A DNA stretch of 64,000 nucleotides from NCBI RefSeq assembly GCF_964213995.1, contig NC_135808.1, positions 22,630,001 to 22,694,000 on the forward strand, read 5' to 3'. The DNA is from Mustelus asterias (taxonomy: Eukaryota). The number at the start of each line of letters is the position of its first letter. The stretch's first letter is position 1. This document shows positions 1 to 64,000 of the stretch, piece by piece. Both the position numbers and the translations under genes were made by a program. The notes beneath the pieces were generated by a model. It was given only the letters and a program-made list of their open reading frames with translations, was not told the origin of the DNA and made no database searches.

Positions 1-870
1 TCACCAAATTGGGACGAATTATTCGATATGCTACAAAATAATAGAACATTAATAAACTTGTAGAATGGGCAAATAATTGGTGAATGGAGTTCAGCACAGA
101 TAAACATGAGGTAGTTTTCTATTAGGGGTGAATAGAGAGGTCACTTATTACTTAGGAGGTGCCGGGCTGGATGGGGTTGAGGAACAAAGGGATTTCGGTT
201 TACGTTAAACCAATCCGCAACAGATTAGGCAAAGCCATGAACAAAATAAATGGAAAATCAGTCTTTATTTCTAGAGGGATAGAATTGTAAAGCACGGAAG
301 TTATTGCTAAACTGTTATCAAATCATGATTAGACCACATTTACAGACTGTGTGCAGTTCCAGTCACCATTTTACAGAAGGGTTTTTACTCACAGGAGAGG
401 ACATAGAGAAGATTTACAGAGATGATTCAAGGAATGAGTGGGTGGACATCTCAGTGAAGGATTGACTGGCTGGGTCTCTGCTCTCAGGAAAACAGAGGGC
501 TGAGGGTTGACCTAATCGAAGATTTAAAATTAGGAAAGGTTTTCATAGACTGGACACAGAAAGAGTGTTTCCTCTTGTGGGAAGAATGTAACTCGGGGTC
601 ATCAATACAAGATGGTCACCAAGAAACACAATAGGGAATTCAAGAGAAACTTATTCACTCAAAGAGTGATGTGAATGTGGAGCTCGCTGCCACAGGGAGT
701 GCTTGAAGTGAACAGTATAGTTTAAGGGGAATGAATGAGGAGGAAATATGTAGTTAAGATGGTCAGTTTCGATGAGGGAAGATGGGAGGAGGATCAAATG
801 GAGCATAAACACCAGCATCAACTAGATGGGCCAAATGGCCAGGTTCTGAGTCAGGTATTCTATGTTTTCT
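1..870 (+). mobile_element. Degenerate CR1-clade LINE 3' part (RT C-terminus + 3'UTR) in the intron before the TM exon of class I gene A
   Basis: Decayed CR1 motifs (e.g. agaccacatttacagactgtgtgcagttcc ~[10 protein letters not shown]; gatgggccaaatggcc tail). Paralogous to ~31470-32670. Confidence 0.75.
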
Positions 871-1019
871 GATTGTCTCTCTCGCTCTCTAATTCACTCT
901 CTCTCCATCATTCTCAGGTTCTCTCTCCTCTCTTCCTCTCACATTCTCTCTCTCTCTCTGATTCTCACTTTTCCCTCTCCCTGATTCACTCAGTCTCTCT
1001 GATTCTCTCTCTCTAACAG

Positions 1020-1124
1020 AACCAAAGTCTCGCTCCCAGGTTGCTGTTACTGTCGGGATTGTGGTCGGGGTCCTCATGCTCATCGCTCTCATCATTATGG
1101 CTGTCGTCATCTACAACAAGAAAG
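1020..1124 (+). CDS. MHC class I gene A, connecting peptide/transmembrane exon ([35 protein letters not shown])
   Basis: Pyrimidine tract + AG at 1018-1019, GT donor at 1125, phase 1/1. Hydrophobic stretch followed by KK. Near-identical to the gene B exon at 32870. Confidence 0.9.
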
Positions 1125-1349
1125 GTAGGAATTGGAGGGAAAAGAGCAGCTCCTTACTGGGGGGAGGGATTGTGGGAGAGTATTCCAGGGTGGGGGGGCT
1201 CAGGCTGTGGGTCTCAGGTTGGTGTGGGGGTCACAGAGTGGATGGAAGAGCCCAGGGTTGGGATAGGGAGGATAAGGGGCTCATGATAAAAGGGAAGAGT
1301 CTGAGAATTGTGGGAAGGGTCTCAGATTGAATGACGAGTTTAGGGTATC

Positions 1350-1630
1350 AGTGAGGGTCCCGGGTCAGTGCGGGAGTGAGGGTCTTCAGTCAGTGTGGGA
1401 GTGAGGGTCTTCAGTCAGTGCGAGAGTGAGGGTCCCCGGTCAGAGGGGAGTGAGGGTCCTGGGTCAGAGGGGGGAGTGAGGGTCCTAGGTCAGAGGCGGA
1501 GTGAGGGTCCCGGCGAAAGAGGGGGAAGTGAGGGTCCCAGGTCAGAAGAGGAATGAGGGTCCCGGGTCACAGGGGGAGTGAGGGTCCCGGTTCACTGTGG
1601 GAGTGAGGGTCCTGGTCAGGGTGAGAGTGA
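1350..1630 (+). repeat. G-rich ~25-bp minisatellite (gggtcagtgcgggagtgagggtccc-like), gene A post-TM intron
   Basis: Visible tandem units. Homologous to the expanded array at 33225-34590. Confidence 0.85.
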
Positions 1631-1736
1631 GGATTTCAGAATTGTGTTGTCGGGGCTCAGTACGAGCGAGAGTTCCAGCCTCTGTCTCTGATTTTCTCTC
1701 AGTCTCGTCACTCACTGAGCATTCCATGTTTTACAG

Positions 1737-1769
1737 GGAGAGGGAAGAGTGACTACAATCCTGCAAATA
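1737..1769 (+). CDS. MHC class I gene A cytoplasmic exon 1 (33 bp; GRGKSDYNPAN)
   Basis: ttttacag acceptor and gtaagc donor, phase 1/1. Tyr-x-x-Ala motif as in the class I exon-6 tail. Confidence 0.85.
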
Positions 1770-1845
1770 GTAAGCTGATCATCAAATATCGTCTCTGCGT
1801 AACTGTGTGAATCACCATTGATTCTGTGTCATATAGTGTGTGTGT

Positions 1846-2181
1846 NNNNNNNNNNNNNNNNNNNNNNNNNNNNNNNNNNNNNNNNNNNNNNNNNNNNNNN
1901 NNNNNNNNNNNNNNNNNNNNNNNNNNNNNNNNNNNNNNNNNNNNNNNNNNNNNNNNNNNNNNNNNNNNNNNNNNNNNNNNNNNNNNNNNNNNNNNNNNNN
2001 NNNNNNNNNNNNNNNNNNNNNNNNNNNNNNNNNNNNNNNNNNNNNNNNNNNNNNNNNNNNNNNNNNNNNNNNNNNNNNNNNNNNNNNNNNNNNNNNNNNN
2101 NNNNNNNNNNNNNNNNNNNNNNNNNNNNNNNNNNNNNNNNNNNNNNNNNNNNNNNNNNNNNNNNNNNNNNNNNNNNNNNNN
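1846..2181. other. Assembly gap (N run) between (GT)n and (CT)n microsatellites
   Basis: 336 consecutive N. Confidence 1.
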
Positions 2182-2489
2182 NCCTCTCGGCCTCTCTCTC
2201 TCGCTCTCAGTCTGTCTGTCTGTATGACTCTTTCTCTGTATCTACCCGAACAGGCAGCTCGGGGATTTTCACAGTAATTTAATTGCAATGTTAATGTAAG
2301 CCTACTTGTGACACCAATAAATTAACTTATAATTATAAATTGCTTTCTCTTTCTCTCTTTTTCTCTCTCACTCTTTCTCTCACTCTCCTTTCTCTCACTC
2401 TCTCTCTCCATCTTTATCTCTCCATATCTCATGCACTGATTTTGTCTGATGACAAACAGTATTTTTAATGCCTCTCCTTCCTTTGACAG

Positions 2490-2536
2490 CTTCTGATAAA
2501 GGGGATTCCACAACCAGCTCCTCCACAGGTTCCTGA
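2490..2536 (+). CDS. MHC class I gene A terminal cytoplasmic exon (TSDKGDSTTSSSTGS*)
   Basis: cctttgacag acceptor. In phase with the previous exon. Ser-rich SD-x-x-x-S class I tail. TGA at 2534-2536. Confidence 0.8.
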
Positions 2537-2954
2537 GATATGAATTCTGTTGATAAATATTGGGAGCTGATCCTTCTACCTGGGATATTCCCGCTGGATT
2601 TAGCTGTACAATCTGGTGGGTGGGCTGTGAGCTCAGTGTCTGTCTCTCGCTGTATCGTCACTAAAGAGCAGCTCATCCAATCCAACACTGAGCTTTGAGA
2701 CTGGCCTTCTGGAGACGGCTGCTCCTGTACAGTCTGAGGGTGGAGACATTGTGGGTGTTGAGGTGTCGAGACACCCGGAAACATCTCACCCTGGACAGCC
2801 TCCGCTAAGCTGCTCAATTTCCTTAGGAAGTCGGAATTCCCAAGAGTTTTCCCTGAAGTTGGTCACTGAGCTGTGTCACTCCCACAGGATTTAACATTTA
2901 ACGTTTTGTGATGGGTTTGATCGTTTTCTGGATGTTTGGGAAGCGGAGTGAATC

Positions 2955-3360
2955 TTAGGGGTTTAGCTGGTGTTTGGAGGTCTGATGGGTTTAGCTGGTG
3001 TTTGGGGCTCTGATGGGTTTAGCTGGTGTTTGGGGGTCTGATGGGTTTAGCTGGTGTTTGGGGCTCTGATGGGTTTAGCCGGTGTTTGGGGATCTGATGG
3101 GTTTAGCTGTGTTTGGGGCTCTGATGGGTTTAGCTGGTGTTTGGGGTCTGATAGGTTTTGCTGGTGTTTGGGAGTCTGACGTGTTTTGCTGGTGTTGGGG
3201 CTCTGATGGGTTCAGCTGGTGTTTGGGGGTCTGATGGATTTTGCTGGTTTTTGGGGCTCTGATGGGTTTTGCTGGTGTTTGGGGGTCTGATGGGATTAGC
3301 TGGTGTTTGGGGGTCTGATGGGATTAGCTGGTGTTTGGAGCTCTGATGGGTTTAGCTAGT
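2955..3360 (+). repeat. 28-bp minisatellite (gggtttagctggtgtttggggctctgat), ~14 units, in gene A 3'UTR
   Basis: Direct tandem repetition. Confidence 0.9.
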
Positions 3361-3385
3361 GTTGTGTGGGTGGAAAGTTGAATTT

Positions 3386-3391
3386 AATAAA
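3386..3391 (+). terminator. Probable polyadenylation signal of gene A (AATAAA)
   Basis: AATAAA directly after the 3'UTR minisatellite. Confidence 0.55.
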
Positions 3392-3399
3392 ATTTATGT

Positions 3400-4860
3400 T
3401 TGACAGCAAGCTCATTCAGCCCATCATGTCCCTGCCTGTTAATGAAGAGCTCTCCAGCCTAATCTCACCTTCCTGTACTCGGTCTGCAGCTCTGTAGATC
3501 ACAGCTCTTCAACTCGACATCCAAGAATTGATTCAATGTGGTGAGAGTTTCTGCCTCTACCATCCTTTCAGACAGAGAGTCCCGGGTCCCTCCCACCCTC
3601 TGGGTGAAAAACTCTTTCCTCATTTCCCACTGATCATTCTAACAATTACTTTAAACCTGTGTCCTCTGGTTTTTGATCCTCTGCTAAGGTAAATGTGTCA
3701 TCTCTATTTACCATGGCTCCTCATAATTATATCCACTCCAAATAAATCTCCCCTCGGCCTCCTCTATTCTCTTTCCTCACAGTGAACATTCTCCAGTCCT
3801 GTCCACATTAAACAATCTCCTCTGCATTCTCTCCAACACAATCACATATTTTGTGTAATGTGCTGACCAGACTGTCTGCAATGCTTCAGCTGTCGTCTAT
3901 CTGGTGTTGTTTGCAGTTCCAGCAAAACTACTCTGTTCTGTGCCTTGGCTAATAAAGGAAGGCATGTAATATACCTTCTTAACTACATTATCAACCTGTC
4001 CTGACACCTTTCCCAATCTGTGGACACGCACTCCTGGGTCCCTCTGTTCCTCCACATTCGTCATTATCCTCCCATTTATTGGGGATTCCCTTTGTTTTGT
4101 TAATCCTCCTGAAATCCATCACCTCTCACTGCTCCGGATTGAATTCCATTTTCCACTGTTCTTCCCAACTGCCCAGACCATCTCCATCTTCCTGCAACCT
4201 GAAGCTTTCCTCCTCATTGTCACCCATACGGACAATTTTTCTAAATCTCTAAACTTCTTCATCATTCTCTCTCCATTTAAATCTAAATCATTCACCTGAA
4301 CCACAAAACGCGAGGGAGTGAGAGCTGGGCCCCATGGATCCCCCACTGGTAACATCATTCCAGTCGCAATAAGCCCCTTAACCCTTTGCTTCCTGCCACT
4401 GAGCTAATTTGGGCTCTGATTTGTCATTGTCTCTTGGATCTCAATGTGTTTTTATATTTCTGACCAGCCTGCCATGTGGGACCTTGTCTAAAACATTAAA
4501 ATCTATGTTGACCACATCCACCTCACTGTCCTCATCAACCCATCCTTCTCACCTCTTCCAAATTTTCAGTTAGTTTAGCCTGAGATAACTTTCCTTGATT
4601 AATCTGTGCGTTTCTAAATGAAGGTTTATGCTGTTCCTCACAATTGATTTCAATAATGTTCCCACCACCGAAGTTACACTAACTGGTGTATAATTACTCA
4701 GATTGCCCCTTCTTCCCTTTTCAATCCATGGTGTGATATTGACAGTCCTTTAATCTTCTTCCACACTCATGTAGCCCGGGAGGAATGATTCTGATGGTCA
4801 GAGCCTCTGCAATTTCCTCCCTTGTTTCTTTTAACCCGGTGATTCACCATCTTTCAAAGT
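3400..4860 (-). mobile_element. Old, degenerate CR1/L2-like LINE fragment
   Basis: The minus strand gives decayed RT motifs (ORF 4119-4358: ...FVVQVNDLDL...KLSVWVT...WN). Confidence 0.6.
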
Positions 4861-6182
4861 TGTAAAATCCATTAATATGTAATCTCTTATGCAGTAATTC
4901 ACACACTTCTTCCTTCATTGCAATGTCAGCATTGCTCCATGTTTCCCAAAGACAGGGGCAATGTATTTATTCACAACCTCACCACATTCCCCACCCTCTC
5001 ACATGCACTTCTTATTGGGCGCCACAAGGCCTTACTCTTTCCTTATCCTTTTCTCTACATGTGCATCCTTGGAGGTTCTTTGTTTTTTCTTGGCAGCATT
5101 TTTATGCCTTTCTTTACTTTCCTGGTTTCCCTTTCAATTTCACCCCTACTCTCTCTGTACTCTTCCAGGTTTCTGCAGTATTAAGCATGAGGGGTCTGAC
5201 GGATCTTGCTGCTGGTATTTGTGGGGGTCAAGTGGATCTGCTGGGTTTTGTTGGGGGGTGTTCCAGCTCTGCTGGGTTTGCCTCCCTCGATAGTGATGTA
5301 TTTCTTTCTCATCCCCAGTGTTCTCCAGTGCCCCAGGGACACCAGTCCCCAAGATCAGCAGCAGGAGTGGATGAGAGAATCAGGAAGGATGTGATTTCAT
5401 CAAGATGATAGCGACTGACTCATTTAGACACTACATATGTGACGCTGTGTAAATGGAACTGTGACGATGGTTTGTCAGGAATTACTCTATCTGGAGCTGC
5501 ACTTCTTAAGCTATTCTGATCTGCACTTGAAAGGCTATTATGATCTGCCCTGTTTCTACAGACTCTCGGAATCTGTCTGGTTCACTCACTGCCAACTCAG
5601 TCACCTGTTACTGCAGTCTGTAACATTGCTGCAATTTCTACAATAAATGTGATTTAGTTTTTCACTTCCTGCCTCTGTAAAGTCTTCAGTACAAAACTAT
5701 CAATGGGGTAGGGTAACACCACTGCAATGGGGAACATTTTAAGACTTTTAAGAACAATTTACCAAAAATGCACATCAAGAGGAATTAATAGCAATAAATT
5801 AGCAGTAAACACATATTTTAAAAGGGAAGATGGTGCTTGTCAAAGCTCCGAGTATTCGTTGAGATGGTAACAGACATGGTGATGGGAAAATGTGATAGAT
5901 ATACTTATATGGACTTTAGAAAAAAGTTACCACATGGGGGTTTATTAGTTAAGATTAAACGAATACTTTGCACATCTCTTCAGCTGGATCACAATGTTCT
6001 TTTCCCATTCCAGCCTCTCATTCCAGATTAAGACCTGGAAGATGCAGGAAGGTGACAACAAGTAACTTTCGTGGTCCTGTCCAGTTCCACCTCCCCAATC
6101 AGTAATTCCTGATTTTAATAACCCACCACACATCCAGGTGCGTGACACATGTCCATTACGTCCAGGTGGAGTTTGGGCTGTC

Positions 6183-6505
6183 GGCGGTGTAGAGGTATTG
6201 TCAGTGGACTAGGAATCCAGAGACACAGGAGAAAGCTCTGGGAACCTGGATTTGAATCCCACCAAGGCAGAGGGTGGAATTTGAACTCAATTAAAGAATA
6301 AAATCTGGAATTAAAAGTCGAATGATGACTATGAAGCCATTGTTGATTGCTGTAAAAACCTATCTTGTTTCATGTTCTTTAGGGAAGGAAATCTGGGGTC
6401 TCTATCTGGTCTGGCCTACAGACCCACAGCAATGTGGTTGACCATTAAATGTCTTCTGAAATTACCCAGCAGGATCAAGGTGGAGGCCGTGCAATGTTCA
6501 TGTTC
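6183..6505 (+). mobile_element. Second tRNA-headed SINE family copy (paralog at ~43665-43960)
   Basis: Degenerate A/B boxes (gatttgaatccc) and body tttagggaaggaaatctg...gacccacagcaatgtggttg, repeated at 43665. Confidence 0.6.
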
Positions 6506-6691
6506 CCAATTCTTCTGCATAACTGTAGCCTTGCCCAGACAGCCCACTGTATTGTTTATTTCTTAATATTCAGTGAAAGGAGCTAAGATGTATTTTAATT
6601 CTCCTTTAATGTTTTAAAGTATTAATTCATATTATTGAATTGATGAATTCCAATTTTGTCTGCCCTTTTATGTTTCTCGAAATTAGTGCTA

Positions 6692-6995
6692 TGGGACGGC
6701 AAGGTGGCACAGTGAATGGCACTGCTGCCTCACAGCACCAGGGACCCGGCTTCTTTTTCCGGCTTGGATCATTGTGCAGAGTCTGTATGTTCTCCCTGTG
6801 AGTGCATGGGTTTCCTCCGGCTATCCGGTTTTCTTCCCACAGTCTGAAAGACAAGCTGGTAAAGTGTATTGGTCATGCTAAATTCTCCCTCAGTGTACCC
6901 TAACAGGCGCCAGAGTGTGGCGACCAGGGGGTTTTCATAGTAACTTCATTGCAGTGTAAATGTAAGCCTATTTGTGACACTAATAAACAAACTTA
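6692..6995 (+). mobile_element. HE1-type tRNA SINE head with alternative tail (…gtaagcctatttgtgacactaataaa)
   Basis: ggtggcacagtg..gcactgctgcctcacagcaccagggacc head. Tail shared with 2252-2325, 8540-8800 and 50715-50925. Confidence 0.8.
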
Positions 6996-8539
6996 AACGT
7001 AATTGGTTAGTGTGTTGACGTCAAGATCTCCCATTCCCAAGCACTCTCGGGAAATAATAAACATCTTTGAAATATCAGAGCCTTTGTACCAAATCGGTGT
7101 CTGCAAATGTTTCCAAATTCTTGTCGCTGCTGGAAAAATTGTTACACTTTTCAGTACTGAACGCAATTGTCACCTGCGCGTGTGTGTGTGTTTCTAAAAC
7201 CAACACAAAAGGCTCATCCTGCTCGGAGCTGAATGGGTTAATTCTAAATTAAAACACGTTTGGTGAAGGAATTCACTGTCACCGCGATTTCAAAAAGTGA
7301 CTGGGTTACAATGTTCTCAGAGTAATGGCGGTTTCAGCAGAACAAAGATATTTCTTCAAGTCTTGTGGATTCACCATTTCAAACTGGATACTTCCGAATA
7401 AAAACCTTGGAGCAAAATGGATTCGAAGATAAAGTCCCAAATGTTCTCCAGGGTGATTTTTTAATGGAGATTTTAAACACAAGAATAATCCATCAACAAT
7501 CACCTTAAATTCCGCTCCTCAATTCAAAATTTCACCGTCGAAATTTAAGAAACGACTCCACTCTGACAGATGTGAATTTGTATCTGGATTAGAAATCCCA
7601 CATGTTTCACCAGCTTCAACAGAGTTTCATTGTAGCCAGTAACAACCTCCCAGTTTCAAAACTTTTAACTGTTCTCCCCCTTTAGACCTAACTATTTTCA
7701 GGAAAACATCAGAGTTGGAGCCGGTCTGAAGGAACAGCAACACAGAGCATTCACACAGCCTTTCCTCATTCACTAACAGGACGTTTACACACTCACATCT
7801 GTACACACAATTCTTTCTCACATCACTTCAAGTTTCACTCTGGATCTTTTCAACATTAAAAACGTGTCTTTTAAAAGGGGATAAAATAAATTCCATCACA
7901 TCTTTTTTCACTAATGTCTGTTGTTGAAATTAAGGGAAAATCGCGTTTCACAAATAACAGAAAAGGAAACATTGAAGATTGTTACATTGAAACAACAGAG
8001 GGCGGAGTTTCCAACAGAGTGTGTTTCAATTCCAAAACTTCTACACATTTTTTCAACCTAAAAAGTAAAACTTGTTTTATTTTCTCAATTCTGGGGACAC
8101 AATCTGAATTTCCTTTCACTCACTCTAATTTCTATTTCACTGGAATTTTCCTGTTTAATTTTTCCCACCCGGAAGCCGAGGATCCGCTTCAGTCACTGTT
8201 TTGATTTAAAACTTATTTTAACTTTCTCTCTTTCCGACAACAGTCAATCCCGCAGCTCATTTTCCATCATCTCAATGGCATTGCCCCAGGTCTGTCTCCC
8301 CGCGGTTACAATCCGGACAACAGCATCAAACTGCCTCAGTTCACGCAGAATTTTCCAACTTCAACACGGACTTCACAGAACATCAACAACCGCGCCCGCG
8401 CCTTCCCCCCGTCTCTCTTTATTGGTTGTCTCAACACAACTCAATCCGACAGTGCAGAAGGAGGCCATTCGGCCCATCGTCTGCACCACTTGCATCAACC
8501 CTCCGAAAGAGCATCTTGCATAAGAGGTGAGTTACTGGG

Positions 8540-8800
8540 GTTGGTGGCACAACGCCAGGGACCCTGCTTCGATTCCTTGTTTTGGTCACTGTTTGCACGG
8601 AGTCTGCATGTTCTCCTCGTATCTGCATGAGATTCTTCCGGGAGCTCCGGACGTGCTGGTTGGATGCACTGGCCATGCTATATTTCTCCCTCAGTGTACT
8701 CGAACAGACACTGGAGTGTGGCAACTGGAGGACTTTCACAGTAACGTCATTACAGTATTAATATAACCCTATGTGTGATAGTAAAACATAAACTTAAAAT
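8540..8800 (+). mobile_element. HE1-type SINE, alternative-tail subfamily
   Basis: Same head and tail as 6692-6995. Confidence 0.75.
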
Positions 8801-9737
8801 TTAAACTATCCACAAAATTCCCAGCCTCTAACCCACTGTTGTAGCTACAGTGTTTATATGGCTGGTTCAGTTCAATTTCTGGTCACTGGTAATCCCCAGG
8901 ATGTTCATAATCAGTCCTCAATGGTTTTCCACATATACCTCAAATAGGACCCCTGGTTCTGGACTCCCCTGCCATCGGGAACATCCTTCCGCATCTAGCC
9001 TGTCTCTTCCTGTTAGAATTGTATAGGTTTTGATGAGATCCTCCTGTCGAAAGAAATACCTGATGAGATCCTCCTCATTCTTCTAAACTCCAGCGAACAC
9101 AATCCTAACTGAGTCAATCTCTCCTCATTTCCACCGAGCTTTGTCGCTGCTGTAAATTTAGATACATTACACTTGGCCTCTTGGTCTGAGTCACGAATAA
9201 AGATTGTAAATGGCTGATTGTCCCAGCACTGATCCTAGTGTTGGCGAACTTGAAAATAGCCCATTTATGACAAATCAATGTTTCTTGTCCATTAACCAAT
9301 CCTCTGTTCTTGCAACAATATTAACCCCAACTCCTGAGCACTGACAAAGGACAAACAGATCAATTCAGTCTGCAGAGATGTGCTTTAGAGGATCGGCTCT
9401 TCACAACAAAGTATAAAGTTTGATAGCATGTAAAAACTTATTCCCTCGGGTTTAGAATGTTGAGGGGTGATCTGATCCATATGTTTATAATGTTAAAATG
9501 ATTCAGCAGTGTGAAATCCACATCCAGTCTCTGCACAAAAAAATGTGAACAATTGGAGCTTTCAAATGTAAGAGTGATAGATTTTTATTGGGGAATAATT
9601 TTATTGGGTAATAATATTATAGTCAGAAGCTGGGGTTGAGATCAGCAGTGATCTAATTGAATGGTTAGCTCAGATCTGCTGCTCTTCTTCATGTCCTTCC
9701 CTTTGTCACTGTATTAAACTCCTTTTGGCTTATTCTA

Positions 9738-9757
9738 CCCGGCAACTGATGATGTTA
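9738..9757 (+). promoter_or_regulatory. Putative MHC X1/X2 box of gene B (CCCGGCAACTGATG-ATGTTA)
   Basis: Close to the MHC X1 consensus CCTAGCAACAGATG, followed by a CRE-like X2. Lies ~500 bp upstream of the ATG. Confidence 0.55.
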
Positions 9758-10070
9758 GAATCATAGAATGAGCCCATTCAAGTCAGCACCAAATCTCAGA
9801 CAGAGCATCTTTACCCAGGCCCCATCCCTGTTACCCTACATATTTACCATGGCTAATCCCCTATCACACACATCTTTAGACAGTAAGGGGCAATTTAGCT
9901 TGGCCTGTCCATCTAACCTGCACATCTTTGGCGTGCAGGAGGAAGCAGGAGTACCAGGAGGATACCCACACAGGGAGAATGTACAAACTCCACACAGACA
10001 GTCACCCAAGGCTGAAATTGACCCTGGGTCCCTGGCGCTGTGAGGCAGCAGTGCTAACCACTGAGCAAAC
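9756..10070 (-). mobile_element. HE1-type SINE inserted in the gene B proximal promoter
   Basis: Reverse complement of the SINE head (gcagcagtgctaaccac) and tagaatcatagaat tail. Confidence 0.85.
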
Positions 10071-10093
10071 ATAATATAACCAGTTGTATTTAC

Positions 10094-10101
10094 CTGATTG
10101 G
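10094..10101 (+). promoter_or_regulatory. MHC Y box (CTGATTGG, inverted CCAAT) of gene B
   Basis: Exact Y-box octamer ~150 bp upstream of the start codon. Confidence 0.65.
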
Positions 10102-10261
10102 AGAATTCTGAATATTGAGGAAGTTTGCCAACCTGTTTTGTGTCTAATCAGATTGCGGCTTCGTGTGAACAGAAAAAGACAGAAGGAACAAGTTGAGAAG
10201 ATCCCCTTTCTTTGGAAAAGAGTTTCCTCCAAAGGTTTCTCCCAACATGAGGGAAGCAGCA

Positions 10262-10310
10262 ATGATTGGACTGATAGAGCTGGTCCTTCTGTGTGGAGAG
10301 GTGTCTGCAG
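10262..10310 (+). CDS. Gene B exon 1, signal peptide [16 protein letters not shown] (in-frame upstream ATG at 10247 adds MREAA)
   Basis: ATG...GCA G|gtgagt. Phase 1 joins to (G)GT TCT CAC = GSH. V-S-A cleavage motif. Confidence 0.8.
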
Positions 10311-13300
10311 GTGAGTGATGGGGTGTGAGAGGGGCAATGCCAGGCTGGGTACTGGGGCATTAACCCTGGGTCAGTGAGTGATGGGGTGCGAGAGGGGCAA
10401 TGTCAAGCTCGGTGGAGCTCTTGCTCTCAGTTTAGAATTCACATTTTGGGATTCATAGCCTGGTGTTTCACTATGTGTGACAGTGGGTGTTTTGGGGTTC
10501 ATGGCTTGATGTCTCTCTCTGTGGTGTTGATATTTTGGGTTTGTACCTCAATTTCTGTGTGTGTGTGTATGTATGTTTTGGTGTTTGGGGCTTCACACCC
10601 TGATGTCTCTCTCTCTGGGTGTTGGTGTTTTGGGGTTCACACCCTGATGTCTCTCTCTCTCTGGGTGTTGGTGTTTTGGGGTTCACACCCTGATGTTTCT
10701 CTCTCTCTCTGGGTGTTGGTGTTTTGTGTTTCTTACCCTAAGGTCTCTCTCTCTCTGGGTGTCGGTAGGGTTCATACCCTGATGTATCTCTCTCTGTGGG
10801 TTGACGTGCCTTCAAGGAAGGTTTTTATATCATGTTTCTTGTGAAGGGAATGTTTTAAACTCAGCACTGAGCACCGTGCTGATTTGTTTGCAACCTGCAG
10901 TCTACCTGATGAGAACGCAGTAGCATAATTAATCCTAGATAATGGGTTGTTTTGTTTATCGTCTGGGTTGTCCCCTGGGGTTTCAGAGTCGGGTTTGATT
11001 CGATTGATTTACAAGAGGAAGTCATCTGCTAATGGAAGAAGCTATTCTTACAGAGAAACAAAGCAGGCAGTTATCTGCTTCGGTCTGTCATCAGCAAGAA
11101 GTGTTATTCTCTCTCACTCTCTCTCTTTTAGGATTATAGTTTGGGACCTGTTTGAAAATAGGTCTCTCTCCATATTTGTTCTGGGGCTTAAGGACTAGCA
11201 GTCGCTGACCAGCACATAAGCCTGTTGTTTGCTAACTGATGTTAAAGATGAGTTTACGTCTCTGAGGAATATTGCTTAAATTGGGACTAATACAGATAGA
11301 CAAGCAGCAAAGAATTTGATCTTGTCTTGTTTCAGTATTTAAGTTGGTAAGATATACATCAATTCTTTTTGTTCTTGTTTAAACTGTTTTGTTCATTTTT
11401 TTAAAGCTTCCCATTGGGTCAATAGAATCACAGCTGGAGTGATTCACTTCATCCTCACACTCATGCCAAAATAAAAATAAAAATGTGGGTCTAGTCTAAC
11501 TTCATAATATAACTTGGAGTTTGAGGTCTGGTCCCTAAAAAAATTTAGGGAGTGACCGAGATCAGAGTTGAGAATTCCTTGTTCAGCTTAGGATTACTGA
11601 ACTCAAAGTCAGTGAGTGTTGAGTTTTTGTGTGTTCTCTTGAGGTGAATGCCGTATGGAATAAATGGTTCTTTTACTGGCTGAGGTTTTCCTGGGTGTGG
11701 AAGAAGTGACTCAGGATGGTTTACAAAAAGTGGATAAAGCAAAACTTCTGGCATTGCCAAACAAGTTGCAGCTTTCAGTGATAGCTCGGCACTTAAAATT
11801 GCCAGAAACATTGGAATTGGCTTGAATTCAACTCCAAATCTCACAGCTTGAATTAGAGGCAAAGGAAAGAAAACACAATTGAAACTGTTGAAATTGCAAT
11901 TAAAAGCAAATGAAAAAGAGTTGAGATAGTTTGAATTGTAATTTAAAGAAAAAGAAAGCGAGAGAGAATAGCCCTGGCAGAGCAAAACAAAGGGAAAAAG
12001 AATTAGAACTTCAGGAAGTGAAAAGGCAATTTGAACTTGAAATGTCTGAAAGGCAAATGTGTAAAACTGCGCGTGTATCAGGAAAAGGACAGATGATTTT
12101 GAATCAGTTTGTGAATCATATGTTGGCTTTCAACATCAGTTTCAGCCTGTGAGAGACAGAGAAATCCTCAGGTGGTAAAGGAGATGCCATTGGAGATCGT
12201 AAAGATAGTTTCCCTCAGGTAAATTCTTTCCACTAACTGAACTTCAACTTCTTTATCTTTACTTTGTGATTTCCCCTCCTGGCCAACCTGTGGCTTTGTA
12301 AACTTGTTATCCCGCAGTCAGGAAAAAAACCCCAGGATATGCTTCCTGCATCACCTCAGCTGTCTGATTTTCCACTGGCTTTTCAACCACAGTAACCATC
12401 ACTCCCACCTGTGATCCAGCTTTATCATTACCCAGGATAAACTGTATTCCTGGAAAAGATCATTTCCCTATCACTCCAACCCCCACCACCACTTTCGCCA
12501 GAATCTCCAACCTTACACTTTATAATGGAACACTACTCTTTTCACAAGTAATTTCACTTATTTCCACATTTTTCCGGCAATACTCCTTCCAAACTACATA
12601 TCTCCTCATCTTTCACCATCAAAGATTGACTTGATCCTGTACCTTTTAAAATCTGAGCTTCTTTACCTCCTCCTCCTGGTACACATAAGTAAACCTTACC
12701 CACATAAGTAAATTATTTAAAACGACTAAGCACTTGCTTATCAACCAATCCCTGACCAGGCTGGACACTTTTTCACCTGTTCAGCTTCAACTATGGTTTC
12801 CTTTATCAGTTAACAGACCCCAGATGGTTGAGCAAGAACATAAACTGTTGGAGGATGGAGGTCACTATTTTTAGTTCAGAAAGTTGTCAGAATTACAGCA
12901 GAAGGATATAGAAATAAAGCAATTGTATCAGAAAGCATATACAGAAGAAGAATCTGAGTGTATACCAGAGTGATACTACATTACAAATGATGAATTGATG
13001 AGATGCTGGAGATCATTACATATTCAGGCAGATGCATCAAAGTTATTCCGGGAAGTTGTGGATAGCTTAGGAGTAAAGCAATTTAAATCAACTCTGTACC
13101 ATCCAGAATCGCAGGGAATATTGAAACGCGAGCGTCAAATTTTAAAGGCCATGTTGAGGACCTCCAGGCAAGATTATCCAGAGGATTAGGATAAAGGATG
13201 CACCAAATGAATGAACTAAATTCAGTCTATTTGAATTAAGTTTTGTCATGAGATAAGTGGACCACTTAAATTCATCAAGGAAAAGTTGGTGAGTCAGCAT

Positions 13301-16300
13301 TCTGGGACTATGTTGGACTATGTGTCAAACTTTATGGAGAGATTAACTAGGGCTGGGAAGTTCATGAGACTGCAATTAAAGGTGGCACAGCATGTGAAGA
13401 AAAAAAGTGGACAAGAAAAGTTCCTCGTTTTGCTCGCAGGGATAAGGTGTTAGCATTATTAGCAGTGCTAGGTGAACATTTAACAGCTAGGTTTAGTGGG
13501 CCTTATCAAATAGGGTGGCATGGTGGCACAGTCGTTAGCACTGCTGCCTCACAATGTCAGGAACCGGAGTTCAATTCCAGCCTCAGGTGACTGTCTGAAT
13601 GGAGTTTGCACTTTTTCCCGTGTCTGCGTGAGTTTCCTCTGGGTGCTCCGGTTTCCTCCCACAGTCCAAAGGTGTACAAGAGAGGTTGATTGTCCATAAT
13701 AGCTTGTCCCCTTCGTGTCAGGGGGATTAGTGGGGTCGATGCAATGATGAGGTCGAGGTGGGATTGTTGTTGGTGCAGGCTCGATGGGCCAAGTGGCCTC
13801 CTTCTGCACTATAGGGCTTCAATGAAATTGAAAGAAAATTGAATAAGATGATTTTTAAAAATTCATTCATAGGACATGGGCATGGCTGCTGGCCAGCATT
13901 TATTGCCCATACCTAGTTGCCCTTGAGAAGGTGATAGTGAGCTGCCTTCTTGAATCGCTGCAGTCTATGTGCTGTAGGTTGACCCACACTGCCATTAGAG
14001 AGGCAATTCCAGGATTTTGACACAGCGACTGTGAAGGAATGGCGATACATTTCCAAGTCACCATGGTGAGTAGCTTGGAGGGGAACTTGCAGGTGGTGGT
14101 GTTCCCATGTAACTGCTGCCCTTGTCCTTCGAGATGGATGTGGTTGTGGGTTTGGAAGGTGCTGTCAAGGATATTTGGTGAATTGTTGCAGTGCATCTTG
14201 TAGATAGTACACACTATTGCTATTGAGCGTCAGTGGTGGAGAGAGTGGATGTTTGTGGATATGGTACCAATCAAGTGGGCTGCTCTGTCCAGGATGGTGT
14301 CAAGCTTCTTGAGTGTTGCTGGACCTCATCCCATCCAGGCAAGTGGGGAGTATTCCATCATACTCCTGATTTCTGCCTTGTAGATGGTGGGCAGACTTTG
14401 GGGAATCAAGAGGTGAGTTACTCGTCACAGTATTCCCAGCCTCTCACCGGCTCTTGTGTTTATGTGGCGAGTCCAGTTGAGTTTCTAGTCAATAGTAATG
14501 CCAAGGATGTTGACAGTGGGGGATTCAGTAATGGTAACACCATTGAATATCAAGGGGTGGTTGTTAGAGTGTCTCTTATTCATGATGATAATTGCCTGAC
14601 ATTTGTGTTGCTCGAATGTTACTTGCCACTTGTCAGCCGAAGCTTGGATATTGTCCAGATCTTGTTGCATTTGAACATGGACTGCTTCAGTATATGTGGA
14701 GTCATGAGTGGTACTGAAAATTGTGCAATCGTCAGCAAACATCCCCACTTCTGACCTGATGATGGGGGGAAGATCATTGATGAAGGAGTTGAAGATGGTT
14801 GGGCTGACGACACTACCCCAAGGGATTCATAAGAACATAAGAACCAGGAGCAGGAGTAGGCATCTGGCCACTCGAGCCTGCTCTGCCATTCAATAAGATC
14901 ATGGGTGATCTTCTCGTAGACTCAGCTCCACTTAGCCGCCAGCTCACCATAACCCTTAATTCCTTTACTGTTCAAAAATGTATCTATCCTTGCCTTAAAA
15001 ACATTCAATGAGGTAGCCTCAACTGCTTCACTGAGCAGGGAATTCCACAGATTCAAACCCATTGTGTGAAGAAGTTCCTCCTCAATTCAGTCCGAAATCT
15101 GCTTCCCCTTATTTTGAGGCTATGCCCCCTCATTCTTGTTTCACCCGCCAGTGGAAAAAACTTCCCTGCTTCTATCTTATCTATTCCCTTCATAATCTTA
15201 TATGTTTCCTTCAGATCTCCCCTCATTCTTCTGAATTCCAATGAGTATAGCCCCAGTCTACTCAGTCTCTCCTCAAAAGCCAACCCTCTCAACTCTGCAA
15301 TCAACCCTAGTGAATCTCCTCTGCAACCCCTCCAGTGCCAATATATCCTTTCTCAAGTCAGGAGACCAAAACTGTACACAGTACTCCAGGTGTGGCCTCA
15401 CCAGCACCTTATACAGCTGCAACATCACCTCGCTGTTTTTCAACTCCAATAAAGGACAACATTCCATTTGCCTTATTAATTACCTGCTCCACCTACAAAC
15501 CAACTCCTTGAAATTCTGCACAAGGACACCCAGGTCCCTCTGCACAGCAGCATGCTACAATTTTTTACCATTTAAATAATAGTCCATTTTGCTGTTATTC
15601 CTACCAAAATGGATGACTTCCCATTTACCAACACTATACTCCATCTGCCAAACCCTCGCCCACTCACTTAGCCTATCTATATCCCTTTGCAGACTTTCAG
15701 CGTCCTCTGCACACTTTGCTCTGCCACTCATCTTAGTGTCATCTGTGAATTTTGACACACTACACTTAGTCCCCAACTCCAAATCATCTCTGTAAATTGT
15801 AAACAATTGCGGTCCCAACACTGAACCATGAGGCACACCACTAGTCACTGATCGCCAACCAGAAAAACACCAATTTACCCTCACTCTTTGCTTTCTGTTA
15901 GTTAACCAATCCTCTATCCATGCTAGTACATTACCCGTAATACCGTGCACCTTTATCTTGTGTAGCAGTCTTTGGTGGGTCACCTTGTCAAATGCCTTCT
16001 GGAAATCCAGATACACCACGTCCACAGGTTCCCCATTGTTCATTCCTGCACAGATGTCCTGGAGCTGAGATGACTGACCCTCCACAATCACATTCCTATG
16101 TGCCAGGTATGACTCCAACCAGCGGAGAGTTTGCCACCTGATACCCATTGATTTCAGTTTCGCTAGAGTTCCTTGATGCCACACTTGGCCGAATGTGGCC
16201 TTGATATCAAGGGCTGTCACTTTCACCTCACCTCTGGAATTCAGCTATTTTGTCCATGTTTGAACCAAGGCTGTAATGAGGTCAGGAGCTGAGTGACCCT

Positions 16301-19300
16301 GGTGAAACCCAAACTGGGCGTCACTGAGCAGGTTATCATTAAGCAGGTGCTGCTTGATAGTACCCGTGGAGAATTATATGACAAGAACGTTGGATCGAAG
16401 GAAATCTCACAGAGTGTTTCCTGAGAATATACTCAAGCAATATTTTGATCGGGAAGGAAAGCAGAAGGGGGATGCATTAGTTATGACAATGCAGAGTGAA
16501 GAAATAAGTCCAGATGATTCTGCATTTGACATTCTTCAAATTAGATTGGATAATGTGGAAGTAATCGGAAATTGAAATAAACGATTGAGTTACCTTCTGG
16601 AGGAAAATCAAAATGGCCTGAAAGAGTTACTACAACCACATGGAGAGATATGTGGGAATAAACTGGGAAGGACTAAAATAATTATGCACAACGTAGATGT
16701 AAGAAATGCTGTTCCAATTAAGCAATATCTGTACAAGCTTAACCCTCCAAAGTTGGCATAGGTTCAAAAGGAGATTGAAAGCATATTTAAAAATTACATA
16801 ATTGAAGTGAGTTGGAGCGAGTGCAGCTCACCCGTAGTGAGGGTTCCAAAATGAGATGACACCCAACAATTCTGTGTGGACTATAGGAAAGTTAATGCAG
16901 TTACAAAATAAGATTCATATCCCATTCCTTTCTTGGGAGACTGCATTCAGAAGGTGGGACAAGTGACTTTTATTTCCAAACTTGACTTACTAAAAGGATA
17001 CTGGCGGGTACCTTTATCCGAAAGGGCAAAGGAGATTTTGGCTTTCATGACAAAAAATGGTCAGTACCAGTTTAAAATCATGCCATTTGAAATGAAAAAT
17101 GCACGAGCCACATTTCAAACATTAACTAATAAGGTCATTTCTGGACTACCTAATTGTGCTGTGTACATAAACAAACTGGTGGTTTTCAGACAGATGTGGA
17201 AGGAACATTTGGAGCACCGAGCGGAATTGTTCAATTGGCTTCAGGATGCAGGCTTGGTGGTAAACTTGGCTAAGAACGAGTTTACAAAAACCAAAGTCAC
17301 ATTCATAGTCCATACAATTAGACATGGATGGAAGGCCCTACGGTCGGTGAAAACAAAGGTTATTGGGGAGTGCCCAATACTGCCGGTGAAAAGTGAAGTA
17401 CTGCATTCTTGGACCTGGATGGTTTTTATAGGAATTTTGTGCCAAACATTTGCATTATGGTTGCTGCACTGACTGACTTGCTGAAAAAACATGCAAAATT
17501 TCAGTGGACGGTGAATGTCAGAGGGCATTTGGCAGCCTGAATAATGTGTTAACCACTGCACCTGTGTTGGCAAGAACAAATTATGCAAAACCATTCAAGA
17601 TGGCCATTGATGCGAGTGATGTGGCTGTTCTATTACAAGAAGATGACAAAAGGATATAAAGACCAATTGGGTACTTTTTTCTGGAAAACTAAATAACCAT
17701 CAAAAGAGATTCAACCATTGAGAAAAGAAACATTGAGTTTGGTGTTGGCATTGCAACATTTTAACGTTTATGTTGTCAGCAATTCATCTGAGACAGTTAT
17801 TTACACTGATCATAATCTATTGACGTCTCTGGAGAAATTTAGAGATCAAAGTGAAAGGCTCTTTAGATGGAGTTTATTATTACAGCCATTTTATATGAGA
17901 ATTACAATGTGGCAGAAAGTGAGAATGTGATTGCTGATGCTTCATCAACAATTTCATGAAAGAGGAAGGAATATTCAATGTCGGAAGAGAATGACTGTAC
18001 TGGACAATAGAACTATTATACTTGCATGCATTGATTTACTAGAATGTGTATATTTTATATATATATATATGTAGTACTAATAGTGTGAAACTTGAAGTTA
18101 TGAAAAATGAAGCCATTTTTTATTGCTGTTTTTTTTAAGGGGGAGGTGTGAGGATACTGTGCCTTTAAGAAATGTATCTATATCATGTTTCTTGTGAAGG
18201 GATTGTTTTCAACTTCAGCTCTGATTACAGTGCCGATTTGCCCACAAACAGCAGCCCACATGCTGAGAGTGCAGAAGCATAATTTATCCCAGATAATGTT
18301 TCTTTTTGCTTTTATCTGAGCTGTTTTGTTTATTTTTTTGGGTTGTCCCTGGGGTTTCAGAGTAAGGTTTAATTCGGTTGATTGACAAGAGGAAGTCATA
18401 TGCTGATGGGAAGAGCTAAGCTTACAGGAAGACAAGCAGACAGTTGTCTGCCTGGACCTGCCAGAAGCATTATTCCCTCTCTCTTTCTCTAAAGACTGTA
18501 GTTTGGGACCTGCTCGAAAATAGGTCTCTCTCCAGAGGTGTTTTGGAGGCTGGAGATACCCAGCTCAGATACCCACATGTAAGGCTGTTTGCTGACTGAT
18601 TTTCAGGAGGTGTTTATGTCTATGAGGAATATTGCTTAAATTGGAACAATTAGAAATAATCCAGCAGTTAAGAGTTGTATCTTGTCACATGTAAGAATTT
18701 CAGTTGGTAAAAGTTGAGGCTATTTCTTTTTGTTATAGTTAAACTGTACTGTTAAATAAAGTTTGTTTTGACAAAAGCTTCCTAGTGGGTCATTGGAATG
18801 ACACCTCGAGTGAAACACTTTATCCTCACACGAATGTCAAAGTCAAAAAAGAGAGTTGGGGTCTGGTCTAAATTCATAACATGGAGTTTCTAATCTGGTG
18901 CCCAACGGTGGATGCTGGTGTTTTGTGTTCATACCTTGATCTCTCTCCGTTTTTCAGGTTCTCACTCTCTCCGGATTTCCGTCACGGGAATGACTCCGAT
19001 CCCGGGTTTCCCGGAGTTTGTGCTTGTCGGTTATGTGGATGATCTCCGGGTTGTTGTGTACGACAGCGATCGGAAGGAGCTGATCCCCCAGGAGCAGAGG
19101 ATGGTGGAGATCGACGGACATGAGGCTTGGGAACAGAAGAAGATTCTCGCACAAGAGCTGGGGATGATTGTCAAATTGTCTTTTCCGGTCTTCATTTCTC
19201 TGTCCCAGCAGACAGGAAGTGAGTCCTCACTTTCCCACCACTCGGGGGTGCAGGTGGGAAGAAACCAAGAATGGATCAGGAACTGGGAGCCAGAGGCTGA

Positions 19301-22300
19301 TTGGCTACGATTGGATATGTGACAGCAAATTTGATTGGCGATCAATGAGTGGAGGGAATGTATCCAAGAGAGACTGGCTCGGATTGGCTGTGTGTGGAGG
19401 ACATGAGATCCACTTAGTGTAACTGCCGCTGATTGGCTTTCTATGTGGTGGGAGGTGCCTCGCTTGATTTGATTGGCTCTTGATAGAGTGGGTCTGGCTT
19501 CTGAGTGGAACTAGCTTGGATTGGCTGTGGGGGTGGGATCTCACATTGGGACTGACTCTAATTGGCTGTTTGTGATCCACAGGAATCCATGTTTTACAGA
19601 TGATGACTGGCTGCAATCTGAGGGATGATGGGACCACGAGTGCATTCAACCGGATTGGGTGGAATGGACAGGATGTGCTCAGCTTCGACAAGGATCACAT
19701 GGTGTGGGTGACCCCAGTGACCTGGGGAGAGATCATCAAAAACAATCTTGACAGGGATACTGCCCAGAATGAGCGATTCAAACAATTACTGGAGGTGGAC
19801 TGTATTGAGTGGTTGAGGAAATCCCTCGAGTTCGGACAGAGTGAACTGACAGCTGGTGAGTGAGGGGGGAGCGAGAATTGGTGAGTGATGGGGGGAGCGA
19901 GAGTCGGTGAGTGAGGGGGGGAGTGAGAGTCGGTGAGTGAGGGGGGGAGTGAGAGTCGGTGAGTGAGGGGGGAGCGAGAGTCGGTGAGTGAGGGGGGGAG
20001 CGAGAGTCGGTGAGTGAGGGGGGGAGCGAGAGCCGGTGAGTGAGGGGGAGCGAGAGTCGGTGAGTGAGGGGGGAGCGAGAGTTGGTGAGTGAGGGGGGAG
20101 CGAGAGTCGGTGAGTGAGGGGGGAGCGAGGGTCGGTGAGTGAGGGGAGAGCAAGGGTCGGTGAGTGAGGAGGGTTTGGGAATCAGTGGGTGAGGTAGGAG
20201 TGAGTGGGAATCGGTGAGTGAGGGAGGGAGTGAGAGTCGGTGAGTGAGGAGGGGAGCGAGAGTCGGTGAGTGAGGGGGGAGGGAGAGTCGGTGAGTGAGG
20301 GGGGGAGCGAGAGTCGGTGAGTGAGGGGGGGAGCGAGAGCCGGTGAGTGAGGGGGAGCGAGAGTCGGTGAGTGAGGGGGGAGCGAGAGTTGGTGAGTGAG
20401 GGGGGAGCGAGAGTCGGTGAGTGAGGGGGGAGCGAGGGTCGGTGAGTGAGGGGAGAGCAAGGGTCGGTGAGTGAGGAGGGTTTGGGAATCAGTGGGTGAG
20501 GTAGGAGTGAGTGGGAATCGGTGAGTGAGGGAGGGAGTGAGAGTCGGTGAGTGAGGGGGGGAGCGAGAGTCGGTGAGTGAGGGGGGAGGGAGAGTCGGTG
20601 AGTGAGGGGGGGAGCGAGAGTCGGTGAGTGAGGGGGGGAGCGAGAGTCGGTGAGTGAGGCGGGAGTGAGAGTTGGTGAGTGAGGGGGGGAGCGAGTGTCG
20701 GTGAGTGAGGGGGGAGCGAGGGTCGGTGAGTGAGGGAGGAGCGAGGGTCGGTGAGTGAGGAGGGTTTGGGAATCAGTGGGTGAGGTAGCAGTGAGTGGGA
20801 ATCGGTGAGTGAGGGAGGGAGGGAGACTCGGTGAGTGAGGGGGGAACTGAGAGTCGGTGAGTGAAATGTGAGTGAGAGTCGGGGAGGGGGTGGGAATCAG
20901 TGGGTGAGGGGGTGTGGGAATCAGTGGGTGAGGGGGGAGTGAGTGGGAATCAGTGGGAGTGAGTGGGAATCAGTGGGTGAGGGGGGAGTGAGTGGGAATC
21001 GGTGAGTGAGGGAGACTGAGTCATTGAGTGACTCGGGACAGATAGAGAGAAAGGTAGAAAACACCTCCTGCATTTTGCAGAAAGCTGGAGGGAGATACTT
21101 ATTTTCTATCAGCTCCCAGACTGCAATTTCCAGACAGAGAAAGGGAGAGAGAAAGAGCTGCTCCTTCGTTTTTCAAATTGAAACAGCAACTGCCTGCCTG
21201 TCCCTCTGTAACCCAAACTGCTCCCATTGACATGATTTCATTCTTGCCAATCAACCTAATTACACCCGACTCTGAAACACCAGGAGAAAACCACAACATT
21301 TCACAAAACTGCATTAGCTCAGATTAAAACAAACACCCCAATACTTAGGACCAATTACTCTTCTGCATTATGTTGTGAAGTTTATGTTTTTAAAATGATA
21401 ACACAATTGTAACAATTGGAGTTTTCTAAACAGCATTCCATTGGAATCGTGCTTTATTCGGTTTGTTAATTGTTTTGTTAACCTGATTGCTGTTAGTTAG
21501 ATAAATAAAGTGTTACTTGTTGCTTTACAGAGGGAATCTCAGGTAGTTATTTTGATTTGACCACTAAAAGTTGCTGAAGAGCAGATATTAACCCTTCTCA
21601 CACACACTTTAACAGATTATGAAGGGACGTAATGCTCTTTCAGTGGCTGAGTATCAGTTCTCAGAGAGGAAATCAACTTCCACTTCGTAACAATTATCAG
21701 CATGTGGGCTGCTGCAGTAATCAGAGTTGACACATAAAACAGTCCCTTTAGAAGAAATGCAAATACATTCCTTAAAAGCACAGTTCTGACACAGGGGACT
21801 TAGAGTGAGTGAGGGAGGGAGGGAGTGAGATTCGGTGAGTGAAGGAGGTGAGAGAGCCGGTGAGTGAGGGGGGGGAGTGAGAGTTGGTGAGTGAGGGGGG
21901 AGTGAGAGTCGGTGAGTGAGGGTGGAGTGAGAGTCGGTGAGCGAGGGGGGAGTGAGAGTCGGTGAGTGAGGGGGGAGTGAGAGTCGGTGAGTGAGGGGGG
22001 AGTGAGAGTCGGTGAGTGAGGGGGGGAGTAAGAGTCAGTGAGTGAGGGGGGTAGTGAGAGTCGGTGAGAGAGGGTGGAGTGAGAGTCGGTGAGTGAGGGG
22101 GGAGTGAGAGTCGGTGAGTGAGGGGGGGAGTGAGAGTCGGTGAGAGAGGGTGGAGTGAGAGTCGGTGAGTGAGGGGGAATGAGAGTCGGTGAGTGAGGGG
22201 GGAGTGGGTGTCGGAGGGTGAGGGGGGAGTGAGAGTCGGTGAGTGAGGGGGGAGTGAGAGTCGGTGAGTGAGCGGGGAGTGAGAGTCGGTGAGTGAAGGG

Positions 22301-25300
22301 GGAGGGAGGGTCGGTGAGTGAGGGGGGAGTGAGAGTCGGTGAGTGAGGGGTGGAGTGAGAGTTGGTGATTGAGGGGGGAGTGAGAGTCGGTGAGTGAGGG
22401 GGAACTGAGTCGTTGTGCGAATGTGAGTGAGGGGGGAGTGGGAGTCGGTGAGTGAGGGGGAACTGAGTCGTTGTGCGAATGTGAGTGAGGGGGGAGTGAG
22501 AGTCGGTTAGTGAGGGGGGAGTAGGAATCAGTGGGTGAGGGAGGAGTGAGTGGGAATCGGTGAGTGAGGGGGGAGTGAGAGTCGGTGAGTGAGGAGGGAG
22601 TGAGAGTCGGTGAGTGAGGCGGGAGTGAGAGTCGGTGAGTGAGGCAGGAGTGAGATTCGGTGAGGGTGGAGGTATTGGGAATCAGTGGGTGAGTGAGGAG
22701 TGAGTGGGAATCGGTGAGTGAGGGGGGAGTGAGAGTCGGTGAATGAGGGGGGAGTGAGAGTCGGTGAGTGAGGGGGGAGTGAGAGTTGGTGAGAGAGGGG
22801 GGAGTGAGAGTCGGTGAGTGAGGGGGAATGAGAGTCGGTGAGTGAGGGGGGAGTGGGAGTCGGAGGGTGAGGGGGAGTGAGAGTCGGTGACTGAGGGGGG
22901 AGTGAGAGTCGGTGAGTGAGGGGGGAGTGAGAGTCGGTGAGTGAGCGGGGAGTGAGAGTCGGTGAGTGAAGGGGGAGGGAGGGTCGGTGAGTGAGGGGGA
23001 AGTGAGAGTCGGTGAGTGAGGGGCGGAGTGAGAGTTGGTGATTGAGGGCGGAGTGGGAGTCGGTGAGTGAGGGGGGAGTGAGAGTCGGTGAGTGAGGGGG
23101 AACTGAGTCGTCGTGCGAATGTGAGTGAGGGGGGAGTGAGAGTCGGTGAGTGAGGGGGGAGTGAGAGTCGGTGAGTGAGGGGGGAGTGAGAGTCGGTGAG
23201 TGAGGAGTGAATGAGAATCGGTTAGTGAGGTGGGAGTAGGAATCAGTGGGTGAGGGAGGAGTGAGTGGGAATCGGTGAGTGAGGGGGGAGTGAGAGTCGG
23301 TGAGTGAGGAGGGAGTGAGTGTCGGTGAGTGAGGCGGGAGTGAGATTCGGTGAGGGTGGAGGTAGTGGGAATCAGTGGGTGAGGGGGGAGCGAGAGTGGG
23401 TGAGTGAGGGGGGAGCGAGAGTGGGTGAGTGAGGGGGGAGCGAGAGTTGGTGAGTGAGGAGGGAGCGAGAGTCGGTGAGTGAGGAGGGAGCGGGAATCAG
23501 TGGGTCAGGGTGAGTGAGGGGGGAGTGAGTGGGAATCAGTGGGTGAGGTGGGAGTGAGTGGGAATCGGTGGGTGAGTGAGAGGGGGGTGGGAATCAGTGG
23601 GTGAGGGGGACTGAGTCATTGAGTGACGCGTGACAGATAGAGAGAAAGGTAGAAAACACCGAGTGCATTTTGCAGAAAGCTGGAGGGAGATACTTATTTT
23701 CTATCAGCTTCCAGACTGCAATTTCCAGACAGAGAAAGGGAGAGAGAAAGAGCTGCTCCTTCCTTTTTCAAATTGAAACAGCAACTGCCTGCCTGTCCCT
23801 CTGTAACCCAAACTGCTCCCATTGACATGATTTCCTTCTTGCCAATCAACCGAATTACACCCGACTCTGAAACACCAGGAGAAAACCACAACATTTCACA
23901 AAACTGCATTCGCTGAGTTTAAAACAAACACCCCAATAATTAGGAGCAATGATTCTTCCGCATTATATTGTGAAGTTTATGTTTTTAAAATGATAACACA
24001 ATTGTAAAAATGCTCGGAGCAGAAGGCATTGCATGGGCTGTTTAAAAAAAGGTTTTTATTTCTGTACTGAAGAGTAGGCTGTACACTGCTGTACACTGTA
24101 CATTGTATCATGAGCCTGGGCAGTAACTTTAAACAATCAGTTTAAATTAGGGATTTGAATAGCAGCAGCCTCTCAGATTTGAATTTGATGTTTTGATAAC
24201 TAGTGGTAAACCAATCCTATTGTGGGGATTTTTGATATGTCATCAGGGGTATAAAAGCCACACTCCTGCCTCTGCCAGCAAATGCATCTGCCACGGTTTA
24301 CAGCTTGAGAGAGAGAGGGAGAGAGAGACAGACAGCAACTGTCTCTAACAGAGTGACAGCCACATTTATGTCTTAAAAGAAAGCCTCATCTCAAGCGTAA
24401 AGGTACAAACGGAAGTTAGTGGAAACAGAAGATAAAGACAGAGCATTCCGGAAGATGACAAAACTGGTTAAAATTTTGAGAGTGACTAGAAATTCAAATT
24501 GTTTTGTAAAAAATGGGAATTGGATTTATCTAAAGAGCATTCCATTGGAATCGTGCTTTATTCGGTTTGTTAATTGTTTAGTTAACCTGATTGCTGTTAG
24601 TTAGATAAATATTGTGTTACTTGTTGCTTTACAGAGGGAATCTCAGGTAGTTATTTTGATTTGATCACTAAAAGTTGCTGAAGTGCAGATATTAAACCTT
24701 CTCACACACATTTTAACAGATTATGAAGGGACGTAATGCTCTTTCAGTGGCTGAGTATCAGTTCTCAGAGAGGAGATCAACTTCCACTTCGTAACAATCA
24801 TCAGCATGTGGGTTGCTGCAGTCATCAGAGTTGACATATAAAACAGTCCCTTTAGAAGAAATACAAATACATTCCTTAAAGGCACAGTTCTGACACGGGA
24901 CTTAGAGTGAGTGAGGGAGGGAAGGAGGGAGAGTCGGTGAGTGAGGGGGGAGTGAGAGTGGGTGAGTGAGGGGGGAGTGAGGGGGGCGTGAGAGTCGGTG
25001 AGTGAGGGGGGCGTGGGAGTCGGTGAGTGAGGGCGCGTGAGAGTCGGTGAGTGAGGGGGGAGTGAGAGTCGGTGAGTGAGGGGGGAGTGAGAGTCAGTGA
25101 GTGAGGGGGGAGTGAGAGTCGTGAGTGAGGGGGGAGTGAGAGTCGTTGAGTGAGGGGTGAGTGAGAGTGGGTGAGTGAGAGTGGGTGAGTGAGGGAGGAG
25201 TGAGAGTCTTTGAGTGAGGGGGGAGTGAGAGTCTTTGAGTGAGGGGGGAGTGAGAGTCGGTGAGTGAGGGGGGAGTGAGAGTCGGTGAGTGAGGGGGGAG

Positions 25301-28300
25301 TGAGAGTCGGTGAGTGAGGGGGGAGTGAGAGTGGGTGTGTGAGCGGGGAGTGAGAGTCGGTGAGTGAGTGGGGGAGTGAGAGTCGGTGAAGGGGGTGATG
25401 CCGGGACCCTCCATCTCGAGGTTCCTGTACTGACTCCTCTTTCTTTCTCTCTCAGTTGCCCCGATCGTGTCCTTTACCCGTCTGGGTGATTCTAACCAGC
25501 TGTCCTGTGCCGTCACTGGGTTTTACCCTCAAGCCATCGAGGTGAATCTGTGGAGAGATGAAGTGGTGATTGATGAGACTCTGTCCAGTGGGATCTTACC
25601 CAATCACGACAGCACCTACCAGATCCGGAAATGGGCAGAGTTTGATCCAGAGGACCAGGCCGAGTATTCCTGTCGGGTGGAACACAGCGGGATGAATGAG
25701 ACACTGGTGGTGATTTACGGTAAGACTATTTCTCACTGTTCGAGAGGACCCAGCCTCAGACCAGGGTCACAGGAGGGAGGGTCAGTGCTGAGCTGTCAGC
25801 CCAGGACAGCCTGAGGCCCAGTATAGAGCAAGAAGGAAATAAATATTAATCTTCAATGCATTACATCATCATGGTGTCACCATTAAAGGAAAGTGATTGT
25901 GTGTCCTGGGATTTTACTGTGCAATCTGCCCCAGTGTATCCTGCGATATTATAGCATGACAGGGCCCGGTGCATTGTGGCAAATAACAGGAAGTGCAGGA
26001 CCCATTGCATTGTTGAATATTATAGTAGGAAAGGGCGCCTGTGGATCATGAGATATTACTGTGTGACAGGCCAGTGTATCCTGAGATATTACAGTATTAC
26101 AGGGCCAGTGTATCCTGGGATATTACAGTATGACAGGGCCAGTGTATCCTGGGATATTCCAGTATGACAAGGCCAGTGTATCCTGGGATATTACAGTATT
26201 ACAGGGCCAGTCTATCCTGGGATATTACAGAATGACAAGGCCAGTGTATCCTGGGATAGTACAATCTTACAGGGCCACTGTATCCTGGGATATTACAGTA
26301 TTACAGGGCCAGTGTATCCTGGGATATTACAATATTACAGGGCCAGTGTATCCTGGGATATTACAGTATTACAGTGTCACTGTATCCTGGGATATTACAG
26401 TATTACAGGGCCAGTGTATCCTGGGATATTATAGTGTGACAGGGCCAGTGTATCCTGGGCTATTACAGTATTACAGGGCCAGTGTATCCTGGGATATTAC
26501 AGTATGACAGGGCCAGTGTATCCTGGGATATTACAGTATGACAGGGCCGAGTGTATCCTGGGATATTACAGTATTACAGGGCCAGTGTATCCTGGGATAT
26601 TACAGTATGACAGGGCCAGTGTATCCTGGGCTATTACAGTATAAAGTTTAACAACACCAGGTTAAAGTCCAACAGGTTTATTTGGTAGCTTTTGCTACCA
26701 AATAAACCTGTTGGACTTTAACCTGGTGTTGTTAAACTTCTTACTGTGTTTACCCCAGTCCAACGCCGGCATTTCCACACTATTACAGTATTACAGGGCC
26801 AGTGTATCCTGGGATATTACAGTATGACAGGGCCAGTGTATCCTGGGATATTACAGTATGACAGGGCCAGTGTATCCTGGGATATTACAGTATGACAGGG
26901 CCAGTGTATCCTGGGATATTACAGTATTACAGGGCCAGTGTATCCTGGGATATTACAGTATGACAGGGCCGAGTGTATCCTGGGATATTACAGTATTACA
27001 GGGCCAGTGTATCCTGGGATATTACAGTATGACAGGGCCAGTGTATCCTGGGATATTACAGTATTACAGGACCTAGTGTATTCTGGATGTTTACTCCAGT
27101 CAACTTCGGATGAATGTTCAGAAAAATACTGGAACTCTGTCTATTGGAGAGAATTCATGAAAATCTAGAAAGTCTATTTGGACTTCAGTAAGGCCTTTGA
27201 TAAATTTCTATATGGCAGGCTGCTCTGGAAGGTGAGATCACATGGAATCCAGGGAGAGCTGGCAAATTGCTGATGTAATTGTCGTGATGATAGGAAGGAG
27301 AAGGTAATGGTGGAAGGGTGCTTGTCGGACTGGATGCCTGTGACTAGTGTATGCCCCAGGGGTCGGTGCTGGGCCCATTGCTGTTTGTTATCTATATCAA
27401 CAATTTGGATGAGAATGTACAAGGCATGATCAGTAAGTTTGCAGAAGACACTAAAGTAGGTGGTATTTTAGGCAGTGAGGAAGCTTGTCAAAAATTGGAG
27501 CAGGATCTTGATCAGCTGGAGAAATGGGCCGAGAAATGGCAAATGGAGTTCAACACAGATGAGTGTGAGCTGTTGCATTTTGGAAAGTCAAATCAAGCTC
27601 AGACTTTAACAGTGAATTGTAGGACCTTAGGGAGTTTCGTTGAACTTAGGGACCTTGGAGTTCAGGTGCACAGTTCTCTGAAAGTGGAGTCACAGGTAGA
27701 TAGGGCAGTGAAGAAGCCTTTTGGCACGCTGGCCTTCAGTCAAGTCACTGAGTATAGAAGTTGGGAAGTTATGTTGCAGTTGCACAGGACGTTGGTGAGG
27801 CCGCACTTGGAGTATTGTGTTCAGTTTTGGTCGCCCTGCTACAGGAAATATGTTATTAAACTCGAAAGAGTACAGAAGAGATTTACAAGGATGTTGCCAG
27901 GACTGAAGGGACTGTGTTGTAGGGAGAGATTGGACATGCGAGGACTTTTTTCCTTTGGAGCGTAGGAGACTAAGGGGTGATCTTGTAGAGGTATATAATA
28001 AGATCATGAGGGACATGGATAGGGTGAATGCACTCAGTCTTTTTCCCAGGGTTGGGGAATCGAGAACTCGAGAGCATAGGTTTATGTTAAGAGGGGAAAA
28101 AATTAATGGAAACCTGAGGAGCAACTGTTTTACACAGAGAATGGTACATATGTGCAAAGAGCTGCCGGAGGAAGTGGTTGAAGCAGGGACATTGACAACA
28201 TTTAAAAGGCATTTGGACAGATACATGGATCTGAAAGGTTTAGGGGGATATGGGTCAAATACAGGCAAATGGAGTTAAGTTAGATGGATATTTTGGTCGG

Positions 28301-31300
28301 CTAGGGCCAGTTTCGGCCAAAGGGCCTGCCTCTGTTCCGTAGATTCTATGAAAGCAAAAAATATGAGAGTTGTGATAACCCCCAGCACCTACAAGGGGAA
28401 TCCCTGATTGACCCCCCAGTCAGACTCATGGGAATCTGAGTTCCAGTGGTGATAGGCAATTGCCTAACCAGGTGGAACTCGTATCCAGAGCCCTTGATAA
28501 GTCAATCCCTTGAGCGTGTCCGGTGTTCTATCATCCTGGATGGGACTCATGTACATGGACCACAAAGTTGTGTTTTAACTTTTACTTTGACAAATACAAT
28601 ATCGAATGATGAAAATGTGAGCTGGAAACTATGTTTGGCAGCCTGGTACAGATGGGGACATAGAGGAACTGGTTCAAACATGCAAAGCTTGCCAGGATAA
28701 CCAGGGGGCCCCACCAGTAGCCTCTCTGTTCTCCTGGGAATGGCCGGGAAGTCCTTGGATTGTGCAGGGCCATTTATGGGCTCAATGTTTCTGATATTGA
28801 TTGATGCCCACCCGAAGTAGATTGGTCTACACCGGGTGGCTTTTACCACTTCATATAACACCATAGAAAAGCTCGGGCAGTCTTTCAGTACGCATGAGAT
28901 ACCAGAGGTCCTCGTAACAGGCAATGGGACCCGTTTACCAGTGAAGAGTTCAAAACATTCATGACCACAAATGGAGTAAGACATGTCTGCACAGCCCCAT
29001 ATCACCTCTCATTGAATGGCTTCACAGGGCGAGCAGTCCAAGTAGAATCATAGAACCTTAGAAACCCTACAATGCAGAAAGAGGCCATCTGGCCCATTGA
29101 GTCTGCACCGACCACAATCCCACCCAGGCCCTACCCCCATATCCCTACACATTTACCCGCTAATCCCTCTAACCTACGCATCTCAGGACACTAAGGGGCA
29201 ATTTTAGCATGGCCAGTCAACCTAACCCGCAGATCTTTGGGTTCAAAAGCAGTTCAAAAAAGTGTTCAAAAGCAGCATGAAAAAAACAAACTCAGGGCTC
29301 CTTGGGCACAAAGTTGGTACAGTTCATTTTAACTCCAGGGCAACCCTGTACATAATGACGGGTTTCGCCCCAGCAGAATTCCTGATGGGCACACGCCTGC
29401 GGGATCAGGCTGAGCCTCACTTTCCTGAATCTAAGTGTAAAAATTGAGGAGAAACAAAAAGCACAAAATATGGGCCAAGGGGGGGCATTCGCCTGATTGG
29501 AATTTTAAACCAGGAGACACCGTCCACGTGCAAAACTTTGGAGATAGCACCCAATGGACACCACGGGTTCCTCCCTCAAGGATCGGCCCAGTGTTATACA
29601 CTGTAAAAACTGAAGACAAGATAGTAAGGAAACATATTGACCCTCTGACGCCGTCCGAAACGTTCGACAGAAGCAACTGGCACATCGAACGTGCCATCTT
29701 CGGCACCGTGCACATCGACTGGCAGCAAAGAAACTCAACCAACGCTTGGCTTCAAAACAGCTGGGGAGGACTCGGCCTTAGAAATGGAAATTGAGGCAGC
29801 GGAATCTCAGCCAGAGGTTGTTGTGGAGAGTGAGCCACCTGCAGTGACACTTCGGCGGTCATCAAGAAAGAGACGGTCGCCGACTCGATGGACCTCTCCT
29901 GACCAGGTGGAGGATGCAATGGAAAGAAAGCCATTGGTCAAAGGATGAAGATGTTCTTGACATCTCAGGAGTGAGGGAGAGCCCTCAGGCATGGAGGTGG
30001 AGGGATGTGATAACCCCGAGTACCTACAAAGGGAATCCCTGGTTGACCTCCCAGTAAGACTCATGGGATACGAGTGCCTGGGTGATTGGCAATTGCCTAA
30101 CCAGGTGGAACCCGTATCCAGAGCCCTTGATAAGGCGGTCCCCTGAGCGTCCGGTATTCTATCATCCAAATGGAACTCATGTACACGTACCACAGGGTTG
30201 TGTTTTAATTTTACTTTGACAAACAAAACATTGTTCCTTTCCAGTCGGCTTCCTGAGTTATTACAATAATGAATAGTCAGCATGGATCTTGAAATGGAGA
30301 GTCTTGTTTTACTCCACTTAGTGGATTTTTTGAGGATGTAACAGGTGATGATAATGTAGTAGATATAATTTAATATGATTTTTTCAATGTAATAGATAAG
30401 GTGACTGGTGATAGACTAATGGATAAGGTCAGAGAATGTGGAGTTAGGGAAAAGTGACAGAATGGATTGCTCACTGACTTTGAGACAGAAAGCAGAGAGT
30501 GTGAGTAAAGGGAGTTATTCAGAGTTACAGACAGTGGGAAATGGTGTCCCACAAGGATCAGTGCTCGGCTCACCACTGTTTACAATTTACACTCAATGAT
30601 TTGGTTATTGGAACCAAGAACACCATGGGTAGAATTTTACGACCTCATAATGCCCATTTTTCAGCATGAAGATGTACTAAATTGGGGAGTGAGCTGACTG
30701 GTGGGAATAGTGCCCCTTTTCCCATCCATTCCTACCTGACCAAAAGAGAATGGGTGAAAATGGGTCAATTTGCATTTTTGTGCATTCATCACAATGTAAC
30801 AAGCGAGCTTCAGTGTTGTCCTGGGAACCACGCAAGACAGGCAATAGCTGGCCCACCTGAAAGCTTTGGGACTCCTCCCAACAGCCTCACAGTTGGTCCA
30901 GTGTTGCTGTCAGCCCTTCCTGCATTCCCTGGCTCAGTTGCTGCATCTCCAGCAGCGGGGATTTGGTCATTAGGCACAGCGGTTAGCGCTGCTGCCTCTG
31001 TCATGATAGGGTTGGCAGGGGAGAGGGTCATGTCACTTGGCAATTAGGGGCAGGGGGTGATGAGGGGATCATGTGCAAGGGGGTGTAAGGAGGGTAAGGC
31101 AGTTGGAAAATTGGGCAGAGTCCCTGATGTCCGTGGCGGGGAGGGTGAGGCTGTATCTGGCCGGGGGAAGGGTCGGGGGGGGGGGGGGGGGGAGTTGTGG
31201 CAGGGTAACGGCTGCCTTTTTCGCCTTTTCTGCGAATGTGCAGTTTGTGGCTCCGATCTGAGCTGCAGGCTGTCTGTCGGGTTATGCCCCAACCACTGCC

Positions 31301-32997
31301 TCTTTTGGATAGAAACAGTCTAGCCCATATTGTCAATATTTACGTCTGTAAGATTGGGAGTGAAAACACGCTCAAAGAAATGGTTCAGGCACTCTCTCGT
31401 TTTCACGCCAGCCGGACAATGAAAATAATCTCGGAAAATTCCGCCCCATTTCTCAATTTGCAGAGGACATCAAATTGTGATGAATTAGTCAATATTGAGG
31501 AGAACTGCAATACATTAATTGGACATTCATAAACTTTTAGAATGAGCAAATAATTGGTGAATGGAGTTCAGCACAGATAAACGTGAAGGTAGTTTTCTGT
31601 TAAAGATGTATCGGGAGGTCACTTATTACCTGGAAGGTGCCGGTGTGGATGGAGTTGAGGAACAAAGGGATCTGGGTGTACAAATACACCAATCAGTAAC
31701 AGGTTAGACAAGGTCATAAACAAAATAAATGGAAAACCAGGTTTTATTTCTCGAGAGATTGAATTGTAAAGCAGGGATGTTATTGCTAAACCTGTATCAG
31801 CCTTCATTATAGGACATTTAGCACGTGTGCAGTTCCGGTCACCATTTCATACAAAGGATATAGATTCAGGGGAGAGAGTGCAGAGATGATTTACAAAGAT
31901 GATTCCAGGAATGAGTGGGTGGACATCTCGGTGAAGGATTGACCGGGTCTCCGCACTCAGGAAAACAGAAGGCTGAGGGTTGACCTAGTCGAGGTCTTGA
32001 AAATCATAGAACCCTACAGTGCAGAAGGAGGCCATTCGGCCCATCGAGTCTGCACCGACCACAATCCCACCCAAGCCCTACCCCCACATATTTACCCGCT
32101 AATCCCTCTAACCTACGCATCTCAGGGGCAATTTTTAACCTGGCCAATCAACCTAACCCGCACATCTTTGTGGGAGGAAACCGGAGCACCCGGAGGAAAC
32201 CCACGCAGACACGAGGAGAATGTGCAAACTCCACACAGACAGTGACCCGAGCCGGGAATCGAACCCAGGACCCTGGAGCTGTGAAGCAGCAGTGCTAACC
32301 ACTGTGCTACCGTGCCGCCCAAAATTATGCAAGGTTTTTATAGACTGGAAACAGAAAGAATGTTTGCTCTTGTGGGAAGGACAAACTGGAGGCCATCAAT
32401 GCAGGATAGTCACCAAGAAACGCAATGGGAAATTCAGGAGAGATCTCTTTACCAAAGAATGAAGAGAATGTGAAGCTCGCTACTGCAGGGAGTGGCTGAA
32501 CTGAACAGTAGATTAAGAGGAAAATAGACAAGCAAAAGAGAAGGGAATAGAGTTAAAATGGTTGAATTAGATGTGGGAAGATGGGAGGAGGCTCAAGTGG
32601 AACATAAACACCAGCATCAACTGGATGGGTTGATTGGCTGATTTTTATGTCGTATATCCTGTGTTTCCTGATTCTCTCTCTCTCTCTGACTCACTCTCTT
32701 TCATTTTGTCTCTCTCTCTGATTTCTCTCTCTTTCTGATTCTCTCTCTCTCCCTCCCTTCTTGGCCTCTTTCATTCTCTCCCACTTTCACGTTCTCTCTC
32801 TCCCTCTCTCTGATTCTCACTTTTCCCTCTCCCTGATTCACTCAGTCTCTCTGATTCTCTCTCTAACAGAAGCAAAGTCTCGCTCCCAGGTTGCTGTTAC
32901 TGTCGGGATTGTGGTCGGGGTCCTCGTGCTCATCGCTCTCATCATTGTGGCTGTCGTCATCTACACCAAGAAAGGCAGGAATTTGAAGGGAAAATAG
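10262..32997 (+). CDS. Non-classical MHC class I heavy chain, gene B (UEA/UCA-like by residue pattern). join(10262..10310,18958..19218,19583..19855,25456..25719,32870..32997), 324 aa in the read-through form
   Basis: Five exons, all joined by phase-1 GT-AG introns, with no stops. GSHSLR start, C101-C164 and C203-C259 equivalents, C1-set alpha3 and a TM segment. The 3' end is uncertain (see findings). Confidence 0.88.
10440..10800 (+). repeat. ~43-bp degenerate minisatellite (gggtgttggtgttttggggttcacaccctgatgtctctctctct) in gene B intron 1
   Basis: Tandem units. One further unit forms the alpha1 acceptor region at 18908-18957, beyond the LTR element. Confidence 0.8.
13513..13822 (+). mobile_element. 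HE1-type SINE nested in the Gypsy integrase
   Basis: Canonical head, and gatgggccaagtggcctccttctgcact tail. Confidence 0.85.
13862..16370 (-). mobile_element. CR1-like LINE (~13862-14826 + ~16041-16370) interrupted by a second CR1 (~14827-16040), both minus strand, nested in the Gypsy element
   Basis: Outer element: [15 protein letters not shown] and ALDIKATF. Inner element: [32 protein letters not shown] and a cataagaa tail. Confidence 0.85.
18958..19218 (+). CDS. Gene B alpha1 exon ([29 protein letters not shown]...ISLSQQTG)
   Basis: tttttcag acceptor, gtgagt donor, 261 bp. Class I alpha1 signature. Confidence 0.95.
19583..19855 (+). CDS. Gene B alpha2 exon ([13 protein letters not shown]...WNGQD...[19 protein letters not shown])
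   Basis: ccacag acceptor, gtgagt donor, 273 bp. Both alpha2 cysteines present. Confidence 0.95.
21040..21793 (-). mobile_element. Partial solo LTR (related to the intron-1 Gypsy LTR) carrying a nested, internally deleted second solo LTR at 21371-21692
   Basis: Reverse complement matches gtttcagagtcggg..gattg and tgtg..actgtgcctttaag of the 18147 LTR. The nested element runs TG...CA with ATTA TSD. Confidence 0.7.
23635..24897 (-). mobile_element. Duplicate of the composite LTR, with the longer nested solo LTR at 23966-24796 (TATA-like gtataaaag ~24250)
   Basis: Near-identical to 21040-21793 plus ~500 bp of extra internal sequence. Confidence 0.7.
25456..25719 (+). CDS. Gene B alpha3 exon (Ig C1-set; [10 protein letters not shown]...LPNHDSTYQ...YSCRVEHSG)
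   Basis: ctctctcag acceptor, gtaaga donor, 264 bp. C1-set motifs. Confidence 0.96.
25930..27075 (+). repeat. 34-bp minisatellite (acagggccagtgtatcctgggatattacagtatg) in gene B intron 4
   Basis: Homogeneous tandem units with no spacers. Internal TATCC-TG-GGATA dyad. Confidence 0.95.
26643..26779 (+). mobile_element. Short fold-back Penelope-like insertion inside the 34-bp minisatellite
   Basis: Palindrome of the PLE terminus plus tail ccccagtccaacgccggcatttccaca. TSD ctattacagtat. Confidence 0.85.
27170..28350 (+). mobile_element. 5'-truncated CR1 LINE (RT C-terminal half + 3'UTR)
   Basis: [40 protein letters not shown]. Confidence 0.9.
28371..30270 (+). mobile_element. Internally deleted Gypsy-type LTR element (LTRs start 28371 and 30006) retaining only integrase remnants, with a SINE fragment at ~29044-29240 (-)
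   Basis: Direct repeats tgtgataacccc..acctacaa..gggaatccctg. Purine tract before 30006. Integrase-like [15 protein letters not shown] and TAPYH. Confidence 0.75.
30627..31446. mobile_element. Non-autonomous DNA transposon (PIF/Harbinger-like MITE)
   Basis: Terminal inverted repeats gggtagaatttt / aaaattccgccc. 3-bp TSD CAT at 30624-30626 and 31447-31449. Confidence 0.7.
32004..32320 (-). mobile_element. Young full-length HE1-type SINE
   Basis: Complete head and tail, aaaat flanking duplication. Absent from the paralogous site at ~525. Confidence 0.9.
32870..32997 (+). CDS. Gene B TM exon (32870-32974) plus read-through to TAG (…[14 protein letters not shown])
   Basis: AG at 32868-32869. 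The donor is gcagga (gtagga in gene A). In-frame TAG at 32995-32997. Confidence 0.85.
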
Positions 32998-33224
32998 CAG
33001 CTCCTCACTGGGGGGAGGGATTGTGGGAGAGTATTCCAGGTGGGGGTGGCTCAGGCTGTGGGACTCAGGTTGGTGTGGAGGAGGTCACAGAGTGGGTGGG
33101 AGAGCCGCAGGGTTGGGATAGGGAGGGTGAGGGGCTCAAGAAAAAGGGGGAGAGTTTGAGAATTCTGGGTTCTCATGTTGGATGAGGAGTTGAGGGCATC
33201 AGTGAGAGTCCCGGATCCCTGCAG

Positions 33225-34590
33225 GAGTGAGGGGCTCAGGTCAGTGTGGGAGTGGGGGACTCGGGTCAGTGTGGGAGTGGGGGACTCGGGTCAGTGTGGG
33301 AGTGGGGGACTCGGGTCAGTATGGGAGTGGGGGGCTCGGGTCAGTGTGGGAGTGGAGGACTCGGGTCAGTGTGGGAGTGGGGGACTCGGGTCAGTGTGGG
33401 AGTGGGGGACTCGGGTCAGTGTGGGAGTGGGGGACTCGGGTCAGTGTGGGAGTGGGGGACTCGGGTCAGTGTGGGAGTGGGGGACTCGGGTCAGTGTGGG
33501 AGTGGGGGACTCGGGTCAGTGTGGGAGTGGGGGACTCGGGTCAGTGTGGGAGTGGGGGACTCGGGTCAGTGTGGGAGTGGGGGACTCGGGTCAGTGTGGG
33601 AGTGGGGGACTCGGGTCAGTGTGGGAGTGGGGGACTCGGGTCAGTGTGGGAGTGGGGGACTCGGGTCAGTGTGGGAGTGGGGGTCTCGGGTCAGTGCGGG
33701 AGTGAGGGGCTCGGGTCAGTGCGGGAGTGAGGGGCTCGGGTCAGTGTGGGAGTGGGGGACTCGGGTCAGTGTGGGAGTGGGGGGCTCGGGTCAGTGTGGG
33801 AGTGAGGGGCTCAGGTCAGTGTGGGAGTGAGGGGCTCAGGTCAGTGTGGGAGTGAGGGGCTCAGGTCAGTGTGGGAGTGAGGGACTGGGGTCAGTGTGGG
33901 AGTGGGGGACTCGGGTCAGTGTGGGAGTTGGGGACTCGGGTCAGTGTGGGAGTTGGGGACTCGGGTCAGTGTGGGAGTGAGGGGCTCAGGTCAGTGTGGG
34001 AGTGAGGGACTGGGGTCAGTGTGGGAGTGGAGGACTCGGGTCAGTGTGGGAGTGAGGGGGCTCGGGTCAGTGTGGGAGGGGGGACTCGGGTCAGTGTGGG
34101 AGGGGGGACTGGGGTCAGTGTGGGAGTGGGGGACTGGGGTCAGTGTGGGAGTGGGGGACTGGGGTCAGTGTGGGAGTGGGGGACTGGGGTCAGTGTGGGA
34201 GTGGGGGACTCGGGTCAGTGTGGGAGTGGGGGACTCGGGTCAGTGTGGGAGGGGGGACTGGGGTCAGTGTGGGAGTGGGGGACTGGGGTCAGTGTGGGAG
34301 TGGGGGGCTCGGGTCAGTGCGGGAGTGGGGGGCTCGGGTCAGTGTGGGAGTGGGGGGCTCGGGTCAGTGCGGGAGTGGGGGACTGGGGTCAGTGTGGGAG
34401 TGGGGGACTCGGGTCAGTGTGGGAGTGGGGGACTCGGGTCAGTGTGGGAGTGAGGGGCTCGGGTGCGTGTGGGAGTGAGGGGTTTGGGTCAGTGTGGGAG
34501 TGAGGGGCTCGGGTCAGTGTGGGAGTGAGGGACTGGGGTCAGTGTGGGAGTGAGGGGTTTGGGTGAGTGTGGGAGTGAGGGACTCGTGTT
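33225..34590 (+). repeat. 25-bp G-rich minisatellite (tcgggtcagtgtgggagtgggggac), ~54 units
   Basis: Direct tandem repetition. Confidence 0.95.
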
Positions 34591-35163
34591 TGTTGCTCTG
34601 ATGAATTGTGCTGGTGTTTAGGGGTCTGATGGGTTTGAGCTCATCAAGCCTCCTTCTCCCCTCTTCCAAATTTTCAATGATGAGCTCACCTTAAATCCAC
34701 GCTAACTTTCCTTGATTAATCTGTGCCTTTCTAAATGAAGGTTTATACTTCATCACATTGGAATTATTAATTCCAATAATTTTCCCACCAAGTAAGTTAA
34801 ACTAACTGGTGTATAATTACTCAGATTGCCCCTTCATCCCTTTTCAATCCATGGTGTAATGCTGTCAGTCCTTTAATCTCCGTTCACTCTCCTGTGACCG
34901 GGAAGAATGATTCTGATTATCGGAGCCTCTGCAATTCCCTCCTTTGCTCCTTTTAACCTGGTGATTTATCTCCTCTCAAACTTGTAAAATCCCTGAATAC
35001 ATCATCTCTTACAATGTTTATCTGATGCAGTAATTCACACATTTCCTCCTCAACTGCAATGTCAACATTGCTCCCTGTTTCCCAAACACAGTGGCAATGT
35101 ATTTATTGTAAGAAGTTTAACAACACCAGGTTAAAGTCCAACAGGTTTATTTTGTAGCAAAAG

Positions 35164-35208
35164 CCATACGAGCTTTCGGAGCTCCAAGCCCCTTCTTCAG
35201 GTGAGTGG
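35164..35208 (-). ncRNA. Minimal type-I hammerhead ribozyme motif in the PLE terminus
   Basis: Minus strand ccacucac CUGAAGA a GGGGC uugga GCUCC GAAA gc UC guaugg: core boxes, a 5-bp stem II and a palindromic AGCU stem III. Confidence 0.65.
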
Positions 35209-38064
35209 GAATTCTGTTCACAAACAGGGCATATAAAGACACAAACTCAATTTACATGAATAATGGTTGGAATGCGAATACTTACAGCTAATCAAGTCTT
35301 TAAGATACAAACAACGTGAGTGGAGAGAGCATCAAGACAGGCTAAAAAGATGTGTATTGTCTCCAGACAAGACAGCCAGTGAAACTTTGCAGGTTCAGGC
35401 AAGCTGTGGGGGTTACAAATAGTGTGACATGAACCCAATATCCCGGTTGAGGCCGTCCTCGTGTGTGCAGAACATGGCTATCAGTTTCTGCTCAGCGACT
35501 CTGCGCCGCCGTGTGTCGTGAAGGCCGCCTTGGAGAATGCTTACCCGAATATCAGAGGCCGAATGCCCGTGACCGCTGAAGTGCTTCCCAACAGGAAGAG
35601 AACAGTCTTGCCTGGTGATTGTCGAGCGGTGTTCATTCATCCGTTGTCGCAGCGTCTGCATGTTTTCCCCAATGTACCATGCCTCGGAACATCCTTTCCT
35701 GCAGCGTATCACGTAGACAACGTTGGCCGAGTTGCAAGAGTATGTGCCGTGTACCTGGTGGATGGTGTTCTCACATGAGATGATGTCATCTGTGTCAATG
35801 ATCCAGCATGTCTTGCCGAGGTTGCTGTGGCAGGGTTGTGTGGTGTCGTGGTCACTGTTCTCCTGAAGGCTGGGTAGTTTGCTGCGGACAATGGTCTGTT
35901 TGAGGTTGTGTGATTGTTTGAAGGCAAGAAATGCGGGTGTGGGGATAGCCTTGGAGAGATGTTCGTCTTCATCAATGACATGTTGAAGGCTCCGGAGGAG
36001 ATGCCGTAGCTTCTCCGCTCCGGGGAAGTAATGGACGACGAAGGGTACTCTGTCTATTGTGTCCCATGTTTGTCTTCTGAGGAGGTCGGTGCGGTTTTTC
36101 ACTATAGCGCGTTGGAACTGTTGATCAATGAGTCGAGCACTATATCCTGTTCTCATGAGGGCATCTTTCAGCGTCTGGAGGTGTCTGTTGCGATCCTCCT
36201 CATCCGAGCAGATCCTGTGTATACGGGGGGGCTTGTCCGTAGGGGATGGCTTCTTTAACATGTTTAGGGTGGAAGCTAGGGCAGTGGAGCATCGTGAGGT
36301 TATCCGTGGGCTTGCGGTACGGTGAGGTACTGAGGTGACCATCCTTAATGGAGATGCGTGTGTCCAAGAATGCAACCGATTCCGGAGAGTCGTCCATGGT
36401 GAGTCTGATGGTGGGATGGAACTTGTTGATGTCATCATAGAGTTGTTTCAGTGATTGTTCACCATGAGTCCAAAGGAAGAAAATGTAATCGATGTATCAG
36501 TACACTTCTAAATGACAACTAAACAATGAGGAACACTGCAGACAGTTACCTGCAGATCCGACCAAAGAACACACCCATCAACTCAACACTCTGATCAAGA
36601 CCTTTGATCCGGACCTTCAGAGCACCCTCCTTGCTCTCATCCCACGTACTCCACACGTTGGAAATCTCTACTGCCTCCCGAAGATACACAAGGCAAACAC
36701 ACCTGGCCATCCCATCATATCGGGCAATGGAACCTTGTGCGGGAACCTCTCCGGCTATGTCGAGGGCATCCTGAAACCCATTGTACGAAGAACTCCCAGC
36801 TTTTGTCATGACACTGTGGACTTCCTACAGAAACTCGGCATACATGGAGCAGTTGAACCAGGAGCACTCCTCGTCACAATGGATGTCTCGGCACTCTACA
36901 CCAGCATCCCCACGATGATGGCATTGCTGCAATGGCCTCAGTGCTCAGCGCCGACAAATGCCAGTTTCCAGATGCAATTTTACAACTCATCCGCTTCATC
37001 CTGGACCACAATGTCTTCACCTTCAACAACCAGTTCTTCATCCAGACACACGGAACAGCCATGGGGACCAAATTCGCACCTCAATATGCCAACATCTTCA
37101 TGCACAGGTTCGAACAAGACTTCTTCACCGCACGGGACCTTCAACCGATGCTATACACTAGATACATCGATGACATTTTCTTCCTTTGGACTCATGGTGA
37201 ACAATGACTGAAACAACTCTATGATGACATCAACAAGTTCCACCCCACCATCAGACTCACCATGGACTACTCTCCGGAATCGGTTGCATTCTTGGACACA
37301 CGCATCTCCATTAAGGACGGTCACCTCAGCACCTCACTGTACCGCAAGCCCACGGATAACCTCATGATGCTCCACTTCCCCAGCTTCCACCCTAAACAGT
37401 TAAAGAAGCCATCCCCTACGGACAAGCCCTCCATATACACAGGATCTGCTCAGATGAGGAGGATCGCAACAGACACCTCCAGACGCTGAAAGATGCCCTC
37501 ATGAGAACAGGATATAGCGCTCGACTCATTGATCAACAGTTCCAACGCGCCACAGCGAAAAACCGTACCGACCTCCTCAGAAGACAAACACGGGACACAG
37601 TGGACAGAGTACCCTTCGTCGTCCAGTACTTCCCTGGAGTGGAGAAGCTACGGCATCTCCTCCGGAGCCTTCAACATGACATTGATGAAGACGAACATCT
37701 CGCCAAGGCCATCCCCACACCCCCACTTCTTGCCTTCAAACAACCGTACAACCTCAAACAGACCATTGTCCGCAGAAGACTACTCAGCTTTCAGGAGAAC
37801 AGTGACCACGACACCACACAACCCTGTCACAGCGACCTCAGCAAGACGTGCCGGATCATTGACACAGATGCCATCATCTCACGTGAGAACACCATCCACC
37901 AGGTACACGGTACATACTCTTGCAACTCGGCCAACGTTGTCTACCTGATACGCTGCAGGAAAGGATGTCCCGAGGCATGGTACATTGGGGAAACTATGCA
38001 GACGCTGCGACAATGGATGAATGAACACCGCTCGACAATCACCAGGCACCTGTGAACAGAATTT

Positions 38065-38109
38065 CCACTCACCTGAAGAAGGGGCTTGGAGCTCTGAAAG
38101 CTTGTGTGG
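38065..38109 (+). ncRNA. Minimal hammerhead ribozyme motif (second copy)
   Basis: ccactcac CTGAAGA a ggggc ttgga gctct GAAA gc tt gtgtgg. Confidence 0.6.
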
Positions 38110-38573
38110 CTTTTGCTACCAAATAAACCTGTTGGACTTTCACCTGGTGTTGTTAAACTTCTTAATGTGTTTTACCCCAGTCCAACGCCGGCATCTCCAC
38201 ATAATGTATTTATTCACAACCTCGCCACATTCTCCACCCTCTCTCACAGGCTATCTTGTTGGTCTCCAAAAAGTTCTCCCCTTTCCTTATCCTTTTCTCT
38301 TCATGTACTGATACAGCATGTTTGGAGGTTCTTTGATATTTTCTTGGCAGCATTTTTCATGCCCTCTCTTTACTTTTCTGATTTCCTTTTTAATTTCACC
38401 CTGACACTCTCTGTACTATTCCAGGTTTCTGCATTATTAGGCGTGAGGCGTCTGATGGACTTTGCTGTTGGTATATGTGGGAGTTGGGTGGATCTGATGT
38501 GTTTTGTTGGGGGTGCTCCAGCTCTGCTGGGTTTGCCTCACTCTAAAGTGATGTCTTTCTTTCTCATCCCCAG

Positions 38574-38677
38574 TGCGGGCCCGGCAGTTTAATCCAGAGG
38601 TACCAGTCCCTGAGAACAGCAGTGGACAAGAGAATGAGGGAAGATGTGATGTCATCAAGCTGACAACCATTAACTGA
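38574..38677 (+). CDS. Candidate alternative terminal exon of gene B ((V)RARQFNPEVPVPENSSGQENEGRCDVIKLTTIN*)
   Basis: tctttctttctcatccccag acceptor. Open in phase 1. AATAAA at 38856-38861. Frame preserved in the paralogs at 44274 and 5319. Confidence 0.35.
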
Positions 38678-38959
38678 TTCAAGTTCCACATTTGTAACTC
38701 TGTAACTGGAACTGTGGTCATGGTTTGTCAGGAATTCCCCTATTTGGTGCTGCACTTTTTAAGCTATTCTGATCTGCCCTATCATCCTGCACAAATTCTA
38801 GGAACTTGTCTCGTTCACTGCAAACTGCAATCTGTAACTTTGCTGCAATGTCTGCAATAAATGATTTATTTTCACTTCCTGCCTCTGCAAAGTCTTCAAT
38901 ACAAAACTAATATTACTGGGGTAGGGTAACACCACTGCAGTGGAGAACATTTCAAGACA

Positions 38960-39283
38960 TGGGCGTTACGGTGGCACAGTGGTTAGCACTGCTGCTTCAC
39001 AGCGCCAGGGACCTGGATTCAATTCCCAGCTTAGGTCACTTTCTGTGTGGAGTTTGCACATTCTCCTCGTGTCTGCATGGGTTGCCTCCGGGTGCTCCGG
39101 TTTCCTCCCACAGTCCAAAGATGTGCGGGTTAGGTGGACTGGCAATGCTAAAATTGCCCCTTAGTGTCAGGGGGACTAGCTAGGGTAAATGCATGGGTTG
39201 CGGTGAGAGGGGTCTGGGTGGTATTGTGGTCGGTGCAAACATGATGGGCTGAATGGCCTCCTTCTGCACTGTATGATTCTATG
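38960..39283 (+). mobile_element. HE1-type SINE (duplicated at ~44659-44893)
   Basis: Canonical head and tail. Absent from the gene A paralogous site at ~5745. Confidence 0.85.
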
Positions 39284-39368
39284 AATTTGAGAAGAAATGA
39301 CCAGAAATGTACATCAAGAGGAATTAGTAACAATAAATTAGCAGCAAGAACAGATTTCAAAAAGGAAG

Positions 39369-42300
39369 GTCAGGTACTAGAGAGTACCCCAGTGGCTGTG
39401 CCCCTTAAAAATAAGCACTCCTGTTTGAGTGCTGTTGAGGGGAGCAGCCTACCTGGGGGAAGCAATAGTGGCCGTGCCTCCGGCGCAGAGTCCGGCCCGG
39501 CAGCTCAGAAGGGTAGGGGAAGGGAGGATGAGCAAACTAACCGCCGCACCAAGGTACAGGGAGCCATCCAAGTGGGGGGAGAAACAAGAAATGTAGTAGA
39601 AATTGGGGACAGTACACTTTTGGATGCCTTTGGGGGGGGGGGGGGGGGAGACTGAGCAGGGGTAAGCCATAGTGTACAGGTCGCTGACTCAGAGTCTGTC
39701 CTTGTGGCTCAGAAGGGAAGGGGGGAGAGGTGTAGAGGATTAGTCATTGGGGACTCCATAGTTGAAGGGACGGACAAGAGATTCTGCGGGAACGAGAGAG
39801 ACTCGCGGTTGGTGTGTTGCCTCCCAGGAGCCAGAGTCCACGATGTCTCGGATCGTGTTTTCGAAATCCTTAAGGGGGAGGGGGACCTGCCCCAAGTTGT
39901 GGTTCACATAGGCACTCAAGACATAGGTAGGAAAAGGGGTGGGGATGTAAGGCAGAAATTCAGGGAGTTAGGGTGGAAGCTTAGGGCTAGAACAAACAAA
40001 GTTGTTGTCTCTGGTTTGTTACCCGTGCCACGTGATAGTGAGGAGAGGAATAGGGAAAGAGAGCAGTTGAACACGTGGTTACAGGGATGGTGCAGGAGGG
40101 AAGGTTTCAGATCCCTGGACAATTGGGGCTCTTTCTGGGGTAGGTGGGACCTCTACAAACAGGATGGTCTGCACCTGAACCAGAGGTGTACCAATATCTT
40201 GGGGGAGAAAATTTGCTAATGCTCTTCGGGAGGGTTTAAACTCATTCAGCAGGGGGGTGGGTACCGGCATTGTAGCTCTGGTGTGCAGGAAGTTATGATG
40301 TGGAGATGCCGGCGTTGGACTGGGGTAAACACAATAAGAAGTTTAACAACACCAGGTTAACCTGGTGTTGTTAAACTTCTTACTGTGCAGGAAGTTGACA
40401 GTAGTGAGGTCATGAATGAGGTTTCAGGGTCGCAGGAGTGTACTAGCAGGCAGGAAGGTGGTTTGAAGTGTATATACTTCAACGCCAGGAGAATCCGGAA
40501 TAAGGTGGGTGAACTTGCAGCATGGGTTGCTACCTGGGATTTCGATGTTATGGCCATCTCGGAGACATGGATAGAGCAGGGACAGGAATGGTTGTTGCAG
40601 GTTCCAGGGTTTAGATGTTTCAGTAAGTGCAGGGAAGGTGGTAAAAGAGGGGGAGGTGTGGCATTGTTAGTCAAGGACAGTATTACGGTGGCAGAAAGGA
40701 CATTGAGGAGGACTCGTCTACTGAGGTAGTTTGGTCTGAGGTTAGAAACAGGAAAGGAGAGGTCACCCTGTTGGGAGATTTTTATAGATCTCTGAAAAGT
40801 TCCAGAGATGTACAGGAAAAGATTGCAAAGATGATTCTGGATAGGAGCGAAAGTAACAGGGTAGTTGTACTGGGGGACTTTAACTTTACAAATATTGACT
40901 GGAAAAGCTATAGTTCGAGAATTTTGGAGGGGTCGGTTTTTGTCCAATGTGTGCAGGAAGGCTTCCTGACACAGAATGTAGAAAGACCAACAAGAGGCGA
41001 GGCCACATTGGATTTGGTACTGGGTAATGAAACAGGCCAGGTGTTAGATTTGGAGGTAGGTAAGCACTTTAGTGACAGTGACCGCAATTCGATTACGTTT
41101 ACCTTAGCTATGGAAAAGGATAGGTATATACCAAAGGGCAAGAGTTATAGCTGGGGGAAAGGAAATTATGATGCGGTTTGGGGAGATTTAGCTGGCATAG
41201 GGGAAGGAAACTGCAGGGGATGGGCACAATTGTAATGTGGAACTTGTTCAAGGAACAGCTACTACACGTCCTTGATAAATATGTACCTGTCAGGCAGGGA
41301 GGAAACAGACGTGTGAGGGAACTGTGGTTTACTAAGGAGATTGAATCTCTTGTGAAGAGGAAGAAGGAGACTTATGTTAAGATGAGACATAAAGGCTCAG
41401 TTAGGGAGCTTGAGAGTTACAAGTTAGCCAGGAAGGACCTAAAGAAAGAGTTAAGAAGAGCCAGGAGCGGACATGAGAAGTCTTTGGCAGGTAGGATCAA
41501 GGAAAACCCGAAAGCTTTCTATAGGTATGTCAGGAGTAAAAGAATGACGAGGGTAAGATTAGGGCCAGTCAAGGACAGGAGTGGGAAGTTGTGCGTGGAG
41601 TCTGAAGAGATAGGAGAGGCACTAAATGAATATTTTTCGTCAGTATTCACACTGGAGAGGGACAGTGTCGAGGGGAGTACTGAGATGCAGGCTGTTGGAC
41701 TGGATGGGATTGAGGTTCATAAGGAGGAGGTGTTAGCAATTCTGGATAGGGTAAAAATATATAAGTCCCCTGGGCCGGATGGGATTTATCCTAGGATTCT
41801 CTGGGAGTCTAGGGGGGAGATTGCAGAGCCTTTGGCTTTGATCTTTGGGTCGTCATTGTCTACTGGAACAGTGCCAGAAGACTGGAGGATAGCAAATGTT
41901 GTCCCCTTGTTCAAAAAGGGGAGTAGGGACAACCCTGGTAATTATAGACCAGTGAGCCTTACTTCTGTTGTGGGCAAAGTATTGGAAAGGATTATAAGAG
42001 ATAGGATTTATAATCACCTGGAAAGGAATAATTTGATTTGGGATAGTCAGCACGGTTTTGTGAAGGGTAGGTCGTGCCTCACAAACCTTATTGAGTTCTT
42101 TGAGAAGGTGACCAAAGAGGTGGATGAGGGTAAAGCGGTTGATGTGGTGTATATGGATTTCAGCAAAGCGTTTGATTAGGTTCCCCATGGTAAGCTTTTG
42201 CAGAAAATACGGACACATGGGATTGAGGGTGATTTACTGGTTTGGATCAGGAATTGGCGAGCTGTAAGAAAACAGAGGGTGGTGGTTGATGGGAAATATT

Positions 42301-43311
42301 CATCCTGGAGTTCAGGTACCAGTGGTGTACCGCAAGGATCTGTTTTGGGGCCACTGTTGTTTGTCATTTTTATTAATGACTTGGATGAGGGTGCAGAAGG
42401 ATGGGTTAGTAAATTTGCGGATGACACTAAAGTCGGTGGAGTTGTAGACAGTGCGGAGGGAAGTGGCAGGTTACAAAGGGACATAGATAAGCTGCAGAGC
42501 TGGGCTGAGAGCTGACAAATGCAGTTTAATGCAGAAAAGTGCGAAGTGATTCACTTTGGGAGGAGTAATAGGAATACAGAGTACTGGGCTAATGGTAAGA
42601 TACTTGGTAGTGTGGATGAACAGAGGGATCTGGGTGTCCATGTGCATAGATCCCTGAAAGTTGGCACCCAGGTTGATAGGGTTGTTAAGAAGGCGTACGG
42701 TGTGTTAGCTTTTATTGGGAGAGGGATTGAGTTTCGAAACCAGGAGGTCATGTTGCAATTGCACAAAACTCTGGTGTGGCCGCACTTGGAGTATTGCGTA
42801 CAGTTCTGGTCACTGCATTATAGGAAGGATGTGGAAGTGTTGGAAAGGGTGCAGAGGAGATTTACCAGGATGTTGCCTGGTATGGTGGGAAAATCCTATG
42901 AGGAAAGGCTGAGGGGCTTGAGGTTGTTTTCGTCAGAGAGAAAAAGGTTAAGAGATGACTTAATAGAGGCATACAAGATGATCAGAGGATTAGATAGGGT
43001 GGATAGTGAGAGCCTTTTTCCTCGGATGGTGATGGCCAACACGAGGGGACATATCTTTAAATTGAGGGGTGAGAGATATAGGACAGATGTTAGAGGTAGG
43101 TTCTTTACTCAGAGAGTAGTAAGGGCGTGGAATGCCCTGCATGTAGCAGTAGTGGACTCGTCAACATTAAGAGCATTCAAATGGTTATTGGATAAACATA
43201 TGGATGATATTGGAATAGTTTAGATTAGAGGGACTTTAGATTGGTTTCACTGGTTGGCGCAACATCGAGGGCCGAAGGGCCTGTACTGTGCTGTAATGTT
43301 CTATGTTCTAT
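39369..43311 (+). mobile_element. Long CR1 LINE: ORF1 SGNH/GDSL esterase (39704-40219), ORF2 APE endonuclease + RT, with several frameshifts and stops
   Basis: LVIGDSIV/VVVHIGTQD/DGLHLN; YFNAR, ISETW, GDFNF, KSPGPDG, NYRPVSLT, YMDFSKAFD, FADDTK; (ttctatg)n tail. Empty site aaagggaag|atggtgc at ~5829. Confidence 0.95.
40295..40383 (-). mobile_element. 89-bp fold-back Penelope-like insertion inside the CR1
   Basis: Palindrome aagaagtttaacaacaccaggtt|aacctggtgttgttaaacttctt plus tail. 13-bp TSD tgtgcaggaagtt. Confidence 0.85.
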
Positions 43312-44176
43312 GATGGTGCTTCTCAAAGGTCCGAGTATTCTTTGAGATGGTAACAGACATGATGATGGGAAAACGTGGTGGATATGTGCAGCTGGATTTT
43401 AGAAAAATGTTCCCACACAGGGATTATCAGTTAAGATTAAATGAGTACTTTGCGCATCTCTTTAACTGGATCACAATGTTCTTGTATCATTGCAGCCTCT
43501 CATTCCAGATTAAAACCTGGAAGATGCATGAAGGTGACAATAAGTAACCTTTGCGGTCTTGTCCAGTTCCACCTCCCCAAGCTGTAATTCCTGATTTTGA
43601 TAACCCACCACACAGGTGTGTGACGCATGTCCTGTAGTTCCATGTGGAATTTGGGCTGCCAGCTGAGTAGAGGTATTGCAACAGGACTAGTAATCCAGAG
43701 ACACAGGATAAATTTCTGGGAACCGAGATTTGAATCCCACCAAGACAGAGGGTGGAATTTGACCTCAAGAAAAAATAAAATCTGGAATTAAAAGTCTAAT
43801 GATGACCATGAAACCATTATTAATTGTTGTAAAAACCCATCTTGTTCACTGCTGTCGTTTAGGGAAGGAAATCTGCCATCCTTACCTGGTCTGGCCTGCA
43901 TGTGACTCCAGACCCACAGCAATGTGGTTGTCTCTTAAATGTCTTTGGAAATGACCCAGCAGGATCTAGGTGGAGGGCGTGCAATGTTCATCTACCCACT
44001 TCAGCTGCATCACTGTAGCTTGTCACCAGGTGGTTCCACTGCGGCATCCTCTTTGACAGAGCTGCCTTGGGCTCAGCACTCTGTGGGGGGAGCTGATTAA
44101 GATCCAGCAGAGGGAGTGTCTGCTGGGTAGTTGTTTATAGAGCTGGCCAATTAAGATGCCGTGTCCAGCACCCAAT

Positions 44177-44893
44177 GTGGGAGTTGGGTGGATCTGATGT
44201 GTTTTGTTGGGGGTGCTCCAGCTCTGCTGGGTTTGCCTCACTCTAAAGTGATGTATTTCTTTCTCATCCCCAGTGCGGGCCAGGCAGTGTAATCCAGAGG
44301 TACCAGTCCCTGAGAACAGCAGTGGACAAGAGAATGAGGGAAGATCTGCTGTCATCGAGCTGACAGCGACCAACTGATTCAAGTTCCATATTTGTGACTC
44401 TGTAAATGGAACTGTGGTAATGGTTTGTCAGGAATTCCTCTATCTGGAGCTGCACATTTAAAGCTATTCTGATCTGCCCTATCATCCTGCACAAACTCGA
44501 GGAACCTGTCTCGTTCACTGCAAACTCAGTCACCTGTTTCTGCAATCTGTCACTTTGCTGCAATGTCTTTCACTTCCTGCCTCTGTGAAGCCTTCAATAC
44601 AAAACTAATATTGCTGGGGTAGGGTAACACCACTGCAGTGCAGAACATTTCAAGACATGGGCGGCATGGTGGCACAGTGGTTAGTACTGCTGCCTCACAG
44701 TGCCAGGGTCCTGGGTTCAATTCCCAGCTTGGGTCACTGTCTGTGTGGAGTTTGCACATTCTCCGCGTGTCTGTGTGGGTTTCCTCCGGATGCTCCAGTT
44801 TCCTCCCACAGTCCAAAGATGCGCAGTTGAGATGGATTGGCAATGCTACAATTGCCCCTTAGTGTCAGGGGGACTAGCTAGGGTAAATGCATG
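44177..44893 (+). repeat. Local direct duplication of ~38477-39195 (5.7-kb offset), including the candidate exon (44274-44377) and SINE
   Basis: Near-identical sequence starting tgtgggagttgggtggatctgatg. Confidence 0.9.
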
Positions 44894-45204
44894 TTGAATT
44901 CAGAACAGCTTGTGGATGCGGCCCTGTGCCGTCCGCTGAGGGGAATGGTCTGGCCCGTTAAGCAATAGCTCTGAGTTGAGTTTGATTGCACTGTGCAACT
45001 GCTGCGATTCGAGCTCCAAGTAGAGTTGACATCAGCAGGTGAATAGTCGATTTTGTGAATCCAGTATTCCATTGTTTAGTGGCGAATTTCCCAGTTTTTT
45101 ATTGAGCTGCATTCCTTGTTGACTTGGCTGACTTCCACAGTCAGAGAGAGAGATTTGAGATATACCTGTAAAAGGGCCACTGTAGTGTGTGATCACCCCC
45201 ATGA

Positions 45205-48200
45205 ACATAGAACATAGAACATTTCAGCACAGAAACAGGCCTTTTGGCCCTTTTTGCCTGTGCCGAACCATTTTTGTGCCTAGTCCCACTGACCTGCACC
45301 TGGACCATATCCCTCCACACCCCTCTCATCCATGTACCTGTCCAAGTTTTTCTTAAATGTTAAAAGTGCATTCACCACCTCATCTGGCAGCTCATTCCAA
45401 ACTCCCACCACTCTGTGCGAAGAAGCCCCCCCTAATATTCCCTTTAAACTTTTCCCCCCTCACTCTTAACCCATGTCCTCTAGTTATTTTCTCCCCTAGC
45501 CTCAGTGGAAAAAACCTGCTTGCATTCACTCTATGGATACCAATCATAATTTTATACACCTCTATCAAATCTCCCCTCATTCCTCTATGCTCCAGGGAAT
45601 AAAGTCCTAACCTATTCAACTTTTCTCTGTAACTCAGTTTCTCAAGTCCCGGCAACATCCTTGTAAACCTTCTCTGCACTCTTTCAACCTTATTAATATC
45701 CTTCCTGTAATTAGGTGACCAAAACTGCACATAATACTCTAAATTCGGCCTCACCAATGTCTTATACAACTTCACCATAACATTCCAACTCCTATATTCA
45801 ATACTTTGATTTATAAAGGCCAATGTACCAAAAGCACTCTTTACGACCCTATCGACCTGTGATGCCACTTTTAGGGAATTATGTATCTGTATTCCCAGAT
45901 CTCTCTGTTCTACTGCACTCTTCAGTGTCCTACCATTTACCTTGTATCTTCTACCTTGGTTTGTCCTTCCAAAGTGCAATACCTCACACTTAGAACATAG
46001 AACATTACAGCGCAGTACAGGCCCTTCGGCCCTCGATGTTGCGCTGACCAGTGAAACCAATCTAAAGCCCATCTAATCTACACTATTCCAATATCATCCA
46101 TATGTTTATCCAATAACCATTTGAATTCTCTTAATGTTGGCGAGTCCACTACTGCTGCAGGCAGGGCATTCCACGCCCTGACTACTCTCTGACTAAAGAA
46201 CCTACCTCGAAAATCTGTCCTATATCTCTCACCCCTCAATTTAAAGCTATGTCCCCTCGTGTTAGCCATCACCACCCGAGGAAAAAGGCTCTCACTATCC
46301 ACCCTATCTAATCCTCTGATCATCTTGTATGCCTCTATTAAGTCACATCTTAACCTTCTTCTCTCTAACAAAAACAACCTCAAGTCCCTCAGTCTTTCCT
46401 CACACGATCTTCCCACCATACCAGGCAACATCCTGGTAAATCTCCTCTGCACACTTTCCAACACTTCCATGTCTTTCCTATAATGTGGCGACCAGAACTG
46501 TACGCAATACTCCAAGTGCGGCCGCACCAGAGTTTTGTATAGTTGCAGCATGACTTCATAGCTCCGAAACTCAATCCCTCTCCCAATAAAAGCTAACACA
46601 CCGTACGCCTTCTTAACAATCCTATCAACCTGGGTGCCAACTTTCAGGGATCTATGCAGATGGACACCCAGATCCCTCTGTTCATCCACACTACCAAGTA
46701 TCTTACCATTAGCCCAGTACTCTGTATTCCTGTTACTCCTTCCAAAGTGAATCACCTCACACTTTTCCGCATTAAGCTCCATTTGCCACCTCTCAGCCCA
46801 ACTCTGCAGCTTATCCATGTCCCTCTGTAACCTGCCACTTCCCTCCGCACTGTCTACAACTCCACCAACTTTAATGTCATCCGCAAATTTACTAATCCAT
46901 CCTTCTACGCCCTCATACAGGTCATTTATAAAAATGACAAACAGCAGTGGCCCCAAAACAGATCCTTGTGGTACACCACTAGTAACTGAACTCCAGGATG
47001 AATATTTCCCATCAACCACCACACTCTGTTTTCTTACAGCAAGCCAATTCCTGATCCAAACCACTAAATCACCCTCAATCCCATGTGTCCGTATTTTCTG
47101 CAACAGCTTACCATGGGGAACCTTATCATATGCTTTGCTGAAATCCATATACACCACATCAACCACTTTACCCTCATCCACCTCTTTGGTCACCTTCTCA
47201 AAGAACTCAATAAGGTTTGTGAGGCACGACCTACCCTTCAAAAAATCGTGCTAACTATCCCTCATCAAATTATTCCTTTCTTGGTGATTATAAATCCTAT
47301 CTCTTATAATCCTTTCCAAAACTTTGCCCACAACAGAAGTAAGGCTCACCGGTCTATAATTACCAGGGTTGTCCCTACTCCCCTTCTTGAACAAGATTTT
47401 CTATCCTCCAGTCTTCTGGCACTGTTCCTGTAGACAATGACGACACAAAGATCAAAGCCAAAGGCTCAGCAATCTCCTCTCTAGCCTCCCAGAGAATCCT
47501 AGGATAAATCCCATCTGGCCCAGGGGACTTATTTATTTTTACCCTTTCCAGAATTGCTAACACCTCCTCCTTATGAACCTCAATCCCGTCCAGGCCAACA
47601 ACCTGCATCTCAGTACTCCCCTCGACAACACTATCCTTCTCCTGTGTGAATACCGACGAAAAATATTGATTTAGTGCCCCTCCTAGCTCTTCAGACTCCA
47701 TGCACAACCTTTGACAAGGTTCCGCATGGGAGGTTAGTCAGGAAGGTTCAGTAGCTAGGTATACATGGAGGGGTAGTAAATTGGATTAGACATTGGCTCA
47801 ATGGAAGAAGCCAGAGAGTGGGAGTGGAGGATTGCGTCTCTGAGTGGAGGCCTGTGACTAGTGGTGTGCCACAGGGATCAGTGCTGGGTCCATTGTTGTT
47901 TGTCATCTATATCAATGATCTGGATGATAATGTGGTAAATTGGATCAGGACGTTTGCTGATGATACAAAGATTGGCTGTCCTTGACTGGCCCTAATCTTA
48001 CCCTAGTCATTTCTTTTACTCCTGACATACCTATAGAAAGCTTTAGGGTTTTCCTTGATCCTACCTGCCAAAGACTTCTTATGTCCCCTCCTGGTTCCTC
48101 TTAACTCTTTTTCTTTAGGTCCTTCCTGTCTAACTTGTAACTCTCAAGCGCCCTAACTGAGCCTTCACGTCTCATCTTAACATAAGTCTCCTTCTTCCTC

Positions 48201-49737
48201 TTCACAAGAGATTCAACCTCTTTAGTAAACCACGGTTCCTTCACACGACTGCTTGCTCCCTGCCTGACAGGTACATATTTATCGAGGACGCGTAGTAGCT
48301 GTTCCTCGAACAAGCTCCACATTACAATTGTGCCCATCCCCTGCAGTTTCCTTCCCCAACCTATGCCACCTAAATATTGTCTGATTAACTTGTCTGCATT
48401 AAACTGCATCTGCCATTTTTCAGCCCATTTTTCTAGCTGGTCCAAATCCCTCTGCAAGCTTTGAAAGCCTTCTTCACTGTCCACTACACCTCCAATCTTT
48501 GTATCATCAGCAAACGTCCTGATCCAATTTACCACATTATCATCCAGATCATTGATATAGATGACAAACAACAATGGACCCAGCACTTATCCCTGTGGCA
48601 CACCACTAGTCACAGACCTCCACTCAGAGAAGCAATCCTCCACTACCACTCTCTGGCTTCTTCCATTGAGCCAATGTCTAATCCAATTTACTACCTCTCC
48701 ATGTACACCTAGCGACTGAACCTTCCTGACTAACCTCCCATGCGGAACCTTGTCAAAGGCCTTGCTGAAATCCAGGTAGACAACATCCACTGCCTTCCCT
48801 TATCCACTTTCTTGGTAACCTCCTCGAAAAACTCTAATAGATTGGTTAAACATGACCTACCACGCACAAAGCCATGTTGCCTCTCCCTAATAAGTCCCTG
48901 TCTATCCAAATATTTGTAGATCCTATCTCTTAATACTCCTTCCAATAATTTACCTGCTACTGACGTCAAACCTACCGGCCTATAATTTCCCGCATTACTT
49001 TTTGAACCTTTTTTAAACAATGGAACAACATGAGCTATCCTCCAATCATCCGGCACCTCACCTGTGGATACCGACATTTTAAATATATCTGCCAGGGCCC
49101 CTGCAATTTCAACACTAGTCTCCTTCAAGGTCCGAGGGAATACCCTGTCCGGTCCTGGGGATTTATCTACTCTGATTTGTCTCAAGACAGCAAGCACCTC
49201 CTCCCCTTTAATCTGTATAGGTTCCATGACCTCCCTACTTGTTTGCCTTATTTCCATAGACTCCATGCCAGTTTCCTTAGTAAATACGGATGCAAAAAAC
49301 CCACTTAATATCTCCCCCATTTCTTTTGGTTCCATACATAGCCGACCACTCTGATCTTCAAGAGGACCAATTTTATCCCTTACTATCCTTTTGCTCTTAA
49401 TATACCTGTAGAAGCACTTAGGATTATCCTTCACCTTGTCTGCCAAAGCAACCTCATGTCTTCTTTTAGGCTTCCTGATTTCTTTCTTAAGTAGTTTCTT
49501 GCACTTTTTATACTCCTCAAGCATCTTATTTGCTCCCTGTTGCCTATACATGTCATACATCTCTCTCTTCTTCTTTATCAGAGTTCCAATATCCCTCGAG
49601 AACCAAGGTTCCTTATTCTTATTCACTTTGCCTTTAATCCTGACAGGACCATACAAACTCTGCACTCTCAAAATTTCACCTTTACAGGCCTCCCACTTAC
49701 CATTCACATCCTTGCCAGGGAACAGCCTGTCCCAATC
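45205..49737 (-). mobile_element. CR1 nest: subfamily-B element (~45205-45990 + ~48388-49737) interrupted by a subfamily-A element (~45991-48387). The nest sits in an LTR fragment (45188-45204 + 49738-49830)
   Basis: Minus-strand RT ORFs 46078-47241 and 48730-49749. Two (catagaa)n tails. ccatga flanking repeat. Host sequence tgtgatcaccccc..ggggaatc..ttgacctcccagtaggactc resembles the 28371 LTR. Confidence 0.88.
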
Positions 49738-50714
49738 CATGACTTGCATGGGGAATCAGTCATTGACCTCCCAGTAGGACTCATTGAATATGAGCTCCCT
49801 GGGAATTGGTAATTAACCAACCAGATTTAATTTACTTAAAGGCTGCTGGTTTAGGTCAGAATCTGGCTTTTACTCTACATTTGAACGTGTAAAAGATCTA
49901 TGAGTTGAATTTCCACTTGGACCCACATTCCCTAATTTACTGTCGCACTCAGACTGAAGCCTCACCTGACTGATCATGCATTTCTAACTTCACACATAAC
50001 AGAATGACACATCCAATCACACTTGCATTAATATCCTAACATTTCTAGCCATGGCGGGGAGGTGGAGGAGGGGGAGTTAGGGGACCTCTTGTGGAGTCTT
50101 TGCTTCCACCCCAATGCACGGTCCCAGGGCCTTTGGTAACGGCCAGCCTGTGACCTGTCATTTTAAAGAAATCAGACTCAAGGGCAAAGACACCACCAAG
50201 CGTAAGTTAGCAAATTAATCTATATTTTCCTTTCTCTAAAATATACATCAATACCAAATTACACCCATGACGATTTATGCTAATTTGGTGGTGTGTGTGT
50301 TGTGTGTATGTTTCCTAACACTACATCTCATTCTCAATCATTTTCCTCACAAACATCCCATTAGTTTCCATCTGATCCCATCCCTGAGCCCTGGAGATTA
50401 TTGACTGTCCAATATAACATTTTCTGTTTTGACATTGAATTTGATTTCTGGCACTAACATGTTTGCTCCTTAACTCAGGTAACATCTCATTACTTCAGCA
50501 GAAGACTATATGAAACTGATATTTTCCAAATTATCTCAAATTCAGATAGCCCCATGTATCGTTTATTTCTTAACATTCATAGAAAGGAGCTAACGTGTAT
50601 TTTAATTCCCAGCAAATTTCTCCTTGAGCATTTTAAAGTATTAATTCACATGTATTAAATTCATGAATTCCAATTTCTTCTGTTGTTTTTTCATGTTTCT
50701 TTAAATGAGTGTAT

Positions 50715-50925
50715 GGGGCAGCGTGGTGAACAGCACTGCTGCCTCACAGTGCCAGTTACCCGGGTTCGATTCCCGGCTTGGGTCACTGTCTGCGCGGAAT
50801 CTGTGCGTTCTCCCCGTGTGTGCATGGGTTTCCTCTGGGTGTGCAAAAGATGTGCTGGTTAGGTTCATTGGCCATGCTAAATTCCCCCTCAGTGTCCGCA
50901 AACAGGCACTGGAGTGTGGCGACAA
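50715..50925 (+). mobile_element. HE1-type SINE, alternative-tail subfamily; positional paralog of 6692
   Basis: The flank at 50560-50710 matches 6550-6690. Confidence 0.75.
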
Positions 50926-52097
50926 AGATTCTGATAGTAGATTCTGAAAGCCATGATAGTATTAAATGTTGTAGCAGACTCGAGGGGCTGAATAGTCTGC
51001 TCCTGCCCCTAATTCTTATGTCATTATGTTTTTATATTATCATCTCACATCTTATCAATTTGATTCTGAGATGTTGCAGTTCTCTTTATTATGGATGTCA
51101 AATCTACTGAGAAGTTTTGGACCCAGCTCATTGCCTTCAGTGTTTTTTCATGCAACGCAAAGGTGAGTGTATTGGGAGGGAGTTGGACTGAAATGCAGGA
51201 GGATTATGCTTCGCGATACTACCTCCGAGCTATTAGTCTCGATATCTGAGGAAGGATGCTAATGCGAAAGAAGCATTTTAGAAAATGTATGAACATGTAC
51301 TGGAAGCATTAGACTATCCCCTATCCCGATGGACTGGTGGGTTTGAAACAAAATGATTGGCACAATACTGTTCCCTGCTTCTTTTAAAGTATTAGTGCTG
51401 ATACAGTATGTGTAGATTTAAGTGATTCCAATAGGTGTTGGGTTGGACATGTGAAGGTATGGGGGCGGAGGATGCTGGGGGCCGAGGCCAGTTAATATTT
51501 CATTCCAAATTCCCGATGTTTTCCACGTTTAAAACTTGGTCAGTGCTCTCATTCCTCACATATTTTAACATAAGTGCATGTGGGATCATAGGAACATCGG
51601 CACAGCAGTAGGCCATTCAGCCTGCTCCGCCATTCAATAAAACCGGACACCTCAATATATTTTACACGTTATGTCGGTATAGCGCGCAAGAAACAATACT
51701 TTTCACTGCATACAGATATATGAGTCAAAATCAAATCAAACATACTAACCCCAAACCCTTCCGATATGTTAATGGGAAACATATTTAACTCTTCCATAAA
51801 AATACTCAATTTTCCTGCCCGACTGCAGAATGCGGCCATGACACTATGTCGTTTTGCAATTTTAATTCTGTTACGTTGTTTCCTCGCTCTGTCAGAGAGG
51901 AAATACCGGAACCCATAACACCTTCTTTCTGAACACTGATCCACGCCCAGTATTTTTTTCACATTTCGGTCTTTGCTGTCAGCTGGAACAACACAGGCTA
52001 CTTTGTACAAGCACATCGAGCAGGGCAGATTCTAATCTCGATATTTCACGCTCTTGGACTGTTAGTTGCAGCATTTCCAAACTCCATTCGCAACAAT

Positions 52098-52670
52098 GGG
52101 CGGCAAGGCGGCACAGTGGTTAGCACTGCTGCGTCACAGTGGTTAGCACTGCTACGTCACGGTGGTTAGCACTGCTGCGTCACGGTGGTTAGCACTGCTG
52201 CGTCACGGTGGTGAGCACTGCTGCGTCACGGTGGTTCGCACTGCTGCGTCACAGTGGTGAGCACTGCTGCGTCACGGTGGTTAGCACTGCTGCGTCACGG
52301 TGGTGAGCACTGCCGCGTCACGGTGGTGAGCACTGCTGCGTCACGGTGGTTAGCACTGCTGCGTCACGGTGGTTAGGCACTGCTGCGTCACGGTGCTAGG
52401 GACCCGGATTCAAAATCCCGTTTGGGTCACTGTCTGTGTGGGGACTGTACAATCTCCCCGAGCCGGCATCGGTTTCCTCCTGGCGCTCCGGTTTCCTCCC
52501 ACAGTCCAACAATGTGCGGGTTAGGAGGATTGGTCATGCTAAATTGCTCCTTAGTGTCAGGGAAACTAGCTAGCTTAAGTGCATGGGTTTAAGGGAATAG
52601 GACCTGGGTAGGATTATGGTCGGTGCAGACTCGATGGGCCGAATGGCCTCCTTTATTATAGGGATTCTAT
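52098..52670 (+). mobile_element. HE1-type SINE whose A-box region is amplified as 12 tandem 23-bp units (52112-52388)
   Basis: (cacggtggttagcactgctgcgt)x12 followed by normal SINE body and tail. Confidence 0.9.
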
Positions 52671-55350
52671 GCAATGAACAATGCTTTTAAGCATTCAATT
52701 GTATTGGGGGGGGGGGAGGATGGGGGGTGGAGTTCACACAGCATTGCAAATGCAGATTTTGGGGGCCTTATATCGTCTTACCATGACTTCTGTGGACTTC
52801 GGTTGTGCAATTTGACTTGGATTCGTATCATTTCTTGCAATTGAGTACGTTCTTCTGCTAAAGTGTGAACCTTTGCCGCTGCCCATCTAAAATGGCAATT
52901 TGCTCCGACAGAGCATTTTTCTCGATAATATTGCTGGTTCAGCTATTACTTATCGATAATTTTGGTGGTTTCTGTTCAACATAGATTAATTTGGCTTTAA
53001 TACATCATGATTTAAACGACTGTCCAGCTCTCCCTTTTCCTGTGTCCATCATGGTTTACTTCTTACTTTATATCATCATCCTTAATTGTCTCATATTCTT
53101 ATCATTTCAACTTGATTGTTATTCATTTGGATGTTCGGAAATCAGCTCATGTCTATCCTTATTGTTTGGATGTCACCTTCTCACTGGAACATATGTGAGT
53201 GACTTGATGAATTTAGATAACGTCTCATTCTAATGGTCACATTAGCGATGTCATGGATATCGTTTGTCAAATGATTGTGCATAGCTGAGACCCGTGCTTT
53301 GGTAAATTCACAAGGCGTTTGCACTCGGTACTTGCTCCATACGCACCAAATCATATTTCCACATTCAAAATGGCATCCCAATATTGGAGTGAATACAAGC
53401 CCAGTCAACCCAATCTCTCCTCTATCGACAGTCCTGCCATCCCAGCAATCAACCTGTCGACATTTCGCTGCACGCCCTCTGGTAAGTACGTCCTTTGTTA
53501 GATAAAGAGAACAAGTCCGCACGCAATGCTCCAGGTGTAGTCTCACCAATACCGTTGTAATGCTGCTTTTTTGTAAAGATGGGGCATGAACTGCAGCTGT
53601 AAATATTCATGACATCTCCTCATCTTTAGGTGTCTCGAAGAAATTCTGGAGTTCGAAGTGTCGCAAAACTCCTGAAACTCCATCGTGATATTGCGCTGTC
53701 AGGATCCCGTCCTCCCTGGAGTGGAAGTGGCGGCTTTGGGAGGTGCTGTTGATAAAAGCTGTCGGGAGTTGCTTGGAGATGCTTGGTGTTGGAGATGGCG
53801 ACTTTGCGAGGTGCTGTTGAAAGAAGCTGTTGCTTTGTGATGCTTAATGTGACAGAGCCCCAACTCGCCAATTGGACTCTGATTATCCACAAGCATTTCC
53901 CCCAACCTTGCACCGTAACCTCACATCATTCAAGCCAGTGAGTTTCGGGCCAGTAACATCAATAACCCCAACCTTTCGAACAGGCAACAGTGAAGGAGTT
54001 CAACTGAATAATTGCATTACTTTTGACGTTGATATCTCGTGATGACAAGGAGTATCAACCGTTTGCACAGGTATTTCAGTGTTTTGATTTCCACAATTTG
54101 ATCTCAAATCCCGCACTCCATTCAATGGTGAAAAACTCTCTTGTAATGTCAACATTTCCTCTTTAAAATTGGAACCATTCTCTATCACTGAGCCGACGGG
54201 TGACTCCCGATCCACAGCAATGTGGTTGATTCTTAGCTGTCTTCGGGGCAATGGGGATGGGCAATAAATGCTGACCAGCCAGTGATGCCCATGTCCCACG
54301 AATGAATAAACAGAAAATGTGTACCTTATAGAATGCCTTTCGAAAATGAAAATACACCACCTCTACTGTTTCTCCCTTTCGAGCTATAAAGGCCTATATT
54401 ACCCTTAACTACCCTATTTATCCGGATATATTATTAATAAACTTTAGTATTGTCCCTGATATTCCTCACGGTGCCACGCCCCCTTCCCTCCATAGAACTC
54501 TCATTGTTCAGCTCTTCCTTTGTGGATGTTTGCATCTTTCCCTCTCTCCCGGATCGTCCCAGTGCCATGCCCTCACATCAGTTTGATGGAATTTGTCACT
54601 CCCTTTGATGACACCAATGGAAGTTTTTGTATCGTTGGTTTCATTGAGGGTAGGTGATGAATATTTCTATTGATGGTGCATAAAGCTTTGGCATATTGTA
54701 ACTTGTGGACTTGTGAGTCGAAGTATTGCTAATCCATGCACAACATCGCTGTACATGTGCCTGTACCACATGGACTACTGTCCTTTAAAAAAGGCAGCTC
54801 ACCAAAAACATTTAAAGGGCGAATTTTGGCCTAGCCAGCACACCCACATCCCATTAATGATTTTAAAAAATGATGCAGAATGATATTTATTCAGTTGAAG
54901 GAGAAGTGGAGAGATGTTTTTAGAGCGAACGATGGGTATTGATGCATTGTCCTATTTGAAATAAAGTGAGCTACTGAATTGGAGTGTGTCTGAATACATG
55001 ATGGCATGATTTGCCACAGCGTCAGCACCCTTTGGAAGAAATGAACACAGCACGTGCTGTTTGTGTGTACTACTAAAATGCCCACTAAAATGCAACTTGA
55101 TCAGTTTCTGAGACAACTTTGGCAGATGCCCAGATTTGATAGTTAGTTAAGACTGCAGTGTGCTTTCTTTGCATTCTCATTAATGCATGTGCAATAACTG
55201 ATCATTTGGTAACGATATCTCTTCACTACACTTGCTGTTTGGCGTACAGGATATCATGCATTGCAGTTTCACCAGGCTAACACGGTTGATGAAAAGATTG
55301 GGATCAATATAATATTTATTCATACAAAGCATGTTGTTCTGCTCACAGAT

Positions 55351-58300
55351 CTATTGTTTATTAATGAAACGGATAATTGATGTAAACGGATATTTCAGCG
55401 CGCTCTTGAACTGATCCCTGAACTTAGACTGAGTCACTCCATATATAAATGCATTTGTGCAGCAACTTAAATCCACCAGCATAACTCCAACTTGATCAAA
55501 TATATATAAAGAATCGTTATAATTTGCGGGATTAGTTCCTGAAATTATATCATATAAGAAATTTGTAACATATAAAAACCATAAGAGTATGAAGCTCCCA
55601 GATATGGTGAAGAGTAAAATCATAGACTTCCTTCTGCCCTCCATCTCTGGGTCACTGCGATTATCGCATTTGCTCTGACCCCTCAGTCCCTTCCGTACTC
55701 GACTGGTCACTAAAATATATCTGACTGTAAGAGTGTTGAGCAATAGAATTGAAACATATGGGATCAATGGAGTTGAAACCGTTTCAAACCATTCAAATGC
55801 CACCCATCCTGGGTCAGTATAATAACTTGGTTTTTCATTACAGAACCAGGGGACATTGTCGATTATCTCTCTAGGTTCAAACCTAAAGTAGATCGGAATG
55901 GCTTTTAAACACATCAGGGTGCAAGTGGTTGATAGTACTGCAGCTGCAGTTTGTTCGGTGCAGTATTTCGTTTTCAGCTTCTGACAACAAATGGCCACAA
56001 ATCGATCGAAGGAGAAAGTGACGGTGAACCAGACAGAACAGTTCACAGTTGCATAAAGCAGTACAAAGATAATAGTACATGCAGGGGTGATGTTCAGTAA
56101 AGATCCTGGGAAAAAGTAGCTGATCCGATATAATATGACCGCAGTGATAATCACCAGAAGATCTGCCGCTGCCATGGCCACGAGGTACCGAGTAGTACAG
56201 CTGGAGAGACCGCAGTTTCTCCGGGACAGGATCACGATTGCCATTAAATTAACTGTATGGGAGGGATAAAAATGTAGACTGTAAGTTACTGATCCAGCAT
56301 TCTCCATATCGGCTGGGTTGGTGTGGGGCAACAGCTGATTGTTTGAAATAGATCTTTATTTACCCAAAGACAATTTAAACTTGCAAATATCTGTGCTTAA
56401 CAGAATTAGGATTGTGGGCTCTGGGAGGGGTTATCATAATTTCTTTTATTTTTTAATAAACTTCAAATAATCTATTGCACATACGTCACAGACACAGTTC
56501 TCAGACTTTGGGCAATGTGAAAGGTGAAAGAGGGATGAGCACAACTTCAAGGCTAAGGCAAGTGTCTTCATAACACCTCTTATGTGCAAGGGGAAAGTAG
56601 TAGTTTTCTTGCTTCACCTCCACCTTGCACGCAATACACAAACTCCACCACCGCCTCAACCCCATCCAAACAGAAAGGAACCCGAAGCAGCCATCAGTCC
56701 CTGCATGTCCAGACAACCATGCCCAGTAACGAAGTTAGAACGGAACAGAACTGCTCCTGAAGAGTGCTATGAAGCCTCGCCCGCCCTACCTCCGCCGAAT
56801 GTGGAGAGAGCCCTGACAACTGGGCTACTCTGAGAACAAGAAACTTGTCAGGTATTACAGAAGCATGAAACGAAGTTTATAATATCACGGTAATTGGGGA
56901 AAGTCTAACTTGTGTTGCCTGCCCGATGCCAAAGTTCAAGACATCTGCTGAAGTCTGGAGAGGAAATTGCAGTGGGATCCACTTACTATGGTCCAGTATG
57001 GATCAGCGACATAGACAGGATAAATAAAGACGTTGTGCAGAGGCAAAACGGGATCCTCGGCAGCAGATTATGAAGTAAAACCTGAATGGTCATAACGTCG
57101 AGCTACGTGCAAATTAGCATAGGAAAATCGTATTTGAGGGCGGAAGGCATGGAGCAAACGGTGTGGGCGAACATAGTTCCGGTTCGGGGGCATTGGCAGA
57201 ATAATTGCGGAAAGTTGCACCTTAACCATTGAAACGGTTAACACCTAACTTAGAAACAGATCATTCGGACCATCGAGCCTGCACCGACAATAATCCTACC
57301 CAGGCCTTATCCCCGGAACACCAAATATTTATCCTGCTAATCTCGCTGACGCAAAGGGGCAATTAAGAATGGCCAATTAAGCTAATCCACACAAATTCGG
57401 ACTGTGCTGAGGCTAGTTTTCTTGTGAGGAGTGGAAAGTAGAGAGGTTGTACTTGACCTGGTATTCTGCGATTAAATGGAAATAATTAATCATCCAATAG
57501 TGCAGGAGCCCCGAGGTAGCAGCGACTAAATTACAATTGAATTTTGCACTCCGTTTCAGGGGTGGAGAAGTGGGTCTGCGAATTTCAACTGATCAATGGG
57601 ATCAAGCCATCGAATCTGGGAAAAGATCGCCAATAAATGAACCGAGACAAGGCAAAAAAGGAAGGGATTTTTACAGGCACGGAAGAACAATCTATGACAG
57701 GAAGGGAGAGAGAGCATTAATCCCACAGTGAACCAATGGATGACACCAGTGTTTATGAAAATAATAAGATGATCATAGATTCCCTACAGTGCAGAAGAAG
57801 GTTATTTGGCCGATCGAATCTGTAACGAGCACAATTCTACCCAGCGCCTATCCCGGTAGCCGCACACATCTACCCTGCTAAGTGGAAATTCAGCATGGCC
57901 AATGAACGTGACCTGCACATCTTTGGACCGTGTGGAAACCGGAGCACCCGGAGGAAACCCACATAGACACAGTGAGAACGTACAGACTCCACGTAGACGC
58001 TGGTCCAAGCTGGGAATCGAAACTGGCGCTGTGAGGCAACAGTGCTAAGCATTGTGCCACCATGCCACCCGGAAAAATGATAAAACAAAATGTTCTGTCT
58101 CTGAATGCACATAACATTCAGAGCGAAGCAGATGAAACTGGAAATAAACAAGTTATATTTTATAGCTTTTATGCTGACATGGCTGCAGGAAATGTAGTTT
58201 GACCTCAATATTATTGGAGTACAAAATGTTTCTGAAGTACAAGAGCGAGGAACATGTGGAAGGGTGGTTCGTTTAGTTAATAGTGGTGTTAGAACAACAG

Positions 58301-61300
58301 TGTGGGATGGCTGAAGTTCAGAGAACATGGATGTTGAAACGGTTAGGATGAAGAATAGAAATGATAACTGCAGGAAGCAAGCTGTGGGATTTGTGTACAG
58401 GCCCCCTAATTGTTATCACTGGTAGGCGATAGCATAACGGCAGAAATAATTAAAGCTAATCAGAAAGGGGTGTTCTTAATCTAAATATAGATTGGAAATG
58501 TCAGAGGGACAGTGAATGTTTTTGGGATAGTTCCTTATAACAGCATGTTGTGCAGCCAACGAGAGAGCAGCCTGTACTTGACCTGGTATTCTGCGATTAA
58601 ATGGAAATAATTAATAATCTAACAGTGAAGGAACCCCTAAGTAGCAGCGACTAAATTACAATTGAACATTGCACTCCGTTTGAGGGGTGGAGAAGTGGAT
58701 CTGCGACTTAAAAAAATGATAAGTGCAATTGTGAGAGCATGAGAACTGAACTGGCTAAATTGATGTGAGAAATTAGCTGAATGGATCGGCCAATAGAGAT
58801 ACAGTGAAAAACATTTAAGGGGATATTACAAAATGCGCAGAACAGATACATGCCAACGAGTAAGAAAAACACGAAGGGGCGGACTCACCATCTATGGTTA
58901 AAGACGGAGATTAAATATACCATCAAACTAAATGAAAACGCATATAATTGTACAAATAAAGATGACTGATTAGAAGATAGGAGTGAACATAAGGATCAGC
59001 AAAGAATGACTAAAAGCCGAGAAGGAGGAAAATTTAGCATAAGAGGGAAAGTTAGCCACATAGCAAATGGTTTACAAGTTTTAAAAAAAGAAAGCTTATA
59101 ACATGATGAACATTGTTTCAATATAATGTGTGTCTGGAGAAATAAAAATGGGAAACAAGGATTTGACACATTTACTGAACAAATATGTTCCATCGGTTTG
59201 CACAAAAGGGGGACACATGTAACATACCAGACGAAATTATAGTTCAGAAAATAGAAGGGAGGAAGTTAAGAAAGTTACAGCCACCAGAGAGGTGGTGCTG
59301 CGAAAATTGTTGCAGAGCCAGGCTGATAAGTGCCTGTGTCCTGATGGACTTCATTCTCGGGTCTTAAATAGATGTCTCGTGAGATAATTGATGCATTGAT
59401 TTTAGATTCGAAGATTGCAAATGTAATGAATAAATGAAATTTATTCAAAAAGCAAGGGAGAAAGTAAGCTTGAAACGACAGGCCACTTCACTTAAAATCT
59501 GCCAGAAGGAAAGACGTTAACGCGAGCCATTTGGATAAGTTTAACGCAGTCAGGCAGATTCAACATGGTCCTGTGCAAAAAAAAGTTTAACTAGCTTGTT
59601 GGAGTACTTTGTTGAAATAAAAGGTGCAGTGGATAAATGGGAAACAGTGTTTGCATTTACAAAATGTGCGGCACGGTAGCACAGTGGTCCGCACTGCTGC
59701 CTCACAGTGCTGGGGACCCAGGTTCAATTCTGGCCACGGGTCACTGTCTGTGTGGAGTTCTCACTTTCTTCTCATGTCTGCGTGGGTTTCCTCCGGATGC
59801 TTGGTTTCTCCCACACTCCAAAGATGTGCATGTTCGGGGGATTGACCATGCTCAATTGACCCTAGTGTCAGGGGGATTAGCAGGGTTAATGATGTAAAAA
59901 GTCATAGATTATGTCTATCCAGAAATAAGGAAGGAGCTGATTTTTTTTTAGCCACAGAGAAGATTTAATGCAGATCAAATAGAGGCTGAAAATTTTAAAC
60001 TGTATTTATAAGGTCGACATATTGAACAGATTTTCAGTTCTTAGGGGCTCCAGAATTAGGGAACATCAATATAAGATCCTCACTGATAAATTCAACAAGA
60101 TATTCAGGAGAACTGCCTCAACTCAAATAATTATGTGGCACTCACTGCAAATTGGAACAGTTCAGCCAAGTAGCTCAGTTTACAAAAAATAAATATTTAT
60201 ATTTGTGGCAAAGACTGGAAGGTTACTGTGCCCAGGTTAAATGGATGAGATGAGAGAAGGTTCGGCTGGAGCATAAAAACTATCAGAAATCAATTGTCTT
60301 AAATGGGCTGTTTCGGTGCTGCAAGTTCAATAGTAGAAATAACTTGAGTCATCACAGCCGCAGAATTACAGAATGGTTATGGCGCAGAAGGAGTCCATTC
60401 GGCTCATCTTGTGTGCACCAGCTCTCTAAATGAGTAGTATGACTGAGTACCATTCCCCTACCTTTTCTCCATACTCTTTAACATTGTGTCCATTCAGATA
60501 ATCATCTAATACCCTCTCGAGTGCTTCAATTGAAGCTACCTTCACCATAATTCAGGCAGTGCATTTCAGACATGCACCCTAGTTTTTTGAAAGCCTCATG
60601 TTGGTATTTACTGTGGTGGAACTGATCCCTTTCTAAATGAAAACCAATATCTATGATCTTCAGTTTCATGTTTGTTTCTTTTCAAGGACTGAGCTAAGAG
60701 CAGGGATCAGTGTAGGTTAAATATATAGAAATTCTGAATCATAGATAGGTCTGTCAAACATTAGTCGGATACAGAAGTGGACAATGCAAGAACTACAGTC
60801 CAATGCTAAGATTGAAGCAAAATACTGCAGATGCTGAAACCTGAAACAAAATCAGAAAAGGCTGCAAAATCTCAGCAGGTCTGACAGCATCTGTGGCAAG
60901 ATAATAGAGCCAACGTTTCGAGTTTGGATGAACTTTCTCCAGAGCTGAAGGCAAACAAAATAGAACTAGATTTATACTGTAAGGGTAGGTGACGGGGTGG
61001 GGGTTGCTCTCTAATTGAAGCGGACGGAATAGACAAAAATATATGCAAAAGGTAATAAAAGCTGAGAATGGTGCTAACATCATCCACTAGTAGATCGGGA
61101 TGTGGCAGCTTTCACAATGGTTCATGTGCACCTCCTTCAACCTGATCTATTGTATTTGCTGGACACAATGCGGTCCACTCTACATTAGAGAGACCAACTG
61201 CAGGCAGTGTGGCCGCATTATAGAGAACCTTTTATTGTCCACAAGCAGGAGCCAGGCCTTCCTCTCACTTGCCATTTTAACACCTCATCCTTCTCTCATG

Positions 61301-63093
61301 TGCACATGTCTGTCCTTTGCCTGTGGCAATGTTTGTGTGAAGCCCTATGCAAATTGGAGGAACAGCACCTCATCTTCCGAGGAGGCACTTTACAGCCTTC
61401 CAGACTGAAGATAGAGTTGAATAAATTCAGAGAATGAACTCTTTGCTCCACCTCCACTCCATTTATTTCATTTTATTTCATATACTTTTCTCTTATGAAT
61501 CCATTTTTATTACTTAATTTTTTTTATTATCAGTTTGATTTTTAATTTAATCCATCGTTTCATTTGTGTACTCTCTAATCTTCCTTTCCGTCTCCACCTA
61601 CCCCTTCCCCCCAAACACACACACACACACAAACGCACACATCCCACTCAGGTCATCTGCCACATACCTCAGCTTGTCCTTTGACATTTTACACCTGTGT
61701 TCTCTTTTTTTAGGTATTCAGATCGCTTAGTGGATGTTGCTCGCACGATTCTCAGCATTTATCAAAGCTCACATTCCCTTTTGTCCTTTGTCCATGGAAT
61801 CCCTATCAGTTCTGTGCCTTTCTCTCCCCTCACCATTGCACTATACACCTCGTCCTACTTTCTATGTCTTCAGCTCTGAAGGAACGTTATCATTCAGCTC
61901 TATTCTGTCTCAACAGATGCTGTAAGAAGTCTCACAACACCAGGTTAAAGTCCAACAGGTTTATTTGGTAGCAAATACCATAAGCTTTATATATACGATA
62001 AATACGAAAGCTTATCGTATTTGCTACCAAATAAACCTGTTGGACTTTAACCTGGTCGAAAGCTTATGGTATTTGCTACCAAATAAACCTGTTGGACTTT
62101 AACCTGGTGTTGTGAGACTTCTTACTGTGTTCACCCCAGTCCAACGCCGGCATCTCCACATCAACAGATGCTGTCAGACTTGTTGAGATTTCCAGCATTT
62201 GTGTTTTTTTTACGACAGTCCTTCATTCAGCACTTGTGATAGGCGGATCGTTAAAAACAGTGACGCATTCTCAGGACTATGTTGGATGAAGTTGATTAAT
62301 CAGCAGCAAAATAAATATTAAGGGTTTACTGGAAATATTGCAAATACTAGTATTGGTGACCGACCACACCCACCCCATGCCCGTAACCCTTTGCGTTTAT
62401 CGTGGCTGATCCATCGAACCTATACATCTTGGGAAACAAAGGACAATTTAGCATGGCCAATTCACCTAACCTGCACATCTCTGGACTGTGGGAGGAAACC
62501 AGAGCACCGAGAGGACACCCACGCCAACGTGGGTGAATGTGCAAACTCCACACGGACAGACATCAAAGGTCGGAATTGAAAGTGGGTCCCTTGCGCTGTG
62601 AGGCAGCAATGCTAATCATTGTGCCACCGTGCCGCCCAATGTCAATGCCAATACAATTCACATTAGAAGTTTATTACCAAACATCTTGAACCAAAAGTAA
62701 AATATCTCACTTGGCCACAGAGAAGTTATAAAATACGAAGGCAAGCACACAGATCAGGGATCAGACAAATAAAACAATGATATAAAAATACAACCAAATT
62801 GTTTCATACCAGTTAGTGACTACAGTCAGTACAATTCTACAGTGACAGCGACTCCCGAAATCTCCCTCTGAGAGTTTCCTGCGCTGAGTCCGATTCCGTT
62901 CCGCACATAACACAATTACTGATCGTGCATCTGTGCAAAATTCAGTATATAACTGTATGAAACGCAGAGCAAGGTCCTGGACCAGCTCTGGCATATTGCC
63001 AGACTTACTCAATTGCCATACTTACTCACTTGGAATGCCAATGACAGCAAGAACCATGTAGTATATTTTCCTGATACTATCAACATATTCCAT
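55351..63093 (-). CDS. Rhodopsin-class 7TM receptor, GPR139/GPR142-like. complement(join(55351..56252,63030..63093)), 321 aa
   Basis: Exon 1 MEYVDSIRKIYYMVLAVIGIP + A|gtgagt. Exon 2 acceptor catacag|TT AAT gives INLMAIVILSR. YLVAMAAADLLV, FSFDRFVAICC and TNAFIY motifs. No stops. Confidence 0.88.
57772..58070 (-). mobile_element. HE1-type SINE in the GPCR intron (others at ~59668-59893 + and ~62355-62637 -)
   Basis: Reverse-complement head and tail. Confidence 0.8.
58250..60330 (+). mobile_element. Highly decayed CR1 ORF2 (endonuclease to 3' end) in the GPCR intron
   Basis: tgtacaggccccct (VYRPP), cagccaacgaga..cttgacctggta (PTR..LDLV), caacatggt (QHG). A 150-bp piece is duplicated at ~57445-57590. 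Confidence 0.6.
60815..62215 (+). mobile_element. Older, second-family Penelope-like fold-back remnant (GIY-YIG fragment ~61120-61440)
   Basis: CTSFNLIYCICWTQCGPLYIRET. Inverted termini tctcagcaggtctgacagcatctg / cagatgctgtcagacttgttgaga. Confidence 0.7.
61922..62161 (+). mobile_element. 240-bp fold-back Penelope-like insertion (family of 35108) inside the older PLE
   Basis: Starts gtaagaagt and ends ccaacgccggcatctccacat. TSD caacagatgct. Confidence 0.88.
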
Positions 63094-63579
63094 GTTTTTC
63101 TATGTGACGTGATCTGTCCTTCAAGCAATCTTTCTGTCTCCAACTCTGGCATGGTACATTTGTACACGTTTTAATTAATATGGATTCTCCACTGGGACCA
63201 TGAAGTTGTAAAATCATTGACGTAGATTCTTTAAAAAAATCAAACAGATTGTGAGGACCAATTTAATCCCTGCTGTGACAACTATATTTGGAGCTGAGAT
63301 TGAATTGGAAAACACTAAAGAATGAACAATTTTGATCACACTATTTTTAAAAAGATGGAAATGTTGATCATTATAAAACCGTCAGGTCCATCTCTAGAAT
63401 ACACACAGTTTCAGTGACCACTTCACACTGCTGTTTCCAATCAGCAATTAAAATACAAAGTTGAACTGCTAATTCTGGGCTGCACCATTGAAATATTGGA
63501 TATGGCTGCAGTCTTTAACTGTAACCATTCGCTTCGATTATTCCAGTGGAAGTTTTGTGTCTGTGCAGTGGGAAAATAA

Positions 63580-64000
63580 CCCAAACCCTCAAACGAATAT
63601 AATCCCTCAAATTGATAGAGTGCCGCAAACAAATACTAACCCTCAAACTGATACAATCCCTCAAACAAATACAAACATTCAAACTAATACAGTCCCTCAA
63701 ACTGATTCAGGCCATCAAAGTAATACAATCCCTGAAAATGATACAGTCCCTCAAAATAATAGCCTGTCAAATTAATATATTCACTCAAACTGTTACAGTC
63801 CCTCAAGCTAATGCAGCCCATCAATCTAATGAAATCCCCCAAACTAATACAATCCTTCAAACTGATAGTCTTCAACCGAAAAAAGTCCCTCAGACAAATG
63901 CTTTCCACATATTAATACAATGCTTCCAACGGATACAGTCCTTCAAACGAATACAATCCCTCAAAGTAATACAATCCTTCGAACTGATCAATGGCCGCAA
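63580..64000 (+). repeat. Degenerate 18-bp tandem repeat (caaactgatacaatccct) upstream of the GPCR gene
   Basis: Periodic atacaatccctcaaact units running to the window edge. Confidence 0.8.

What the first reader, a model, noticed from the sequence alone, without database searches (positions are those of the whole stretch)
18958..19855. Groove lacks every canonical peptide-anchoring residue and is hydrophobic: candidate non-peptide-presenting class I
Seen, by eye alignment to classical class I (HLA numbering): Y7>I (GSHSLRI), Y59>A (HEAWE), R/Y84>L, N86>Q (glycan lost, SQQT), Y/F123>V, T143>I, K146>N, W147>L, Y159>L, Y171>S. The alpha1 helix reads [20 protein letters not shown]. Structural residues (H93, Q96, C101/C164, G120, D122, P235, Q242) are kept. 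The only N-glycan sequon is NET in alpha3. Established: the shark non-classical lineages UEA and UCA are multigene, lack these residues and have hydrophobic grooves, and their ligands are unknown to me. Inference: a folded, beta2m-binding molecule for lipid, lipopeptide or small-molecule ligands, convergent with CD1 or chicken YF1.
Basis: partly seen in the sequence, partly recalled or inferred. Interest (0 to 1): 0.7.

Follow-up and report, generated by a model that had tools for sequence, protein, structure and literature searches.

The report
Shark MHC offshoot with greasy groove
This intact shark immune gene belongs to a young three-gene branch of the known UBA class I family that has lost all peptide-anchoring residues, its usual sugar site and its tail exons, and it likely displays a fat-like ligand instead of a peptide.

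Summary
The window carries an intact five-exon MHC class I gene, and all nine peptide-anchor residues plus the N86 glycan site are replaced (near gap-free alignment to nurse-shark UAA). The lineage is not UEA/UCA: it nests in UBA (100/98), in a cluster of 55 UBA-type alpha2 exons. Some anchor losses are common in UBA, but Y7I, R84L, N86Q, Y159L and Y171F/S mark a three-gene branch (A = this gene, four near-identical copies; B; C). Its groove is the most hydrophobic of 112 sequences scored. It also shares a 2.9-kb deletion of both cytoplasmic exons. Groove codons differ about 7-fold faster than intron 1 and alpha3 is under purifying selection, which argues for function, not decay. B-like spliced contigs occur in one RNA-like run. 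Against: gene A alone changed beta2m-face residues (F8S, Q32R, R48Q) and W51R, so beta2m binding is not secure; no cavity or ligand was tested. Best reading: a YF1-like shift to a lipid or lipopeptide ligand inside UBA (0.5). New variant of a known kind.

The parts
10247..10310 (+). Exon 1, leader peptide (intact ATG, GT donor). The NCBI model P0002 missed it and took 17 residues from a retroelement fragment at 17619-17675 instead.
   Evidence: tblastn 22/22 identical to the leader of paralogue P0004; five-exon frame of 329 aa with one stop
10311..18957 (+). Intron 1, 8.6 kb, holding reverse-transcriptase fragments; shared with paralogues B and C (about 0.3 kb in a typical UBA neighbour)
18958..19218 (+). 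Exon 2, alpha1: I7, A59, L84, Q86; changes private to this gene S8, R32, Q48, R51
19583..19855 (+). Exon 3, alpha2: V123, I143, N146, L147, L159, S171; C101/C164 kept
25456..25719 (+). Exon 4, alpha3 (C1-set), 79% identical to nurse-shark UBA and 57% to UAA; carries the only N-glycan sequon
32870..32998 (+). Exon 5, connecting peptide and transmembrane helix. The donor at 32975 reads GC (GT in B, C and the neighbour); read-through gives a stop at 32996-32998 and a short basic tail without the usual cytoplasmic tyrosine motif
34584..34640 (.). Approximate junction of a 2.9-kb deletion that removed both cytoplasmic exons; same junction in B and C
   Evidence: all three jump from the 25-bp repeat to the equivalent of window 4531 of the upstream typical gene
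1020..2536 (+). 3' end of the upstream typical UBA neighbour (TM 1020-1124, cytoplasmic exons 1737-1769 and 2490-2536); used as reference for the deletion, not part of the gene

Best explanation
This is an intact non-classical MHC class I gene of a young three-gene branch of the shark UBA family, which has lost all nine peptide-anchor residues, the N86 glycan site and both cytoplasmic exons, and which likely carries a hydrophobic non-peptide ligand (an acyl chain, lipid or lipopeptide) in its groove for a lymphocyte receptor. Shown: gene structure, lineage, residue changes, exon deletion, excess groove change among A, B and C. Inferred: without Y7, Y59, Y159 and Y171 the hydrogen-bond net for a peptide N-terminus cannot form, and without R84, T143, K146 and W147 nor can that for the C-terminus; aliphatic residues (I7, V9, L24, L45, L70, I73, L84, L95, L159) would line a greasy cleft; without N86 the chain would not be recruited by calreticulin to the TAP/tapasin loading complex and would load independently of it; the short tail would leave it without the usual tyrosine traffic signal. 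Fast groove change among A, B and C would tune ligand or receptor specificity, as among chicken YF1 alleles.
For: 0 of 9 anchors kept. Mean Kyte-Doolittle value over 40 groove positions 1.21-1.37 in A, B, C against -0.55 to 0.46 in 18 of 18 other UBA copies; ranks 1-3 of 112 sequences. Smallest summed groove side-chain volume among the 30 distinct alpha1+alpha2 sequences scored. 13 of the 23 positions where A, B and C all differ from every other UBA copy are groove positions, which make up 40 of 176. Non-synonymous differences pile up in the groove: 14 of 26.5 (A-B), 23 of 36 (A-C), 20 of 28 (B-C), p = 4e-4, 9e-8, 4e-8; about 7 times the intron-1 rate. Alpha3 pN/pS 0.30-0.47. Frames and the splice sites of exons 1-4 intact. 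Run X1 (RNA by guess, organism A) has contigs joining leader to an I7-type alpha1 and alpha1 to alpha2 with B-like letters. Precedents: YF1*7.1 has a classical fold, a hydrophobic groove and binds N-myristoylated peptides (PMC2998441, PMC12212280, passages); the N86 glycan recruits class I to the loading complex through calreticulin (PMC9365787, passages).
Against: No ligand, cavity or expression of gene A itself was shown. Gene A alone has F8S, Q32R, R48Q, Q115R and W51R, where 17-18 of 18 other UBA copies agree. Positions 8, 32, 48 and 115 face beta2m, and W51 packs with V28 and Y171 (PMC8236899, section 19 and passages; that paper counts R at 115 as a normal state). Non-groove alpha1/alpha2 sites show no purifying signal within the branch (ratio 0.9-1.1 to intron 1). 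YF1 keeps Y7 and uses an intact F pocket (R82, T139, W143) for the peptide part, which this gene lacks. One alpha2 contig of X1 that reads F171 like B and C also reads F in place of C164. Structure comparison ties lipid-binding and peptide-binding class I chains. Synonymous divergence is about twice intron 1 in alpha1/alpha2 and higher in alpha3, so gene conversion blurs the neutral yardstick.
Confidence: 0.5

Rival explanations
1. The groove still binds peptides, but hydrophobic, long or N-modified ones held by side-chain pockets rather than by their termini (HLA-F-like or Xenopus XNC4-like; H2-M3 recalled as another case).
For: Derived from peptide-type UBA genes 62-70% identical over alpha1/alpha2; W167 and G26 kept; diversifying change in the groove is typical of peptide presenters. 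XNC4 lacks terminal anchors yet is reported to bind long peptides (PMC12562908, passage citing unpublished data).
Against: Both ends of the groove have lost every polar anchor, and only 4-5 of 40 groove positions are charged; N86 loss would cut access to the peptide-loading complex.
Confidence: 0.2
2. The molecule carries no exchangeable ligand: the aliphatic side chains close the groove and the protein acts as a surface ligand for an NK-type or other receptor, gene A perhaps without beta2m (MIC-, HFE- or ZAG-like; comparison recalled).
For: Gene A has 6 non-synonymous differences from B at 19 beta2m-face positions where 0.9 are expected (p = 3e-4; against C 4 versus 1.5, p = 0.07); short tail; glycan site lost.
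Against: T10, Q96, G120, D122, P235 and Q242 are kept; B and C keep F8, Q32, R48 and Q115; many fast-changing sites are floor positions (97, 99, 114, 116), which points to something bound.
Confidence: 0.15
3. The branch was functional, but this copy (A), or the whole tail-less branch in this species, is decaying; the extra changes are drift in a redundant gene.
For: Private hits at near-invariant sites (W51R is the only R in 112 sequences); GC donor and early stop in exon 5; terminal exons deleted; first AATAAA only at 38122; broken neighbours are common (upstream gene has a 1-nt deletion in alpha3; four branch-like alpha2 exons have two stops each).
Against: Differences among A, B and C concentrate in the groove far beyond chance; 9 of the 18 residues private to A are groove positions; no stop or frameshift in 329 codons; four copies; A-type DNA is seen in runs X2, X4 and X5.
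Confidence: 0.15

Closest known systems
Shark UBA (nurse shark O19479, which reads the same as the AAC60347 UBA query in the PMC10751288 supplement; horn shark O19480)
   Same: Same clade; 60% identical overall, 79% in alpha3; multicopy cluster on the MHC-type chromosome; Y59, T143 and K146 already lost in most members.
   Different: Typical UBA keep Y7, R84, N86, Y159/F, Y171 and a tyrosine-bearing tail; this branch loses all of them and has a far more hydrophobic groove.
Shark UEA / UCA
   Same: Multigene, non-classical; loss of anchors and hydrophobic groove (recalled from Almeida et al. 2021, which was not held).
   Different: Separate ancient lineage: 28-34% alpha2 identity, separate cluster at C8 31-33.6 and 40.1 Mb. 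The UEA-type proteins scored here keep 4-6 of 9 anchors and score 0.26-0.76 in groove hydropathy for the five listed.
Shark UFA / UGA (CD1-like; PDB 8GM8, 9CH4) and CD1
   Same: Lipid binding is reported for them (PMC12562908, passage citing a personal communication); same fold.
   Different: Ancient, single- or low-copy and only 26-31% identical; this branch is young, multicopy and fast-changing.
Chicken YF1*7.1 (MHC-Y)
   Same: Class Ia-derived, polymorphic multigene family with a hydrophobic groove on a classical fold; binds acyl-glycine and myristoylated peptides.
   Different: Not orthologous. YF1 keeps Y7 and an F pocket with R82, T139, W143; this gene keeps none of these.
Horn-shark UBA-like protein P0039 and zebra-shark P0024
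   Same: P0039 has I7, L84, no N86, groove hydropathy 0.99; P0024 has L59, L84, L147, hydropathy 0.64.
   Different: They group with genes of their own species or order in the trees, but a shared origin with P0039 is not rejected (AU p = 0.19).

Membership tests
Shark UBA lineage | Groups with reference UBA sequences in alpha1+alpha2 phylogeny | tested here: met
   39-row clade at 100/98 with O19479 and O19480 among 71 rows; O19479 identified as UBA from the PMC10751288 supplement
Shark UBA lineage | Alpha3 of UBA type | tested here: met
   79% to nurse-shark UBA, 90-94% to paralogues, 57% to UAA
Shark UBA lineage | Multicopy cluster apart from the UDA/UEA cluster, flanked by c4 and rxrb | tested here: inconclusive
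   55 alpha2 exons at C8 21.6-24.75 Mb, apart from UDA/UEA-type exons at 31-33.6 Mb. A2M_recep hits at 20.24 and 21.01 Mb fit c4 but were not identified as C4; rxrb not searched.
Classical class Ia (UAA) | Conserved terminal anchors Y7, Y59, R84, T143, K146, W147, Y159, Y171, Y/F123 | tested here: not met
   0 of 9
Classical class Ia (UAA) | N86 glycan site and tyrosine-bearing cytoplasmic tail | tested here: not met
   Q86; both cytoplasmic exons deleted
Shark UEA/UCA | Belongs to the UEA/UCA clade and cluster | tested here: not met
   UEA-type proteins sit on a separate branch of length 1.81; 28-34% alpha2 identity. The label UEA for these rows rests on likeness to the supplement's nurse-shark 'UCA' query and on recall.
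Shark UEA/UCA | Anchors replaced by hydrophobic residues (feature recalled) | tested here: met
CD1-like shark UFA/UGA | Sequence lineage; single or low copy | tested here: not met
   26% and 31% identity in structure alignments; nested in UBA
CD1-like shark UFA/UGA | Deep hydrophobic pockets holding lipid | not testable with these tools
   No model coordinates were available for cavity analysis
Lipid-binding class I fold variants (CD1, YF1, ZAG, UGA) | Groove geometry closer to lipid binders than to peptide binders | tested here: inconclusive
   Z 24.4 UGA (rmsd 3.4, 266 aligned), 23.7 ZAG (3.3, 264), 23.7 chicken CD1-1 (3.1, 261), 23.7 marsupial class Ia (3.5, 265): tied; Foldseek best hit is shark UAA
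YF1-like class Ia-derived lipopeptide presenter (works like) | Hydrophobic groove on a classical-type heavy chain in a variable multigene family | tested here: met
YF1-like class Ia-derived lipopeptide presenter (works like) | F pocket R/T/W kept to hold the peptide part | tested here: not met
   L84, I143, L147 against R82, T139, W143 in PMC12212280 passages
beta2m-associated class I | Conserved beta2m-face residues | tested here: inconclusive
   T10, V94, Q96, G120, D122, P235, Q242 present; F8S, Q32R, R48Q, D119N changed; no complex prediction was run

The most novel reading that the evidence does not exclude
Sharks have repeatedly and recently turned peptide-type UBA genes into lipid or lipopeptide presenters (here in a houndshark, and separately in horn and zebra sharks). 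The switch comes as a package: loss of both anchor sets, the N86 glycan and, here, the cytoplasmic tail, followed by positive selection on the new groove. Gene A may be going further and loosening its hold on beta2m.
Probability: 0.25. Interest if true: 0.7.

Novelty: new variant of a known kind. Interest (0 to 1): 0.42.

Why it matters
How lipid-presenting class I molecules (CD1, YF1, shark UFA/UGA) arose from peptide presenters is hard to study because the known cases are old. Here a hydrophobic, anchor-less groove sits beside dozens of paralogues 62-70% identical in alpha1/alpha2 that still keep 3-8 anchors, and its three members differ by only 2-4% in introns but 16-26% at non-synonymous groove sites. 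That is a short, testable series for the peptide-to-lipid switch. It also shows that UBA is not functionally uniform. The general theme (shark class Ib with hydrophobic grooves) is already known, which limits the surprise.

Tried and rejected
UEA/UCA/UFA/UGA membership: rejected by tree, identity and position. Misalignment as the cause of anchor loss: rejected. Missing leader, suggested by the odd N-terminus of P0002: rejected, leader found at 10247. Assembly artefact: unlikely; the four copies differ at 4-7 of 1771 bases and A-type DNA is in other runs, though false duplication of some copies is not excluded. RNA search: no RNA holder listed on record; X1 is RNA by guess only. Laying X1 on exon 5 showed TM exons spliced to a normal cytoplasmic exon and no contig reading through into the intron; these contigs cannot be assigned to a paralogue, and lack of cover is no evidence. 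Search for short or fragmentary relatives gave 3 hits among 8 candidates, none above 69% identity; their residues were not examined. No branch member outside this species among the 120 of 128 proteins listed; the collection may simply lack close relatives. Structure searches did not separate lipid from peptide binders. A C-terminal di-lysine ER-retrieval motif was considered: the tail has K at -1 and -3 only, which is not the KKxx/KxKxx pattern (recalled). Shared ancestry with horn-shark P0039 could be neither shown nor rejected. Branch-specific dN/dS was not obtained; only pairwise counts are reported. Almeida et al. 2020 and 2021 were not held, so what they say on UBA diversity is unseen. 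Earlier scan notes: nothing found.
Full report
1. Observation. The stretch 18958-19855 holds two open exons of an MHC class I heavy chain. The whole gene is leader 10247-10310, alpha1 18958-19218, alpha2 19583-19855, alpha3 25456-25719 and TM 32870-32998, 329 codons with one terminal stop. From alpha1 on it equals database protein P0002, which NCBI labels as a Mustelus asterias class I-like chain. That model has a wrong first exon taken from a retroelement fragment. HLA numbering was carried over through the alignment in the PMC10751288 supplement. An AlphaFold model on a 95-sequence alignment gives the normal class I topology, mean pLDDT 88.6.

2. Lineage. The own genome has 78 alpha2 matches, all on contig C8; 55 distinct exons lie in 21.6-24.75 Mb around the window, and four are identical in protein to this gene (alpha1 likewise). 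UDA-, UGA- and UEA-type exons lie at 31-33.6 and 40.1 Mb with 28-34% identity (labels by eye against the supplement's reference sequences). In a tree of 71 of 112 alpha1+alpha2 sequences the gene nests in a 39-row clade (100/98) with nurse-shark O19479, which is the supplement's UBA reference. Alpha3 is 79% identical to that UBA and 57% to UAA. PMC10751288 (passages, section 9) describes a UBA-only cluster flanked by c4 and rxrb; A2M-family hits at 20.24 and 21.01 Mb fit this but were not identified further. So the gene is UBA, not UEA or UCA.

3. What is family-wide and what is new. From 70 fetched loci, 41 gave full-length open alpha1+alpha2 pairs, 30 of them distinct. I dropped 6 near-duplicates, 2 frameshifted copies and 1 UAA-like outgroup, leaving A (this gene), B (L005), C (L006) and 18 others. 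Among the 18, Y59 is lost in 18, T143 in 13, K146 in 13, W147 in 12, F123 in 5, R84 in 4, Y159 in 2, Y7 in 1, Y171 and N86 in none. A, B and C form a branch with a stem of 0.38 (100/100) and share I7, L84, Q86, L159 and F/S171. Mean hydropathy over 40 groove positions (list recalled from HLA-A2 work) is 1.33, 1.37 and 1.21 against -0.55 to 0.46; they rank first to third among 112 sequences, and 108 of 112 keep N86. One label pair (149a/150) is swapped in my numbering, which affects one of 40 positions.

4. A shared tail deletion. No cytoplasmic exon follows exon 5 in A, B or C. All three jump from the 25-bp intron repeat to sequence 2.9 kb further on in the typical upstream neighbour, removing both cytoplasmic exons. 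A has further changed the donor to GC and gained a stop just behind it, so read-through ends in a short basic tail without the tyrosine motif seen in typical UBA and UAA. They also share an 8.6-kb first intron with reverse-transcriptase fragments.

5. Selection. Only pairwise counts were made. Non-synonymous differences in groove codons: 14 of 26.5 (A-B), 23 of 36 (A-C), 20 of 28 (B-C), where groove codons hold 22% of such sites (p = 4e-4, 9e-8, 4e-8). Intron 1 differs by 2.1% (A-B) and 3.6% (A-C) over 8.6 kb, so groove change runs about 7-fold above it. Alpha3 shows pN/pS 0.30-0.47. Other alpha1/alpha2 positions run at 0.9-1.1 times the intron rate, so no purifying signal is seen there. Synonymous rates exceed intron 1 two-fold in alpha1/alpha2 and more in alpha3, and intron 2 differs by only 2 of 364 bases between A and C; gene conversion is therefore at work and the yardstick is rough. 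A decaying gene would not concentrate its changes in the groove.

6. Points against a tidy story. Gene A has 18 residues not shared with B or C; 9 are groove positions, and five hit near-invariant non-groove sites: F8S, Q32R, R48Q, W51R, Q115R. PMC8236899 (section 19 and passages) names 8, 32, 48, 96 and 115 (Q or R) at the beta2m interface and W51 in a cluster with V28 and Y171. The wider list of 19 beta2m-face positions used for counting is partly recalled. Beta2m binding of A is thus open, whereas B and C keep these residues. No complex prediction was run, because a textbook pair would be expected to pass by likeness.

7. Expression and reality. No RNA holder was on record. Run X1 (coded organism A, RNA by guess) covers exons far deeper than the intron and has a contig joining the leader to an alpha1 with 8 differences in 130 bases that keeps the codon-7 letters shown, and a contig joining alpha1 to alpha2 with B-like letters and no listed change at codons 84 and 86 (92 rows of the table were not shown). 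One alpha2 contig there reads F171 and also F in place of C164; it cannot be linked with certainty to the others. This shows a spliced branch member in another coded organism, not expression of A. Runs X2, X4 and X5 (organism B, one study) hold A-type DNA with 0-6 differences per contig. At exon 5, X1 showed only splicing to a normal cytoplasmic exon, which cannot be assigned to a paralogue.

8. Mechanism. Established: Y7, Y59, Y159 and Y171 bind the peptide N-terminus (PMC8236899, passages); the N86 glycan recruits class I to the loading complex through calreticulin (PMC9365787, passages); chicken YF1*7.1 shows that a classical-type fold with a hydrophobic groove binds acyl-glycine and myristoylated peptides (PMC2998441 and PMC12212280, passages). 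Inferred: this branch would load a hydrophobic ligand outside the TAP/tapasin route and show it at the surface (0.5). Rivals: unusual peptides (0.2), closed groove or receptor ligand (0.15), decay of this copy (0.15). Structure searches confirm the fold but tie lipid and peptide binders.

9. Known kinds and novelty. Sharks already have hydrophobic class Ib lineages (UEA, UCA recalled; UFA and UGA reported as CD1-like lipid binders in PMC12562908, passages, with PDB entries 8GM8 and 9CH4). That review calls UBA an expanded family derived from UAA. I found no description of an anchor-less, tail-less UBA branch in searches (listings, plus passages of PMC10751288, PMC12562908 and PMC6523485), but the two Almeida papers and the thesis were not available and may cover it. 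Similar grooves occur in horn-shark P0039 and, partly, zebra-shark P0024; with groove columns removed they group with their own taxa, but common origin with P0039 is not rejected (AU p = 0.19). Verdict: real feature, new variant of a known kind, interest 0.42.

Noticed in passing
window 17619-17675: The NCBI model P0002 starts in this retroelement-derived stretch instead of the true leader exon at 10247-10310; models of B and C are also fused or truncated (P0001, P0003).
   Followed up: yes
L090:3363-3648 (just upstream of the window) and window 1020-2536: The upstream typical UBA neighbour has a 1-nt deletion in alpha3, so it is probably a pseudogene although its TM and cytoplasmic exons look intact.
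   Followed up: partly
G000:C8 22.58-24.75 Mb: A block of several UBA genes recurs four times (gene A at 22.65, 23.06, 23.47 and 24.67 Mb) at 99.6-100% identity: very recent segmental duplication, or partly assembly duplication.
   Followed up: partly
L007, L008, L009, L013: Branch-like alpha2 exons with two stops, C164Y and no alpha1 match within 1.5 kb, about 68-71 kb downstream of each A copy.
   Followed up: partly
window 19219-19582: Intron 2 differs by only 2 of 364 bases between A and C while the flanking exons differ at 45 of 528: intron homogenised by conversion between diverging exons.
   Followed up: partly
L056, L057 (C8 23.75 and 24.43 Mb): A divergent UBA-cluster gene type (51% alpha2 identity) resembles carpet-shark P0040 by eye: possibly an old conserved UBA sub-lineage.
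   Followed up: no
L024-L031, L036-L039: Another UBA group has C95 and C147, two extra cysteines near the F-pocket end of the groove.
   Followed up: no
L063-L070: Most UEA-type alpha2 exons of this genome lack both alpha2 cysteines (L063 keeps the second).
   Followed up: no
window 15558-16244 (-), 16912-17469 (+), 40645-41232 (+): Reverse-transcriptase and endonuclease fragments of retroelements; introns also carry long 25-bp and 34-bp tandem repeats.
   Followed up: partly
P0039 (horn shark), P0024 (zebra shark), P0057 (sawfish): Other UBA-like proteins with 1-2 of 9 anchors kept; P0039 also lacks N86.
   Followed up: partly

What the first reader, a model, noticed from the sequence alone, without database searches (positions are those of the whole stretch)
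32870..34680. Class I gene B has had its cytoplasmic tail rebuilt: GT>GC donor, both tail exons deleted, new read-through stop
Seen, in three parts. (1) Gene A's TM exon ends AAAG|gtagga and is followed by the Tyr-motif exon (1737-1769), the Ser-rich exon (2490-2536) and AATAAA (3386). (2) Gene B's paralogous exon ends AAAG|gcagga and has an in-frame TAG 7 codons later (aaaatag, versus aaaagag in A). (3) After the 25-bp minisatellite, gene B jumps via ~1.5 units of the 3'UTR minisatellite (34605-34636) straight to sequence matching ~4530, so both tail exons and the polyA signal are gone. The ectodomain exons remain fully open. Established: the class I tail YxxA motif and serines control endocytosis, and truncated tails (as in HLA-G) prolong surface residence. 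Inference: three matching changes suggest a live short-tailed paralog (…[11 protein letters not shown]) rather than simple decay. Lysines at -1 and -3 are reminiscent of, but do not match, a KKxx/KxKxx ER-retrieval signal.
Basis: partly seen in the sequence, partly recalled or inferred. Interest (0 to 1): 0.8.

Follow-up and report, generated by a model that had tools for sequence, protein, structure and literature searches.

The report
Shark MHC subfamily rewired its tail
A small branch of a known shark immune-display gene family (MHC class I, UBA) deleted both exons for its inner tail while an old spare end exon survived downstream, and this copy later also damaged the splice signal after its membrane anchor, so it likely makes a short-tailed protein somewhat like human HLA-G, although no RNA from it was found and it may be decaying.

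Summary
All three lesions are real and not an assembly collapse. Four near-identical copies of gene B share them, and two diverged sisters (C1, C2) share the deletion junction. But they are not one coordinated rebuild. The sisters keep the GT donor, so the deletion came first. The GC donor, the 1-nt insertion that puts TAG in frame, and a stronger cryptic donor 65 nt downstream are later and B-specific. It is homologous to tails in gene models of other sharks, and RefSeq splices sister C2 to it. Most likely, B splices from the cryptic donor to that exon, giving ...KKGRNLKGK with a usable 3' end (inferred). Decay is nearly as likely: no B RNA was found, the clade lost a conserved promoter block, B's own changes hit conserved residues, and an orphan fragment has the same GT>GC. 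Lineage: UBA (tree). RefSeq already predicts the short tail. The scan noted similar tail losses before, in other shark genomes (unchecked). New variant of a known kind; interest 0.42.

The parts
10100..10246 (+). Gene B proximal promoter, B-clade type: lacks a 66-bp block (near 10135) holding TGACTCA and, in most paralogues, a second CTGATTGG; CCAAT is changed to CTAAT (10144-10148)
   Evidence: 3 of 3 B-clade promoters lack TGACTCA and CCAATCAG; 21 of 21 other distinct promoters seen have both. Reading them as AP-1/X2- and Y-box-like elements is recalled knowledge.
10247..10310 (+). Gene B signal-peptide exon
   Evidence: 100% identical to gene A's
18958..19218 (+). Gene B alpha1 exon (N86 glycan sequon and Y7 lost clade-wide)
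   Evidence: (Pfam MHC_I)
19583..19855 (+). Gene B alpha2 exon
   Evidence: Pfam MHC_I
25456..25719 (+). Gene B alpha3 exon
   Evidence: C1-set
32870..32974 (+). Gene B transmembrane exon, followed by a GC donor (AAG|GCAGGA, 5 of 9 matches to the donor consensus)
32975..32997 (+). Intron read-through: 7 codons and TAG, brought into frame by a B-specific 1-nt insertion
   Evidence: same C-terminus in RefSeq model XP_078075045.1
33037..33045 (+). Candidate cryptic donor CAG|GTGGGG (exon end 33039; 65 nt after the GC donor, 42 nt after the stop), strengthened by a B-specific 1-nt deletion; use is predicted, not shown
   Evidence: only the 4 B copies of 30 fetched have it; 6 of 9, as the native GT donor; sister sites 4-5 of 9
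33224..34586 (+). 25-bp G-rich minisatellite, 54.6 copies; length differs among B copies
34583..34641 (+). Deletion junction: remnant of the 28-bp 3'UTR array between two breakpoints; both tail exons and the proximal polyA are missing
   Evidence: same junction in C1 and C2 at 93-96%
35108..38202 (.). B-specific retroelement insertion, 12-bp target duplication, inverted arms 35609-36498/37161-38048 (94%)
   Evidence: weak RVT_1 hit below the cut-off
38574..38861 (+). Distal last exon ('exon X'): phase-1 acceptor ending 38573, 34-codon frame to TGA at 38675-38677, AATAAA at 38856
   Evidence: RefSeq splices sister C2 to its homologue
44274..44377 (+). Duplicate of exon X, no AATAAA within 900 nt
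1020..1124 (+). Gene A transmembrane exon with GT donor (reference paralogue)
1737..1769 (+). Gene A tail exon 1 (Tyr motif)
2490..2536 (+). Gene A tail exon 2 (Ser-rich, stop); AATAAA at 3386
5319..5647 (+). Gene A's own exon X (18-codon frame, AATAAA at 5642)
   Evidence: E = 2e-5 to the tail of a white shark model

Best explanation
Gene B is one of six genes in a small shark UBA class I subfamily whose ancestor deleted both normal tail exons while an older distal last exon survived; B later changed its transmembrane donor to GC and likely splices instead from a cryptic donor 65 nt downstream into that distal exon, which would give a membrane protein with a short basic tail (...KKGRNLKGK) lacking the tyrosine motif. 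Shown steps: the deletion and its order (C1 and C2 share it and keep GT); the surviving acceptor, frame and AATAAA of exon X; and the B-only GC, frame-setting insertion, TAG and stronger +65 donor. Inferred steps: transcription; use of the +65 donor; removal of the minisatellite and retroelement as one intron; escape from nonsense-mediated decay because the stop lies 42 nt before the last junction (50-55-nt rule, recalled); and slower endocytosis, by analogy with mammalian tails. The sisters C1 and C2 reach a similarly short tail by another route (GT to exon X, with a 1-nt deletion giving VRARQ). Constraint on B looks weaker than on its sisters.
For: Order of events. Exon X survives, and is one of only 2 strong acceptors between the donor and 38600. 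RefSeq splices C2 to it. Homologous tails occur in Carcharodon, Cetorhinus and Scyliorhinus torazame models: 0 of 1000 shuffles reach the score for gene A's exon in 6 of 8 comparisons; E = 2e-5. The GC site is weak (5 of 9; U1 duplex -4.7 vs -9.2 kcal/mol), and only about 15-18% of GT>GC changes keep normal splicing, mostly at strong sites (10.1101/479493). The +65 site is unique to B and matches 6 of 9. No stop, frameshift, start loss or intron 1-4 splice loss in B, C1 or C2 against 5.3 expected (P = 0.005; 0.02 at half the indel rate). alpha3 dN/dS is 0.25-0.40, and alpha1+alpha2 dN of 7-9.5% exceeds non-coding divergence of about 3%. Five changes fall within about 35 nt of B's donor against 0.66 expected (window chosen after the fact).
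Against: No RNA of gene B was found. Two RNA-like runs of other organisms show alpha3-TM spliced contigs of ordinary paralogue type that stop at the exon end. RefSeq's B models lack the true first exon, which hints at missing transcript support. The B clade lost a promoter block kept by 21 of 21 other promoters. B's branch alone is compatible with neutrality (P0 = 0.18). 6 of B's 22 private substitutions hit columns at least 80% conserved, not significantly fewer than random (P = 0.10), whereas C1 (3 of 18) and C2 (2 of 21) avoid them (P = 0.02, 0.001); B versus sisters is not significant (Fisher P = 0.18). Whole-CDS dN/dS is 0.81-1.06. Stronger cryptic donors lie more than 55 nt past the stop (33068, 33239, minisatellite units) and would likely trigger decay. 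The same GT>GC stands in an orphan fragment, and 3 other tail-less TM exons also look orphaned. Gene conversion and survivor bias may inflate the open-frame statistic.
Confidence: 0.38

Rival explanations
1. B is a decaying copy. The tail deletion was tolerated or used in the clade's ancestor, but B is now weakly or not transcribed, and the GC donor, insertion, TAG and retroelement are neutral damage multiplied fourfold by a very recent segmental duplication.
For: P0 = 0.18 for an open frame on B's branch. Private hits at conserved columns: F8, R45, W48, G88, Q112, Y169 in 6LUP numbering. Promoter block lost. RefSeq B models lack exon 1. Independent GT>GC in an orphan fragment. TAG letters pre-exist in 4 GT paralogues. 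B1-B4 are 99.6-99.9% identical, so they count as one event.
Against: The frame is open in all four copies. The lesions cluster at the one donor whose exons were already gone (chance of a hit there about 0.04-0.06, my arithmetic). All four cysteines are kept and alpha3 is constrained. HLA-G also has a damaged proximal promoter yet is functional (PMC3021195).
Confidence: 0.33
2. Loss of the donor makes the TM exon be skipped, so alpha3 splices in phase to exon X and B yields a secreted class I chain with a 34-residue hydrophilic end.
For: alpha3 and exon X are both phase 1, and B keeps X's long open frame. alpha3-to-X isoforms are annotated in Carcharodon (P0113, X2) and S. torazame (P0052, X2). 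Exon skipping is a documented outcome of GT>GC. Soluble class I genes exist in salmon and iguana.
Against: The TM exon is intact with a good acceptor (14 of 17 pyrimidines), and several nearby cryptic donors could still define it. No RNA.
Confidence: 0.15
3. The GC donor still works and joins TM to exon X, giving a tyrosine-free 34-residue tail; the read-through stop is incidental.
For: About 15-18% of GT>GC changes leave 1-84% normal splicing. The sisters are predicted to use this route with GT.
Against: Only 5 of 9 consensus matches and half the U1 pairing energy; working GC donors are stronger elsewhere.
Confidence: 0.1
4. The missing exons are an assembly collapse across the minisatellites.
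For: The region is repeat-rich, and the fourfold duplication could be partly uncollapsed haplotypes. No contig bridging the junction was tested.
Against: The same junction stands in six genes, two of them diverged (93-96% identity at the junction), with different array lengths. B-identical intron contigs (210 nt and 108 nt, 0 differences) occur in runs X1 and X3.
Confidence: 0.02

Closest known systems
Elasmobranch UBA class Ib lineage (nurse shark AAC60347, labelled UBA in the PMC10751288 supplement; horn shark AAC60348)
   Same: B groups with AAC60347 at 100/100; multicopy cluster (49 TM-donor sites within about 3 Mb); same exon plan.
   Different: Most UBA members end in a Tyr-motif plus Ser-rich tail. 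The B clade lacks both exons, the N86 sequon and a promoter block, and departs at 11-14 of 114 conserved columns against 1-6 for 15 ordinary paralogues.
HLA-G
   Same: Nonclassical class I with a short tail, an altered proximal promoter and possible soluble forms (PMC3021195 passages).
   Different: HLA-G's stop is in exon 6; here the exons are deleted and the tail would come from intron read-through. HLA-G binds peptides, while this clade lacks the anchor residues. Not orthologous; expression untested.
Lamniform and catshark UBA gene models ending in the distal exon (XP_041069110.1, XP_041068578.1, XP_078422902.1, XP_078422899.1, XP_072331372.1)
   Same: Homologous phase-1 last exon used as a tyrosine-free tail, or directly after alpha3.
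   Different: These are automatic predictions; whether they also deleted the normal exons was not checked. In B the exon would serve as 3'UTR, not as coding tail.
Soluble class I genes: salmon ULA/ZBA, iguana Amcr-UA
   Same: C-terminal exons lost with an intact ectodomain.
   Different: They lack the TM; B keeps it. Relevant only if B skips the TM exon.

Membership tests
MHC class I heavy chain | alpha1/alpha2 platform, C1-set alpha3, paired cysteines, signal peptide, TM | tested here: met
Shark UBA lineage | Groups with reference AAC60347 apart from UAA | tested here: met
   (31-row clade, 100/100, internally open; midpoint root; no labelled UCA/UDA/UEA references included); label
Shark UBA lineage | Multicopy cluster | tested here: met
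Shark UBA lineage | Cluster flanked by c4 and rxrb (PMC10751288) | not tested
   flanks not searched
Classical UAA | Peptide-terminus anchor residues kept | tested here: not met
   alignment to 6LUP; Y7, Y157 and N84 changed clade-wide, Y169 to S in B
HLA-G-type short-tailed class Ib (works-like only) | Short tail without Tyr motif on an intact TM | tested here: inconclusive
   encoded in DNA; transcript not found
HLA-G-type short-tailed class Ib (works-like only) | Premature stop inside the first tail exon | tested here: not met
   exons deleted; stop is intronic
HLA-G-type short-tailed class Ib (works-like only) | Restricted expression and altered surface turnover | not testable with these tools
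   needs RNA and cell assays
Working GC-AG intron | Strong U1 match at the other donor positions | tested here: not met
   5 of 9, -4.7 kcal/mol; criterion
KKxx/KxKxx ER-retrieval signal | Lys at -3 and at -4 or -5 (recalled) | tested here: not met
   Lys at -1 and -3; -4 Leu, -5 Asn

The most novel reading that the evidence does not exclude
Shark UBA genes carry an ancient distal last exon that acts as a tail switch (Tyr-motif tail, Tyr-free tail or secreted form). One smooth-hound subfamily hard-wired it by deletion and then reached a minimal basic tail twice independently (VRARQ in C1/C2, GRNLKGK in B), together with promoter change, glycan loss and an anchor-less groove: a living shark parallel of the HLA-G package.
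Probability: 0.25. Interest if true: 0.7.

Novelty: new variant of a known kind. Interest (0 to 1): 0.42.

Why it matters
Class I tails set surface lifetime and endosomal routing; tail swaps nearly reverse the internalisation rates of HLA-E and HLA-A3 (PMC10165540 passages). If the subfamily is expressed, it shows that tail shortening of nonclassical class I evolved independently in sharks, through a reusable distal exon, and it gives a natural series (normal tail, VRARQ, GRNLKGK, secreted) for testing trafficking in the oldest MHC-bearing group. If B is dead, the case is a clear record of stepwise decay in a birth-and-death cluster, and the distal exon and the sisters C1/C2 remain the useful lead.

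Tried and rejected
Expression: one run search and two read layings on 32780-33220. X1-X4 behave as DNA: intron covered, no splice joints. They hold B-identical intron pieces, but no listed piece showed the GC site itself (92 pieces not shown). In one search, X24 had no cover and X8 one intronic piece; neither is evidence of absence. X18 and X19 showed only ordinary-paralogue spliced contigs. Orthologues of the B clade in other species: none above 70% identity among 95 hits, 1 same-species hit among 2 candidates for alpha1, nothing new among 50%-cluster representatives. Rfam: 0 matches in 32800-39500. The two main shark class Ib papers (PMC8454915, PMC7002201) were not held, and Bartl 1997 was not read. 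Literature searches found no description of this deletion or of a distal last exon in shark class I, but the unread papers may bear on it. The bioRxiv supplement of 10.1101/479493, which lists tested donor contexts, could not be seen. The two Heterodontus tails did not score above shuffles against exon X, so their homology is not claimed. 5 of 30 exon-X loci did not fit my acceptor pattern and were not translated. Rejected: independent tail losses L011, L018 and L023 as evidence of repeated selection, because no same-strand ectodomain was found within 40, 10 and 10 kb upstream. No structure prediction was run, since it would not bear on the tail.
Full report
Setting. The window lies at G000:C8:22630001-22694000. 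A named protein record identical over the alpha2 exon, on a contig of the same length, is from Mustelus asterias (XP_078075045.1). Gene B has SP 10247-10310, alpha1 18958-19218, alpha2 19583-19855, alpha3 25456-25719 and TM 32870-32974 in one open frame (Pfam). A 45-row tree places it in the clade with nurse shark AAC60347 (100/100), which the supplement of PMC10751288 labels UBA (passages seen). Passages of that paper and of PMC12562908 describe UBA as a multicopy class Ib family. A pattern search found 49 TM-donor sites within about 3 Mb.

The observation. All three parts are in the sequence. Of 49 donor sites, 5 are GC: four B copies and one other. B1-B4 are 99.6-99.9% identical, share the junction exactly and differ in array length, so they are one event, recently duplicated or partly uncollapsed. 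The stop needs a correction: the letters AAAATAG also occur out of frame in 4 of 26 fetched GT copies, whose read-through runs 32-85 codons; B's 1-nt insertion sets the frame. RefSeq already ends 3 of the 4 B models in ...KKGRNLKGK, but none has the true first exon.

Order of events. The closest alpha1/alpha2 relatives, C1 (21.87-21.89 Mb) and C2 (24.35-24.37 Mb), are 90-94% identical to B. Both have open frames, the same deletion junction (93-96%) and a normal GT donor. So the deletion predates the split, and the GC, insertion and TAG came later on B's branch. The shared junction in diverged genes also rules out a simple collapse.

The missed exon. RefSeq's model of C2 (P0003) ends ...NKKVRARQ; that end maps to an acceptor 2.3 kb past the donor, with AATAAA 282 nt later. 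The same exon stands in B at 38574 (34-codon frame, AATAAA 38856, behind a B-specific 3.1-kb retroelement), duplicated at 44274, and in gene A at 5319. A search scored 40 of 51 candidate copies; 25 of the 30 fetched fit my acceptor pattern and give 5-34 residue frames, so the peptide is loosely constrained, and several copies lack a nearby AATAAA. Gene A's version matches the C-termini of Carcharodon, Cetorhinus and S. torazame models (6 of 8 comparisons at 0 of 1000 shuffles; the 2 Heterodontus tails not; E = 2e-5). B's version scores 0-13 of 1000 in 5 of 8. Some of those models join alpha3 directly to the exon (P0113, P0052). These are automatic annotations, not experiments.

How B could be spliced. 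The GC site matches 5 of 9 consensus positions, with a U1 duplex of -4.7 kcal/mol against -9.2 for the GT form. About 15-18% of GT>GC changes keep normal splicing, mainly at strong sites (10.1101/479493, abstract and passages). A B-only 1-nt deletion creates CAG|GTGGGG at +65, found in 4 of 30 fetched copies, all B, and as good as the native donor (6 of 9; the energies count G-U pairs and are rough). It lies 42 nt after the stop. Splicing from there to exon X, one of 2 strong acceptors in 32980-38600, would remove the minisatellite and the inverted-repeat element, give a polyA site, and by the recalled 50-55-nt rule escape decay. Without splicing, the first AATAAA is 5.1 kb away. Against this, equal or stronger cryptic donors lie 71 and 242 or more nt past the stop, and TM skipping would give an in-frame secreted chain.

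Alive or decaying. From 15,444 aligned non-coding columns, branch substitution rates are 1.8% (B), 1.0% (C1) and 1.6% (C2). About 5.3 disabling hits were expected in the three coding sequences and none was seen (P = 0.005; 0.02 at half the indel rate), but for B alone P0 = 0.18. Whole-CDS dN/dS is 0.81-1.06, alpha3 0.25-0.40, alpha1 2.5 or more on 0-2 synonymous changes; conversion could shape these. The clade departs from 11-14 of 114 conserved columns against 1-6 in 15 ordinary paralogues and has lost the N86 sequon. C1 and C2 avoid conserved columns in their private changes (P = 0.02, 0.001), B does not significantly (6 of 22, P = 0.10), and the B-versus-sisters contrast is not significant (P = 0.18). 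All 3 clade promoters lack TGACTCA and CCAATCAG, present in 21 of 21 other distinct promoters; HLA-G shows that such loss need not mean death (PMC3021195 passages). The fifth GC donor and three other tail-less TM exons have no ectodomain in the DNA examined upstream, so these lesion types also arise in dead fragments. No B RNA was found: two RNA-like runs from other organisms show ordinary alpha3-TM splicing, ending at the exon boundary.

Verdict. The finding is real. It is a UBA member with a tail architecture I did not find in the papers searched (two key papers not held). The scan noted similar tail losses in other shark genomes (unchecked; I had found the distal exon, before reading them). 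A short-tailed membrane form via the cryptic donor is most likely (0.38), decay close behind (0.33), then secretion (0.15) and GC use (0.10). New variant of a known kind; interest 0.42.

Noticed in passing
window 10100-10246; C1 L106; C2 L113: Clade-wide 66-bp promoter deletion removing TGACTCA, plus CCAAT to CTAAT, with a repeat (SINE-like, my label) just upstream; intron 1 is 8.6-9 kb against about 0.3 kb in gene A.
   Followed up: partly
G000:C8:24408888-24408912 (L186/L187): A fifth, independent GT>GC TM donor on a fragment that keeps both tail exons but has no ectodomain exons in the 8 kb before it, and foreign sequence right after the donor.
   Followed up: yes
L011, L018, L023: Three more TM exons without tail exons, with other breakpoints; apparently orphan fragments.
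   Followed up: partly
C1 L108 and C2 L112, about 0.9 kb before the TM exon; window 31663-31665: C1 and C2 carry a second copy of the deletion junction (25-bp units plus 62 nt) inserted in intron 4; B lacks it.
   Followed up: no
window 11000-44170 versus C1, C2: Mosaic ancestry: in the 5' part B is closer to C1, in the 3' part C1 and C2 are closer to each other.
   Followed up: no
G000:C8:22717590, 23123785, 23542247, 24746036 (L082-L085): Orphan alpha2 exon about 90% like B's, once per duplicated segment; no other class I exon within the 50 kb examined for one copy.
   Followed up: partly
window 35108-38202: Retroelement with a 12-bp target duplication and 890-bp inverted arms (94%); 'Penelope-like' is my recalled label, Pfam gave only a weak RVT_1 hit.
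   Followed up: partly
window 55354-56355 (-): 334-codon open stretch of a rhodopsin-family GPCR (7tm_1, E = 4e-22) inside the class I cluster.
   Followed up: no
window 21037-21792 versus 23632-24896: Internal duplication in B's intron 3 (95%), containing a repeat also found in intron 1.
   Followed up: no
P0001, P0017, P0010: RefSeq models in this cluster fuse neighbouring genes or add unrelated exons, so its tails here need care.
   Followed up: partly
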